Shown here: positions 1 through 47,470 of the stretch, one piece after another
How positions within the stretch are numbered: position 1 is the stretch's first letter
Layout of the letters: each line of letters begins with the position of its first letter
Source of the DNA: an uncultured Bacilli bacterium
GTDB lineage: Bacteria; Bacillota_I; Bacilli_A; RF39; UBA660
Direction: 5' to 3'
Assembly: GCA_934098445.1 (NCBI GenBank)
Contig: CAKOOW010000002.1
Span: 1 to 47,470 of the forward strand
DNA length: 47,470 nucleotides
Translations under genes and position numbers: made by a program
The notes under the pieces: model-generated
Databases searched by the model: none
What the model was told of the DNA's origin: nothing
What the model saw: only the letters and a program-made list of their open reading frames with translations

Positions 1-1
1 A

Positions 2-499
2 GCGGATAATGTATTCTGTAATGATCGAAGTATGGCTGGTAATAACTCTGGGACGGGATCTGGAGTTAGTAGAACTCTTTATAGATGGCATAGCTTACCA
101 TGGTGGATTGGTGGTTATAATTCTAGTATGAGATTAATATGTCCCCAAAAGAATGACGCCTTTACGGTAAGTGATACTACTAATGGTAATGGAGCTTTAA
201 CATATCCTGTTGGTCTTTTAAGTGCAGATGAGATTGTACTAGCTGGTGGATGGGGTGATGAAAATAGTGGTTATTACTTATACTCGGGGCAGTGGTGGTT
301 TGCTTCCTCGCCGATCCGCTTCCTTGATGTCGACAATCGCGGCGCTCTCGAGCGTGGTGTGTATTCGAATGGCAGTGCGGGCGACTACTATGGCGATGTG
401 GAATACAAAGCCGGGGTTCGGCCAGTTTTCAATCTGAAGGCTGAAGTGCTGACACAAGGCTCTGGGACAGTATCTGATCCTTATCGCATTTCTTCGTAG
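2..499 (+). CDS. 3' part of a surface-protein paralogue (5' end outside the window) with a hypervariable C-terminal block; DGR-target-like
   Basis: The frame is open from the window edge. It aligns with the last ~160 aa of ORFs 40726..42195 and 42759..44009 (FCNDRS, CPQKNDAFTVSDT, GNGALTY, ADE(I/V)VLAGG, G-x-RPVFNL). Confidence 0.85.
   Translation, partial: ADNVFCNDRSMAGNNSGTGSGVSRTLYRWHSLPWWIGGYNSSMRLICPQKNDAFTVSDTTNGNGALTYPVGLLSADEIVLAGGWGDENSGYYLYSGQWWFASSPIRFLDVDNRGALERGVYSNGSAGDYYGDVEYKAGVRPVFNLKAEVLTQGSGTVSDPYRISS
302..424 (+). repeat. Variable-region-like block VR1 (GC-rich hypervariable segment ending in cgg cca = RP)
   Basis: Hand count gives 70/120 G+C for 301-420 against about 28% in the flanks. 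It occupies the same position as the VR blocks of the two paralogues. The scaffold residues F...V-x-S-x-G...G-x-RP are kept and the other positions differ. Confidence 0.7.
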
Positions 500-669
500 A
501 AGAAATCTCTCCAAAGACGATGTATCGTATGGTGTGTAAATTCTTAAATGAATTGCATACCATATTTTTTAATGGTATAAATTGTAAAATAGAAAGTCAT
601 AAATATTTCAAAGTTAAAAAGTCATAACTTTGGGGTGTTTATGGCTATTCTTGATGTTTAAAAAAAGTT

Positions 670-1050
670 TTAAAAGTTCCAGATGCCAAGTTGTCCTTTG
701 GCATATATTGGTTCTTTTAAGACTTCTAATACTTCTAACTGCCAAGCATAGCGTCCTATTTCATAATGACCAGAATTATATTCTTCTTTATTTTTCTTAA
801 CTTCGTTAATAAAATCCTCATCCATATAAATACAATCCTTTAATAAACATTTACAGATAATATGTTCAGGATTTTCCCTAGATTTAAGATAAGTATTTGC
901 AATACTTGCGTTACTAGCTTTACTTCTTGCTTTAGCAGCATGAATATATATTTCGCCCCGATAATTAGTCTTCCAACTTCTAGTTTCATATATTTTTACT
1001 TTATCTTTAATTAAAGTAGCAAAAGGTTCTCTGATAGTTATTACTTTCAT
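670..1050 (-). CDS. ASCH (PUA-like) domain protein
   Basis: The N-terminus MKVITIREPFATLIKDKVKIYETRSWKTNYRGEIYIHAAK matches the typical ASCH opening (I-x-x-P-(W/F)-A-x-L-I...K-x-x-E-x-R-S-W...Y-R-G...I-H-A). Confidence 0.6.
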   Translation of the reverse strand: MKVITIREPFATLIKDKVKIYETRSWKTNYRGEIYIHAAKARSKASNASIANTYLKSRENPEHIICKCLLKDCIYMDEDFINEVKKNKEEYNSGHYEIGRYAWQLEVLEVLKEPIYAKGQLGIWNF

Positions 1051-1125
1051 AAATAATTCTCCTAATTAAATTATAACAAATAGAAAGTAAATATGGTAAT
1101 ATAATTGTAAGAAAGGACTTAAGAA

Positions 1126-1530
1126 ATGTTAAAGATAAATAATGAAGAATATAAGGTTTTATCATCAGAAGTTAGATGGGTAGATGCAACTTACAATAAA
1201 AGAAAAGGATATTCAATATTAGTTGATGTAAAATTAAATCATAATGGTATTAATGGTTATATTAACTTTTATGTGGATTTCTTTGATAATAGAGATGATA
1301 ATTATATTATTAACAAAAAATATAATGAATTGCCAAGTGAATTAAATTCTAAAATAGATTCTGTAGAAATATTTGATACTAAGACATTCATAGATCTTAT
1401 TGATAGTAATGTTGCTTTAGAATTTGGTAATATTAAAGATAATAAAATATATATGAAATTAGATATCAATGATGAATTAATAAAGATAGAATATGAGGAA
1501 ATGACTAGTATAAGTAAAAGAATTATATAA
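1126..1530 (+). CDS. hypothetical protein (134 aa, Asn/Lys-rich, no recognisable motif)
   Basis: Long ORF with aagaaaggac upstream of the ATG. No family is recognised. Confidence 0.5.
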   Translation: MLKINNEEYKVLSSEVRWVDATYNKRKGYSILVDVKLNHNGINGYINFYVDFFDNRDDNYIINKKYNELPSELNSKIDSVEIFDTKTFIDLIDSNVALEFGNIKDNKIYMKLDINDELIKIEYEEMTSISKRII

Positions 1531-1614
1531 TTATAGTTTCTTAATTACTATAAAAACAATAAATAAATAAGAAAAAATGTGTTAATATAAATAAGTCCAA
1601 AGGAAGGACTATGT

Positions 1615-2340
1615 ATGAAAGAATTAGATATAAATAAAGAATATAATAATGGTGGGAGTTTATATCTAGAAGATGGTTATTTATATAAGGTTTATAATGA
1701 AATAAGTTATTTTAGAGAAGAAAAGGAAAGAAATATTAAGCTCTTAATGAATAATAGTATTCCTAATACTCCTAAAATATATAAGATGTTATATAAGAAT
1801 AATGAATTCAATGGTTATGTAATGGAATATATAGAGGGGTCCATGACTTTTAGAGAGTCTTTAAATAAGAATATAGATTTTATGGATAAAGTAAGTGCTA
1901 TTAAAGATATTTATAAGTCCTTAAAGACTTTACATAGTTATGGAATATGTATTGGGGATATTCATTTATCTAACTTTTTATATAAAGATGGGCATGGATA
2001 TGTAATAGATTTAGATGAAATAAGATATCCAGAAGATAACTTTAAGTTTCGAGAAAGATATTTAGTTAAAGAAAGTATTAAAATTGTACCTAGTAAACAA
2101 GCTAGTTTTATTACAGATAATATTAAGGTTTGTATATGTTGTTTGTCATTTTTATATAATATAGATTTAGAAAATATTATATGTAAGTATTCTCTTAAGA
2201 GTGTTAAAATTATTCTTAAATTCTTAACTAGTAATGAAGAATATAAAGAAATATCTAGGGTACTTGATGTTAATAAACTTTGTTATTTTGATGATGTATT
2301 AGTTAATAGAGTTAATAAATCAAGAGTTTTAAAGAGGTGA
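1615..2340 (+). CDS. minimal protein-kinase-like fold protein (241 aa)
   Basis: Gly-rich N-terminus (NNGGSLY), catalytic-loop-like GDIHLSNFLY and VIDLDE (a D-x-D in the DFG position). Distantly resembles the tandem ORFs at 20220..21657. Confidence 0.55.
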   Translation: MKELDINKEYNNGGSLYLEDGYLYKVYNEISYFREEKERNIKLLMNNSIPNTPKIYKMLYKNNEFNGYVMEYIEGSMTFRESLNKNIDFMDKVSAIKDIYKSLKTLHSYGICIGDIHLSNFLYKDGHGYVIDLDEIRYPEDNFKFRERYLVKESIKIVPSKQASFITDNIKVCICCLSFLYNIDLENIICKYSLKSVKIILKFLTSNEEYKEISRVLDVNKLCYFDDVLVNRVNKSRVLKR

Positions 2341-2474
2341 TAACTATATTGTTATCGTCTTTTTTTATAAGGGTGGGAAGTAATACTAATTCTATACCAA
2401 TATTAATAAAAATAATATTTATTTAAGAATAATTATGATAAAATAGTTTTATTAAATTTTAAGGGGATGATTAA

Positions 2475-3599
2475 ATGATATATCTTGATTATGCGGCATC
2501 AACACCAGTAAATGATGAAGTCTTAGAGACTTATAATAAGTTAACTAAAGAATATTATGCTAATCCGAATAGTAATCATAAGTTAGGAAAGAAATCTAAA
2601 GAGTTAATAGATAGATATACCAAAGATATTGCTAAGAATCTAGGAGTTTTACCAGAAGAATTAATTTATACTAGTGGTGCTACTGAATCTAATAATTTGG
2701 CTATTAAAGGAGTATGTGAAAGATATAAAAGTTTTGGTAAACATATATTAATTAGTGCTTTAGAACATAATTCCATAGTGGCTAGTGCAGTTAAAATGCA
2801 GAGTATGGGTTTTGAAGTAGAAGTTATTCCGGTTCGAAATGATGGCTTAATAGATATTGAGTCTTTAAAGAAGATTATAAGAAAAGATACTATTTTAGTA
2901 AGTGTTTGTAGTGTAGATAGTGAGATTGGTTTAGTCCAACCGATAAGTAAGATAAAAGAAGTCTTAAAAGATTATCCCCGTTGTTTATTGCATACGGATG
3001 CTACTCAAGGATTTGGAAAAATTAACTTAGATTTAACTATTCCGGATTTAGTTACTTTAGCACCTCATAAGTTTTATGGCCTAACGGGAATGGGTTTACT
3101 TATTAAGAGAAAAGAAATAGGTTTAGTACCACAAATGGATGGGGGTAAGTCAACGACTATTTATCGAGCCGGAACACCGGAATTACCTAGTATTGGAGCT
3201 TTAGATAAGGCAATAGAAATAGCCCTAAGAAATATAGATAATAATTATAATTATGTAGAACAATTAAATATATTAATTAAAGATAAGTTAAAACAATATA
3301 GGAATGTAATTATTAATAATAGAGATAATAGTCTTCCTTTTACAATTAATTTTAGTATTAAGAATGTTAAGTCTTTAAAAGTAGTAGAAAGTTTAGAAGA
3401 TAAAGAGATATATGTATCGGCTAAGACTAGCTGTTGTCCAATTGAAAGTCCTTCTAAGTTAGTATATGCCTTAACTAAAGATAAATCTTTAGCTAGCACA
3501 TCAATAAGAATTAGTTTATCTCATTTAACAACAAAAGAAGAAGTAGAAGAATTTTTAAAGACGTTTGATAAAATTTATTATGAATATTATGAGGATTAA
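2475..3599 (+). CDS. cysteine desulfurase (class V aminotransferase, NifS/IscS-like)
   Basis: N-terminus IYLDYAASTP, SGATESNN, PLP-lysine context LAPHKFYG, C-terminal Cys loop SAKTSCCP. RBS aagggga lies upstream. Confidence 0.85.
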   Translation: MIYLDYAASTPVNDEVLETYNKLTKEYYANPNSNHKLGKKSKELIDRYTKDIAKNLGVLPEELIYTSGATESNNLAIKGVCERYKSFGKHILISALEHNSIVASAVKMQSMGFEVEVIPVRNDGLIDIESLKKIIRKDTILVSVCSVDSEIGLVQPISKIKEVLKDYPRCLLHTDATQGFGKINLDLTIPDLVTLAPHKFYGLTGMGLLIKRKEIGLVPQMDGGKSTTIYRAGTPELPSIGALDKAIEIALRNIDNNYNYVEQLNILIKDKLKQYRNVIINNRDNSLPFTINFSIKNVKSLKVVESLEDKEIYVSAKTSCCPIESPSKLVYALTKDKSLASTSIRISLSHLTTKEEVEEFLKTFDKIYYEYYED

Positions 3600-3604
3600 A
3601 AGAG

Positions 3605-4456
3605 ATGGAAAAGTATAAAGAAATAGAAAGAAGTATTATTAAGAAATATCGTAAAGAGATATGGAGTAGATTTACTAAAGCTGTTAAAGATTATGAACTA
3701 ATAAATGAAAATGATAAGATTATGGTGTGTATTAGTGGGGGTAAGGATTCTTTTTTACTGGCTAAGTGTATTCAGGAATTAGAAAGACATGGAAAAGTTA
3801 AGTTTGAAGCACATTATGTCGTAATGGATCCGGGGTATAATGATTATAATAGACAATATATAATTGATAATGCTAAGTTACTTAATATTCCTATTGAAAT
3901 ATTTAATACAGATATTTTTGATGTCGTAAGTACAGTTGATAGTAAGAGTCCTTGTTATTTATGTGCCAAAATGCGAAGAGGATACCTATATAATAGGGCT
4001 AAAGAATTAGGTTGTAATAAGATAGCCCTTGGTCATCATTTTGATGATGTTATTGAAACTACTTTACTTTCAATGTTTTATGGTTCCGAGGTTAAGACTA
4101 TGTTACCTAAATTACATAGTACCAATTTTGAAGGTTTAGAGTTAATTAGACCTTTATATATGGTTAAAGAAGCAGATATTATTTCATGGCGAGATAGTAA
4201 TGATTTAGTATTTATTAATTGTGCTTGTCGTTTTACTGAAGGGTGTTCGTTAATAAATGATGGAACCAGTAAGCGAAAAGAGATTAAAGAGTTAATAAAG
4301 AATTTAAGAAAAGTAAATAGTGATATTGATAATAGTATCTTTAGAAGTATGAATAATATTAATTTAGATTGTGTTTTAGGAACGAAGAAAAATGGAGAAT
4401 ACGAAAGTTTTTTAGATGGGTATGATGATAAAAAGAATATTCAAGAGAATGATTAG
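3605..4456 (+). CDS. ttcA: TtcA-family PP-loop tRNA thiolation ATPase
   Basis: PP-loop SGGKDS, SPCYLCAKMRRG, ALGHHFDDVIET, IRPLYMVKE and a second Cys cluster CACRF. It starts 5 nt after the desulfurase gene. Confidence 0.7.
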   Translation: MEKYKEIERSIIKKYRKEIWSRFTKAVKDYELINENDKIMVCISGGKDSFLLAKCIQELERHGKVKFEAHYVVMDPGYNDYNRQYIIDNAKLLNIPIEIFNTDIFDVVSTVDSKSPCYLCAKMRRGYLYNRAKELGCNKIALGHHFDDVIETTLLSMFYGSEVKTMLPKLHSTNFEGLELIRPLYMVKEADIISWRDSNDLVFINCACRFTEGCSLINDGTSKRKEIKELIKNLRKVNSDIDNSIFRSMNNINLDCVLGTKKNGEYESFLDGYDDKKNIQEND

Positions 4457-4471
4457 TATTAAAAGAAATTT

Positions 4472-4508
4472 AAAACATCAAGTTTGATTAAGCTAAACTT
4501 GATGTTTT
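4472..4508 (+). terminator. rho-independent terminator after the ttcA-like gene
   Basis: Perfect 14-bp stem aaaacatcaagttt / aaacttgatgtttt with a 9-nt loop. The U-run is part of the 3' arm. Confidence 0.7.
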
Positions 4509-4674
4509 GCTATAAAGAAGCAATTATTTATTAAGTTTAGGCTTGGTACTTGTATTTTTAGAAGATTTAGTTAAAATAGGGAGTATTATTTGCTTTTATT
4601 AAGAAATGTTTTAAATAATTTCTTGTAATTGGCGAAAAATAAGGTAAAATAAAATTAGAAATAGGAGAAGTATT

Positions 4675-6456
4675 ATGTTTGAAAAGAAATTAACAGGTTA
4701 TGCAAGCATCGACAAACCACAAAATAAAGGAGCAAAATTTTTTGAGGCTCATCCTATAATACCAGATATTAATATATATACAGCCATTAAGGTTATTAGT
4801 AGTTTTTATCGTGATGAAAAGGCAGTTGATTGTTTAAAATTATCAGCAACTTATCAACAGTTATTAGATGATGCCGTTACAGTCTCGATGGCTTTAAAAG
4901 AGTTGGGAGTTAGAAAAGGGGATATTATTACCGTATCTATGCCTAATTTTTATCAGGCTGTAGCTGTTTTTATGGCCGCTAATAGAATTGGGGCGACAAC
5001 AACATTTTTAAATTCTTTTGCACCAGATGAAGAAATTGTATTATATTTAAATTTGTTTGAAAGTCCCGTTTATATAAATTTTAATCGTAGTGATGAAGAA
5101 AATCAGAAGATTGTAGATAAAACTCATGTTAGATATGTTATTACTCTAGATAAAAGTAAAGTTAATTCATTAAGTCTTAATGGTAATTATCATTTAACTA
5201 AGAGTAATACGATTGATTTTAATAGTTTAGGATGTTTGGCTAAGTTTCAAAAGAAGACTTTAGAAGATCCATTTAATGCTTTAGATGATGCATTAATTCT
5301 TTATACTAGTGGGACAACAGGAAAGCCTAAAGCAGTAGTTTTAACAAATAAGAATATTTTGGCTTCTGGTATTTATATGAAGAATTCAACTAATTTAGAA
5401 AATACTAAGGGTGAGAAAAGTTTAGTTTGTGTTCCGTTTACTTATCCTTATGGTTTTGCTACTTCAACCCTTATGTCGTTAATGTGTGGAAGAACAGCCA
5501 TTTTGGCTCCAGATTTATCCAAAGATAATATTAATTACTATTTGAGCAAAAAGCCAAATATTATTTTCGGAAGTCCAGCACTTTTAGAACTTATTAAAAA
5601 AAATATTACGCCTAATGCCGACTTATCGAGTCTTACAACATTCATTTCTGGTGGTGATACCTTAAGCCCTGCTAAAAATGAAGAAGGGGTAAAGTTTTTT
5701 CAAGAACATAATAGTAATGCCAAGATTTATAATGGTTCAGGCTCTGCAGAAACGGTTGGAGCGAATACAAATGCTATTGGTCAACCAATAAAATTAGATA
5801 CGGTAGGAAGAATTTTAACTGGAAGCGACTGCATAATAATTGATGCCGATAAATTTAATAATGATGGTATTATTGAAGAGAAAAAAATAGGCGAAGAAGG
5901 TTTATTATGTATTGGTGGCGAACATGTATTTAAAGAATACTATAAAATGCCGGAAAAAACATTAGATGCTAAGGTTTTGTATAAAGGAAAAGAGTATGTT
6001 CGTGTCGGTAGTACTGGTTTTATTGACAATGATGGATATTATCATTTAAAAGGTAGAGATTCTAGATATTATATTATTTCGACTTTAAATAAGGTTTATT
6101 GTGATAGAATTCAGTTATTAATGTCATCTATAGATGTTATTGATTCAGTTGCTGTTGTTAAAAAGAAAGATAATGATAAATTGTATACGGCTAAAGCATA
6201 TGTAGTGTTAAAAAATGGCGTTCAACCTAGTGAAGAAATTAAAAATCATATTCTAGAGGAATGTAAAAAGCCATTAACTATTTATGGCACTGATGAAGTA
6301 TCACAATTAAATGATTACGAGATTCCGGAAAGTATAGACTTTGTACCGTTTATTCCAAAGACAAAGGCTGATAAGGTGGATTATACAACTTTAGAAGAGT
6401 TTGCTTGGCAAGAAGCAGTTAGTCAACATAAAAGACTGGCTTTAAAATTAGATTAG
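4675..6456 (+). CDS. ANL-superfamily adenylate-forming enzyme (acyl-CoA synthetase / AMP-acid ligase-like)
   Basis: AMP-binding core motif LYTSGTTGKPKAV, GSGSAET and a C-terminal IPKTKADKVD motif. RBS ataggagaag lies upstream. Confidence 0.8.
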   Translation: MFEKKLTGYASIDKPQNKGAKFFEAHPIIPDINIYTAIKVISSFYRDEKAVDCLKLSATYQQLLDDAVTVSMALKELGVRKGDIITVSMPNFYQAVAVFMAANRIGATTTFLNSFAPDEEIVLYLNLFESPVYINFNRSDEENQKIVDKTHVRYVITLDKSKVNSLSLNGNYHLTKSNTIDFNSLGCLAKFQKKTLEDPFNALDDALILYTSGTTGKPKAVVLTNKNILASGIYMKNSTNLENTKGEKSLVCVPFTYPYGFATSTLMSLMCGRTAILAPDLSKDNINYYLSKKPNIIFGSPALLELIKKNITPNADLSSLTTFISGGDTLSPAKNEEGVKFFQEHNSNAKIYNGSGSAETVGANTNAIGQPIKLDTVGRILTGSDCIIIDADKFNNDGIIEEKKIGEEGLLCIGGEHVFKEYYKMPEKTLDAKVLYKGKEYVRVGSTGFIDNDGYYHLKGRDSRYYIISTLNKVYCDRIQLLMSSIDVIDSVAVVKKKDNDKLYTAKAYVVLKNGVQPSEEIKNHILEECKKPLTIYGTDEVSQLNDYEIPESIDFVPFIPKTKADKVDYTTLEEFAWQEAVSQHKRLALKLD

Positions 6457-6500
6457 AAACTTATTAGTAAATTTTAAAAATTATATGGGGTTAAATTTTG

Positions 6501-8114
6501 ATGATAGTAAAAAATATTCGAAAGCAAATTGATGGCAATACTATATTTGGTAATATTTCTTTTAGTTTAAATACTCAAGATAAAGCGGGCTTAGTTGGCG
6601 TTAATGGTTCTGGTAAATCAATTTTATTAAAAGTTCTTGGCGGTATTATTACTAATGATAATGGCACAATCGATTTAGATGGTGATAGTATTGGCTATTT
6701 ATACCAAGAAATACCAATAATATATAACGATTACACGATTGAAAAATACATAAAAGAAATAGTAGGCTTTACTAAATTAGAAAAAAGATTGCATTTTCTA
6801 GAAAATAATCTTAGTGAAGATAACATGGACGAATATGGTGATGTTCTTAATGCTTTTTTAAATATAAATGGATATTCTTTTGATGAAGAATTGAACAAAA
6901 TAATGAGCGAATTGTCGCTAAATAAAGATTTGAATTCTCAGATTGGCCATCTATCTGGTGGAGAAAGAATAAAAGTTTTGCTAGCTACTTTGTTAATGAT
7001 GAATAGGGATATTCTTTTACTTGATGAACCAACTAATAATTTAGATATTACGGCTATAGAATGGTTAGAAAAATATTTGAAGACATCTTCAAAGAAAATG
7101 ATAATAGTATCGCACGATGAAATGTTTTTAAATAATATTGTTAATAAAATTTTTGAATTAGATAGTGGCGAGTTAAGACAATATAATACTAGTTATAAAG
7201 ATTATTTGATAACAAAGAAACAAGAATATGAGAAACGAAAATTAGAATATGAACAAGCAAAAGACCAAAGAGATAAGTTAAAAGTAAAATTAGAGCAAGC
7301 TAAAAGTTGGAGTAGCAAGGGATTGGGCTCAAAGGCTCATAATGACAACGATAAAATTGCTAACAATTTTGCCAAAGAAAAGACTAATACTGGCAATGTT
7401 GCTAGATTAACTAAAGAATTAGAAAAAGTCGATATTCCATATTTTGAAGAACATAAACCTATTAATTTAATATTTAATTTTAGTGATGTTTCTGGTAATA
7501 AAGATATTGGATTAGAAAATTTAGTGTGCGGTTATGAGACTTTTCAGACGCCCAAAATAGATTTAGTAATACCATTTGGAGCTAAATTTATGATATCTGG
7601 TGGCAATGGAAGTGGGAAAACAACTCTTATTAAAACGATTTTAGGAAAGTTATCAGCTGTTAGCGGAAAAGTTAATATTGGTAATGGTGTAAGAATTGGG
7701 TATATATCCCAAAATACTTTGGAGACTAAAACTGATGAATCTATATATGCATACATAACTAGTGATATTGTAGAAAAAGATAGTACACAAATTTTTACCT
7801 TATTTGATAAATTTAATTTTGATTATGATGATAGAAATAAGCCCTATAATATTTTATCCCCTGGAGAAAGAACAAGAATTAATATTATCAAGTTAATTTT
7901 AAATAATATTAATGTTTTGATTTTAGATGAAGTAACAAATCACTTAGATAAAGATGGTTTAGATATTATATATGAATTGATATCGTCTTATCCTGGTACT
8001 ATAATTAGCATATCCCATAATAGAAAATACAATGAAATATTAAATGCCGATATTGAGCTAAATATGGAAGATGGACAAGTTAATTATCGAAAATTAATAA
8101 AATCAAAAAAATAA
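6501..8114 (+). CDS. ABC-F family ATPase (two ABC cassettes, no TM domain, no C-terminal extension)
   Basis: Cassette 1: GVNGSGKS, LSGGERIKV, LLLDEPTNNLD. Cassette 2: GGNGSGKTT, LSPGERTRI, LILDEVTNHLD. A charged inter-domain linker of about 90 aa joins them. ATG at 6501 is preferred over TTG at 6498. Confidence 0.85.
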   Translation: MIVKNIRKQIDGNTIFGNISFSLNTQDKAGLVGVNGSGKSILLKVLGGIITNDNGTIDLDGDSIGYLYQEIPIIYNDYTIEKYIKEIVGFTKLEKRLHFLENNLSEDNMDEYGDVLNAFLNINGYSFDEELNKIMSELSLNKDLNSQIGHLSGGERIKVLLATLLMMNRDILLLDEPTNNLDITAIEWLEKYLKTSSKKMIIVSHDEMFLNNIVNKIFELDSGELRQYNTSYKDYLITKKQEYEKRKLEYEQAKDQRDKLKVKLEQAKSWSSKGLGSKAHNDNDKIANNFAKEKTNTGNVARLTKELEKVDIPYFEEHKPINLIFNFSDVSGNKDIGLENLVCGYETFQTPKIDLVIPFGAKFMISGGNGSGKTTLIKTILGKLSAVSGKVNIGNGVRIGYISQNTLETKTDESIYAYITSDIVEKDSTQIFTLFDKFNFDYDDRNKPYNILSPGERTRINIIKLILNNINVLILDEVTNHLDKDGLDIIYELISSYPGTIISISHNRKYNEILNADIELNMEDGQVNYRKLIKSKK

Positions 8115-8195
8115 ATTATCAAGTTTATTGGTAATTTTTTTAAACTTATCTATTTTTTATGATAAAATTAGGTTATAAAATAGTAGGTGATAAGA

Positions 8196-10499
8196 ATGGG
8201 AACAGGTATTTATTTACCATTAAGTGCGTTATTATTTAGTGTCTTAATAATGTTGATGTTTTTTGTTAAGGGACATATTAATACTTTTGAAACTAAATTA
8301 TATGGGGTTTTAATAATAACGAATTTTATTGGCCTTATTTTAGAATTATTATGTACAGTTGGGGCATTAATATATGATAGTAATAGAATTTTAGCAGACT
8401 TCTTGTTAAAATCATATTTATTGTATTTAGTGGCATGGGCACTTCTATTTACCGTGTATGTGTTTTACATTTCACATGATAAAAATACCAATTTAAAGAT
8501 AAAGGATAAAGCCTTAAAATTAGTAGCAATATTTTATTTTATATGCGTGTTTTTTATTTATGCTTTACCAATAAATTTAATTGTAGAAAATGACTTTTCG
8601 GTTAGATATACAACTGGCGCTAGCGTTAATTTTACATATGTTGTTTCTTTGATTTTAGTAGGTATTATGTTATATTGTTTACTTAGAAATATTAAAAAAT
8701 TAGCCACCAAAAAATATATTCCTTTGCTAGCCTTTTTAACTTTAGGCAGTGGTTCGATGATTTTTCAGATGTTTAATCCTAATATTCTTTTAGTAACATA
8801 TATGGAAACCTTTATAACCGTATTAATGTATCATACCATTGAAAATCCTGATTTAAAAATGGTTAATCAGTTAGAACTTGCTAAAAATGAAGCCGAAAAA
8901 GCCAACCGAGCTAAGTCAGATTTCTTATCTAGTATGTCTCATGAGATTAGAACACCTTTAAATGCTATTGTTGGGTTATCTAATGATATTAAAGAAAGAG
9001 GTAATTGTCCCAAAGATATGCAAGAAGATCTTAATGATATAGTTAATGCTTCGAATACTTTACTTGAAATAGTTGGTAATATCATGGATATTAATAAGAT
9101 AGAATCTGATAAGATGGAAATTATTGAAGTTCCTTATAATTTTAAAGAAGAGATAGAGACTTTAGCAAGAATAGATTCGGTAAGAATTGGGGAAAAACCA
9201 ATCGAATTAACGGTTGATATAGCTAGTGATATGCCTTATGAATTAATTGGTGATAAAGGACATATTAAAGAGATAGTTAATAATTTGTTATCCAATGCCA
9301 TTAAATATACTGATAAAGGTAAGATTGAATTAAATGCTAAATGCATAAATAAAGATGGTATTTGTAATTTATATATTACTTGTAAAGATACCGGAAAAGG
9401 TATAAAAGCCGAGAATATTAGTCGATTATTTAATAAGTTTGATAGATTAGATGCCGAAAGAAATACCACCGTTGAAGGAACGGGACTTGGCCTTGCTATC
9501 ACGAAAAAGTTAGTTGAATTAATGGGTGGTAAAATTAATGTAGAATCAACTTTTGGTAAGGGTTCAATCTTTATGGTAAATGTTCCTCAAAGAATAGGCA
9601 TGATGAGTAAACCTTTAACTAAGGAAGAATTAAATAATACAGCTGAGTTAATATTAGATTTAAGTAAGAATAATATCGATTATAGTAAAAAGAAAATCCT
9701 AGTAGTTGATGATAACAAATTAAATATTAAAGTAGCTAGAAGAGCCTTAGAGCCTTTACATTTTAAAGAAATTGATGAGGCTGAAAACGGGTTAGTATGT
9801 GTTAATAAAATTAAAGATGGTAATACTTATGATATTATTTTAATGGATATAATGATGCCAGTGATGAGTGGAGAGACTGCTCTTAGAAATTTAAAAGAAA
9901 TAGAAGGTTTTAATACACCAGTTATAGCCTTAACAGCTGATGCCATTGCCGGAGCTGAAGAAAAATATAAAGAAGAAGGGTTTACTAGTTATATATCTAA
10001 ACCATTTAGTAAAGATCAAATAAAACTTAAATTAGATAAAGTATTTGAAGAATTAGAAAATAATCAGAAAGATAATGCCAAAAAAGATAATTCTAAAGAT
10101 AAAAAATTAGATAAAAATACGAAGAAAAACAATGATAATAAAACCTATGATGAAAAGTATTTGTTAGATAATGGGATTGACTATAAGAAGGGTGTAGAGT
10201 TATTTGGAGATATTACTACTTATAAAGAAATGTTAAGAGACTGGTATAAAGATTCTTTAAGTAAATTTAAGAAAATAAAAGAATTATTAGATAAGAAAGA
10301 TATGCCTAATTATAGTGTAGAAGTGCATTCTTTAAAGAGTGATGCCAAGTATTTTGGAATGGATAAGTTAGCTAGTATTTCTTTAGAACATGAGTTAAAG
10401 AGTAAAGATGGCAATTATGAGTATGTTTCTAAGAATTTTAAGACTTTAGAAAAAGAAGTTAAAAGAATAATTCAAGTAGTAAGTAAGTACTTAGATTAG
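8196..10499 (+). CDS. hybrid sensor histidine kinase (polytopic N-terminal sensor, HisKA, HATPase, REC, HPt)
   Basis: About 6 TM helices, then H-box SHEIRTPLN, G2 box GTGLGLAITKKLVELMGG, REC (ILVVDDNKLN, DIILMDIMMP, KPF) and C-terminal HPt (HSLKSDAKYFG). The AGGTGA RBS favours ATG 8196. Confidence 0.85.
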   Translation: MGTGIYLPLSALLFSVLIMLMFFVKGHINTFETKLYGVLIITNFIGLILELLCTVGALIYDSNRILADFLLKSYLLYLVAWALLFTVYVFYISHDKNTNLKIKDKALKLVAIFYFICVFFIYALPINLIVENDFSVRYTTGASVNFTYVVSLILVGIMLYCLLRNIKKLATKKYIPLLAFLTLGSGSMIFQMFNPNILLVTYMETFITVLMYHTIENPDLKMVNQLELAKNEAEKANRAKSDFLSSMSHEIRTPLNAIVGLSNDIKERGNCPKDMQEDLNDIVNASNTLLEIVGNIMDINKIESDKMEIIEVPYNFKEEIETLARIDSVRIGEKPIELTVDIASDMPYELIGDKGHIKEIVNNLLSNAIKYTDKGKIELNAKCINKDGICNLYITCKDTGKGIKAENISRLFNKFDRLDAERNTTVEGTGLGLAITKKLVELMGGKINVESTFGKGSIFMVNVPQRIGMMSKPLTKEELNNTAELILDLSKNNIDYSKKKILVVDDNKLNIKVARRALEPLHFKEIDEAENGLVCVNKIKDGNTYDIILMDIMMPVMSGETALRNLKEIEGFNTPVIALTADAIAGAEEKYKEEGFTSYISKPFSKDQIKLKLDKVFEELENNQKDNAKKDNSKDKKLDKNTKKNNDNKTYDEKYLLDNGIDYKKGVELFGDITTYKEMLRDWYKDSLSKFKKIKELLDKKDMPNYSVEVHSLKSDAKYFGMDKLASISLEHELKSKDGNYEYVSKNFKTLEKEVKRIIQVVSKYLD

Positions 10500-10553
10500 T
10501 ATTTACTTTTTTCTTTTGTTTTTTTATAATCGAAAGAGAAGTGAGAGGTAAGT

Positions 10554-10991
10554 ATGATAAATACAAAATTAACAAGATTAGCCAGTAAAATAGCGTATGA
10601 AGCTCATAAAAATCAATTTGATAAAGCCGGAGTTCCCTATATATTTCATCCTATTCATATAGCAGAGGGTATGACTACGGAAATAACTTGTATAGTGGCA
10701 CTTTTACATGATGTTGTTGAGGATAGTAATATTACTTTAGATGATTTAAGTAAGTATTTTGATAGTACGGTAATTGAAGCTTTAAGAGTATTAACTAAGA
10801 AGAATGATGATAATTATGAAGAATATATTAAAAGGGTAAAGACTAATGAGATAGCTACGATAGTTAAGTTAAAAGATTTAGAACATAATATGGATTTAAC
10901 AAGATTAGATGAAGTTACTGAAGATGATATTAGAAGAAAAGAAAAGTATGAAGATGCTATTTCTTATCTAGAAATGGTTGAACTTATCTAA
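10554..10991 (+). CDS. small HD-domain protein of the RelA/SpoT hydrolase type (small alarmone hydrolase-like)
   Basis: AHKNQFDKAGVPYIFHPIHIA followed by LLHDVVEDS, the signature of the (p)ppGpp hydrolase HD domain. At 145 aa there is no synthetase domain. Confidence 0.7.
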   Translation: MINTKLTRLASKIAYEAHKNQFDKAGVPYIFHPIHIAEGMTTEITCIVALLHDVVEDSNITLDDLSKYFDSTVIEALRVLTKKNDDNYEEYIKRVKTNEIATIVKLKDLEHNMDLTRLDEVTEDDIRRKEKYEDAISYLEMVELI

Positions 10992-11134
10992 AAAATCTCG
11001 ATTTGGTGTATATTATGCATTTTGAAATCTTTGATTTGGTGCATTTTAAGGTTTAAGTTAATAAATATATCGAATTTTAGTTGCAATTTGTAAACAAGTG
11101 TGCTAGTATAAACAGCAGCCAGGGGGAATGGTTG

Positions 11135-11617
11135 ATGAAAAAGAATAAAAAGAAGCTAGTGATACTAGGAATTATTGGTATTTTAATAGGGCTTACTAGT
11201 ATGATAATTGGTCTATATATAGGGTGTATGCATACGGATCATACAAAAGAGATATGTCCAATTACTAGATTATTGAGTGCTATATACTATGTATATCCGG
11301 AGGCTAAAGGACTGGGGTCACATCAGGTTAAAAGTATGATAATTGCTTATGATAGGGCTTCTAAAGAGGTTGATAGTGTTTCTTATGGAGAGATTATTGA
11401 ACCTGTTTATAAAGTAAAAACAGTTGAGGCAATAGTTAATTGTGATGCGACTGGTCAAATTTATTACGAAGCTCCAGAGGGGTATATTTTACGTAATGAT
11501 GGTATTGCTGAAAAGAAGATAAAAATTGGAGAACAATTTAGAGGCTTATATGGGGTTACAACTTATTTTAAAGATGGTACGACAAAAGAGTTAGTTATTA
11601 TGGATTATTCTAAATAA
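11135..11617 (+). CDS. membrane-anchored or lipoprotein-like protein, Cys-motif paralogue 1
   Basis: N-terminal TM helix followed by C-x2-T-x-H-x2-E-x-C (GCMHTDHTKEICPITR). C-terminal GLYGVTTYFKDGTTKELVI is shared with 11676..12113. RBS aggggga lies before ATG 11135. Confidence 0.6.
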   Translation: MKKNKKKLVILGIIGILIGLTSMIIGLYIGCMHTDHTKEICPITRLLSAIYYVYPEAKGLGSHQVKSMIIAYDRASKEVDSVSYGEIIEPVYKVKTVEAIVNCDATGQIYYEAPEGYILRNDGIAEKKIKIGEQFRGLYGVTTYFKDGTTKELVIMDYSK

Positions 11618-11675
11618 TTTCTAGTTGCTTTTAGAAAGAATAAGTGTATAATAACAATTACCTAAGGGGGATATT

Positions 11676-12113
11676 ATGAAGATAGATAAAGAAAATTTAA
11701 AGAGATATGTGGCTTGTGGAGCATTGCTTTCAGTGCTTTCAGGAACTTCAGTGGGATTAGCGGTTAACTGCAAGAAGACTAATCATACAGAAGAGAAGTG
11801 TGCAATAGCTAAAATTATGGATATATTACCACCAAAGACTTATGAGAATGGGGATTTTATTATTCCTAATAGTTCTAAGCATATGGCTAATGAAATGTAT
11901 CGTGAATATGTTAATACTTCTAAAGATATTGTTTATATTGAAAGTGGTCGTATTACTTATCCGGTATATTTTGAAAAAATTACACCTGAATATACAACTG
12001 GTTATAAATTTGATGATATGTTTGATGGTGAGTATGGTTTAACAGCTCATTTTGCAGATGGAAGTAGTAAATCTTTAGTTTTAGTTAAAGATAAGGAACA
12101 TAATAATAAATAA
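11676..12113 (+). CDS. membrane-anchored or lipoprotein-like protein, Cys-motif paralogue 2
   Basis: NCKKTNHTEEKCAIAK motif after the hydrophobic segment. C-terminal GEYGLTAHFADGSSKSLVL. RBS aaggggga lies upstream. Confidence 0.6.
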   Translation: MKIDKENLKRYVACGALLSVLSGTSVGLAVNCKKTNHTEEKCAIAKIMDILPPKTYENGDFIIPNSSKHMANEMYREYVNTSKDIVYIESGRITYPVYFEKITPEYTTGYKFDDMFDGEYGLTAHFADGSSKSLVLVKDKEHNNK

Positions 12114-12193
12114 GAACCTACTTGTAAACTGGTTATTCCATTGTTTTTTGGGGTACTAGTTTATGAGTTTTTTATTGCTTTTTAGATTGGAAG

Positions 12194-13156
12194 ATGATAA
12201 AATATCTTGGCGAATGGATGGCTATTATGAATATTAAAATTAATAAAGATAAAATAAAAATGTTTGGAACTTTTACTTTAGTTAGTGCTTATATGTTAGG
12301 ACAGTTAAAATTAGAAGTATCTTGTAGAGAGACTAAACATAGAGAAGAATTATGTCCGGTTACAAGATTAGAAATCCTTTTAGGATTAGATACGACTGCT
12401 ATGGATCATCAAGAAAATAATATTTGGAAAGAGTTGAATACTGGGGAGGGTGTTTTTCCTAAATTTGGTATTTTAGAACATAAGTATATTAGTTATGGTA
12501 GAATATTAAATCCAGATGGTGAGGTACCTAAATATTCTTGTTTAAATGTTTTAGATGATGGAAATATGTTTGAAATTATAAAGGATGAACGTTGTGAAAG
12601 AGTTGGAACTGGTTACTTAACTGGGGATGATTATGTAGAACTAAGAAGTACTAGAGATACTGATACTTTAGTGACTGGAGAATATAGCAATGCTTTTGCT
12701 GGGGTATCATCAGATATTTTTAAAATTCTTAATTCAATAAATTATATTGGACCTGTAGGTAAGGGTTATCCTGATGCGGTAGTATTAGAAGATCGTGATG
12801 GTAATAAAAAAGAAGTTGTTTCTTTAAATAATGCTTTAACGGAAGAACAAGTAGCTAAATTATTTAAGACTTATTATTTTGATGAAAATGATGGTTTCTA
12901 TAAAATTGATGAAGATTTATTCACTGAGTTTATGAGAACAGCATTTGCTACAAGGGAATATGCCAATAAGATTGTTACTGTTGATGTAGTTAATGGTCAT
13001 AAAAATATAACAGTAACTTGTCCAGCTGGATATGTTCTTAATGATAAAGGATTATGTTATCGTGATATTAATCCTTATGAAGATTTCTCTTTCTATTCAT
13101 TTAGAATGGCTGATCATCTTAATAAAGAAACTTATGTTAGAAAATTAGTAAAATAA
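12194..13156 (+). CDS. membrane-anchored protein, Cys-motif paralogue 3 (longer ectodomain)
   Basis: SCRETKHREELCPVTR motif after the hydrophobic segment. The start is uncertain (ATGs at 12194, 12218, 12227). Confidence 0.55.
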   Translation: MIKYLGEWMAIMNIKINKDKIKMFGTFTLVSAYMLGQLKLEVSCRETKHREELCPVTRLEILLGLDTTAMDHQENNIWKELNTGEGVFPKFGILEHKYISYGRILNPDGEVPKYSCLNVLDDGNMFEIIKDERCERVGTGYLTGDDYVELRSTRDTDTLVTGEYSNAFAGVSSDIFKILNSINYIGPVGKGYPDAVVLEDRDGNKKEVVSLNNALTEEQVAKLFKTYYFDENDGFYKIDEDLFTEFMRTAFATREYANKIVTVDVVNGHKNITVTCPAGYVLNDKGLCYRDINPYEDFSFYSFRMADHLNKETYVRKLVK

Positions 13157-13294
13157 ATTATGGAAAATTGGTACTTATTATGGTACTGATTTTTTATTTT
13201 GGAGAAAAATTTGTCAAAAGGTTAAATGTTGCTTTTAAAGCGACCACTTTTAAAACTTAATATGATATACTTAAGTGGTCTTGTGAGGAAGTTT

Positions 13295-15100
13295 ATGATT
13301 AATAAAATAAAAAATATGTTAGTTTATAATATTCGAGAATTAATTATATTTCAAGGAACTTTTAAAATTACGAGTTTCTTAATTTTTACACCGTTATTTT
13401 TAAATCTTTTTAATGTAATTATGCGAATTACGGGGTATGATTATTTGACTTTAGAAAATATTTCTGGGTTTCTTTTTAATCCTTTAGTACTTATTATGCT
13501 TATATTATTAATACTCTTCATGATGGTTTATACTTTCTTTGATTTAAGTACGATAATAATTATTTTAGATGCTTCATATCAGGAGAAAAGGGTTGAACTT
13601 AGAGAAGTTTTAGGCCTTTCTTTAAGAAAATCAATAGAAGTTTTTAAGGTAAAGAATATTCCTTTAGCGTTTATGATTCTATTTTTGATACCTTTCTTAA
13701 ATATTGGGGTAGTATCAGGATTTATATCTTCTATTAAGATACCAGAGTTTATTATGGATTATATTAATGGAAATACCTTATTTATGAGTATTTTCTGGGT
13801 AGTATTTATATTTCTAGGTCTTCTTCTTCTTAGATGGCTGTATGCTATTCATTATTATGTTTTGGAGAATTGTGATTTTAAAGAAGCAAGATTAAGAAGT
13901 ATTAATCTAGGGAAGAAGAGATATTTTTTAGATTTAGGAAAATTGATTTTATTTCAAGGAATAGGTTATCTTATATATATAGTATTTGTTTTAATAGGAA
14001 TGGCACTCATCTATCTAATCTATAAGTTACTAAGTAAAATCTTAATAATTAGTAGTGTTTTTATTACTATTATTGCCTTATTTTTAGCACTTTCTTTGAT
14101 TTTGTTTGCTTCTTTATCTATGCCTCTTTGTTATGCAGTTTTAAGTATAATGTATTATCAAAAGAAAGATAAAAAAGGAGAAATGATTAGACATGTTAAG
14201 TTTAATAAGCAAAAAAGAATAGTTATTCCTACAAAGAGATGGCAACATTTTAAAGTGTCTTTAGGACTCATAGTAATTATTACAGGAAGTGTTTTTACCT
14301 ATGGAATAGTTACTAATAAGTATAATTTTAATATTGAGTATATTAAGAATACGGAGATAACAGCACATCGAGGTGATACTTCTTTATATCCAGAGAATAC
14401 TATTGAGGCTTTTAAGATGGCAGTAGAAAAACAAACTGACTGGATTGAATTAGATGTTCAAGAGACTAAAGATAAGAAGGTTGTTGTAAGTCATGATGCT
14501 AATCTAAAGAGAGTAGCAGGTATTGATAGAAATATTTATGATATGAATTATGATGAAGTAAAGAAAGTTATACTTAAAGAGATAGGTAAGGTTAAAATTT
14601 CTACTTTAGAAGAGGTTTTAAAATGGATGATTTTAACTAATGTGAAATTAAATATTGAATTAAAACCTTATAGTGATGATGATTCGTTAGTAAAGAATAC
14701 TGTAGATTTGATTGAGAAATATCATCTTGAAGATCGAGTTGTACTTTCTTCTAGTAAGTATAGTATTTTAGAAAATATAAAAAATATTAATAACAAAATA
14801 CAAACAGCATATATAATGAGTATTGCTTATGGAGATTTATTGAAGTTAGATAAAGCCGATAATTTTAGTATTGAGTCATCTATGATTAACTCTTCTTTGG
14901 TAAAGAAAATTCACAACGATGGGAAAGAAATATATGCTTGGACAGTTGATAGTAAAGATAATATTAATAAGCTGTTGGATTTAAATGTTGATAATATTAT
15001 TACAGATGATGTAGAATTAACTTATAAGTTATTATTTGCTAGTAAGAGTAGTAATTTAGTAGCGGTTTATCTTAAATGGATAGAAAGAATATTTAGATAG
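13295..15100 (+). CDS. membrane-bound glycerophosphodiester phosphodiesterase (polytopic N-terminal domain plus GDPD domain)
   Basis: About 7 TM helices, then ITAHRGDTSLYPENTIEAF and IELDVQETKDKKVVVSHD (GDPD catalytic motifs). The GAGGAA RBS favours ATG 13295. Confidence 0.8.
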   Translation: MINKIKNMLVYNIRELIIFQGTFKITSFLIFTPLFLNLFNVIMRITGYDYLTLENISGFLFNPLVLIMLILLILFMMVYTFFDLSTIIIILDASYQEKRVELREVLGLSLRKSIEVFKVKNIPLAFMILFLIPFLNIGVVSGFISSIKIPEFIMDYINGNTLFMSIFWVVFIFLGLLLLRWLYAIHYYVLENCDFKEARLRSINLGKKRYFLDLGKLILFQGIGYLIYIVFVLIGMALIYLIYKLLSKILIISSVFITIIALFLALSLILFASLSMPLCYAVLSIMYYQKKDKKGEMIRHVKFNKQKRIVIPTKRWQHFKVSLGLIVIITGSVFTYGIVTNKYNFNIEYIKNTEITAHRGDTSLYPENTIEAFKMAVEKQTDWIELDVQETKDKKVVVSHDANLKRVAGIDRNIYDMNYDEVKKVILKEIGKVKISTLEEVLKWMILTNVKLNIELKPYSDDDSLVKNTVDLIEKYHLEDRVVLSSSKYSILENIKNINNKIQTAYIMSIAYGDLLKLDKADNFSIESSMINSSLVKKIHNDGKEIYAWTVDSKDNINKLLDLNVDNIITDDVELTYKLLFASKSSNLVAVYLKWIERIFR

Positions 15101-15101
15101 T

Positions 15102-16718
15102 ATGAAAAAATTAAATAATAAATGGAAATATGGTATATTGGTGGTTTTTTTCTTAGTTTTAGCTAATTTAGAATTTTTAGTTCGAAAAGATTTAATCTAT
15201 GGTCATGATATATATTTTCATTTGGCAAGAATAAAGGGGATTAGTGATAGTATTCAAGCAGGGACTATTCCGGCTTTGATATATCCTGGTTATTTAAGTG
15301 GGTACGGATATCCCAATGGGGTCTTTTATGCGGATATATTTCTTTATTTGCCGGCTTTATTAGTTTATTTGGGTTTAAATATTAATATTGCTTATAAGAT
15401 AATGATGATTTTGATAAATATAGGTATTTTTGGCAGTATATATTATGCTATGAAAAAGATTGCTAAAAATAAATATACCGCTTTAATAGTCGGTTTAATG
15501 TATTTGATGAGTTCATATAAATATTGTGATATGTTTTTAAGAGCTGCTTTAGGTGAGACTTTAGCGTTTGTGTTCTTTCCTTTATTTATCTTGGGACTTT
15601 ATAGTATTTTTTATGGTGATAAGAAGAATTGGTACTACTTTACTATTGGATTAATTGGGATTTGCTTTTCGCATAATTTAAGTTTACTTATGTGCTTAAT
15701 GGTCACGATATTGGTATTTTTTCTAAATATTAAAGACATTTTTAAAGATAAAGAACGTTTTAGAAAATTAATGACTGGAGGAATCTTAGCAATCTTAATA
15801 TGTTTATCTTTTATTGGTCCAATGGTGGAGATGATGGTTTCTGATAAGTTTAGCTATAGCACTTTACTTGGAAGTGATATGGTGGTAAAAAGGGCCGCTA
15901 ATCCTTTATATGCGATTATAGCGATTCCAAGTGGAGCTAGTCCATGGCAGCCAATGGGGATTGGACTTGTTTTTATCTTTTTATTAGTCTATTTAAGAAA
16001 AGTAATGATTAAAGATAAGAAAGATAATAAATTTAGTAGAGATATGTTACTCTTAGGACTAGTATTTTTAATTTTAAGTACCTCTATATTTCCTTGGAAT
16101 TTAGTTAAGAATGTCTTAGGAATTATTCAGTTTCCATGGCGTTTTTATATGTTAGTAACTATTTTATTATTAGTAGGATTTGGTATAAAGATTAGTAATT
16201 ATAAGAATTTAAATAAAAGAGTATTCACATTAATAGTAAGTGCTTTTATGATAGTGACTTTCTTAATAGGAAGTGTATATCATTTACGTTTTAATGAATT
16301 AGATGATAGTAAAGAGTATTGGATTAGTCAAGGAGAGTATGTTCCAGATGATGTAGATTTGGAATATTTAAAGACTAGGGGAGATATTATAACTTCTAAT
16401 GAAGAGGTGAAGACAACCTTTGAAAGAAAAGGGATAAATCTAGAGATAAGTTATAGTGATAATAATAGTGATGATACTTATTTAGAGTTACCTTTAGTCT
16501 ATTATAAAGGGTATGTGGCTAAAGAAGATAATAATACTTTAGAAGTAATAAAAGGGGATAATGGTTTAGTTAGAGTTTATTTAACTAATGGAAATGGTAA
16601 TATTAAAGTTTATTATGGTTTTACTAAAGTAAGAATAGTGTGTTTAATTATATCTGTTATTGCTTTAGGAGGGTTTATTATTATAATAAAGAATCAAAAG
16701 AAAAATTATTTGATATAA
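15102..16718 (+). CDS. polytopic membrane protein, GT-C-fold / YfhO-like (putative envelope glycosyl- or polymer-transferase)
   Basis: More than 10 predicted TM helices with an early loop motif GHDIYFHLARIKG and a soluble domain near the C-terminus. It starts 2 nt after the GDPD stop codon. The family assignment is tentative. Confidence 0.4.
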   Translation: MKKLNNKWKYGILVVFFLVLANLEFLVRKDLIYGHDIYFHLARIKGISDSIQAGTIPALIYPGYLSGYGYPNGVFYADIFLYLPALLVYLGLNINIAYKIMMILINIGIFGSIYYAMKKIAKNKYTALIVGLMYLMSSYKYCDMFLRAALGETLAFVFFPLFILGLYSIFYGDKKNWYYFTIGLIGICFSHNLSLLMCLMVTILVFFLNIKDIFKDKERFRKLMTGGILAILICLSFIGPMVEMMVSDKFSYSTLLGSDMVVKRAANPLYAIIAIPSGASPWQPMGIGLVFIFLLVYLRKVMIKDKKDNKFSRDMLLLGLVFLILSTSIFPWNLVKNVLGIIQFPWRFYMLVTILLLVGFGIKISNYKNLNKRVFTLIVSAFMIVTFLIGSVYHLRFNELDDSKEYWISQGEYVPDDVDLEYLKTRGDIITSNEEVKTTFERKGINLEISYSDNNSDDTYLELPLVYYKGYVAKEDNNTLEVIKGDNGLVRVYLTNGNGNIKVYYGFTKVRIVCLIISVIALGGFIIIIKNQKKNYLI

Positions 16719-16745
16719 TCTTAAGTATTGACTGGATGTGGAAAG

Positions 16746-18653
16746 ATGAAATATGTTATAAAGAATGGGGCTGTTAGTATTAACGGAGAAACCATTTTAG
16801 AAAGTATTAACTTAGAGATAAATGAGAAAAGTCATATTGGCATTGTTGGTAAAAATGGGGCTGGAAAGACTACTTTACTTCAGTGTATTGTTAATAATAG
16901 TCTTTTAGAAGAAGGGACTGATGATACTTCTTTTCAAGTGATTAAACAGGGTAATCCTAGTATTGGGTATTTAAGACAGATTGAACTTAATGATAATAAT
17001 ACGATGTTAGAAGAAGTAAGAAAACCTTTTAGAAATATTATTAAGATAGAGGATAGACTAGAAGAGTTAGTTAGAGAAATGAATATTAAGGATGATATTA
17101 AACTTGTAGAAGAATATACATCTTTAGAAGAGAAATTTCAGAATATGGGGGGTTATACCTATAGAAAAGAGTATGAAATCTTAATTAAAAAGTTTGGGTT
17201 TAAAGATAGTGATAAGTTTAAGTATTTAAAAGAATTCTCGGGAGGAGAGAAGACCAAGATAGCTTTTATAAAGATGTTACTTAATAAACCGGATATATTA
17301 TTACTTGATGAACCTACTAATCACTTAGATATAGATACGGTAGAATGGTTAGAAGAGTATCTAAAGAGTTATAAAAAAGCAATAGTAGTAGTATCTCATG
17401 ATAGGATGTTTATTAATAATATAGTTGATACTATCTATGATATTAGTTATGGGGCTTTAACTAAGTATAGTGGTAATTATGATTATTATGAGAAACAGAA
17501 ACAATTAAATTATGAGAAAGCTTTAAAAGACTATGAGTTTCAAAGAAAAGAAATAGAAAGACTTACAAGAATATATGAACGTTTTAGAAGTAAACCTTCT
17601 AAAGCCAAGATGGCTATGTCAAGGTTACATCAATTAGAAAAGATGGATATATTAGAAAGACCTAATAAGATAGAAGCTATTACTTTTAAGACTAATATGG
17701 ATAATATAGTTATGCCTAGTCGAGATATTTTTATCTTAGATAATTTAGGTGTTGGGTATGATAGAGTTCTTTATAAGCTTAATTTATATATAAGACGAGG
17801 GGATAAATTAGGTGTAATTGGTCCTAATGGATTAGGAAAATCTACGATTTTAAAGACTTTAGTAGGACTAATTCCTAGTTTAGGAGGAAGTTTTACAGTT
17901 GGTCATAATGTTAGTATTGGTTATTTTGACCAGAATTTAGCTATGTTAGATGAAAAACATATGGTCTTAGAGGAGTTTATGGCAAAGTTTCCTAAAGTTT
18001 CAGAGTATGAAGCTAGGTGTAGTTTGGGTTCTTTCTTATTTAAGGGAGATGATGTCTTAAAGAAAATAGAGGTATTATCTGGTGGCGAAAGAGTTAGACT
18101 ACAGTTATGCAAGATTTTATATACGAAACCAAATGTCTTAATCTTAGATGAACCTACTAATCATTTAGATATTGTAGGAAGAGAATATTTAGAGAGTATT
18201 TTAAATGAATATCAAGGAACGGTTTTATTTGTATCGCATGATAGATATTTTATAAGTAAGGTTGCTACTTCGTTACTTGTTTTAGCTAAAGATAATTATC
18301 ATTTATTTAAGGGGAATTATAAAGAGTATTTGGAGAGTCTTAAAAGTCAAAATATAGATAATAATACTAGTAAGAATATAGATGATTATAGTAAAAATAA
18401 ATCCGATGTCTTGAATGAACCAAAGAAAAAGGTAAATACTTATAATCTTGGTAAAGAGATTAATAAGTTGGAAAGAGAGATAAAAAAATTGGAAGAGAGG
18501 ATTAAATCTTTAGAGGAATCTCTTTATTTAGAAGAAGTTTATAGTGATTATGATAAGCTAAATCAAGTTAATAATGAAATCAAAGAAGATAAAGAGAGAT
18601 TAGAAGAACTAAATACTAAGTGGTTAGAGCTTATGGAAGTAAGTGAGCAGTAG
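16746..18653 (+). CDS. ABC-F family ATPase with a C-terminal coiled-coil extension (Uup/YdiF-like)
   Basis: GKNGAGKTT, FSGGEKTKI, LLLDEPTNHLD; GPNGLGKST, LSGGERVRL, LILDEPTNHLD. The Lys/Glu-rich C-terminal tail is about 90 aa. Confidence 0.85.
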   Translation: MKYVIKNGAVSINGETILESINLEINEKSHIGIVGKNGAGKTTLLQCIVNNSLLEEGTDDTSFQVIKQGNPSIGYLRQIELNDNNTMLEEVRKPFRNIIKIEDRLEELVREMNIKDDIKLVEEYTSLEEKFQNMGGYTYRKEYEILIKKFGFKDSDKFKYLKEFSGGEKTKIAFIKMLLNKPDILLLDEPTNHLDIDTVEWLEEYLKSYKKAIVVVSHDRMFINNIVDTIYDISYGALTKYSGNYDYYEKQKQLNYEKALKDYEFQRKEIERLTRIYERFRSKPSKAKMAMSRLHQLEKMDILERPNKIEAITFKTNMDNIVMPSRDIFILDNLGVGYDRVLYKLNLYIRRGDKLGVIGPNGLGKSTILKTLVGLIPSLGGSFTVGHNVSIGYFDQNLAMLDEKHMVLEEFMAKFPKVSEYEARCSLGSFLFKGDDVLKKIEVLSGGERVRLQLCKILYTKPNVLILDEPTNHLDIVGREYLESILNEYQGTVLFVSHDRYFISKVATSLLVLAKDNYHLFKGNYKEYLESLKSQNIDNNTSKNIDDYSKNKSDVLNEPKKKVNTYNLGKEINKLEREIKKLEERIKSLEESLYLEEVYSDYDKLNQVNNEIKEDKERLEELNTKWLELMEVSEQ

Positions 18654-18695
18654 AAAAGAGTATTTTTGATGATACTCTTTTAAAGAATTTTTTTC
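18654..18695 (+). terminator. probable rho-independent terminator
   Basis: Stem aaaagagtat / atactctttt with an 8-nt loop directly after the stop codon. A T-run lies a few nt downstream. Confidence 0.5.
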
Positions 18696-18868
18696 CTTTG
18701 GAGTGGGTATATATATATGATTTTTACTGCATTCATATAAATTAACGATTAGGTGGCGTATTTTAGTCTTTTCTAATAAGTTAAAGCTGATGTAAAGTTT
18801 AGTAAAATAATATAAATAAAAATAAAAAATTATGGTAAAATATAAGTAAGAATAGAAGGAGAATATTT

Positions 18869-19657
18869 ATGTTGAATTATGATTTTAAAGATAAGGTAGT
18901 TCTTATTACGGGAGCAGGTAGCGGCATCGGCGAAGAATGTGCAAAAAGTTTTAGTAAATGTGGCGCTAAAGTTGTTATCTGTGATAATAAAGAAGATAGA
19001 GTTCGTAAGGTAAAGGAAGAACTTGCAGAAAATGGTGGTACAGTTTTAGGGTGTAAGGTTGATGTTACTGATTATCATATGATTGAAAAGTTAGTTAATT
19101 TTACGGTGGAAAAGTTAGGGCGTATCGATATAGTTGTTAATTCAGCCGGAATTTGTAAACTTATGCCAATTGATGAGATGCCAATTGAGACAGTTGATGC
19201 CTTAATAGATATCAACTTAAAGGGAACTGTTTATATGTGTAAGGCTTTAACGCCAATTATGAAAAAACAACAGTCAGGTAAGATTATTAACATGGCAAGT
19301 ATAGCCGGTCGTATTTGCAATAGTGGCTTTAATGTATATGCGACTACTAAAGCAGGAATTATGGCAATAACTAGTAGTATGGCTAGAGAACTTGCTCCAT
19401 ATAATGTTAATGTTAATTCGGTTTTACCAGGGATTGTTCGTACGAATATGTGGGAAGGTATTTTAGATGATTTTACAAAGAATGATGATTCTATTAGAGA
19501 AGAAACATTCAAACAATCAACATCTGCTATTCCTTTAGGACGTCCTCAGACAGTAGAAGATATTGCTAATATGGTTTTATATTTAGCTAGTGATACTGCT
19601 AAGAATATTACAGCCCAAAATATAGCCGTTGATGGTGGATATACTTTTGATTTATAG
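18869..19657 (+). CDS. short-chain dehydrogenase/reductase (FabG-like)
   Basis: TGAGSGIG cofactor motif, NSAG, catalytic Y-x3-K (YATTKAG). An extended -10 tggtaaaat lies about 30 nt upstream and the RBS is aaggag. Confidence 0.85.
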   Translation: MLNYDFKDKVVLITGAGSGIGEECAKSFSKCGAKVVICDNKEDRVRKVKEELAENGGTVLGCKVDVTDYHMIEKLVNFTVEKLGRIDIVVNSAGICKLMPIDEMPIETVDALIDINLKGTVYMCKALTPIMKKQQSGKIINMASIAGRICNSGFNVYATTKAGIMAITSSMARELAPYNVNVNSVLPGIVRTNMWEGILDDFTKNDDSIREETFKQSTSAIPLGRPQTVEDIANMVLYLASDTAKNITAQNIAVDGGYTFDL

Positions 19658-19684
19658 GTACTAGAAATAGTATCTTTTTTTTCA

Positions 19685-20155
19685 CTAGATTATTTTTACT
19701 AACCATGTAATGATTGGGTTACTAGTAAAATAAATTAAAGTTATGAAAGATAGGTAAATAATTAAAAATAAAGTATCAGTTAAAAGGTCTTCTAAATGCC
19801 AGAAATTAAGTAAGTAATCAATAAAACCTAATAAGTAAAGAAAGAGAAGATTAATTCCTAATAAAATAAAGAATGTAATGAAAGTTAAGAAAAACCATTC
19901 TAAATAGTTGGGATAAGTATTTAAAATATTGACGAAATAACTAAAGTAAGCTGGAATTATAGTAATTAATAAAGCTTGGGGATAGTTTTTAGTACGAATG
20001 TAGTCTTTAACCCTAAAGGAAAAAGGAAGCCAAAACAACAATGGAGTAATAATATAGCCATATAATTTAATCCATAAAAGATAGAAAAGAAAATAGATAA
20101 TAATTGACACGATATTCACCAGTTTTATTGTATAAAATAAGTTAGAGGAAAGCAA
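19685..20155 (-). CDS. hypothetical polytopic membrane protein (156 aa)
   Basis: Four to five hydrophobic helices. No motif is recognised. Confidence 0.45.
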   Translation of the reverse strand: MLSSNLFYTIKLVNIVSIIIYFLFYLLWIKLYGYIITPLLFWLPFSFRVKDYIRTKNYPQALLITIIPAYFSYFVNILNTYPNYLEWFFLTFITFFILLGINLLFLYLLGFIDYLLNFWHLEDLLTDTLFLIIYLSFITLIYFTSNPIITWLVKII

Positions 20156-20219
20156 CTAAAAATAATTGACTTTAGTTATAAAGTGTAATATTCTAATGCT
20201 ACTAAAGAAGAGGTTTAAA

Positions 20220-20945
20220 ATGGCAATAATAAAAGTAGATGGTATAGAAGATATAAAATATTTAGATAAGATGGTGAATAAGGGGAGTTTTGGGGAAATT
20301 TATCCTTTTAGTGATGATACTTATTTTAAGAAGTTAAATATGAGTCAAATGAGTTTGAGCTTACTTGATAATCAGATTAGATTGGAAATTTTAACGGATT
20401 TAATGAATTTAAAGGGGACTAAATATTTAATATTACCTAAAGATATTTATGTTACTGAGGAATGTTTATTGGGGTACACTTCTTTGATAAAGAAGGCTAA
20501 ATCAATTAGAGATATGAGTTTAGATTCTAATTATGGGGATGTTATTAAGGCTTTTAAACTTCTTTGTAAAGATATCGCTATTCTAGCCGATATGAATATT
20601 TTTGATTGCAATTTTAATCAGAATAATATATTATTTGATGGAAAGATGTATCTTTTAGACTTAGATCAGAGTATTTATGTGGAAAATGATAATCTTCTAT
20701 ATAAGAGAATGGTATATGAGTTGTTTCAGAGTCTTTATTTATCTTTAGTAAAAGATGGTTTTGGATCAAGAATTCTTATGGAAAGGGATTTAGAAGGGTT
20801 AATACAAACTTTTAAGTCTTATACTGGTACTAATTATGATCTTTTTTTTGAGCTTTTAAGATGGAAGTTAGAGTTTTATACAAGGATGAAGATTAATACG
20901 GTTGGTGATTTTAGGAAGAGTTTATCTTTAACGAAGAAGGGGTAA
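20220..20945 (+). CDS. minimal protein-kinase-like fold protein, tandem paralogue A
   Basis: G-loop-like NKGSFGEIY, FKK lysine, catalytic-loop-like FDCNFNQNNILF, LLDLDQS. The AGAGGT RBS favours ATG 20220. Confidence 0.6.
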   Translation: MAIIKVDGIEDIKYLDKMVNKGSFGEIYPFSDDTYFKKLNMSQMSLSLLDNQIRLEILTDLMNLKGTKYLILPKDIYVTEECLLGYTSLIKKAKSIRDMSLDSNYGDVIKAFKLLCKDIAILADMNIFDCNFNQNNILFDGKMYLLDLDQSIYVENDNLLYKRMVYELFQSLYLSLVKDGFGSRILMERDLEGLIQTFKSYTGTNYDLFFELLRWKLEFYTRMKINTVGDFRKSLSLTKKG

Positions 20946-20946
20946 T

Positions 20947-21657
20947 ATGGCTATTAGAAGGGTTAGTTCTTTAGAAGAGTTAGATTTACCTAATAAGTAT
21001 ATTTATCAGGGGAATAATGGATATATTTATAATTTTAAAGATAAGTATTTTAAGGTGCTTGATGAGGAATATATGTCTTTAGATAATAGGAAAAATCAAG
21101 GGAGATTAGATATTTTAGGTAGATTAAGTGAGTTAGAAAATACGAAGTATTTAGTGTTACCGGAAGACATTTATGTTACGGATAGCAAGATACTGGGATA
21201 TACGATGAGGATATGTCCAGGAAAAGAGTTTATTTATTTGGATGATAATGTTTCTTATGATAAATTGGTTTTAGGAATTATAAATTTACTTTTTGATATA
21301 GAAATATTAAGTAATAAGGGTTTATTAGATTTAGATATTTGTAGTAGTAATATTTTCTTTGATGGGGTTAATCTTTATTTATTAGATTTTGATGGAACGA
21401 TTAGTTTTGATGATAAGAGGAAGGCTTATCTTTTGATGGGGATGAGTCTTATTAATTTATGTATTGGGAAGATTATGGATTCTGATAGACTAGAATGGTT
21501 TAAAGATATAGATATTGATTATATGTGGGAGAAGATGAATAGATTAGAGAGTTCTAATTATATAGGGTTATTATGGTTAATTAAGTTAAAGATGAGTAGA
21601 GTTTTAGGAAAAGATGTAGAGACTCTTGGGGATATTAGAAGAGTATTAAGAAGGTGA
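20947..21657 (+). CDS. minimal protein-kinase-like fold protein, tandem paralogue B
   Basis: QGNNGYIY, FKV, DLDICSSNIFF, LLDFDGT. It starts 1 nt after the stop of paralogue A and shares the same MAI(I/R)(K/R)V N-terminus. Confidence 0.6.
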   Translation: MAIRRVSSLEELDLPNKYIYQGNNGYIYNFKDKYFKVLDEEYMSLDNRKNQGRLDILGRLSELENTKYLVLPEDIYVTDSKILGYTMRICPGKEFIYLDDNVSYDKLVLGIINLLFDIEILSNKGLLDLDICSSNIFFDGVNLYLLDFDGTISFDDKRKAYLLMGMSLINLCIGKIMDSDRLEWFKDIDIDYMWEKMNRLESSNYIGLLWLIKLKMSRVLGKDVETLGDIRRVLRR

Positions 21658-21661
21658 TGAT

Positions 21662-22076
21662 ATGGCAGTTATTAAGGTTCAAAGTATTAGGGATATTCCT
21701 AAGGATGGGGTTTACAGAGTAGAGGCTACTAATAAGCTTTATAGACAAGGATATGATAGAATTCTAAAGATATTTTTAGATTGTTATCAGGGGATGGATA
21801 GTAAGAGTGAATAAGATATATAAAAGAGCAGCTTATCAAGTTTTTCAACAGATATTAAGAGTTATTGTTTGGCTTGATAAGAGTCAGGATTTATATACAG
21901 TTTTAAATCATTATCATATAAGAGATTTTAATTTGGGGGCGTTACAATGTGGTATAATAGATATTACGAGTAGTGTGGAAGAGTTTAAGGAAAGTTTATT
22001 TTCTTTGGGTCTTGATGATAAGTGTACTCTTAAAGATGTTGATATAGTATTAAGGAGAAAGAGAAATGGATATTAA
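21662..22076 (+). pseudogene. decayed third copy of the kinase-like family (core deleted, frame broken)
   Basis: 21662..21814 encodes MAVIKVQSIRDI..., the N-terminal signature of the family, for 50 aa. ORF 21807..22076 is in another frame and matches only the family C-terminus (IYKRAAYQVFQQI versus LYKRMVYELFQSL; VDIVLRRKR versus GDIRRVLRR). The catalytic core is absent. Confidence 0.55.
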
Positions 22077-23149
22077 TAGTAAATACGAAGAATTAGTTAG
22101 TAGGATGAAGGTTATTGGGAGGTCTCTTTGACTTAGATAGTAAAGAGAAGAGGATATCTTTATTAGAAAGTAAGTTAAATGAGTCAGGGATATGGAATAA
22201 TCTTAAAGAGGCTAGTAAGATTAATGGAGAATTAATTAATCTAAAGAAAGAGTGTAGTGATGCTAAAAAGCTAAAGAGTAGTTTAGAGGGATTAGAGGAG
22301 TTAATTAGTCTTAGTGATGATTTAGAGATAAGAAAAGAGGTTGAAGAGGAATTATCTTCTTTAGAAGAGTTAATGAGCAGTTTAGAAGTTGCTACTTTAC
22401 TTAATGGCCCTTATGATAATTTAAGTTGCTTTTTAGAGATTCACCCAGGGGCAGGGGGAACGGAAGCTATGGATTGGGCTTCAATGTTATTACGGATGTA
22501 TGAACGTTTTTGTGATGCAAATAATTATAAATATGAAGTTATTGACTATTTGAAAGGTGAAGAAGCAGGGATTAAAGCAGTTACCTTAAGAATTAGTGGT
22601 AATATGGCTTATGGTTATTTTAAGGGAGAAAAAGGGGTTCATAGATTAGTTAGAATTTCTCCTTTTGATGCTAATAAGAGAAGACATACTTCTTTTGCTT
22701 CGGTAAGTGTAGTTCCAGAGTTTGAGAAAATTTCTAATATTGAGATTAAAGATGAAGATTTAAAGATTGATGTATTCCATTCGAGTGGAGCCGGTGGTCA
22801 ATCGGTAAATACGAGTGATTCAGCCGTTAGAATTACGCATTTACCTAGTAAAATTGTGGTATCTTGTCAAGTAGAGAGAAGTCAGTTACGTAATAAAGAA
22901 AGAGCATTAGAAATGCTAAAATCTAAGTTATACCAGTTAGAAGTGGAGAAAAAAGAAGAAGAATTAAATAAAGAAAAGGGTATTAGTGATAGTATTAATT
23001 TTGGTAGTCAGATTAGAAACTATGTTTTAGAGCCTTATACTTTAGTAAAGGATTTAAGAAGTGGTTATGAGACTAGTCAAGCATTTAAGGTTTTAGATGG
23101 GGATATTTTACCAATTATGGAATCTGTTTTAAAGATGAAGAAAAATTAA
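22066..23149 (+). CDS. prfB: peptide chain release factor 2, expressed via a programmed +1 frameshift (join 22066..22128, 22130..23149)
   Basis: Frame 0 gives MDINSKYEELVSRMKVIGRSL and then UGA at 22129. The +1 frame continues DLDSKEKRI.... The RF2-specific SPF tripeptide (RISPFD) and the GGQ motif (GAGGQSVN) are present. Confidence 0.95.
22117..22132 (+). promoter_or_regulatory. prfB: prfB autoregulatory +1 frameshift site (internal SD-like GGGAGG, 3-nt spacer, CUU UGA C)
   Basis: The sequence gggagg tct ctt tga c has the same architecture as the canonical bacterial RF2 recoding site. Confidence 0.9.
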
Positions 23150-23175
23150 CATTAGAAAAGAGCGATAAATTAATA

Positions 23176-24711
23176 ATGAAAAAGCCGATAACAGGACGGT
23201 TGGCTGCTGCTATAATACTTAGTTTTTGTATTATCATAACTAGTAATAAGTCTTTTTATGGAAAAGCTTTGGCAAGTGATGGAGGAAAAATCGAAGATTT
23301 AACTGATTATCCGGAAGAAATATCTTCTATAAAGATATTTAAAGATAAAGATAATCTTTTAAGTAACGAGGAACTACAGAGACTAAGAAATCTTTCTTAT
23401 AAGCCTTGTACCTATGAATTTAAGGGAAGCATAGAAGATTTATATAATATTATTATTTTAAATAGTAATAATTATCTTAAAGATACGGATTATTCTAGTA
23501 TTTTAGAGATTAAAGAAGATTATATAAGAGAGTATGTTATTAAGACTATTAAAGATATAATTAAAAGAAATTTAAAAGAAGAGAGAAAAGATAATATTCA
23601 TAAGTTAATATCTCTTAAGATTGTTATTGGTTCTTTAGAAGAGGATACTTTAGGACAATATGATTTTAAAGAAAATTTGATTATCTTAGATATGGAGAAA
23701 ATTCTTGGGAAAAGTAGTTCTATAGATGATATTAATATGAATCTATTTGATTGTTTAAATCATGAGTTTAATCATGCTTTTCAAGGATCTTGTAGTGGTA
23801 AGTTAATTAATAATACTTCTTTTATTTTAGAGAGTAGTGCAGAATCTTATAATTATAATATTTTAAAGAATGATTATAAATTTGTTAATAGTAGATATGA
23901 ATATGGATATGCTTATTTAGAAGAAAGAAAATATGAGAGTAAGTTATTTTTACTTAGTCTTTTAGATAATAAGAGGTCTATAGAAGAGTATTATGATGCT
24001 ATTGATAAAGGAGATATAAAGAGGTTATTTGCTTTTCTAGATTTAAATAGTATTGAAGAACAGAATGAATTTTTAGAGGGGATATGGTTGGCAGATGGGA
24101 TCCTTTTAAGGAATAATTATTGGAGTAGAATCGTAAAGTCTGATGATTTTGATAGTCTTAAGGATTATAATATTGATGAGTTATTGATGAGAGAAGCAGC
24201 TGGGGCTTATGAGAGTTTTATCTTGAAGATGGCGGTTAAAGGCTTGATGAAATATAATATTTTGAATAATGATTTAAGTTTAGAAGATAATTTATTGTTA
24301 TATCATTTTATTTTAATAAATGTTTTAGATAGGGTAAGTTTTAATGATTATAATTATGCTACTTGTGAAGTTAGTTATACTTTTTATCAGGATTTTTTTG
24401 ATCATTATTTACAAATAGAAGAGATATTCTTTAGATTTTTAGGGTCTTATTATAATTATTCGGAAGAAGAGATAAGATCTATAGATGATAGTTTAGATAA
24501 AGATAAGATAGTAAATGGGATTAATAATTATTTAAATACGGGGTATTGTCTTAATGAAGATAAATATATTAAAGAATTAATTGATAAATATCCAAAGATA
24601 AGAATAATTAGACAGAGTGGGGTTATTTTAGCTAATTTTAACTATAATAATTTAAGAAATATAAGAGATAGGAAATATTCTAAAGATGGGATTAAGCTTA
24701 TTTTGAAGTAG
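23176..24711 (+). CDS. secreted HExxH (gluzincin-like) protein, paralogue 1
   Basis: Signal peptide ending ALA-S, HEFNH motif, and a downstream acidic segment ILESSAESYNY that could supply the third ligand. Confidence 0.55.
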   Translation: MKKPITGRLAAAIILSFCIIITSNKSFYGKALASDGGKIEDLTDYPEEISSIKIFKDKDNLLSNEELQRLRNLSYKPCTYEFKGSIEDLYNIIILNSNNYLKDTDYSSILEIKEDYIREYVIKTIKDIIKRNLKEERKDNIHKLISLKIVIGSLEEDTLGQYDFKENLIILDMEKILGKSSSIDDINMNLFDCLNHEFNHAFQGSCSGKLINNTSFILESSAESYNYNILKNDYKFVNSRYEYGYAYLEERKYESKLFLLSLLDNKRSIEEYYDAIDKGDIKRLFAFLDLNSIEEQNEFLEGIWLADGILLRNNYWSRIVKSDDFDSLKDYNIDELLMREAAGAYESFILKMAVKGLMKYNILNNDLSLEDNLLLYHFILINVLDRVSFNDYNYATCEVSYTFYQDFFDHYLQIEEIFFRFLGSYYNYSEEEIRSIDDSLDKDKIVNGINNYLNTGYCLNEDKYIKELIDKYPKIRIIRQSGVILANFNYNNLRNIRDRKYSKDGIKLILK

Positions 24712-24767
24712 TATTTACTTTTGAAATATTTTATGTATAATAGAGGCTAATTGATGGGGGTATTTTA

Positions 24768-26429
24768 GTGAAAAATACAAACAGAAGAATAGTAGCTTCT
24801 TTATTAATTTTTAGTATCCTTATAACCGGATGTTCTAAAGATAAGAATAATAAGATAGATATGCTTAGTTATGTAGAGAGTCCTAAAGACAGGGAAAATA
24901 GTATTAGAATGGTGGTTGGAAAAGATTTTAATACTATAGACATGATGGGAATAGAAGATGTATTTGGAATAGATGAAGAGATAGAAAAGTCTTTAAATAC
25001 TAAGAGTGAGGATTGTACTTATAATTATTATGGAAATATAAATAGTTTGTTTTATAAGATTATTAATAATAGTAATGAATATGCTAAAGATAATGATATT
25101 TATGATTCTGTTTTTGATGAAGAGTTTTATAATAATATTGATTATACTAATTGTTTTGGGGTTTTCTTTGATAAAGATAAATTAGATAAGATAAGAGAAA
25201 GTATTCTAATAGCTTTAGAAAGTTATATAAGTTATATTTATGGGACGGGGAATAAAGAGGACATTCATAATATTTTAGATTTAAAGATAGTGGTATTTAA
25301 AGATAAAGAGTTGGAGAAACCTAATACTTATGGAGATTATGATAGTACGGATAATCTTATTAGAATTAGTTTTTATAATATCTTAGAGTCAGGTTGGGAA
25401 CTTGATGATATAATGGCTCGGATGGATGAGGTTATGAAACATGAACTTAATCATTCTATGGAACATAGTTGTCAAGATAAGATGGAAAATGGGGCTTTAG
25501 AGGAGATTGATTTTCTTAATGAGAGGTATTATAGTTTTTTGACGGAAGCCGCGGCAGAATCATCTTTGTATAATCTAGGGATTGCTAGTGGTTATGAAGC
25601 TAAGGGAGTAGTTTTTTATTATACTTATGATGAGTATAGGGCTTTAGAAAATAAGTTATTATTATGTTCGGTTTTTCAAAAGAATAGGAAGTTAGAGGAT
25701 TATTATCGGTATATTAATAATGAGGATATAAATGGTCTTTTAGAGTTTTTAGGCGCTAATTCTTTAGAAGAGAAGAAAGAGTTATTTAGAGTAGTATATG
25801 CGATGGATGCTTTAGTCGGAAGAAATATGTATCCATATGATGTTTTAGGAGATAAAGATAAATATTCAAAGGAAGATATTATAAGACTTCATGATAAGAT
25901 TGGTTATCAACATTATATAAGTATTCTAAAATATAGTCTTAATTCTTTAATAGATTATAATCTTAAAGAAGAGTTATTATCATTAGAGGATAATTTACTT
26001 TTATATTATATAGTAGTTAATAGTATTTTAGATGATTGTTTCTTTATAGATGATAGTAGTGGGTATAATATTTATTATTGTTATGAAGATTTTGTTGATA
26101 ATTATTATCAAATAGAAGATAGTTTCTTTAGGATATTAGAAGTTATGTATCATAAAGATTATGAGGATATAAAGAGTCTTTATAATGAGTATAAAGATAT
26201 AGATATTATGAAGAGTATGACTTATCTAAGTAATGGTAATGTTAATATAGATAGTAATACTAGTCTTCATGAGAAATTAGAAAAGTTATTGGAGAAGTTT
26301 CCTGGTCTTGGGGTTGTCTCTAATACTTACTATTATAATGGTTATATTAGTAATTGTAATTATGTTAAGTTATTAGATAAAGTTATTGATTCCGAGAATA
26401 AAGATAATACTTTAAGACTAAGAAAGTAA
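24768..26429 (+). CDS. lipoprotein HExxH (gluzincin-like) protein, paralogue 2
   Basis: GTG start, lipobox LITGC, HELNH motif, LTEAAAESSLYN. It is collinear with 23176..24711 (shared LSLEDNLLLY(H/Y)). Confidence 0.55.
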   Translation: MKNTNRRIVASLLIFSILITGCSKDKNNKIDMLSYVESPKDRENSIRMVVGKDFNTIDMMGIEDVFGIDEEIEKSLNTKSEDCTYNYYGNINSLFYKIINNSNEYAKDNDIYDSVFDEEFYNNIDYTNCFGVFFDKDKLDKIRESILIALESYISYIYGTGNKEDIHNILDLKIVVFKDKELEKPNTYGDYDSTDNLIRISFYNILESGWELDDIMARMDEVMKHELNHSMEHSCQDKMENGALEEIDFLNERYYSFLTEAAAESSLYNLGIASGYEAKGVVFYYTYDEYRALENKLLLCSVFQKNRKLEDYYRYINNEDINGLLEFLGANSLEEKKELFRVVYAMDALVGRNMYPYDVLGDKDKYSKEDIIRLHDKIGYQHYISILKYSLNSLIDYNLKEELLSLEDNLLLYYIVVNSILDDCFFIDDSSGYNIYYCYEDFVDNYYQIEDSFFRILEVMYHKDYEDIKSLYNEYKDIDIMKSMTYLSNGNVNIDSNTSLHEKLEKLLEKFPGLGVVSNTYYYNGYISNCNYVKLLDKVIDSENKDNTLRLRK

Positions 26430-26430
26430 A

Positions 26431-26471
26431 AAGAATTAAGATATGTAAAGAAGAAATCTTAATTCTTTTTT
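26431..26471. terminator. hairpin terminator between convergent genes
   Basis: 12-bp stem aagaattaagat / atcttaattctt with a 13-nt loop and a T-run on the + strand. The 3' arm overlaps the end of the minus-strand RHH gene. Confidence 0.55.
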
Positions 26472-26656
26472 GATTCATCAATATCATTAGAAGTTTCCAT
26501 ATTAAGAAGAGCATATTCACAAGCTAGAATGACAAAACGACTGAAGGATATATTTTGACCGACAAGGGCTTTTTCTATTCTATTAATGAGTTCTAAAGGA
26601 AATCTTATGGTTTTATTTTCAGTTTCTCCTTTGGGAGAGATTTTAAATGGTTGCAT
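26459..26656 (-). CDS. ribbon-helix-helix (CopG/Arc-type) DNA-binding protein, 65 aa
   Basis: The KTIRFPLELINRIEKA pattern (beta-strand then helix) is typical of RHH repressors. An AGAGGT RBS lies 7 nt upstream. Confidence 0.5.
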   Translation of the reverse strand: MQPFKISPKGETENKTIRFPLELINRIEKALVGQNISFSRFVILACEYALLNMETSNDIDESKKN

Positions 26657-26771
26657 ATATTACCTCTTAGATAATTGTAATATAAAGAGTAAGGCAAATG
26701 AAGAAAAAGTACATAAATGTAAAAATTCTTTAATTGATAATCAGACAGTGTCTTAATTTAAGAAAGGGACT

Positions 26772-26800
26772 TGTCAAAAAGAAAAAAATAAATTAAAATG
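26772..26800 (+). promoter_or_regulatory. sigma-A-type promoter of the metK leader (TTGTCA, 17-nt spacer, TAAAAT)
   Basis: -35 at 26772-26777 and -10 at 26795-26800 with a 17-nt spacer, about 10 nt upstream of the riboswitch P1 helix. Confidence 0.6.
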
Positions 26801-26810
26801 TATGTAACAT

Positions 26811-26893
26811 CTTATAAAGAGTGATGGAGGGACTAGCCCAGAGAAGTCACACCAACCTATTAGATTAGGTGGTAATGCTAGAGCGATAAGATA
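26811..26893 (+). promoter_or_regulatory. SAM-I (S-box) riboswitch aptamer
   Basis: P1 tcttat...ataaga, conserved AAGAG, GGAGGGAC, AGCCC, GAAG, CCAACC and GGTGGTAATGC blocks. It lies directly upstream of metK. Confidence 0.8.
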
Positions 26894-26940
26894 ACTTACC
26901 CTTATACTCAAGGTACTTAGTTATCTTGGGTGTTTTTTAT
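26888..26940 (+). terminator. riboswitch expression-platform terminator
   Basis: Stem aagataact...agttatctt, whose 5' arm overlaps the 3' strand of P1, followed by gggtgtttttt. Confidence 0.7.
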
Positions 26941-26965
26941 ATGATGAAAAGAAAGAGGTAAGAAA

Positions 26966-27991
26966 ATGGAAAAATACTATAGTAATGAAATTGTTTTTAG
27001 GGGGCATCCTGATAAGGTTTGCGACCAAATAAGTGATGCTATTCTAGATGAATGTTTAAAGCAAGATGAGAATAGTCGTTGTGGAATAGAGACAGTTGGC
27101 GGAAAGGGTAAAATCTTTATAACGGGGGAAATTACAACGAAGGCTAAATTAGATATAGAATCTATAGTAAAAGGGGTTCTTAAAGATATTGGGTATGATT
27201 ATGATTGTGAAATCATTAATAATATAGGTATTCAAAGTCCAGATATAGCGTTGGGGACAAATGATGTAGTTGGTGGGGCTGGTGATAACGGGATGATGTT
27301 TGGTTATGCTACTCGGGATACGAAAGAATATTTACCAACGGCAATGGTTATTCTTCAGAAATTAAGTCGTAAGTATGATTGGCTAGTACATACTGATAAA
27401 CGTTTCTTGGCGGATGGGAAAGCCCAGATTACGGGGGTTTATGAGAATAATAAGCTTATTAGAATTAAGGATTTTACGATATGCTATCAAAATACTGAAG
27501 AAGAAAGAGATAAGACTGATGAAATTCTAAAGAAGATATGTAATGAAATATGTAGGGAATACAAAATAAAGGTTGATAAGTATTTAATAAATCCGACAGG
27601 AAGATTTTATATTGGGGGATTTCTAGGTGATGCAGGATTAACGGGAAGAAAAATAGTGGTTGATAGCTATCAGTCTTTTGCTAACGTTGGTGGGGGTGCT
27701 TTTTCGGGAAAAGACCCTACGAAAGTAGATAGAAGTGGAGCTTATAAAGCAAGAGAAATTGCTAAACAAATATTAAAAGATAATCCTAAGTATTATTGGT
27801 GTAGTGTTCAACTTTCGTATGCTATTGGGATTGATAAGCCGTTAGCAATTTATATTACGACCGACTTAGGAGATATCAAAGTACCAGAAAGTTTGTATGA
27901 AGAGTGTACGCCAAAAAGAATTATAGAAGATTTAAATTTAAAGAAGGAGTGTTTCTTTAAAAGAGCAAGATACGGTCATTTTACTGATTAG
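26966..27991 (+). CDS. metK: S-adenosylmethionine synthetase (compact 341-aa form)
   Basis: GHPDKVCDQISDAILD, GAGDNGMMFGYA, NPTGRF, GDAGLTGRKIVVD, GGGAFSGKDPTKVDRSGAY and a C-terminal YGHF. Confidence 0.9.
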   Translation: MEKYYSNEIVFRGHPDKVCDQISDAILDECLKQDENSRCGIETVGGKGKIFITGEITTKAKLDIESIVKGVLKDIGYDYDCEIINNIGIQSPDIALGTNDVVGGAGDNGMMFGYATRDTKEYLPTAMVILQKLSRKYDWLVHTDKRFLADGKAQITGVYENNKLIRIKDFTICYQNTEEERDKTDEILKKICNEICREYKIKVDKYLINPTGRFYIGGFLGDAGLTGRKIVVDSYQSFANVGGGAFSGKDPTKVDRSGAYKAREIAKQILKDNPKYYWCSVQLSYAIGIDKPLAIYITTDLGDIKVPESLYEECTPKRIIEDLNLKKECFFKRARYGHFTD

Positions 27992-28034
27992 TATCTTTTT
28001 TTGGGATGAAAAAAGACCCCTTTAGAGGGAGTAC

Positions 28035-28826
28035 TTATTCATAAATATTTACGTAATAATCATCCATTGAACCACAGGTATCTTCTAGAGAATAGTAATA
28101 ATCTTTACCACTATCATTTGTTCCGGGTATGATACCACATATTGTTTTAGCAGTATCACCGATTTTATCACTAATTGCCTTTAATTTACTTGTTACATTA
28201 ATATTTAATTTTTTGATGACATCATTAAGAGATAATTCAGCGTCGTTTTTAATATCATAATAATAACCAGTAAAATGAACACCTCCACCAGCACGGTGAT
28301 TTAGGTAACTATCAGTAACCATAATAAATAAAATATCTTTATAAATGGCATAACGATAAGATACCGTAGTACTAGCAATTGCAGTTTCCTGATCATTAGT
28401 ATTTACTGTATCGATATAGCTTTGATAATTCTTTAAAATTTTTTGATTTATTATTTTGGTTACAGGGGTGTCAATTAGAATTTTAGGAATACTAATATTA
28501 TTAGTAGTTTGATCAGGGTCAGTACTTTCTTTACCAAATTCACTAGTAGGCCAATTATATACTTTATAACCATTAAAAGCTAAGCCAACATACTCATAGT
28601 CTTTTTTGGAGGTAGTATTATCATTTGTCGTATTGTTATCTTTGTCATCTTTAGAATCATTAGAAGTGTTATTCTTTTCTTCCTTAGAGTTCTCATTATC
28701 TTTAGGACTTATAGTTTCTTTAGTATTACACTTATTAGAGAAGGCTTTATCATAGAGAAGATAACCTCCTAAAGATAGGGATATTACTAGTAATATAATT
28801 ATTATAATAGTTTTTTTATCTTTCAT
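28035..28826 (-). CDS. membrane-anchored protein with an Asn/Asp/Lys-rich linker and a DUF3298/RsiV-like C-terminal domain
   Basis: N-terminal TM helix and a low-complexity linker. The C-terminal HRAGGGVHFTGYYYDIKNDAELSLNDVI resembles the GGAH...D...G..L.L.D motif of DUF3298. Confidence 0.45.
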   Translation of the reverse strand: MKDKKTIIIIILLVISLSLGGYLLYDKAFSNKCNTKETISPKDNENSKEEKNNTSNDSKDDKDNNTTNDNTTSKKDYEYVGLAFNGYKVYNWPTSEFGKESTDPDQTTNNISIPKILIDTPVTKIINQKILKNYQSYIDTVNTNDQETAIASTTVSYRYAIYKDILFIMVTDSYLNHRAGGGVHFTGYYYDIKNDAELSLNDVIKKLNINVTSKLKAISDKIGDTAKTICGIIPGTNDSGKDYYYSLEDTCGSMDDYYVNIYE

Positions 28827-28928
28827 AAATATAAACTCCTTTCTATTATAAGTTTACCATAGATAAGGATGTTTTGATGACTTTTTATGGTTTTTTTGAT
28901 ACAATCTTTTTAGAATAGATGGTGTGGT

Positions 28929-29777
28929 ATGAAGAAATGGATTAACTTTTTGATAGGGATATTTATAGTAGCTTTTAGTTTTAATTTATTTTGTGTTCCT
29001 AATAATTTGGCTTCTTCAGGGATAGGGGGATTATCTATTGTAGTAGGTAATTTTATAGATATTGATAAGTCTTTATTCGTGGGAGTTGTAAATATCTTTT
29101 TGATTATTATTTCTTACGTTTTTTTAGGGAAAAGTAATACTTATAAGACGATTGTAGGTTCTTTAGTGTATCCAGTTTTTTTGAAGATTACATCCTCTAT
29201 AACGGGTTATATTGATTTAAGTGGGGTTGATTTACTGATTAAAGCTGTTATGGGAGGAATAATAACGGGGTATGGGTTAGGACTGGTCTTTAAGTCGGGG
29301 TATACCACGGGGGGTACGGATATTATAGAGGCTATATTAGGAAAGTATTTAAGATTACCTATGGATAAGGCAATTATTATTGTGGATGGGGTAGTAGTTA
29401 TTTTATCGGGGATAGTTTTTGGAATAGAACATCTAATTTATGCTTTAATTTTCTTACTGTTTCAAAGTATTTATTCTAATCAATTTATGTTGGGGCTTAA
29501 AGAGGATAAAATCTTATATATTAATTCCCTTAAGAGTAAAGAGATTACCGAGTTTTTAAAAGAGACTTATAATTATGGGATAACTATTTTAAATAGTAAG
29601 GGGGGCTTTAGTAAAGATAAAAGACAGGTTTTAGTGGTTGCTATTAGATATAGTTTTTATTTAGAGATTAAGAGGGCTATTATGATGATTGATCCTAAGG
29701 CTTTTATTACGGTATGTAATTCTTATGAGGCTATATATATTAATAAAGATGAGAGAAAAAGACTTAAGAAATCTTAA
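28929..29777 (+). CDS. YitT-family membrane protein (with a DUF2179 C-terminal domain)
   Basis: Five TM helices with GGLSIV and GYTTGGTDI motifs, and a soluble C-terminal domain of about 80 aa. Confidence 0.7.
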   Translation: MKKWINFLIGIFIVAFSFNLFCVPNNLASSGIGGLSIVVGNFIDIDKSLFVGVVNIFLIIISYVFLGKSNTYKTIVGSLVYPVFLKITSSITGYIDLSGVDLLIKAVMGGIITGYGLGLVFKSGYTTGGTDIIEAILGKYLRLPMDKAIIIVDGVVVILSGIVFGIEHLIYALIFLLFQSIYSNQFMLGLKEDKILYINSLKSKEITEFLKETYNYGITILNSKGGFSKDKRQVLVVAIRYSFYLEIKRAIMMIDPKAFITVCNSYEAIYINKDERKRLKKS

Positions 29778-29922
29778 AATTAAGGCTTTTTCTTTGCCTA
29801 AAAGAATCTTTAGTTTACTATGGGTATTTATTAAATATTTAATAAAAAAATTTTTAAAAAGGTCATTTTAGGGCTGGACAAATGATTGAAATGGTGTTAA
29901 CATCTAGCTACTGGTTGGAGTG

Positions 29923-31395
29923 ATGGTTTTGGGAGAGTTAGTATTTATTGATGAGGGTTTATCTAAAGATGAGGTTAATAGAAGAAAGGATATTGTTAAG
30001 AGATATTTTAATCTAATAATGGAAAGTTATGTTCGGGTTACTGGGGATAATGTCATTAGACTTGCTAATCTGGAAGAATATATAGCTATGATACTAAGAG
30101 TTGTTTTTAGAATAGAAGGATTTAAAGAGAAGTTTAATTCTAAAGACTTTTGGGTTTCTTTATATATAAGTATCTTAATGAGAGAGAATAAAGAAGCTGG
30201 GAGAAACGGATTATTTAATGAAGGCGCGATGTCTTTAGATCATTGTTATTTTTATATTTCTTTAGGGTTTTATGATTATGATGCTTTAAAGATAAGTGAG
30301 TTTTTAGTAAGTGATGATAGAAAGACTAAGGATATTTTAAAGAATTGGTTAAAAGAACAGGTTAGATTTCATTGTTGTAATTATTTATTAGGAGTAGTTT
30401 TAATCTTGATGAAGAGGATAGATGGGTATTTCTATGAAAATTTTAATGATATATTTAGAGTAATGAATCAGACTAGTTCTAGTTTATTAGTAGATAAACA
30501 ATATAAAAATATTTCTAATGATAAGATGGAATTACCTAAGATTACTAAGGAAGAGATAGATTCTTTAATTGAAGGTTTCTTTAAGAATATTAAGGCTCCT
30601 GAATGGTGGAATCAAGAGTATATAGAGTTAAAAGAAAAGGGAAAAATTAGTTTTATCGAAGGAGAAACTTCTCTTATTAATAATAGTATTTATCATGCAG
30701 ATACGGGTATTATAGAAATCGATTTACGGGGAAATATTATGGATTTTCCTACTTTGGTTCATGAACTTACTCATTATTTTGTTGGTAAGACCAAAAGAGA
30801 TAATTTTATTTTAGATGAATTGCCTTCAATATATATGGAAGAATTAGCGCTTTCTTATTTAGAGAGCATTGGTTATGATAGAAATGTCATTGCGTTTATG
30901 CAAAATCATCGGGTTTTATCTAATTTTTCTGTTTACGAATCTCTTTTTAATAATTTGGCTCTTGTTAATAAATATAAGAAGAAGGGAATTGTTATTAAGG
31001 AAGATTTAATGCAACCGTTTATAGAGGCTAATAAAGAGCTTAAGGAATGGCGAGAAAAAATGGTTAATTTGGCTTTAAAACAGGGTAGAGATATTCCAGA
31101 GACTTTAAGTGATGATTATTCAATAAATCCAGAAGAGGCTGCTATAGATATGGTTGATCGGGAGATAGATAATATCATAGGTAATGGGAATATGATCTTT
31201 GATGGGTGTCAGTATCTTTTAGGGACTATGATAACTAAAGAGTTAATGAATAGACCTAAAGAGGAAGTGTTACCAGAGATGTTTAATTTGATTAATAAGA
31301 TAGATGAGTATGATTTAGAAAGAGTAGTAAATTCCTTGGGAATAGATATTTTAAAGAAGGATAAGAAAGAAGAGAGAGTCTTAAAGAAAGGGTAA
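29923..31395 (+). CDS. cytosolic HExxH (gluzincin-like) protein, operon gene 1
   Basis: No signal peptide. HELTH motif followed by LDELPSIYMEELALSYLESIGY. Paralogous to 31401..32756. Confidence 0.55.
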   Translation: MVLGELVFIDEGLSKDEVNRRKDIVKRYFNLIMESYVRVTGDNVIRLANLEEYIAMILRVVFRIEGFKEKFNSKDFWVSLYISILMRENKEAGRNGLFNEGAMSLDHCYFYISLGFYDYDALKISEFLVSDDRKTKDILKNWLKEQVRFHCCNYLLGVVLILMKRIDGYFYENFNDIFRVMNQTSSSLLVDKQYKNISNDKMELPKITKEEIDSLIEGFFKNIKAPEWWNQEYIELKEKGKISFIEGETSLINNSIYHADTGIIEIDLRGNIMDFPTLVHELTHYFVGKTKRDNFILDELPSIYMEELALSYLESIGYDRNVIAFMQNHRVLSNFSVYESLFNNLALVNKYKKKGIVIKEDLMQPFIEANKELKEWREKMVNLALKQGRDIPETLSDDYSINPEEAAIDMVDREIDNIIGNGNMIFDGCQYLLGTMITKELMNRPKEEVLPEMFNLINKIDEYDLERVVNSLGIDILKKDKKEERVLKKG

Positions 31396-31400
31396 GATTT

Positions 31401-32756
31401 ATGGATGAGATTGAAGTTTTTACAAGAGGATTAAGTTCGGAAGAAATAAATAATCGGGTTAAAGTGTTTGATTTATGTGGTGGTTTAATTAATAAATATG
31501 TTCAGATGACTAGTGATTACTTAGTTGATATGGTTAATTTAGAGGATTATTTAACTAAAGTAATTAATACTATTCTTAAAGATGAGAAGTTTATGAAGGG
31601 AATAGATAGTCAAGAGTTTTTAGCGGGTAACTATCTTTTAATAGAGACTTCTAAAGATAATGAAAGAATTAATGATGCTTATATTCTTAGTGCTTTTTCT
31701 TATTATAAGAGTGATGCTAAAAGAATAGTAGAGTTTTTAATTAACTATGATGAAGTAAGAAAATTAGCGATTAAAAATTGGCTAAAAGATGAAAGTTATC
31801 TAAAGATATATAATTATTTACTTAGTAATTTAACTTTAAAGTTAGAATCTTATGATAAGAATGCTTTAAGTTATTTAGATAGTCTTTTAGAGTTAATGAG
31901 TTTAAAGAAAAATAGTTATGTTTTTGATGAGGGGTTTTCTGAAAGAAAGTTATCTTTAGAAGAGTCAGATAATTTAGTAGAAGGTTTCTTTTCTTATTTA
32001 GGAGCTCCTAAAGAATTGATGAATAATTATCTTTATTTAAAGAGAAATAATTCAATTCAAGACAAAAAGTCATTTAGAGAAGGTAATGGTAATTGTTATT
32101 TAGATAAGGATGGTCTTTGGAAGATAGAGTTAGAAAGAACGGGAACTACTAAAGATTTTATTGTTTTTATTCATGAATTTACTCATTTTATTAGTGTAAG
32201 TGGGAATAGGGATTCTTTCTTCTTGAGTGAGTTACCTTCTATGTATATGGAAAGTTTAGCAGCCTCTTACTTGGAAAGTCTTGGATATGGAGATAATCTA
32301 AGAGAAGAAATTTTAAGAGAAAGAAACAATTATTGTTTAAAAAAATACTTAATAAATAGATCTTTATACCAAGATTTAGTAACTTTTAGAAAAGTTGGTT
32401 ACCTGAGAGAAGAAAGTTTTGAAGATAAGGTTTCAGGAAAGGTGAAATTTGTAAGAAATAGAGGAGCTTTTAATAATAATGATGTGTCTTTAGAAAGAAC
32501 AAAGAAAGTTCTTTGGAAAGAAAATATTTCAAAGATTTTAGATACGGGGGTTAATTCAGTTCATGGAATAGCCTATTTACTAGGACTTATAATAACTGAA
32601 GAATTGGTAAGAAGACCTAAGGAGGAAGTATTACCGGAGATGTTTAATTTAATTAATAAGATTGATGAGTATGATTTAGAAAGAGTAGTAAATTCTTTGG
32701 GAATAGATATTTTAAAGAAGGATAAAGAAGAAGAAAGTGTCTTAAAGAAAAAGTGA
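31401..32756 (+). CDS. cytosolic HExxH (gluzincin-like) protein, operon gene 2
   Basis: HEFTH motif followed by LSELPSMYMESLAASYLESLGY. The last ~47 codons are almost identical to those of gene 1. Confidence 0.55.
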   Translation: MDEIEVFTRGLSSEEINNRVKVFDLCGGLINKYVQMTSDYLVDMVNLEDYLTKVINTILKDEKFMKGIDSQEFLAGNYLLIETSKDNERINDAYILSAFSYYKSDAKRIVEFLINYDEVRKLAIKNWLKDESYLKIYNYLLSNLTLKLESYDKNALSYLDSLLELMSLKKNSYVFDEGFSERKLSLEESDNLVEGFFSYLGAPKELMNNYLYLKRNNSIQDKKSFREGNGNCYLDKDGLWKIELERTGTTKDFIVFIHEFTHFISVSGNRDSFFLSELPSMYMESLAASYLESLGYGDNLREEILRERNNYCLKKYLINRSLYQDLVTFRKVGYLREESFEDKVSGKVKFVRNRGAFNNNDVSLERTKKVLWKENISKILDTGVNSVHGIAYLLGLIITEELVRRPKEEVLPEMFNLINKIDEYDLERVVNSLGIDILKKDKEEESVLKKK

Positions 32757-32808
32757 TTGCGAGAATAATGATTTTGTGATAGTATAACTGGCAAGAGAGA
32801 AGGGTTTT

Positions 32809-33057
32809 ATGACTATTGGGGATAATTTTGAGTTTAATAATACTTCTTACCTTTTATTAGGAGTGGTTGAATATCGAGAAATACCTTACTATTTAGGAGT
32901 AGATAATCTAAAGAAAGAAGAGTATAAGATATTTAAAAGTAATAATAATACTTTGGTAGAGGAAGAAAATAGACACATAATTAAGAGACTTTTACCGGAA
33001 TTTAGTAAAGAGTTAAATAGAGTAATTACTTTTGTGGGGGATGATTTAGATGAGTAA
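32809..33057 (+). CDS. small acidic protein (82 aa), DUF1292-like pattern
   Basis: Its short beta-rich N-terminal half (YLLLGVVEYREIPYYLGV) and helical acidic tail resemble 35455..35712. The stop overlaps the next start by 8 nt. Confidence 0.45.
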   Translation: MTIGDNFEFNNTSYLLLGVVEYREIPYYLGVDNLKKEEYKIFKSNNNTLVEEENRHIIKRLLPEFSKELNRVITFVGDDLDE

Positions 33058-35458
33058 TTTAGTTGAGATTAATGAGAAAGATTTTAATTATTTAAAAGAG
33101 TTAGATTTAGATATTCTAAAGAAATATAGTCTTTATTTTGATTATGATTTAATTATGAATAATATTTCTTTAACACCAATTGAGATTACAGAAGAAAAGA
33201 ATGATTATAAGGGTTTAGTTCTAACTTGGTTTAATGATTTGTTGTTTAATGAATTAGAATATTTTTATGATACGGATATTACGGGGGAGTTAACTAAGAA
33301 TAAAGATCCTTATGCGAAGGTTTGTCCTCTAAATGATAGAGAAAGTATGGAATATAAGGCTTATGTTAACTATAAGAAAGTTTTAGCGTTCTCTATTAAG
33401 GCTATTCTTGATGATAAGAAAGAGCTTATAAATGATAGTTATATTGCGGGAATTGATACTCCGTGTGATAATGAAGAAGTTATAGAGTTTAGAAATAGCT
33501 TAAATAAGATGACTGATGGGGCTTTTTTAGAGAAGTGGGATTTTGCTAATTTAATTGATTTAGAGGACTCCCTTAAGATTTATAAAAAGGTTCTTAAAGA
33601 TAAGAAGAAACCAGAGATTAAGGATAAGACTACTTTAGGCGATATTATGGATATTATCATTGATTATAGTAATAAAGTAGAGCTTGATGATTATGGAAAG
33701 GCTATCATTGATTATTTGGCTAGTGTTATTGATGCTGATAATTTATGGGATGGTATTAAGAGAAGTAATGTTTATGGGGAAATTAATACGGTTACTATAA
33801 TTTTTGCGGCTCAAGGGTTAGTGGATAGTAGAAAGAATGTTAATTATGCTAAGCATTATGAGAAAGTTTTAAGGAAGAAGAAGGATCCTACTAAAGAATT
33901 AGATGAAAAAGAATTAACTAGTTATAAAGGAACGGATATTTATGATGCAGTTAAGGGCTTAGATAATCAGTTAACGGGTAATTTAGAGACTATTAATAAT
34001 TTAGATAATTTCTGTCGTAATATTATTTTTAATAACAATAGATATAGTAATTTAAAGAAAAATGAGGGTTTATCCGAAGAAGTAGTAAAAGAGAATAATA
34101 ATAAGTATTTTAATAGAGAAGATTTTGGGAAAAAGATAACTTTTAAATTAGTTAATGGAGATAAAGAGACAACATTTACTAATAAAGTTACTAAAGAAGA
34201 GATGGAATCTGATACTAAGAAGGTTAATGAAGCTAAAGAAGCTTTAGATAATCTTGATAAAGAGTTAGAGGAAAGAAAAGCCTTAGCAGATACTCTTGAT
34301 AAGTTACTTCATAAGCAAGATTTAAGCGAGGAAGAATTAAACCTTTTAGATAAGTATGGAATTAATGGAGACTTAACAACAAATGAATTGGAGACTAAGA
34401 TTTCTTTAGTAGCAGCTAGATTAAATGAATTAGAGAATACTAAAGAAGAGAGGAAAGAAAAACAAAGTTCATTAGCTAAAGTAAGTGATATTTTAAATCT
34501 AAATAATATTAAAGATAAAGCTATTAAAAAATCAAAAGATTTAGTAAATTTTGTTAAAAATAAAGTTGGCTCTGTAGATAATAGTAAAAAACAAATGCTA
34601 GTAAATGGGGCTTTAAGTATCCTTTCGAGTGGGGTTGGAGCTAATTTAGCATTGGTTTTAGGACCAGTGGGGATTGTTTTAGTTAATGCAGTTGTGGCAC
34701 CAATTGCTACTCAAGCATTTGCCTATGGCAATATGCTTGAAGAGTCAGAGCTTAAAGGGGAAACTGTGGAAATTGAAAGTATTAATAAATCTAGTAATAA
34801 GCTTGTGAAGAAAGTAAATAGTTTCTTAAGAAAATCTCATTTAAAGAAATTAAGAGACTTAGCCGACTTTAATATTTTTGCTAAATTAGCTAATTCAAAG
34901 AATGATAAAGTTAGTAAAATATTTAGTAATAAAGAAGTAGTTAAAAGAATCGGTCTTTCTCTAACGGCAGGGTTAATCGGCATGGATTTAATGGCATTTT
35001 CTCGAGCTTTAAATAATATGGCTGTTAAGGCCAATAATAAGCCTAATCCTAGTAGTGCTTCTAACGGTGTAATTGATAATAGTACGGTTAATAAAGTTAA
35101 TTATGCTGATCCTAAACCAGCACCAGATGTTAAATTAGGACAGACAATCGGGACTGAAAATAAAATTACTGTTGGGTATAAGACTTCTTATGATGCTAAA
35201 TTAGGAATAAATCCGGTGAAATTAAATCAAAACATTATGTATGATGGCAATTCAATTATTAAAGAAGCTTACTATTATCAAAATGGAGTTATGAAAAAAT
35301 TAGCGGTTAATGCTAATAACTTAACAGAGACCATTAAAACTTTAGGCATCAAGCCTGAAGATGTAGTTGTTAATTTAGCGAAAAATAGTGGTGAAGGAAG
35401 AGCTTGGGTTACTGGAGAAGTAGCAGCCAAATCTTTAGGGTTGACATTGGTACCATGA
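33050..35458 (+). CDS. large (802 aa) coiled-coil membrane protein of unknown function
   Basis: A soluble N-terminal region of about 500 aa includes a long Glu/Lys/Leu heptad-like segment (aa ~385-470). Hydrophobic segments follow (LVNGALSILSSGVGANLALVLGPVGIVLVNAVVAPIA; IGLSLTAGLIGMDLMAF), then a C-terminal domain of about 160 aa. Confidence 0.6.
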   Translation: MSNLVEINEKDFNYLKELDLDILKKYSLYFDYDLIMNNISLTPIEITEEKNDYKGLVLTWFNDLLFNELEYFYDTDITGELTKNKDPYAKVCPLNDRESMEYKAYVNYKKVLAFSIKAILDDKKELINDSYIAGIDTPCDNEEVIEFRNSLNKMTDGAFLEKWDFANLIDLEDSLKIYKKVLKDKKKPEIKDKTTLGDIMDIIIDYSNKVELDDYGKAIIDYLASVIDADNLWDGIKRSNVYGEINTVTIIFAAQGLVDSRKNVNYAKHYEKVLRKKKDPTKELDEKELTSYKGTDIYDAVKGLDNQLTGNLETINNLDNFCRNIIFNNNRYSNLKKNEGLSEEVVKENNNKYFNREDFGKKITFKLVNGDKETTFTNKVTKEEMESDTKKVNEAKEALDNLDKELEERKALADTLDKLLHKQDLSEEELNLLDKYGINGDLTTNELETKISLVAARLNELENTKEERKEKQSSLAKVSDILNLNNIKDKAIKKSKDLVNFVKNKVGSVDNSKKQMLVNGALSILSSGVGANLALVLGPVGIVLVNAVVAPIATQAFAYGNMLEESELKGETVEIESINKSSNKLVKKVNSFLRKSHLKKLRDLADFNIFAKLANSKNDKVSKIFSNKEVVKRIGLSLTAGLIGMDLMAFSRALNNMAVKANNKPNPSSASNGVIDNSTVNKVNYADPKPAPDVKLGQTIGTENKITVGYKTSYDAKLGINPVKLNQNIMYDGNSIIKEAYYYQNGVMKKLAVNANNLTETIKTLGIKPEDVVVNLAKNSGEGRAWVTGEVAAKSLGLTLVP

Positions 35459-35712
35459 ATGAACGTATAATAAATTTAAAAGATGGAACTTCTTTATATA
35501 TAGCAGATACCCTAGAATATAAGGGAAAAAGATATGTTTATGGACTACAATATGACAAATTAACGGAGAATGTTACAGGAAAATATTATATTTTAGAAGT
35601 TGTTATTCTTAATGATAAGTTAAACTTAAAGAAGATAGAAGATAAAGAATTAAAAGATAAAATATACGTAATGTTTACTAGTAGACAGTTAGAAAATATT
35701 TTAGATAATTAA
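35455..35712 (+). CDS. small protein (85 aa), DUF1292-like pattern
   Basis: ATGA start/stop overlap with the 802-aa gene. LYIADTLEYKGKRYVYGL and then KIEDKELKDKIYVMF. Confidence 0.45.
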   Translation: MNERIINLKDGTSLYIADTLEYKGKRYVYGLQYDKLTENVTGKYYILEVVILNDKLNLKKIEDKELKDKIYVMFTSRQLENILDN

Positions 35713-35764
35713 GAGTTTTGTGGAAATACAAAGCTCTTTTAAGTATAATAGAGAAGAGGTTGTT

Positions 35765-36658
35765 ATGGAAGAACTAATTCAAGTACAAAGATATAGTGAA
35801 AATGAGTGTTATATTAGTGGTCTTTATGAAGGAAATACTAAGGCAACTTACTTAGTTATTATGGTTCATGATGGTGGTAATAATAAAGATGAGAATGGGG
35901 CTTTTCCGATAGTAGAGAATTCTAATTTTAAAAAAGTTCAAGGGAAGATAGAGTTTCAAGAAAAGGAATATGGGAATTATGAGATTCTAAGTAATACTTT
36001 AACTCTTAAAGATGAGTTTGGGGTATTTAGATATGATTTAAGAAATTATGGGAATAGTAAGTTAGATAATACAGTTGATAAGAGAGATATGTTATATGAA
36101 AGGTATGCTAAAGACTTAAGAGATGTTATTAAGTATTTAAGAAATAAGTATCCTTTTAAGAAGGTGTCTTTTGTAGGAACGGGAATAGGGGGCTTAATCA
36201 TTGAGTATTATTTAACTAAATACTTAGATATTCCTAAAGAGATGGTGGGAAAAGTAGTATTTATATGTCCAAATAGTCCTAAGATTATTTATAATCTAGA
36301 TAGTAAGTATTCTTTTAGTTATCAAAAGTATGATTATATTTTAAAGACTAATAAACAGTTTACGAAGATTAAGGGGATTTATGAAGGTCTAAAGACTATT
36401 TATGAAGCGGAGAATAATTATAATCTAGATATAGAGTATGCTTCTAAGATGATACCATCTTTATATATCTTATCTTTACAAGATAAGATGTATCCTTGGG
36501 AAGTGTTAACTAGTGAGATAGAGAATATTAAAAGAATAAATAAAGATGTTGAGGTAGAAGTAATAAATACTTTAGAAGGGGCTTTTCATGGGATATATGA
36601 TTATCAGAGTAGTAATTATATGTTAATGAAAGTTTATGAATATTTAAAGGAGGAATAA
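35765..36658 (+). CDS. alpha/beta-hydrolase-fold protein with a non-canonical nucleophile elbow
   Basis: VIMVHDGGNN (HG-type oxyanion region), an elbow reading VGTGIGG with Gly where Ser is expected, and C-terminal GAFHG (His). The GAAGAGG RBS favours ATG 35765. Confidence 0.55.
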   Translation: MEELIQVQRYSENECYISGLYEGNTKATYLVIMVHDGGNNKDENGAFPIVENSNFKKVQGKIEFQEKEYGNYEILSNTLTLKDEFGVFRYDLRNYGNSKLDNTVDKRDMLYERYAKDLRDVIKYLRNKYPFKKVSFVGTGIGGLIIEYYLTKYLDIPKEMVGKVVFICPNSPKIIYNLDSKYSFSYQKYDYILKTNKQFTKIKGIYEGLKTIYEAENNYNLDIEYASKMIPSLYILSLQDKMYPWEVLTSEIENIKRINKDVEVEVINTLEGAFHGIYDYQSSNYMLMKVYEYLKEE

Positions 36659-36659
36659 A

Positions 36660-38063
36660 ATGAATGAGATTAAGTGTCCTAATTGTGGAACAGTAATAAA
36701 AATAGATGAGAGTATTTATGCGAAGATTGTTAAACAAGTGAGAGATAAGGAGTTTAATGAAGATATAAAGAAACGTTTAGAAGAGGAACATCTAAGAGAA
36801 GAGCAAGCTTTAGAGTTACAGAAGACTTCTTTAGAACAGTATTATCAAGAGAAGGAGTATAAACTTAAAGAAGAGTATAATAAGAGTGTTTTAGAGTTAA
36901 AACAACAAGGATTAAATAAAGATTTAGAGACTAAGGAAATCTTAAGTAAGAAAGATAAAGAATTAGTAGAGCTTAAGACTAAGTTAGATAATCAGACTGA
37001 GTTAGTTAAGAGTAAGGTTAGTAAAGAGTATCAAGATGAAGTATATCAAAAAGAGAAGATTATTTCTCAATTACAAAGTGATATTAGGATTCAAGAGAGT
37101 AAGTATAAACTAGAATTACAAGATAATTTAAATAAGAAGGATAAAGAGATAGGTAGTTTACAAAATACTATAGAGAATACAAAGAATAGTTATCTTTTAA
37201 AAGAGAATAATTTAAAAGAGGCTTATGAAGAGAAGTTAAAACTTAAAGATGAGCAGATTGCTTATTATAAGGATTTTAAGGCTAAACAGTCAACTAAGAT
37301 GATTGGAGAGTCTTTGGAAGTGCATTGTAATAATGAATTTAATAAACTAAGACCATTGTTTCCTAAGAGTTATTTTGAGAAAGATAATGATTGTAAGAAT
37401 GGGTCTAAAGGAGATTTTATCTTTAGAGATTATGATGATGAAGGAACAGAGATTACTTCAATTATGTTTGAGATGAAGAATGAAGCTGATAAGACGGCTA
37501 GTAAACATAAGAATGAGGATTTCTTTAAAGAGTTAGATAAAGATCGTAAAGAAAAGAATTGTGAATATGCTGTATTGGTATCAATGCTGGAGATAGATAA
37601 TGATTATTATAATGAGGGTATTGTTGATGTATCTTATAAATATCCCAAGATGTATGTTATTAGACCTCAGTTTTTTATTCCTATTATTACTCTTATTAGA
37701 GGAATGGGACTTAATACTTTAGAGTATAAAAAAGAGATAGAATTATTACAAAGAGAGAATATTGATATTTCTCATTTTGAAGAGAATATGAATAGTTTTA
37801 AAGAATCTTTTGGAAGAAATTATCGTTTAGCTAGTGATAAGTTTAAAAAAGCTATTGAAGAAATTGATAAGACTATTGAACATTTACAAAAGACTAAAGA
37901 GAATTTATTATCTAGTGATAAGAATTTAAGGATTGCTAATGATAAGGCTGAAGGTTTAAGTATAAAGAAATTAACTAGTAATAGTAAGACGGTTCGAGAG
38001 ATGTTTGAAAATCTCGAAGAAAAGAAACAACTAGAGATGAAGGATAGTATTAGGAAAGAGTGA
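36660..38063 (+). CDS. DUF2130-family protein (N-terminal CxxC, coiled coil, PD-(D/E)xK-like C-terminal part)
   Basis: MNEIKCPNCGTVIKIDESIY opening typical of DUF2130, a long coiled coil, then GDFIFRDYDD...IMFEMKNE. It starts 1 nt after the previous stop. Confidence 0.65.
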   Translation: MNEIKCPNCGTVIKIDESIYAKIVKQVRDKEFNEDIKKRLEEEHLREEQALELQKTSLEQYYQEKEYKLKEEYNKSVLELKQQGLNKDLETKEILSKKDKELVELKTKLDNQTELVKSKVSKEYQDEVYQKEKIISQLQSDIRIQESKYKLELQDNLNKKDKEIGSLQNTIENTKNSYLLKENNLKEAYEEKLKLKDEQIAYYKDFKAKQSTKMIGESLEVHCNNEFNKLRPLFPKSYFEKDNDCKNGSKGDFIFRDYDDEGTEITSIMFEMKNEADKTASKHKNEDFFKELDKDRKEKNCEYAVLVSMLEIDNDYYNEGIVDVSYKYPKMYVIRPQFFIPIITLIRGMGLNTLEYKKEIELLQRENIDISHFEENMNSFKESFGRNYRLASDKFKKAIEEIDKTIEHLQKTKENLLSSDKNLRIANDKAEGLSIKKLTSNSKTVREMFENLEEKKQLEMKDSIRKE

Positions 38064-38071
38064 AATTAGAT

Positions 38072-38129
38072 AGTTAACGACCAATTTTGATGCTTATATA
38101 GCTAAAAGTGGTCGTTAACTTGCTTTTTT
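38072..38129 (+). terminator. rho-independent terminator of the 29.9-38.1 kb operon
   Basis: 12-bp stem agttaacgacca / tggtcgttaact (25-nt loop) followed by tgctttttt. Confidence 0.65.
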
Positions 38130-38161
38130 AGAAAATTAAAAGAAACTAATATGAAATTTAA

Positions 38162-38195
38162 AATACTACAATGAATCTTTTATTGTAGTATTTTT
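38162..38195. terminator. second hairpin terminator (possibly bidirectional)
   Basis: 11-bp stem aatactacaat / attgtagtatt followed by ttt on the + strand. An A/T run sits on the other side. Confidence 0.45.
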
Positions 38196-38319
38196 GGTAA
38201 AATGACAAAGAAAAAGTTAAAGTATGTTTTTAGAAGAAAATGGAAAACTAAAGAAGAAAAATGTTTACAAATGATGGTAAAATAAGTATGATAAAAGAAA
38301 TTTGAAAAGAGGGAATGCT

Positions 38320-40272
38320 ATGTTTGAATTAGTATCAAAATATCAACCTAGTGGCGATCAACCAGAAGCTATTAAAGAATTAGTCGAAGGAATAAATGCT
38401 GGCAAGAAAGAACAGGTTTTACTGGGAGCCACGGGAACAGGTAAAACTTTTACGATTGCCAATGTTATTGCTAAAACGAATAAACCAACGTTAGTACTTG
38501 CTCATAATAAGACTCTTGCCGGACAATTGTATTCGGAGTTAAAAGAATTCTTTCCACATAATCATGTTGAATACTTTGTATCCTATTATGATTATTATCA
38601 ACCAGAAGCTTATGTTCCTTCGAGTGATACTTATATTGAAAAGGATAGCTCTATTAACGATGAGATTGATGAATTAAGACATGGGGCGACTAGTAGTCTA
38701 ATTAATAATCGAGATGTTATAGTAGTAGCTAGTGTGTCTTGTATCTATGGAATTGGAGATAAAGAAGACTATGTTAATTCGATGTTAATACTTAGTGTAG
38801 GACAGAAGATTAGTAGAGGATATATCTTAGATAGATTAGTAGATATGACTTATGAGAGAAATGATTTAGACTTTCATAGAGGGACTTTTAGAGTACATGG
38901 TGATACTATTGATATTATTATGGCTAGTGAAAAGGCGCATGGGGTAAGAATAGAGTTATTTGGAGATGAAGTAGATAGAATAGCAATATTTGATCCTTTG
39001 ACGGGGGGAATAGAAAAACAAGTTAAGAATATATCTATATTTCCAGCGACGCATTTTGTTACGAGTAAAGATAAGTTAAATGAAGCGATAAGAAGAATAC
39101 AAGAAGAGTTAGAGGAAAGATTAAAGTATCTTAAAGATAATAATAAATTAATAGAAGAACAAAGATTAAGAGAAAGAGTTAACTATGATATAGAGATGCT
39201 AAAAGAAACAGGCTTTTGTAATGGAGTAGAGAATTATTCTAGACATTTAGCTTTAAGAGGAGAAGGAGAGACTCCTTCGACTTTGATGGATTTCTTTCCT
39301 AAAGACTTCTTATTAGTAGTAGATGAATCTCATGTAACATTACCACAAGTAAGAGGAATGTATAATGGGGATAGGATGCGTAAACAAACACTTGTAGATT
39401 ATGGATTTAGATTACCTAGTGCTTTAGATAATAGACCTCTTAAGTATGAGGAGTTTGAAAGAAAGATTAATCAAGTTATTTATGTATCAGCAACACCAGG
39501 AGACTTAGAATTAGAACATACGCATAATCAGTATGTAGAACAGATAATAAGACCGACAGGATTATTAGATCCAGAGATTGAGATTAGAAAGACTGAAGGT
39601 CAAATAGATGATATTATCAGTGAAATTAATATTCGAAAGAAGAGAAATGAAAGAGTATTAATAACTACTTTGACTATTAGAATGGCAGAAGAATTAACTA
39701 ACTATTTAAAAGAAGTAGGTATTAAAGTAGAATATTTACATAGTGAGGTTAAGACTTTAGATAGACTTAAAATTATTCATGATTTAAGATGCGGTAAGTA
39801 TGATTGTGTAGTAGGTATTAACTTATTAAGAGAGGGTATAGATATACCTGAGGTATCTTTAATATGTATTATGGATGCGGATAAGCAAGGATTCTTAAGA
39901 AGTACAAGGAGTTTAATTCAGACTGTTGGTAGAGCCGCTAGAAATGCTAATGGACATGTTATTATGTATGCAGATACAGTAAGTGATGCAATGGATGAGA
40001 CTATCAAAGAGACTAATAGACGTCGTAGTATTCAAGAAAAATATAATAAAGAACATGGAATAGTTCCTAAGACTATTATTAAAGAAATAAGAGAAGTTGT
40101 TTCTAATGAGATTAAAGAAGATAATAGTACTAAGAAGACAAAGATGAATAAGAAAGAGAAAGCTTTATTAATGCAATCAATTGAGACGCAGATGAATGAG
40201 GCTGCTAAGAATTTAGACTTTGAAAGGGCTATGGAGTTAAGAGATATCTTATTTGAGATGAAAAGTAATTAA
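38320..40272 (+). CDS. uvrB: excinuclease ABC subunit B
   Basis: [11 protein letters not shown], Walker [18 protein letters not shown]-terminal UVR motif ([11 protein letters not shown]). ATG 38320 follows the aaaagaggg RBS. An extended -10 tggtaaaat lies at 38273-38281. Confidence 0.95.
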
Positions 40273-40278
40273 AAAATT

Positions 40279-40308
40279 GTTACCTATATGCTAGGTAACG
40301 ATTTTTTT
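40279..40308 (+). terminator. uvrB rho-independent terminator
   Basis: Stem gttaccta / taggtaac with a 5-nt loop, followed by gattttttt. Confidence 0.75.
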
Positions 40309-40360
40309 AAGTTCTATGTATATATTCTATTTATATGGATATATTAAATTTATTTATATA

Positions 40361-40388
40361 TTTTCATAGAGTTGAAAACTCTATGAAA
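40361..40388. repeat. left copy of a perfect 28-bp inverted repeat (itself a hairpin: ttcatagagtt-gaa-aactctatgaa)
   Basis: ttttcatagagttgaaaactctatgaaa is the exact reverse complement of 40627..40654. The complementary loop triplets (gaa versus ttc) show the copies are inverted, not direct. Confidence 0.85.
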
Positions 40389-40483
40389 GCTAACTTTCGG
40401 ATACTATTCTTACTTTATAACATAACTATATCATAGAAAATAGGCTTTTTAAAGAAAAAGTCATTAGTTTAACTATTCTTTTG

Positions 40484-40595
40484 TAGTCAAATTTCTAGTC
40501 AAGTAAATATTCTTCAAATCTAGGTGAATATTGGTCTTGTAAGACATTATCATAGTTAGAAAATCAAATCTATTCTAGTCAAAAATTCTAGTCAA
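40484..40595. repeat. four TAGTCAA (TTGACTA on the minus strand) boxes in two pairs spaced 12-13 bp
   Basis: Boxes at 40484-40490, 40496-40502, 40576-40582 and 40589-40595. Three share the longer form ttctagtcaa. Confidence 0.7.
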
Positions 40596-40623
40596 ATAGT
40601 CTTTAAGACCAGTATTCACCTAG
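40520..40623. repeat. inner imperfect inverted repeat pair (40520..40545 and 40599..40623)
   Basis: ctaggtgaatattggtcttgtaagac compared with the reverse complement ctaggtgaatactggtcttaaagac shows 1 mismatch and a 1-nt indel. Each arm ends in a small gtctt/aagac palindrome. Confidence 0.75.
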
Positions 40624-40626
40624 TAT

Positions 40627-40654
40627 TTTCATAGAGTTTTCAACTCTATGAAAA
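40627..40654. repeat. right copy of the perfect 28-bp inverted repeat
   Basis: tttcatagagttttcaactctatgaaaa is the reverse complement of 40361..40388. Confidence 0.85.
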
Positions 40655-40725
40655 GTGTAAAGAAATGTAAAGTATATTATTCTTATAAATGGTTATTCTA
40701 TATGTGAATATTACCTATAGATAGG

Positions 40726-42195
40726 ATGGCTTCTGGAATTATGAAAAAGTTTAATAAAGATAAATATTTAAAACAAATGGAATTTAAAAGATTTTATAGA
40801 AAATATGAAAGATACTTTTATATCGGTATTCCTTGTCTTTTAGTAGGTATCTTAGGAATATATTTTGCTTATTCAAAATTTACTACTACGGCTGATGAAG
40901 AAGTAGTAAAAACAACTGTTGGTGATTTTATTTATGGTGATGTAGTTATTAATAATTATGTTAATGGTGAGTATGTAGTTGAGGCTCCAGCCCAAGCCAC
41001 TGGATATAAAGTTGATAAAATTGTTTGTGATAATGGTGCCATTGGCGAATGGAATGCTAGAGATTGGGGACCAATTATTTCTAATGTAACTAAAAGAAGT
41101 AAATGCAATATTTATTTTGTGAATACTGAAAAGATAAATATTGGTAATGTGGCTGTGCCATTAGATGCTTATGGACTTTGTCCAACAGTAAATGCAGACG
41201 GGACAGCAACGGTTACGGAAGGAGAAAGCACATACGGCTATTTATGCAGTATGAAAGATGCTTATGGGACAAGCTATTACTATCGTGGTAATGTAACAAA
41301 TAACTATGTAAAATTTGGAACATGGTCTAATGATACACCGTCAATATTTGCTGATAGATATGGCGAACTGTATGATTCTTTAGATGATTGCAAAAACCAA
41401 GAAGATTCATCTGATTGTACTGAGATAATTCGTGCTGGAAAAGATATGTATTGGCGTATAATTCGTATAAACGGTGATGGTACGGTAAGAGTTATATATG
41501 ATGGTACGAGTGCTAGTTCAAACGGTGAATCTAGTAGTTATAGGCAAATTGGTACTACGGCTTTCAATAGCTCTAATGGTAATGCTTATATTGGTTATAT
41601 GTATGGTAAAGATGATGCATCAACCTATGCTGAGACCCATGCTAATACCAATAATTCAACAATAAAAACTTATCTTGATACATGGTATGAGAATAATATT
41701 AAAGGGACAACAAATGAACAATATATTGCCGATAATATATTTTGTAATGATCGTAGCTTTGCTCCAAATAATACTGGGAAAGGTACTTCCGCCTATTTTA
41801 CATATTATCGCTGGTACAATGATGCTGGCACTACGCAAAACAGTAAAATGATGTTGACATGTCCACAGAAAAATGATGCTTTTACAGTAAATGATACAAT
41901 TAAAGGAAATGGTGCTTTAACTTATGGCATAGGTTTGTTAACGGCTGATGAAGTAGTATTAGCTGGAGGCTTGGGTTCAAGTAATTTAAATTATTACCTC
42001 CATAGTGGGCAAGACTATTGGCTTGCTTCGCCTGGCAGCTTCTACGGCCACACTTATGAGCGTAATGTGAGTTCCGACGGTCACTCGATGGAACGCCGTA
42101 TCGACTACTCGTTTGGGGCTCGTCCAGTTTTTAATCTGACATCTGATATATTAAAAAATGGTGATGGGATATCTAGTAATCCTTATCACGCGTAA
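40726..42195 (+). CDS. membrane-anchored surface protein, DGR-target-like paralogue with C-terminal variable block VR2
   Basis: N-terminal TM anchor (YFYIGIPCLLVGILGIYFAY). Conserved body shared with 42759..44009 (YWRIIR-NGDG-VRVIYDGTSA, FCNDRSFAPNN, MLTCPQKNDAFTV). A WLASP...G-x-RPVFNL C-terminal module contains the GC-rich block. The start could be ATG 40726 or 40741. Confidence 0.85.
   Translation: MASGIMKKFNKDKYLKQMEFKRFYRKYERYFYIGIPCLLVGILGIYFAYSKFTTTADEEVVKTTVGDFIYGDVVINNYVNGEYVVEAPAQATGYKVDKIVCDNGAIGEWNARDWGPIISNVTKRSKCNIYFVNTEKINIGNVAVPLDAYGLCPTVNADGTATVTEGESTYGYLCSMKDAYGTSYYYRGNVTNNYVKFGTWSNDTPSIFADRYGELYDSLDDCKNQEDSSDCTEIIRAGKDMYWRIIRINGDGTVRVIYDGTSASSNGESSSYRQIGTTAFNSSNGNAYIGYMYGKDDASTYAETHANTNNSTIKTYLDTWYENNIKGTTNEQYIADNIFCNDRSFAPNNTGKGTSAYFTYYRWYNDAGTTQNSKMMLTCPQKNDAFTVNDTIKGNGALTYGIGLLTADEVVLAGGLGSSNLNYYLHSGQDYWLASPGSFYGHTYERNVSSDGHSMERRIDYSFGARPVFNLTSDILKNGDGISSNPYHA
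42022..42126 (+). repeat. Variable-region-like block VR2 (collinear with the TR at 42372..42479)
   Basis: The 12-nt 5' boundary cttgcttcgcct and the 3' end cgtcca are identical to the TR. About 56% GC by hand count (42021-42120). Differences from the TR fall mostly on TR adenines. Confidence 0.8.
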
Positions 42196-42226
42196 GTGTA
42201 AATATTGCTTAAACGAAGACGATATT

Positions 42227-42266
42227 GTCGCAGAATAAATCTATTCTGCGACCGCCGATTTTTTTA
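42227..42266 (+). terminator. GC-containing hairpin plus T-run downstream of the VR2 gene (terminator; possibly also a DGR-associated hairpin)
   Basis: Perfect 11-bp stem gtcgcagaata / tattctgcgac with a 4-nt loop, followed by cgccgattttttt. Confidence 0.7.
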
Positions 42267-42371
42267 ATTTAAACACGGTTACTGGTTGTGTTACTTGTAG
42301 CCGTGACAAATTAAAATCTTTATATTGATAATATAAAGTTGGCTTATTCTATATAATACGAGTTAGTCTTA

Positions 42372-42479
42372 CTTGCTTCGCCTAACAACTTCAACGGCAA
42401 CAATGCTAATGGGTGTAATGTGAATTCCAACGGTAACTTGAACAACAACAATGTCAACAACTCGAGTGGGGGCCGTCCA
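42372..42479 (+). repeat. DGR-type template repeat (TR)-like non-coding element, Asn-codon (AAC/AAT)-rich
   Basis: There is no start codon and an in-frame stop lies 5 codons upstream. In the target frame it reads LASPNNFNGNNANGCNVNSNGNLNNNNVNNSSGGRP. 16 of the 33 codons from cct to cca are AAY. It is collinear with VR2 and VR3. Confidence 0.8.
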
Positions 42480-42758
42480 TATTCCTGCTAAGATTGGTAA
42501 ATAACTAATGTCACTCATGATAAAGGGCTATGGCTTTTTATTGCAAGAAGTAACCTTTTAAGACTAGAAATAATATCTATTTGATTTTTTTAAACAAAGT
42601 TAAATATGGTACCAAACTTTTATAAGGTAATCTATATTTTAGATTGGAAACAAGAATAAACCAGTGGTAATTAACCCGAACATATGGCATAGATGCCTTT
42701 AAACATGCTTTAAAGGCTAAATACTATGTCACAAAATTAATATGGGAGATATATTAAG

Positions 42759-44009
42759 ATGAGTAAAAATAAAAAAAGAAAAAAACTATTTATTATTTTA
42801 AGTATAGTGTGTTTACTTACTATAAGTAGTATTAGTTTTATTTATTATAAGCAGGGTACAAAAGTTGAATCTATTATTGGGGCATATATAGATGGTGAAT
42901 ATTCAACAACATTACCATCTAAAGGTAGTGGCTATGCTGTTGAAAAAATTGTTTGTGATAATAATAAAAGTGCCAGTTGGGATAATGTTAAATGGGGGCT
43001 TAAATTATCTAATTGGAGTACAAGAAGTAGATGTAATATTTACTTTAAAAGTCTAGAAAGTTTTACAATAGCAAGTAAAACATTTTACTTAGATGAAATG
43101 CAAAGATGTCCATCTATGAATAGTGATGGAACTGTTACTGTAACGGGAGCTGAAGATACTTATGGATATTTATGTAAAGCAAAAGATGTCTATGGTGATT
43201 CTTATTATTTTAGAGGTAATGTAACAAATAATTATGTTTTATTTGCTGATAAATATTGGCGTATTATTAGATATAATGGTGATGGCTCAGTAAGAGTAAT
43301 TTATGATGGAACATCAGCACATGCTAATGGTGAATCAAGTACCGATAGACAAATAGGAACAAGTGCTTTCAACAGTAGTTATAATGATAATGCTTATGTA
43401 GGGTATATGTATGGTAAAGTTGGAGCTTCAACATATGCTGAAACACATGCTAATATTAATAATTCCACAATAAAAACATATATAGATACTTGGTATGAAA
43501 ATAATATTAAAGGTACCTCTAATGAAAAATATATAGTTGATAATGTTTTCTGTAATGACCGCAGTTTTGCTCCCAATAATAGTGGGACAGGTGCTGGAAA
43601 GAGTAGCACTTATTATCGTTGGTATAACTTTGCAAACACTTCAAATAACAATAAGATGATGTTAACATGTCCGCAAAAAAACGATGCTTTTACTGTAAGT
43701 GATACTTCTAAAGGAAATGGCGCCTTAACATATGGGATTGGTTTGGTAACAACTGATGAAGTAGTTTTAGGTGGTGGATGGAATTCTTATAATTCTAATT
43801 ATTATTTACGTACTGGTGATGAGTATTGGACATCTTCCCCTTATTATTTTAGCGGCAGCCGCGCTTATGGGCGTCATGTTTTTTCGGACGGTTATGCTAA
43901 CGACTACTACAGTGTCTACAATACTTATGGTGTCCGCCCAGTTATCAATCTAAGCTCTGAGATTCTAAATAACGGTGATGGGACAGCTAGTAATCCATTC
44001 CATCCGTGA
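42759..44009 (+). CDS. membrane-anchored surface protein, DGR-target-like paralogue with C-terminal variable block VR3
   Basis: N-terminal Lys-rich segment plus TM anchor. Same conserved body as 40726..42195. C-terminal YWTSSP...GVRPVINL module with a GC-rich block. RBS tgggaga lies upstream. Confidence 0.85.
   Translation: MSKNKKRKKLFIILSIVCLLTISSISFIYYKQGTKVESIIGAYIDGEYSTTLPSKGSGYAVEKIVCDNNKSASWDNVKWGLKLSNWSTRSRCNIYFKSLESFTIASKTFYLDEMQRCPSMNSDGTVTVTGAEDTYGYLCKAKDVYGDSYYFRGNVTNNYVLFADKYWRIIRYNGDGSVRVIYDGTSAHANGESSTDRQIGTSAFNSSYNDNAYVGYMYGKVGASTYAETHANINNSTIKTYIDTWYENNIKGTSNEKYIVDNVFCNDRSFAPNNSGTGAGKSSTYYRWYNFANTSNNNKMMLTCPQKNDAFTVSDTSKGNGALTYGIGLVTTDEVVLGGGWNSYNSNYYLRTGDEYWTSSPYYFSGSRAYGRHVFSDGYANDYYSVYNTYGVRPVINLSSEILNNGDGTASNPFHP
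43839..43940 (+). repeat. Variable-region-like block VR3
   Basis: 34 codons from cct to cca. Collinear with the TR, including the gct-N-ggg block, with one extra codon. Scaffold codons are conserved and the AAY positions are replaced (mostly by Tyr, Ser, Asp). Confidence 0.7.
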
Positions 44010-44013
44010 AATT

Positions 44014-44057
44014 AAAGAATAATAAATACTAGAGAGGTAGAGTTTATTATTCTTTTT
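44014..44057 (+). terminator. AT-rich hairpin terminator after the VR3 gene
   Basis: 13-bp stem aaagaataataaa / tttattattcttt with a 16-nt loop, then tt. There is only one G:C pair, so it is weak. Confidence 0.4.
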
Positions 44058-44133
44058 AAATTCTAAAGAAAGATATATACTAAATAAGAGGAATTATGCT
44101 ATAATACCACTAGCAAAGAGGAAGTGTATTTAT

Positions 44134-45747
44134 ATGAAGAAGACATATGTCATAGGACATAAAAAACCGGATACAGATTCAGTATGTGCTTCAATTAGTT
44201 ATTCTTATCTAAAGAATAAGTTAGGTTGGGAGACTGAACCTAGAGTATTAGGGAATATTAATAAAGAGACTAAGTTTGTCTTAGATTATTTTAAAGTAGA
44301 AGAACCTAGATATCTTAATGATGTAAAAGTAGAGATTAAAGATATGGCTTATCTTAAAGAAGCGTATATTAATGAACATACATCAATAGAAAAGACATTT
44401 AAAGAGTTACAAAGATTAGGAGTAACAGGATTACCTTTAGTAGATGAGAATCATAAATTAAAGGGATATATTAATGTTAAAGAGATGGCTAAGAATATTA
44501 TAGAGGGTGATTTATATGAATTAAATACATCTTATGATAATATCTTAGAAGTATTAGATGGTAAAGAAATATTAAGATTTGATGATGAGATAAAGGGTAA
44601 TATAATTGCAGCTGCTTATAAGAGTAAGACTTTTACGGAGAGAGTAGAACTTGATAATAGTAATATTTTAATAGTAGCTGATAGACAATATATCATTGAT
44701 TATGCAATTGATAAGGGTGTTAAATTAATTATTATTGTCGGAGATAGAGTATTCCCGGAAGAGTTATTAGAAAAAGCTAAGAAGAATAAAGTTAATATAA
44801 TTAGTACACCAGATTCTACTTATGCGACTGCTAATAGAATGAAGTTATGTAATTATATTGAGACGGTTAATATTAATCCCAATCCCATTAAGTTTACGGA
44901 TTCTGATTATCGTGATAATTTTGTTAGTATTTCCAATAAATATGGTCATACTAACTATCCAATAGTTGAACAAGATAATACTTGTATTGGGATGTTAAGA
45001 TTAATAGATCAAAATAACTATGAGAAATATAATGTTATTTTAGTAGATCATAATCAACCAGCTCAAAGTGTTGATGGGTTAGAAGAAGCTAATATTATGG
45101 AAATAATTGATCATCATAATCTAGGTAACTTGGGTACACAAATGCCTATTCAATTTAGATCAATGCCAGTAGGTTGTACTTGTACTTTGATTTATCAAAT
45201 CTATAAAGAAAATAATATTGAAATTCCTGAGAATATTGCGGGTTTAATGTTAAGTGCTATTCTATCAGATACATTATTATTAAAGAGTCCAACGACTACG
45301 GAGATGGATGTAGAAGTAGCTCGTAAATTAGCTGCTATTGCTAATTTAGATATTCAAGAATATGGGATGGCTATGTTAAAAGCTGGTTCATCTATTAAAG
45401 GAATGACTATTCCCGAGATAGTTGAACAAGACTTTAAGACCTTTAAACTAGGAGATGTTTCTTTAGGAATAGGACAAGTTATGACTATGGATTTTGAAGA
45501 AATAGCTAAAGATATGTATAAGTATATTGAACATTTAGATGATATGTGCGTTAGAAATAATTATAAAGTAGCAGTTTTATTTGTTACTGATCCTGTGAAG
45601 AATGGTTCATATGTTATTTATAGTACTGGTAATGATGATTTAATTAAAGAAGCTTATAAAGATAGTAATTTAGTTGAAGGTACATATCTTGATGGTATGG
45701 TATCAAGAAAGAAACAAATGTATCCACAACTTGCAGCGGTAATCTAA
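44134..45747 (+). CDS. ppaC: family II (DHH-DHHA2) inorganic pyrophosphatase with a CBS/DRTGG insert
   Basis: GHKKPDTDSV (DHH motif I), VDHNQ, IIDHHNLG, DHHA2 motif LSAILSDTLLLKSPTTT. The insert of about 250 aa and the 537-aa length fit CBS-PPases. Confidence 0.8.
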   Translation: MKKTYVIGHKKPDTDSVCASISYSYLKNKLGWETEPRVLGNINKETKFVLDYFKVEEPRYLNDVKVEIKDMAYLKEAYINEHTSIEKTFKELQRLGVTGLPLVDENHKLKGYINVKEMAKNIIEGDLYELNTSYDNILEVLDGKEILRFDDEIKGNIIAAAYKSKTFTERVELDNSNILIVADRQYIIDYAIDKGVKLIIIVGDRVFPEELLEKAKKNKVNIISTPDSTYATANRMKLCNYIETVNINPNPIKFTDSDYRDNFVSISNKYGHTNYPIVEQDNTCIGMLRLIDQNNYEKYNVILVDHNQPAQSVDGLEEANIMEIIDHHNLGNLGTQMPIQFRSMPVGCTCTLIYQIYKENNIEIPENIAGLMLSAILSDTLLLKSPTTTEMDVEVARKLAAIANLDIQEYGMAMLKAGSSIKGMTIPEIVEQDFKTFKLGDVSLGIGQVMTMDFEEIAKDMYKYIEHLDDMCVRNNYKVAVLFVTDPVKNGSYVIYSTGNDDLIKEAYKDSNLVEGTYLDGMVSRKKQMYPQLAAVI

Positions 45748-45769
45748 GAGTCAGAAATGGCTCTTTTTT
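45746..45769 (+). terminator. rho-independent terminator
   Basis: 7-bp stem aagagtc / ggctctt (one G-U pair) with a 6-nt loop and a T-run, overlapping the stop codon. Confidence 0.5.
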
Positions 45770-45930
45770 AAGACTAATTGTGTAAAGTAAGTGTAAAAAT
45801 TGCTGAAATTATAAAAAAGTTTGGAATTTTTGAAAAAAAATCGCCATCGACCGCCAATATATCTATATGTAAGGGTAATTTTTCTCATTCTTACAAATTG
45901 CATAACAAGTGAAAGGTAGTTGATGATTAT

Positions 45931-46977
45931 ATGCAAAAAAGTATAGAAAAAATAAGAAAAAGAGTAAGGTGGAAAACTATTCCAGAAGATAAGATAATTG
46001 GCTTGTGTTACGATTTCATGTTTTGCCAAGTATTTGGGGATAAAAATTTGAGCTTTGCTACTAATATATTACTGGCAGATGTTACTAATTTAGATCTTAG
46101 GGATTTAGAAGGAAATATCGAGTATTTAAACCGAGATTTAAAAATCTATCAAAAGAAAGAAATGCTTAATAAAGTAGATATTTTATTAAAGTATAATGGC
46201 GAATATTATAATATTGAGATGAATACGGATATTTCGATGTTACGAAGAAATAAAGTATATAGAGGTCGAATTGAAAGTGATAATCTAAGATTAGGAGATA
46301 CGGATTATAGTAATATAGCCAAATTGGTCCAAATCAACTTTAATAATTTTGATAGTAAAAAAAAGAGACTAGTTTCCATAAGTCAGTTAGTAGATCAAGA
46401 TGGAATTGTAGATGATGATGATCTTGTATACAATATTTCAATGAAATTTACTAATAAAATGTGGTATACTTGTCTTGATGAGAGAGAAAAAAAAGTATTT
46501 CTTTGGTGTCAGTTAATGAATACTGAGGATTTATCAACTTTCAAAGAAAGGGCTGAAAAACTTATGGGAAAAGAAAAAGCAAAAATTTTTGTTGACCGTG
46601 TTTATGAATTGTCGCATGATTCAAAAAACATAGCCTTATATACTAAACTTAGTAATGATGAAATGGTTAAAAACACATGGGTTAAAGAGCTTAATGAAAA
46701 AGAGGAAGATTTGAATAAGAAGTCAGAGGATTTAGACAAAAAGTCAGAAGATTTGGATAAAAAGTCAGAGGATTTAGACAAGAAGTCAGAGGATTTAGAC
46801 AAAAAATCAGAAGATTTGGATAAAAAATCAAATGATTTAGCTAAAGAAAAAGAATCCTTACAACAAGATAAGACAACAATTATTAGGAATCTCTTGAATG
46901 CCGGTTTTAAAGTGGAAGAGATTGCTAAAATGATTAATATGTCTTTAGAAGATATTAAGAAGATAAAGAATAGTTAA
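45931..46977 (+). CDS. Rpn-family / PD-(D/E)XK nuclease-family putative transposase with an internal heptapeptide repeat
   Basis: N-terminal D-F-M-F-x-x-V-F-G box and the VDILLKYNGEYYNIEMN (D...E-x-Q/N) nuclease core typical of the PDDEXK_2/Rpn family. A helix-turn-helix-like tail follows the repeat. Confidence 0.65.
   Translation: MQKSIEKIRKRVRWKTIPEDKIIGLCYDFMFCQVFGDKNLSFATNILLADVTNLDLRDLEGNIEYLNRDLKIYQKKEMLNKVDILLKYNGEYYNIEMNTDISMLRRNKVYRGRIESDNLRLGDTDYSNIAKLVQINFNNFDSKKKRLVSISQLVDQDGIVDDDDLVYNISMKFTNKMWYTCLDEREKKVFLWCQLMNTEDLSTFKERAEKLMGKEKAKIFVDRVYELSHDSKNIALYTKLSNDEMVKNTWVKELNEKEEDLNKKSEDLDKKSEDLDKKSEDLDKKSEDLDKKSEDLDKKSNDLAKEKESLQQDKTTIIRNLLNAGFKVEEIAKMINMSLEDIKKIKNS
46705..46851 (+). 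repeat. in-frame 21-bp tandem repeat, 7 units (EDL(N/D)KKS x6 plus one degenerate unit)
   Basis: Units of gaRgatttRgaYaaRaaRtca start at 46705, 46726, 46747, 46768, 46789 and 46810. The degenerate unit starts at 46831. Confidence 0.9.
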
Positions 46978-47001
46978 TTAAATAACCTGATAGATAAAAG
47001 T

Positions 47002-47268
47002 CTACCAGGTTTTATTCATATATAAATATAATAACAGAAAATGAATAATAATACTTAAGACTATATTTAACTTAAAATACCACTTTTTAGTCTTATGATG
47101 GAAAAGATACATTCCTATAGTAGTACCTATTATTCCTCCTAGAATAGTAGAAAGAAGAAGAGTTTTTTCAGGAATACGTCTTTTTCTTTTAATAGCTAAG
47201 TATTTATCTAAAGAATAGAGAAAGAGACTAATAATATTTATAAATAAATAATAATAAACAAGATACAT
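47002..47268 (-). CDS. DUF1294-family small membrane protein
   Basis: YSLDKYLAIKRKRRIPEKTLLLSTILGGIIGTTIGMYLFHHKTKKWYF matches the DUF1294 signature (DK..A....RIPE....LGG..G....HKT.K..F). The internal ATG at 47268, preceded by GGTGAT, is preferred over 47346, which would overlap the divergent SDR gene. Confidence 0.65.
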   Translation of the reverse strand: MYLVYYYLFINIISLFLYSLDKYLAIKRKRRIPEKTLLLSTILGGIIGTTIGMYLFHHKTKKWYFKLNIVLSIIIHFLLLYLYMNKTW

Positions 47269-47336
47269 ATTATCACCAAGATAATTATAAATGATATTAA
47301 GGAAATATGATATACTAAAGATGAAAGTAGGTACAT

Positions 47337-47470
47337 ATGAAAGCATTAATAACAGGAGCTTCTAGTGGATTAGGAAGAGATATGGCTAGGTATTTAGCAT
47401 CTTTAGACTGGGATTTAATCTTAGTAGCTAGAAGAACGGAGAGATTAAAAGAGTTACAAGAAGATTTAAA
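47337..47470 (+). CDS. short-chain dehydrogenase/reductase, 5' part (continues beyond the window)
   Basis: [20 protein letters not shown] is a classical SDR TGxxxGxG cofactor motif. The frame is open to the window end. Confidence 0.75.

Follow-up and report, generated by a model that had tools for sequence, protein, structure and literature searches.

A probable stand-alone template unit of a multi-target chromosomal DGR, without adjacent reverse transcriptase, in gut Bacilli

How can a DGR template repeat (TR) sit between target genes when neither a reverse transcriptase (RT) nor Avd is encoded nearby? The question arose from a stretch of 47,470 nucleotides of an uncultured Bacilli bacterium (GCA_934098445.1, contig CAKOOW010000002.1, hereafter the window). 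A preliminary description had placed two full targets and a TR between uvrB and a pyrophosphatase gene, and a third target at the window edge. The coordinates agreed, and every element named there was found in its place (Table 1). The AAC-rich TR occupies a 563-bp spacer (42196-42758) between two intact paralogous targets; the ORF list agreed with the description that this spacer has no ORF of 60 amino acids or more. Target 2 is 61% identical to target 1, and target 3 about 51% (tblastn); the full-length target 3, 605 amino acids, was read on a longer contig (L007, 10552-12369). The analysis led us to consider the locus as probably a stand-alone template unit of a multi-target, multi-template chromosomal DGR with a distant avd-RT, the copy in the window being apparently dormant or rarely used. 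This locus is a new architectural variant of DGR.

Table 1. Features of the window, with positions counted from its first nucleotide.
Feature	Position	Strand	Description
Target paralogue 3, 3′ part	2-499	+	from the ORF list; gene cut by the window start
VR3	293-425	+	56% G+C; TR-B-type flanks (TGGTGG..GCTTCCTCGCCG ... GGGGTTCGGCCAG)
uvrB	38302-40272		upstream flank of target 1
Inverted repeats	40361-40654		perfect 28-nt repeats (40361-40388 / 40627-40654) flanking a 238-bp segment upstream of target 1; repeat search
Target gene 1	40726-42195	+	ORF, 489 aa; N-terminal membrane anchor, C-terminal variable domain
VR1	42022-42127	+	57% G+C; in target 1
Hairpin, then T-run	42227-42265	+	GTCGCAGAAT/ATTCTGCGAC; read from the sequence; probable terminator of target 1
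Sigma-70-like promoter match	42303-42332	+	GTGACA-18-GATAAT, 10/12; consensus match only; best on the + strand
Template repeat, class A1	42372-42479	+	108 nt; 11 AAC and 5 AAT triplets; non-coding
Structured RNA scaffold	42480-42735	+	about 260 nt, fused to the 3′ end of the TR; homology and covariation
Target gene 2	42759-44009	+	ORF, 416 aa
VR2	43839-43941	+	47% G+C; class A2 backbone; in target 2
DHH/CBS/DHHA2 pyrophosphatase	44134-45747		downstream flank of target 2

That the window lacks RT and Avd, as had been proposed, was borne out by two kinds of search. The best hit in tblastn of the window with clade-specific RT and Avd proteins had E = 4, and neither RVT_1 nor bAvd was present in Pfam scans of the tested window ORFs or among the precomputed Pfam matches on matching contigs. 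On longer contigs, RT was absent from the 10 kb past each end of the region, and no avd or RT was found near the TR for at least 10 kb downstream and 50 kb upstream. The target-TR-target arrangement without RT is kept in several genomes and no RT remnant was found at these loci; a cassette that lost its RT in place is therefore not supported.

The proteins encoded by the targets belong to a family of more than 6000 clusters in which hypervariability is confined to the stretch between 'SP..F' and 'ARPV.NL'. The match of target 1 to DUF6273 is weak (18.6 bits, under the 23.5 cut-off), while the paralogue adjacent to the RT in related genomes scores 28.5 bits. The AlphaFold model (pLDDT 75) had no significant Foldseek match, the matches to C-type lectins being weak (E = 0.7-3). 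The variable regions (VRs) have 47-57% G+C compared to 28.5% in the window, and VR1 ends 69 nt before the target 1 stop codon.

Comparison of the TR with VR1 showed changes at 18 of 33 adenines and 9 of 72 non-adenines (Fisher p = 1.7e-5), plus 3 gap columns. The relation between the two exceeds chance, and their differences are concentrated at adenines. Nonetheless, the TR does not account cleanly for any of VR1, VR2 or VR3: non-adenine mismatches and 3-nt indels were found each time, and 3 of the 13 nt of its GC-rich end are different in VR1. The three VRs belong to three different TR classes. VR1 has 7-9 non-A mismatches and 3 gap columns against its best class. VR2 fits the window TR worse than it fits the A2-type TR of L021, its best match (22 A-to-N changes, 9 non-A, no gaps; 8-9 non-A against the best class). 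The best match of VR3 is the RT-adjacent TR of the relative L084, of a class named TR-B (25 A-to-N, 6 non-A, 15 gap columns), with which it shares identical 5′ and 3′ ends. VR1 and VR2 match TR-B far worse than the A-type TRs, with 13-15 non-A mismatches. A published criterion states that TR and VR are the same at all non-adenine positions, with minor exceptions allowed (Wu et al. 2018, PMC5758913), and by this measure none of the three VRs agrees with its best TR class. No exact TR for VR2 or VR3 was present among the TRs found, and no VR that matches the window TR at every non-A site was present among the loci compared or in the metagenome contig collection. Homologues of the window TR are present in L101 and L118.

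Immediately after the TR lies a region homologous to the RNA tails of RT-adjacent TRs in related genomes. It includes an AUUCC segment, adjoining the TR, that pairs with GGAA, a 10-bp stem with a UAUG tetraloop 42-66 nt past the TR end and an AAUCUA/UAGAUU hairpin; the core common to these RNAs is UAAUCUA-loop-UAGAUUGGAAACA, with conserved helices. In the alignment of tails 96.7% of the cells are paired, and pair changes on both sides were observed 12 times compared to 6.2 +/- 1.3 in shuffles (0/500), a significant covariation; the hairpin shapes of individual sequences are maintained via compensatory changes. A single-sequence fold gives the same helices (z = -1.8), and all of them are intact in the window copy. 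The bases directly 3′ of the TR are CCAT in the window and CCAG in 30 of 33 representative tails. A stem-loop that binds Avd has been described just downstream of a TR (bioRxiv 10.1101/2023.10.23.563531), and the 9-10-bp tetraloop stem of the window would fit a structure of this type.

The noncoding module is more conserved than its surroundings. The block 42196-42364, in which the promoter match lies, is 93.5% identical to that of Mycoplasma sp. CAG:956; the TR and its CAG:956 counterpart in L008 share 93% identity, and the scaffold is 97.3% identical. Thus, the module as a whole is 93-97% identical to that of this organism, while the flanking coding DNA is 72-82% identical. Furthermore, the TR has retained its AAC triplets despite the low G+C content of the genome. 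On the basis of these comparisons, the TR-RNA module is judged to be under strong constraint.

Strain comparisons gave a different picture of the use of this copy. VR1 and VR2 show no difference among L001-L006, L003 and L088/L089, and VR1 is the same in P0001 too, while the rest of target 1 has diverged by 1.8%. In L088/L089, target 1 outside its VR carries 23 SNPs, and VR1, target 2 and VR2 carry none. The L088 TR has a G>T change at a non-A position (42397) that is absent from VR1, and no adenine-confined polymorphism of VR1 or VR2 was found between the strains compared. Because of the non-A mismatches and indels between TR and VRs, the frozen VR1 and VR2 and the TR change left uncopied, the window copy appears to be dormant, or to be used very rarely. 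Such a strongly conserved module is not easy to reconcile with dormancy; the window TR may serve another target, or the RNA may have another role.

Genomes at about the species level with the window carry an avd-RT cassette elsewhere, at a conserved locus with the order Mfd, Fe-ADH, Aldedh, target and TR-B, followed by RT and Avd on the opposite strand. This is the only avd-RT operon found in the lineage. Its proteins match RVT_1 and bAvd, and the RT, immediately preceded by bAvd in L019, L020, L084 and L086, has the IGNxxSQ and YxDD motifs. The RT locus L084 is 98% identical to the UMGS735 locus L013, and the window is 96% identical to another UMGS735 locus, L015. The RT is convergent to the adjacent TR and, therefore, no TR RNA is on the same transcript as the RT. 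TR-B differs from its own VR by 18-25 A-to-N changes and no non-A change (L084, L086, L087, L105, L116), and the RT-adjacent VRs of different strains differ at TR adenines only, even when the RT protein is identical. Judged by this pattern of substitutions, the cassette of the relatives is active. It also reaches distant targets: in L019, TR-B matches VRs on other contigs of the same genome with 20/0 and 19/0 adenine/non-adenine differences. An RT variant (P0241) is present in the cohorts that contain the window strain, though in different samples.

RT-less TR modules recur across related gut Bacilli, some of them as tandem arrays. Adenine/non-adenine differences between such modules and a VR are 27/0 in L119, 18/0 in L134, 17/1 in L111 and 17/2 in L021. 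In the arrays a single TR fits the VR and the sister TRs have 9-19 non-A mismatches. These adenine-only matches support the use of a distant RT. The suggestion of an RT acting in trans is thus partly supported, by the relatives, with an active avd-RT elsewhere in genomes at about the species level and RT-less TRs that match VRs at adenines; for the window TR itself, no VR among those compared fits exactly.

In Bordetella, the structured RNA 3′ of the TR binds Avd-RT and primes cDNA synthesis. We hypothesize that in the gut Bacilli of the Mycoplasma sp. CAG:956 / UMGS735 group the unit would consist of its own promoter, about 40 nt upstream of the adenine-rich TR, followed by the TR and the structured RNA. 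Avd-RT would bind the scaffold of any TR RNA and copy the TR with errors at adenines, and the cDNA would then replace a VR having the same GC-rich ends as the TR. A broader joint reading, about which we are tentative and slightly inclined to doubt, is a distributed DGR network in which one avd-RT operon would serve many independent TR-scaffold RNA genes, either scattered among target paralogues, like the one in the window, or stacked in tandem arrays of distinct templates. Template choice would rewrite the fixed VR backbone, adenine mutagenesis would randomize the VR, and a 20-nt 'mini-template' upstream of avd would overwrite an 87-nt variable stretch. This overwriting would frameshift and truncate the target, producing an OFF state driven by retrohoming that could be reversible because both VR homing ends are retained.

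Other explanations were weighed against the stand-alone template unit. The locus could be a fossil: a complete cassette once existed here or elsewhere, the RT of the strain is gone, and the TR and the three VRs are relics under neutral drift or retained solely as coding sequence. This possibility, close to the decaying cassette of the preliminary description, draws on the non-A mismatches and indels in every TR/VR comparison, the VR1 and VR2 that are invariant between strains and the TR mutation absent from VR1, as well as on relatives with decayed AT-rich VRs and degraded TRs (L009, L010, L076) and an RT pseudogene (L079). We regard it as unlikely given the intact, active cassette in genomes at about the species level, a module far better conserved in another species than its neighbours, intact scaffold helices and AAC triplets kept in an A+T-rich genome. 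The part of that claim concerning frozen, mismatched VRs stands; decay is at odds with the conserved RT-less layout and the constrained module.

Far less probable is a conventional DGR with remote targets, in which the RT-adjacent TR diversifies the three window targets and the window TR, a duplicate, is redundant. It is established that DGRs can have remote targets (PMC5758913), such targets of TR-B can be demonstrated in a related genome and the ends of VR3 are exactly those of TR-B. However, the window TR differs from TR-B in class, ends and backbone, which runs counter to its description as a redundant copy, and the mismatches to TR-B contradict this explanation for VR1 and VR2; even VR3 differs from the L084 TR-B at non-A positions and by gaps. 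The check that had been proposed, finding a TR that matches the VRs exactly at non-adenines, thus yielded an RT-adjacent TR that is inexact for all three. We consider it equally improbable that the paralogues vary mainly by recombination or gene conversion among target copies and by promoter inversion, with the TR-like segment currently idle. The locus is indeed a mosaic of three TR classes, the UMGS735 uvrB locus has a different target and no TR, L003 has an additional, divergently oriented paralogue, and the element upstream of target 1 is invertible: the segment 40352-40677 is reversed in L088/L089 (88.7% identity) with collinear flanks. Such exchange leaves unexplained the adenine-specific TR/VR pattern, the G+C-rich VRs and the conserved structured RNA on the TR, and it can coexist with a stand-alone template unit.

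A stand-alone template unit shares many features with the DGR of Bordetella phage BPP-1 (mtd-avd-TR-brt), including an adenine-rich TR, a C-terminal VR, adenine-biased differences, GC-rich common ends, a tetraloop-capped stem of roughly 9-10 bp in the structured RNA that follows the TR, and RT and Avd in the lineage. Unlike in BPP-1, the window TR is away from avd and RT, the RT-adjacent TR of the lineage is on the strand opposite to avd-RT, and the element is chromosomal rather than phage-borne (2 matches among 2.9 million viral contigs). DGRs with remote targets are known as the Treponema denticola type, Lineage 4 of Wu et al. 2018 (PMC5758913). As in these, one RT has several far-apart chromosomal targets in the relative L019; here, in contrast, the template and the RNA scaffold are remote too, in several distinct classes. 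Thiohalocapsa sp. PB-PSB1 has RT-less loci, like that of the window, whose targets may owe their diversification to an RT and/or TR acting in trans from elsewhere (Dore et al. 2024, PMC10907252). Those loci are disrupted or incomplete copies of full DGRs in a genome with several RT genes, and one of them shows no current variability (PMC10907252), whereas here the RT-less TR is a conserved autonomous module with a common RNA scaffold and tandem arrays in relatives. The arrays (L111, L134, L095), in which the expressed VR fits exactly one template, could be likened to the silent-cassette systems Neisseria pilS/pilE and Borrelia vls in that several unexpressed templates lie near one expressed gene. 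Those systems vary by DNA recombination; the adenine-only differences found here point instead to an RNA/cDNA route.

Stand-alone TR modules are invisible to DGR surveys because these anchor on the RT and seek the TR beside it; such surveys would undercount what these abundant gut bacteria diversify. Should many portable TR-scaffold RNAs depend on one RT, the evolutionary unit would be an RNA gene of roughly 400 nt and not the cassette. Choosing among arrayed templates would then add a second layer of programmed variation, with the mini-template, as OFF switch, a third. The small scaffold with conserved helices could be used to engineer multiplexed DGR mutagenesis in which one RT works with several templates. 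The value of the window itself is narrower, as a clear yet apparently dormant example. A minor observation concerns the probable terminator of target 1, which was not called in a terminator scan because its T-run begins 6 nt past the stem.

The AT-rich window (28.5% G+C) carries two complete target genes around a template repeat (TR) between uvrB and a pyrophosphatase gene, and the ORF positions as read matched this layout, which had been proposed in the preliminary description. Matching contigs came from human-gut metagenomes, Hadza samples among them. The uvrB region was 95.6-96.6% identical to that of "uncultured Tenericutes bacterium UMGS735" (locus L015), and other housekeeping stretches were about 90-92% identical to those of Mycoplasma sp. 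CAG:956 (L008).

Coordinates of the features in the window and in the compared loci
Sequence	Feature	Position (strand)	Remark
Window	Target 3, third paralogue	2-499	cut by window start; 605 aa on contig L007
Window	Adjacent paralogous gene pair	23176-26429	511 and 553 aa
Window	Adjacent paralogous gene pair	29920-32756	491 and 451 aa
Window	uvrB	38302-40272
Window	238-bp segment with inverted repeats	40361-40654	directly upstream of target 1
Window	Target 1	40726-42195
Window	AAC-rich TR	42372-42479	in ORF-free 563-bp spacer
Window	Target 2	42759-44009
Window	DHH/CBS pyrophosphatase	44134-45747
Window	Coiled-coil ORF	45931-46977
Window	21-nt tandem repeat	46685-46852	in coiled-coil ORF
L003	Additional target paralogue	1-700	versus window 40273-40400
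L088	238-bp segment, opposite orientation	5560-6000
L111	TR array	2150-5800	six modules
L095	TR array	2300-3809
L121	TR array	1550-4400
L107	TR array
L134	TR array	3560-4400
L115	TR array
L084	Mini-TR	6528-6800 (+)
L019	Mini-TR	~15243 (-)
L020	Mini-TR	~14242 (-)
L147	Mini-TR	2384 (+)
L085	VR replaced by mini-TR insert	4111 (-)
L019	VR replaced by mini-TR insert	11178 (+)
L147	VR replaced by mini-TR insert	4906 (-)
L150	Lengthened VR	~4980 (-)
L079	Split RT homology	11831-12766	CP091726.1, complete MAG chromosome

Comparison of the TR with the variable region (VR) of target 1, VR1, showed 18 changes at the 33 adenines and nine at the 72 other positions (Fisher p = 1.7e-5); chance similarity was ruled out by this test together with the family context. 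VR1, VR2, and VR3 form G+C-rich islands (57%, 47%, and 56% G+C, respectively), and in the target family, which includes more than 6000 clusters and is 60-80% conserved, a hypervariable block is found only between "SP..F" and "ARPV.NL". Because of the adenine-biased changes, the G+C-rich VRs, and this block, the TR/VR relation is a DGR signature, if not a clean one. The nine non-adenine mismatches of VR1 are accompanied by two 3-nt indels. VR2 best fitted the A2 class of TRs from other genomes (L021: 22 A-to-N differences, 9 non-A differences, no gaps), and VR3 has the ends of the RT-adjacent TR-B class, yet 6 non-A mismatches and 15 gap columns. Neither the metagenome contig scan nor the fetched loci contained a VR that agrees with the window TR at every non-A position. 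AlphaFold modeling of the target reached a pLDDT of 46 with 19 sequences and, in the best model only, 75 with 117 sequences. A Foldseek comparison of the latter model with the PDB produced no match at E <= 0.001, and neither did a PDB sequence search for the target.

The window had been described as lacking genes for a reverse transcriptase (RT) and the accessory protein Avd, and this was upheld. A tblastn search of the window with RT and Avd proteins of the same clade found none (best E = 4), RVT_1 and bAvd were absent from the Pfam scans of the tested window ORFs and from the precomputed Pfam matches on matching contigs, and neither gene was present in the 10 kb downstream of target 1 (L001) or the 10 kb before position 1 of the window (L007). 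For 40200-44200, Rfam returned only a snoRNA match on the minus strand, which was sub-threshold and taken as chance.

The preliminary description had left two explanations for this absence, an RT acting in trans or a decaying cassette. The TR is a module and not debris. The pre-TR region, the TR, and the tail, a structured RNA 3′ of the TR, were 93.5%, 93%, and 97.3% identical to those of CAG:956, and the flanking target coding sequence was 72-82% identical. RT-less AAC-rich TRs were found directly downstream of targets in L008, L009, L010, L011, L012, and L021, usually in the order target-TR-target. A homologous RNA follows every TR: those without an RT, those next to one, and the short "mini" copy located upstream of avd. 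In a set of 33 non-redundant tails, the 25 base pairs tested were 96.7% paired (31-46% in slid controls), and 12 pairs had changed on both sides versus 6.2 +/- 1.3 in shuffles (0/500). A helix joins AUUCC, directly 3′ of the TR, to GGAA located after an invariant AAUCUA/UAGAUU hairpin, and two independent double changes support this pairing. Four more hairpins keep their shape by compensatory changes when each sequence, the window copy included, is folded alone; one of these four has a 9-10-bp stem capped by a UAUG, UAAG, UACG, or CGAG tetraloop. The best plus-strand promoter-like match is located some 40 nt before the TR, and a terminator-like hairpin was read from the sequence at the end of target 1. 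A candidate cPRT-stop duplex between the TR leader (42364-42371) and the tail (42559-42566) was seen by eye.

A target-profile search using one genome per species identified 76 loci (CAG:956, UMGS735, and Hadza "Bacilli" MAGs), with many target paralogues per genome. When an RT motif regular expression was applied to the fetched loci, the strict form detected nothing credible and a looser form detected RTs. Motif scan and Pfam identified in L019 and L020 an RT of 369 aa (RVT_1, IGNMSSQ...YMDD) and a bAvd protein of 117-121 aa, and gut metagenomes commonly contain RT homologues with 95-99% identity. The RT contigs have a fixed chromosomal context, with Pth, Mfd, Fe-ADH/FIST, Aldedh, the target, and TR-B on one strand and RT and Avd on the other; next come an AbrB/MazE-like gene, MetRS, TatD, and KsgA. 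One of them, L084, is 97.6-98.5% identical to the UMGS735 locus L013, and therefore the avd-RT cassette belongs to the species-level group of the window. TR-B differed from the adjacent VR by 18-25 A-to-N changes and 0 non-A changes (L084, L086, L087, L105, and L116), strain differences in RT-adjacent VRs occur only at TR adenines even where the RT protein is identical, and in one MAG TR-B differed from VRs on other contigs at 20 and 19 adenine sites and 0 non-adenine sites. Judged from its sequences, the avd-RT cassette at the Mfd/Aldedh locus is active. RT variants P0124, P0128, P0129, P0256, and P0241 were found in the same cohorts as the window contigs, never in the same sample.

The mini-TR upstream of avd consists of the TR-B ends and scaffold, with 20 nt (TCTGTTTCTTATTCCTTGAC/GGC) where the 87-nt template is expected. 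The exact mini-TR insert takes the place of the VR in the RT-adjacent target on three contigs, with one A-to-G change in the L085 VR, and the resulting frameshift leads to a target of 411 aa ending in ...SVSYSLAGFGQFSI* versus 453-454 aa. The replaced form could be a retrohoming-driven OFF state. In L150 the RT-adjacent target's VR is two codons longer than the TR, within an AAC run, the other differences being at adenines only, and this gain suggests slippage in cDNA synthesis on AAC repeats. In L079, RT homology split over several frames directly follows a TR-like segment; this resembles an RT pseudogene and would illustrate genuine DGR decay within the clade.

A tail-core scan of metagenome contigs added 56 loci, for a total of 89 module instances and 62 distinct tails; the core motif was nearly absent from viral contigs (2 matches). 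RT-less modules differed from a VR in their own locus at 27 adenine and 0 non-adenine sites in L119 (with no RT in the ~1 kb downstream), 18 and 0 in L134, 17 and 1 in L111, and 17 and 2 in L021. Modules also form tandem arrays of 2-6 RT-less copies with a period of ~415-435 nt, a distinct TR in each and, as read by eye, apparently a promoter-like sequence in each. Only a single TR of each array fits the VR, the sister TRs having 9-19 non-adenine differences from it, and no RT was found within the fetched stretches. These module and array matches are indirect but consistent evidence for the use of RT-less templates by an RT located elsewhere. This reading fits the location of the RT-adjacent TR on the strand opposite avd-RT. 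Remote DGR targets are known, and TRs usually directly adjoin the RT gene (survey PMC5758913). For RT-less loci of Thiohalocapsa PB-PSB1, possible service in trans "by an RT and/or TR encoded elsewhere" has been proposed (PMC10907252). A literature search with incomplete journal coverage found no published account of TR-scaffold modules that stand alone, of TR arrays, or of a mini-template that causes a frameshift.

Decay can also be considered for the window's own copy. The stretch 40273-44133 is 100% identical among contigs of several samples. A few SNPs and a single indel, all outside VR1, the TR, and VR2, distinguish the Hadza strain L003 from it, and strains L088/L089 have 23 SNPs (1.8%) in target 1 outside the VR and zero in VR1, target 2, and VR2. 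Their TR has one non-adenine change, 42397 G>T, absent from VR1. For target 3, the sequences of other strains contained no close orthologue. At a site where VR1 and L101 have GAGCGT, the window TR has GGGTGT; the A1-type TRs of L101 and L008 point to an origin on the TR side for several of the TR/VR1 mismatches. The indels alone are weak evidence of decay, because 3-nt indels in AAC runs are also found in the otherwise adenine-only L150 VR; the non-adenine substitutions and the between-strain invariance are stronger. We conclude that VR1 and VR2 have been long without rewriting, relative to the RT-adjacent VR. The conserved module may serve an unseen target, or its RNA may have another role. 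The locus is a real DGR component with an unusual architecture: action of an RT from elsewhere is supported at the species and wider family level, and of the decay alternative what stands is that the window's template/target set appears dormant.

The surroundings of the locus vary among strains. L003 has an additional target paralogue in divergent orientation between uvrB and target 1, and UMGS735 (L015) has at the uvrB site another target with a TR-B-type VR and without a TR; the uvrB-pyrophosphatase interval is therefore a hotspot of paralogue exchange. Directly upstream of target 1, perfect 28-nt inverted repeats surround a 238-bp segment found in the opposite orientation in L088/L089, which suggests a putative phase-variable promoter switch. 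Elsewhere in the window, two adjacent paralogous gene pairs contain repeats with 73-86% identity (D5, D14, and D15); Pfam found no match in their scanned members, the 451-aa gene being covered by the precomputed Pfam results only. Beyond the pyrophosphatase gene, a 21-nt tandem repeat of ~7-8 units encodes EDLDKKS-like heptads in a coiled-coil protein similar to the N-terminal region of RNase Y, and the length of this protein differs among strains (327, 348, and 362 aa).

Follow-up and report, generated by a model that had tools for sequence, protein, structure and literature searches.

How does the template repeat of a diversity-generating retroelement (DGR) come to lie between two paralogous genes, with no reverse transcriptase (RT) nearby? 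The question is raised by a stretch of 47,470 nt of DNA (here called the window), a chromosome segment of 28.5% GC whose reverse complement is identical to positions 1-47470 of a contig from a human-gut metagenome (ENA ERZ27287221, k141_1080658, 68.7 kb). The paradigm of these elements is the DGR of Bordetella phage BPP-1, with its mtd VR, its template repeat (TR) and its avd and brt genes. What the window locus has in common with it is a non-coding TR that is rich in AAY codons, a VR located 3'-terminally in the target gene, which in BPP-1 encodes a ligand-binding protein, homology that ends in a GC-rich 3' element and a spacer RNA that follows the TR. The locus differs from BPP-1 in being chromosomal, in a gut genome of the Bacillota/Mollicutes-like kind, and in having several tandem paralogues. 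It also lacks brt and avd nearby, and its TR and VR are unequal in length and mismatched at non-adenine sites.

The answer that we consider probable is that the TR and the spacer (Sp) RNA behind it are a DGR relic, stranded between two paralogous former targets after the RT-Avd pair was lost. The locus is an RT-less, apparently decayed DGR; it belongs to a known kind of element and calls for no change to the DGR mechanism. Our literature search found no paper that links DGRs with RF39 (RF39/CAG:956-type bacteria), and on "relic" or "decayed" DGRs it turned up nothing useful. Since we found no paper that makes this link and the target family is unannotated, the locus has some value for the DGR catalogue.

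Three paralogous genes of an unnamed family

The window holds three paralogous genes of one family, all on the plus strand. Only the 3' part of gene1 is present (2-499, stop at 499), because the window start cuts the gene; it was recognized from its ORF and repeats, and the complete gene, read in the upstream contig L001, encodes 605 aa. A GC-rich VR-like block lies at about 299-424 on the same strand. The second gene, gene2 (40726-42195, 489 aa), was recognized from its ORF and homologues and is the former DGR target next to the TR. Its product carries a membrane anchor at the N-terminus, and its VR, delimited by alignment to the TR, spans 105 nt (42022-42126) and ends 69 nt before the stop of the gene. 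The GC content of this VR is about 55%, in a genome of 28.5% GC. The third gene, gene3 (42759-44009, 416 aa, called from its ORF), stands at the place that Avd and RT occupy in complete elements and has a VR-like block at about 43833-43940, also on the plus strand.

The family of gene2 comprises more than 6000 proteins, none of them named and nearly all from human-gut metagenomes. The match of gene2 to Pfam DUF6273 is weak and below the cut-off, and a PDB profile search with the target protein gave no sequence match. In DGRs the VR is displayed on a ligand-binding fold of the C-type-lectin-like or Ig-like type. AlphaFold was run on the whole target and on its C-terminal part, and the models came out too poor for a fold to be assigned (pLDDT 47 and 57). 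When the low-confidence model of the C-terminal 185 aa of gene2 was submitted to Foldseek, the top match was 9qa6 (E = 6e-3), the structure of an IgA peptidase from Thomasclavelia ramosa, with 27% identity over 97 columns; C-type lectin domains of CD23 also matched this low-confidence model weakly. A viral origin of the element was considered and rejected, as scans of viral contigs with the target protein or with TR/Sp DNA patterns came back empty. What the present work adds is a link between DGR targeting and this very large family of unnamed proteins, which are membrane-anchored and come from human-gut bacteria resembling "Mycoplasma sp. CAG:956".

A template repeat between gene2 and gene3

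The TR occupies positions 42372-42479 of the plus strand, between gene2 and gene3. It is non-coding, 108 nt long and contains 34 adenines. In the frame of the target it would read L-A-S-P-N-N-F-N-G-N-N-A-N-G-C-N-V-N-S-N-G-N-L-N-N-N-N-V-N-N-S-S-G-G-R-P, with AAC or AAT at 16 of the 33 codons from P to P, and AAC accounts for 11 of these 16 Asn codons. There is no start codon, and a TAA lies in frame five codons upstream (42354-42356). The segment is collinear with the C-terminal variable block of gene2; it has the 12-mer CTTGCTTCGCCT in common with the gene2 VR (42022-42033), and the homology stops at CGTCCA. A preliminary description of this DNA had already reported the coordinates, the non-coding state, the 16 AAY codons in 33, the upstream stop, the 12-mer and the CGTCCA end, and on re-reading all of these were correct. 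Such a density of AAY codons is rare here: with a threshold of at least 10 per 30 codons, and all frames considered, only one other stretch of the window was retrieved, and this one is coding and scores 10 against 16. A minus-strand ORF of 49 aa (42369-42518) runs over the TR; it was treated as spurious because its ATG is not kept in the related contig L011.

Complete, active elements in relatives

What the segment is becomes apparent from its relatives. A scan of metagenomes with a profile of the family returned 80 loci, and about twenty of these have an AAY-rich segment just downstream of the family gene, with the translated pattern …SPNNFNG.NAN.RNVNSNGN…VNN.NG.RP. At a number of loci (L023, L027, L046, L070, L075, L095, L096 and L101-L106) a bAvd-like gene and an RT come after such a segment. 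The bAvd-like protein matches PF22296 with 43.3 bits against a cut-off of 40 (it stays below the cut-off of NCBIfam DivGenRetAVD), and the RT matches RVT_1 with E = 3e-22 and carries the motifs IGNMSSQ (of the IGNxxSQ form) and YMDD.

The VRs of these complete elements bear the marks of adenine mutagenesis, with mismatches to the TR almost exclusively at adenines. Five strains (L101-L105) have an identical RT and different VRs. The mismatches between VR and TR fall on 23 adenines and no other base in L101, and on 17 adenines and no other base in L102. When these two strains are compared with each other, all 24 differences in the VR lie opposite TR adenines; outside the VR they are nearly identical over about 1.4 kb, which takes in the TR, the Sp and the neighbouring 3' portion of the target gene. 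On these strain comparisons we take the complete DGRs of the relatives to be active.

The window locus is built like these elements in several ways: the target proteins are homologous and carry the VR at the same C-terminal position, a homologous TR lies just downstream of the target gene, and the Sp has the same helices. Because related contigs have homologous TR and Sp segments right beside bAvd and an RT of the DGR type, we regard the segment as a true DGR TR that comes with its RNA module. By origin, 42372-42479 is a genuine DGR template repeat, the name under which it had been described at the outset. The differences are equally clear. In the complete elements bAvd and an RT of the RVT_1 type (IGNxxSQ) adjoin the Sp, whereas the window has a paralogue there; the non-adenine share of the TR/VR mismatches is 0-20% (none of 23 in L101); and the VRs vary between otherwise identical strains, whereas the window is without any signature of activity.

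A conserved structured RNA behind the template

Downstream of the TR, the region 42480-42729 (plus strand) is a conserved, Sp-like non-coding sequence that aligns with the region between the TR and the RT/Avd genes of complete DGRs. RNAalifold predicts five helices in it (42482-85/42646-49, 42493-98/42504-09, 42519-28/42533-42, 42546-50/42555-59 and 42629-34/42640-45). Across the RNAalifold alignment, 96.9% of the cells in these helices are paired and 7 pairs have changed on both sides, a count that none of 500 shuffles reaches. Such both-side changes affect five of the six pairs of the hairpin 42493-98/42504-09 and one pair in each of two further helices. Two RT-less sub-lineages differ by two compensatory pair changes and keep the predicted helices. 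Rfam contains no family for the TR/Sp, its single match in the window being a SAM riboswitch elsewhere, and a scan of a genome collection with a 22-nt Sp pattern matched Mycoplasma sp. CAG:956 and nothing else. A conserved RNA adjacent to the TR could be turned into a covariance model with which DGRs are detected independently of the RT.

The spacer upstream of the TR contains two further signals on the plus strand. A terminator-like hairpin of gene2 lies at 42227-42266 (GTCGCAGAAT / ATTCTGCGAC), with a 10-bp stem at 42227-42252 and a T-run that ends at 42266; it is conserved in L011 and was missed by a consensus scan because the T-run begins 7 nt after the stem. Behind it, the promoter-like site GTGACA-18-GATAAT (42303-42332) matches the consensus at 10 of 12 positions and is identical in L011. 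Given its position, about 40 nt before the TR, it is a candidate for the promoter that drives a TR-Sp RNA.

Has the RNA been under selection since the RT was lost? Between the window and a close relative, L012, the Sp is 82% identical, and the 4-fold sites of the flanking uvrB and DHH phosphatase genes are 84-85% identical. The Sp thus stands at the neutral 4-fold level and gives no sign of purifying selection since the split of the window from L012; that such selection had acted on it once the RT was gone, a possibility that we considered, is unsupported by these figures (82% against 84% at neutral 4-fold sites).

Template and variable repeats have drifted apart

When the TR is aligned with the gene2 VR, 78 positions match, 18 mismatches fall on TR adenines and 9 on other bases, and there is one 3-nt gap; the VR with its 105 nt is one codon shorter than the TR. 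Tabulating the mismatches by TR base, a check proposed in the preliminary description, reveals a significant adenine bias: the VR departs from the TR at 18 of 33 aligned adenines, compared with 9 of the 72 remaining positions (odds ratio 8.4, p = 1e-5). The imprint of mutagenic copying is there, and it is blurred: adenines make up 18 of the 27 mismatches (67%). In a survey of more than 30,000 DGRs, the elements overwhelmingly had at least 75% of their TR/VR mismatches at adenines (PMC8144416). The share of 67%, together with the codon indel, fits a former TR/VR pair and not a current one.

Both partners have changed. Part of the non-adenine mismatches are mutations of the TR, which has GGG TGT in place of the GAG CGT common to its sister TRs and the VR; the others are mutations of the VR. 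The GC-rich 3' ends of TR and VR also differ (GGGGGCCGTCCA and GGGGCTCGTCCA, respectively). Drift of the TR at non-adenine positions is visible between strains, with a G>T change at 42397 in a strain of 98% identity, and the TRs of the window and of L011 are separated by 7 non-adenine differences and one at an adenine.

The other two genes align less well. The gene1 block requires 21 gapped positions and has 23 non-adenine mismatches to the TR; the gene3 block requires 9 gapped positions and has 20. It had been claimed that the scaffold codons are conserved in all three copies and that the AAY positions are those that differ. This holds best for gene2, with 9 non-adenine mismatches, and only loosely for the family as a whole, because the VRs of gene1 and gene3 align with indels (9-21 gapped positions) and many non-adenine mismatches (20-23). 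We also considered that the window VRs had been templated by another type of TR, and rejected this, since none of 19 sampled TRs fits cleanly: compared with the three window VRs, none has fewer than 8 non-adenine mismatches, and the best of the 19 for the gene1 VR still leaves 11 non-adenine mismatches and 12 gaps.

No sign of activity at the window locus

A search for an RT (the DGR-clade motifs [LIV]GxxxSQ and YxDD, tblastn E < 1) found none in the window, in the 10 kb upstream of it (L001) or in about 9.5 kb downstream of the TR (L002). Nor did tblastn find an Avd in the window or these flanks. The interval covered reaches from 52 kb before the TR to 9.5 kb behind it. The description of the TR as an orphan is accurate over this interval, which is the extent of the RT/Avd search; contigs that carry these genes reach 909 kb. 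RT genes 89% identical to that of L027 do occur in metagenomes of the same studies, in different samples; no RT homologue was linked to the genome of the window.

If the locus were in use, its VRs should differ between strains at the codons matched to AAY, and the preliminary description had set this as a test. The VRs are frozen instead. Eleven strain variants of gene2 (97-100% identical) have 13 variable columns, none of them among the 32 VR residues; the gene3 VR is identical in 4 strain variants and the gene1 VR in both full-length ones (n = 2). No variation at AAY-matched codons was thus seen among 11 gene2, 4 gene3 and 2 gene1 variants, a sample of about a dozen protein variants read from assembly consensus, which hides minority VR variants. 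At the nucleotide level, two strains differ at 27 of 3284 positions: none lies in the gene2 or gene3 VR, one is in the TR (at 42397, not an adenine) and one in the Sp, and gene3 is the same over its entire sequence. The suggestion that the TR now serves the paralogue family is not supported, given invariant VRs, one third of the mismatches at non-adenines, a codon indel and a TR that is itself mutated at non-adenines.

One strain difference deserves separate mention. At L011:11354, within a VR and at a position templated by a TR adenine, L011 and the strains L014/L016 (CAG:956 strains) differ by T/C, giving Cys or Arg. Over about 4.8 kb the three strains differ at three positions, and this is the sole one within the family genes or the spacer. 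As a lone transition it resembles an ordinary SNP more than the outcome of homing.

How the template may have been stranded

These observations suggest the following course of events. The ancestral cassette would have had the order target, TR, Sp, then Avd and RT. In this ancestor, as in the relatives, the RT-Avd complex would copy the TR-Sp RNA and misread the template adenines; the cDNA would then replace the homologous 3' block of the upstream surface-protein gene, so that the AAY-templated codons become randomised. In the lineage of the window, Avd and RT were presumably lost, and the paralogue gene3 now sits in their position; whether as loss or as replacement, this step is placed here by our reconstruction of the order of events. 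Retrohoming would have stopped, and the TR and the three VRs would from then on have drifted like ordinary DNA. We infer as well that the window TR no longer serves as template for any RT encoded elsewhere in the genome. A relic is the most likely explanation because there is no RT nearby and the genes that were formerly rewritten look frozen. Three features still speak against it: the perfect AAY pattern, what appears to be a promoter-like site of the locus itself, and predicted Sp helices that have been kept.

The same three features count in favour of a working template. An RT-Avd pair elsewhere in the genome might copy the TR-Sp in trans, as a "satellite" template, and occasionally rewrite the flanking paralogues; the 16 intact AAY codons, the promoter-like site and a structured Sp homologous to that of active elements are all in line with this. 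There is also a precedent. In Thiohalocapsa PB-PSB1 some DGR loci have no intact RT, and one of these has kept a TR of its own; for loci with a TR, use of an RT in trans has been proposed there (bioRxiv 10.1101/2023.09.22.558884). The two cases are alike in having multiple paralogous targets, in rearrangement as the cause and in the choice that they pose between use in trans and an inactive remnant. [quoted passage not shown] Those of the window do not: the locus has accumulated non-adenine mismatches and indels, and its VRs are invariant. Even the best VR has 9 non-adenine mismatches and a codon indel, the GC-rich 3' ends of TR and VR are unlike (GGGGGCCGTCCA against GGGGCTCGTCCA), the non-adenine mutations of the TR have not been copied into the VRs, and these are unchanged among strain variants. 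The same decay is seen in 6 of 6 RT-less loci compared, from different lineages, and we consider a template served in trans unlikely. Similarly improbable is a general version of it, in which, in these small-genome gut bacteria, one distal RT-Avd serves several TR-Sp satellites dispersed between tandem paralogues and the window module is live and rarely used. If this were true, each satellite would have its own promoter, and pairs of paralogues would possess private templates.

The RNA might alternatively have found a new role. After RT loss the TR-Sp transcript could have been co-opted as promoter and 5' leader of gene3, and kept for this reason. The arrangement invites the idea: in every RT-less locus a paralogue starts about 30-70 nt after the Sp, and the RT-less loci lack the T-run found after the last stem in elements of the L027 type, so that read-through is conceivable. 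Before gene3, moreover, a consensus scan shows no strong separate promoter, the best candidate having 9 of 12 matches. Co-option is nonetheless a construction from the sequence arrangement. The Sp is no more similar to that of L012 (82%) than neutral 4-fold sites are (84-85%), and in sister loci the TR part is under deletion. We give this role a low probability, comparable to that of dispersed live satellites. Could the segment, finally, be a fragment of a dead paralogue copy, Asn-rich by chance in an AT-rich genome? It is collinear with the gene tails, it lies between tandem paralogues, and AAT is a common codon at 28.5% GC. Yet 11 of its 16 Asn codons are AAC, the AAY codons fall at the positions that vary, and the Sp RNA downstream is not derived from a gene. 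In relatives, homologous segments adjoin Avd and RT and template variation at adenines only; the preliminary description had named a conserved fragment of a dead gene as the finding that would speak against a TR, and what the relatives have at this place are TRs too. A dead gene copy is very improbable indeed.

Probable stages in the decay of a DGR

The pattern extends beyond the window. The non-adenine share of the mismatches is 33% in six RT-less loci against 9.6% in ten loci linked to RT/Avd (pooled p = 1e-8; Mann-Whitney p = 0.0013). Some have gone further than the window. At the syntenic uvrB locus of the close relative (L012/L013), the 5' half of the TR is lost and about 36 nt of its 3' part are left (GACAACAACGTCAACAACACTAATGGAGTCCGTCCA), with the 250-nt spacer downstream of this remnant intact (L012:11800-11890 and L013). 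In L019 the TR is internally shortened. In L100 (1700-1830, protein P0041), a diversified VR is fused directly to the post-TR spacer (…GGTGCCCGTCCA joined to GATTCCTACTAAGATAGATT…), and nothing is left of the terminator, of the TR or of the last 23 codons that the gene normally has. Because of this fusion the protein ends in RPDSY*. The TR was apparently lost here by recombination between the 3' ends of VR and TR.

The genes around the template have their own history. Between the window and L012 (10001-13571), the flanking housekeeping proteins are 99% identical, with 84% identity at 4-fold sites; at the same locus the two family genes (40726-44009) are 71-76% identical, with 48-55% at 4-fold sites. 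This divergence suggests that paralogues were swapped, or converted, rather than inherited vertically.

Taken as a series, the loci lead from a complete active DGR to an RT-less TR with Sp, then to a half-deleted TR, and then to the loss of the TR through apparent VR x TR recombination. Such a series could help to show how DGRs die and for how long the trace that they leave in base composition, GC-rich VRs in a genome of 28% GC, outlives them. Many DGR surveys begin from the RT gene, and stranded templates therefore likely go unrecorded.

Other features in the window

Elsewhere in the window, a SAM riboswitch (RF00162, 60.9 bits) lies at 26809-26892, upstream of ORF 26966-27991. Two more pairs of tandem paralogous ORFs, at 23176-26429 and 29920-32756, have repeated 3' segments, for example 177 nt with 86% identity at 31213-31389 and 32574-32750; as far as examined, these pairs are unrelated to the DGR family.

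ORF 45931-46977 contains 21-nt tandem repeats of the KKSEDLD type (46685-46852), and Pfam gives no reliable name for it. Its length varies by strain, with 348, 362 and 327 aa in L003, L002 and L008, respectively. A homologue of this ORF (27% identity, E = 4e-28) is found within the complete DGR of L096, where it lies between the Sp and the RT.
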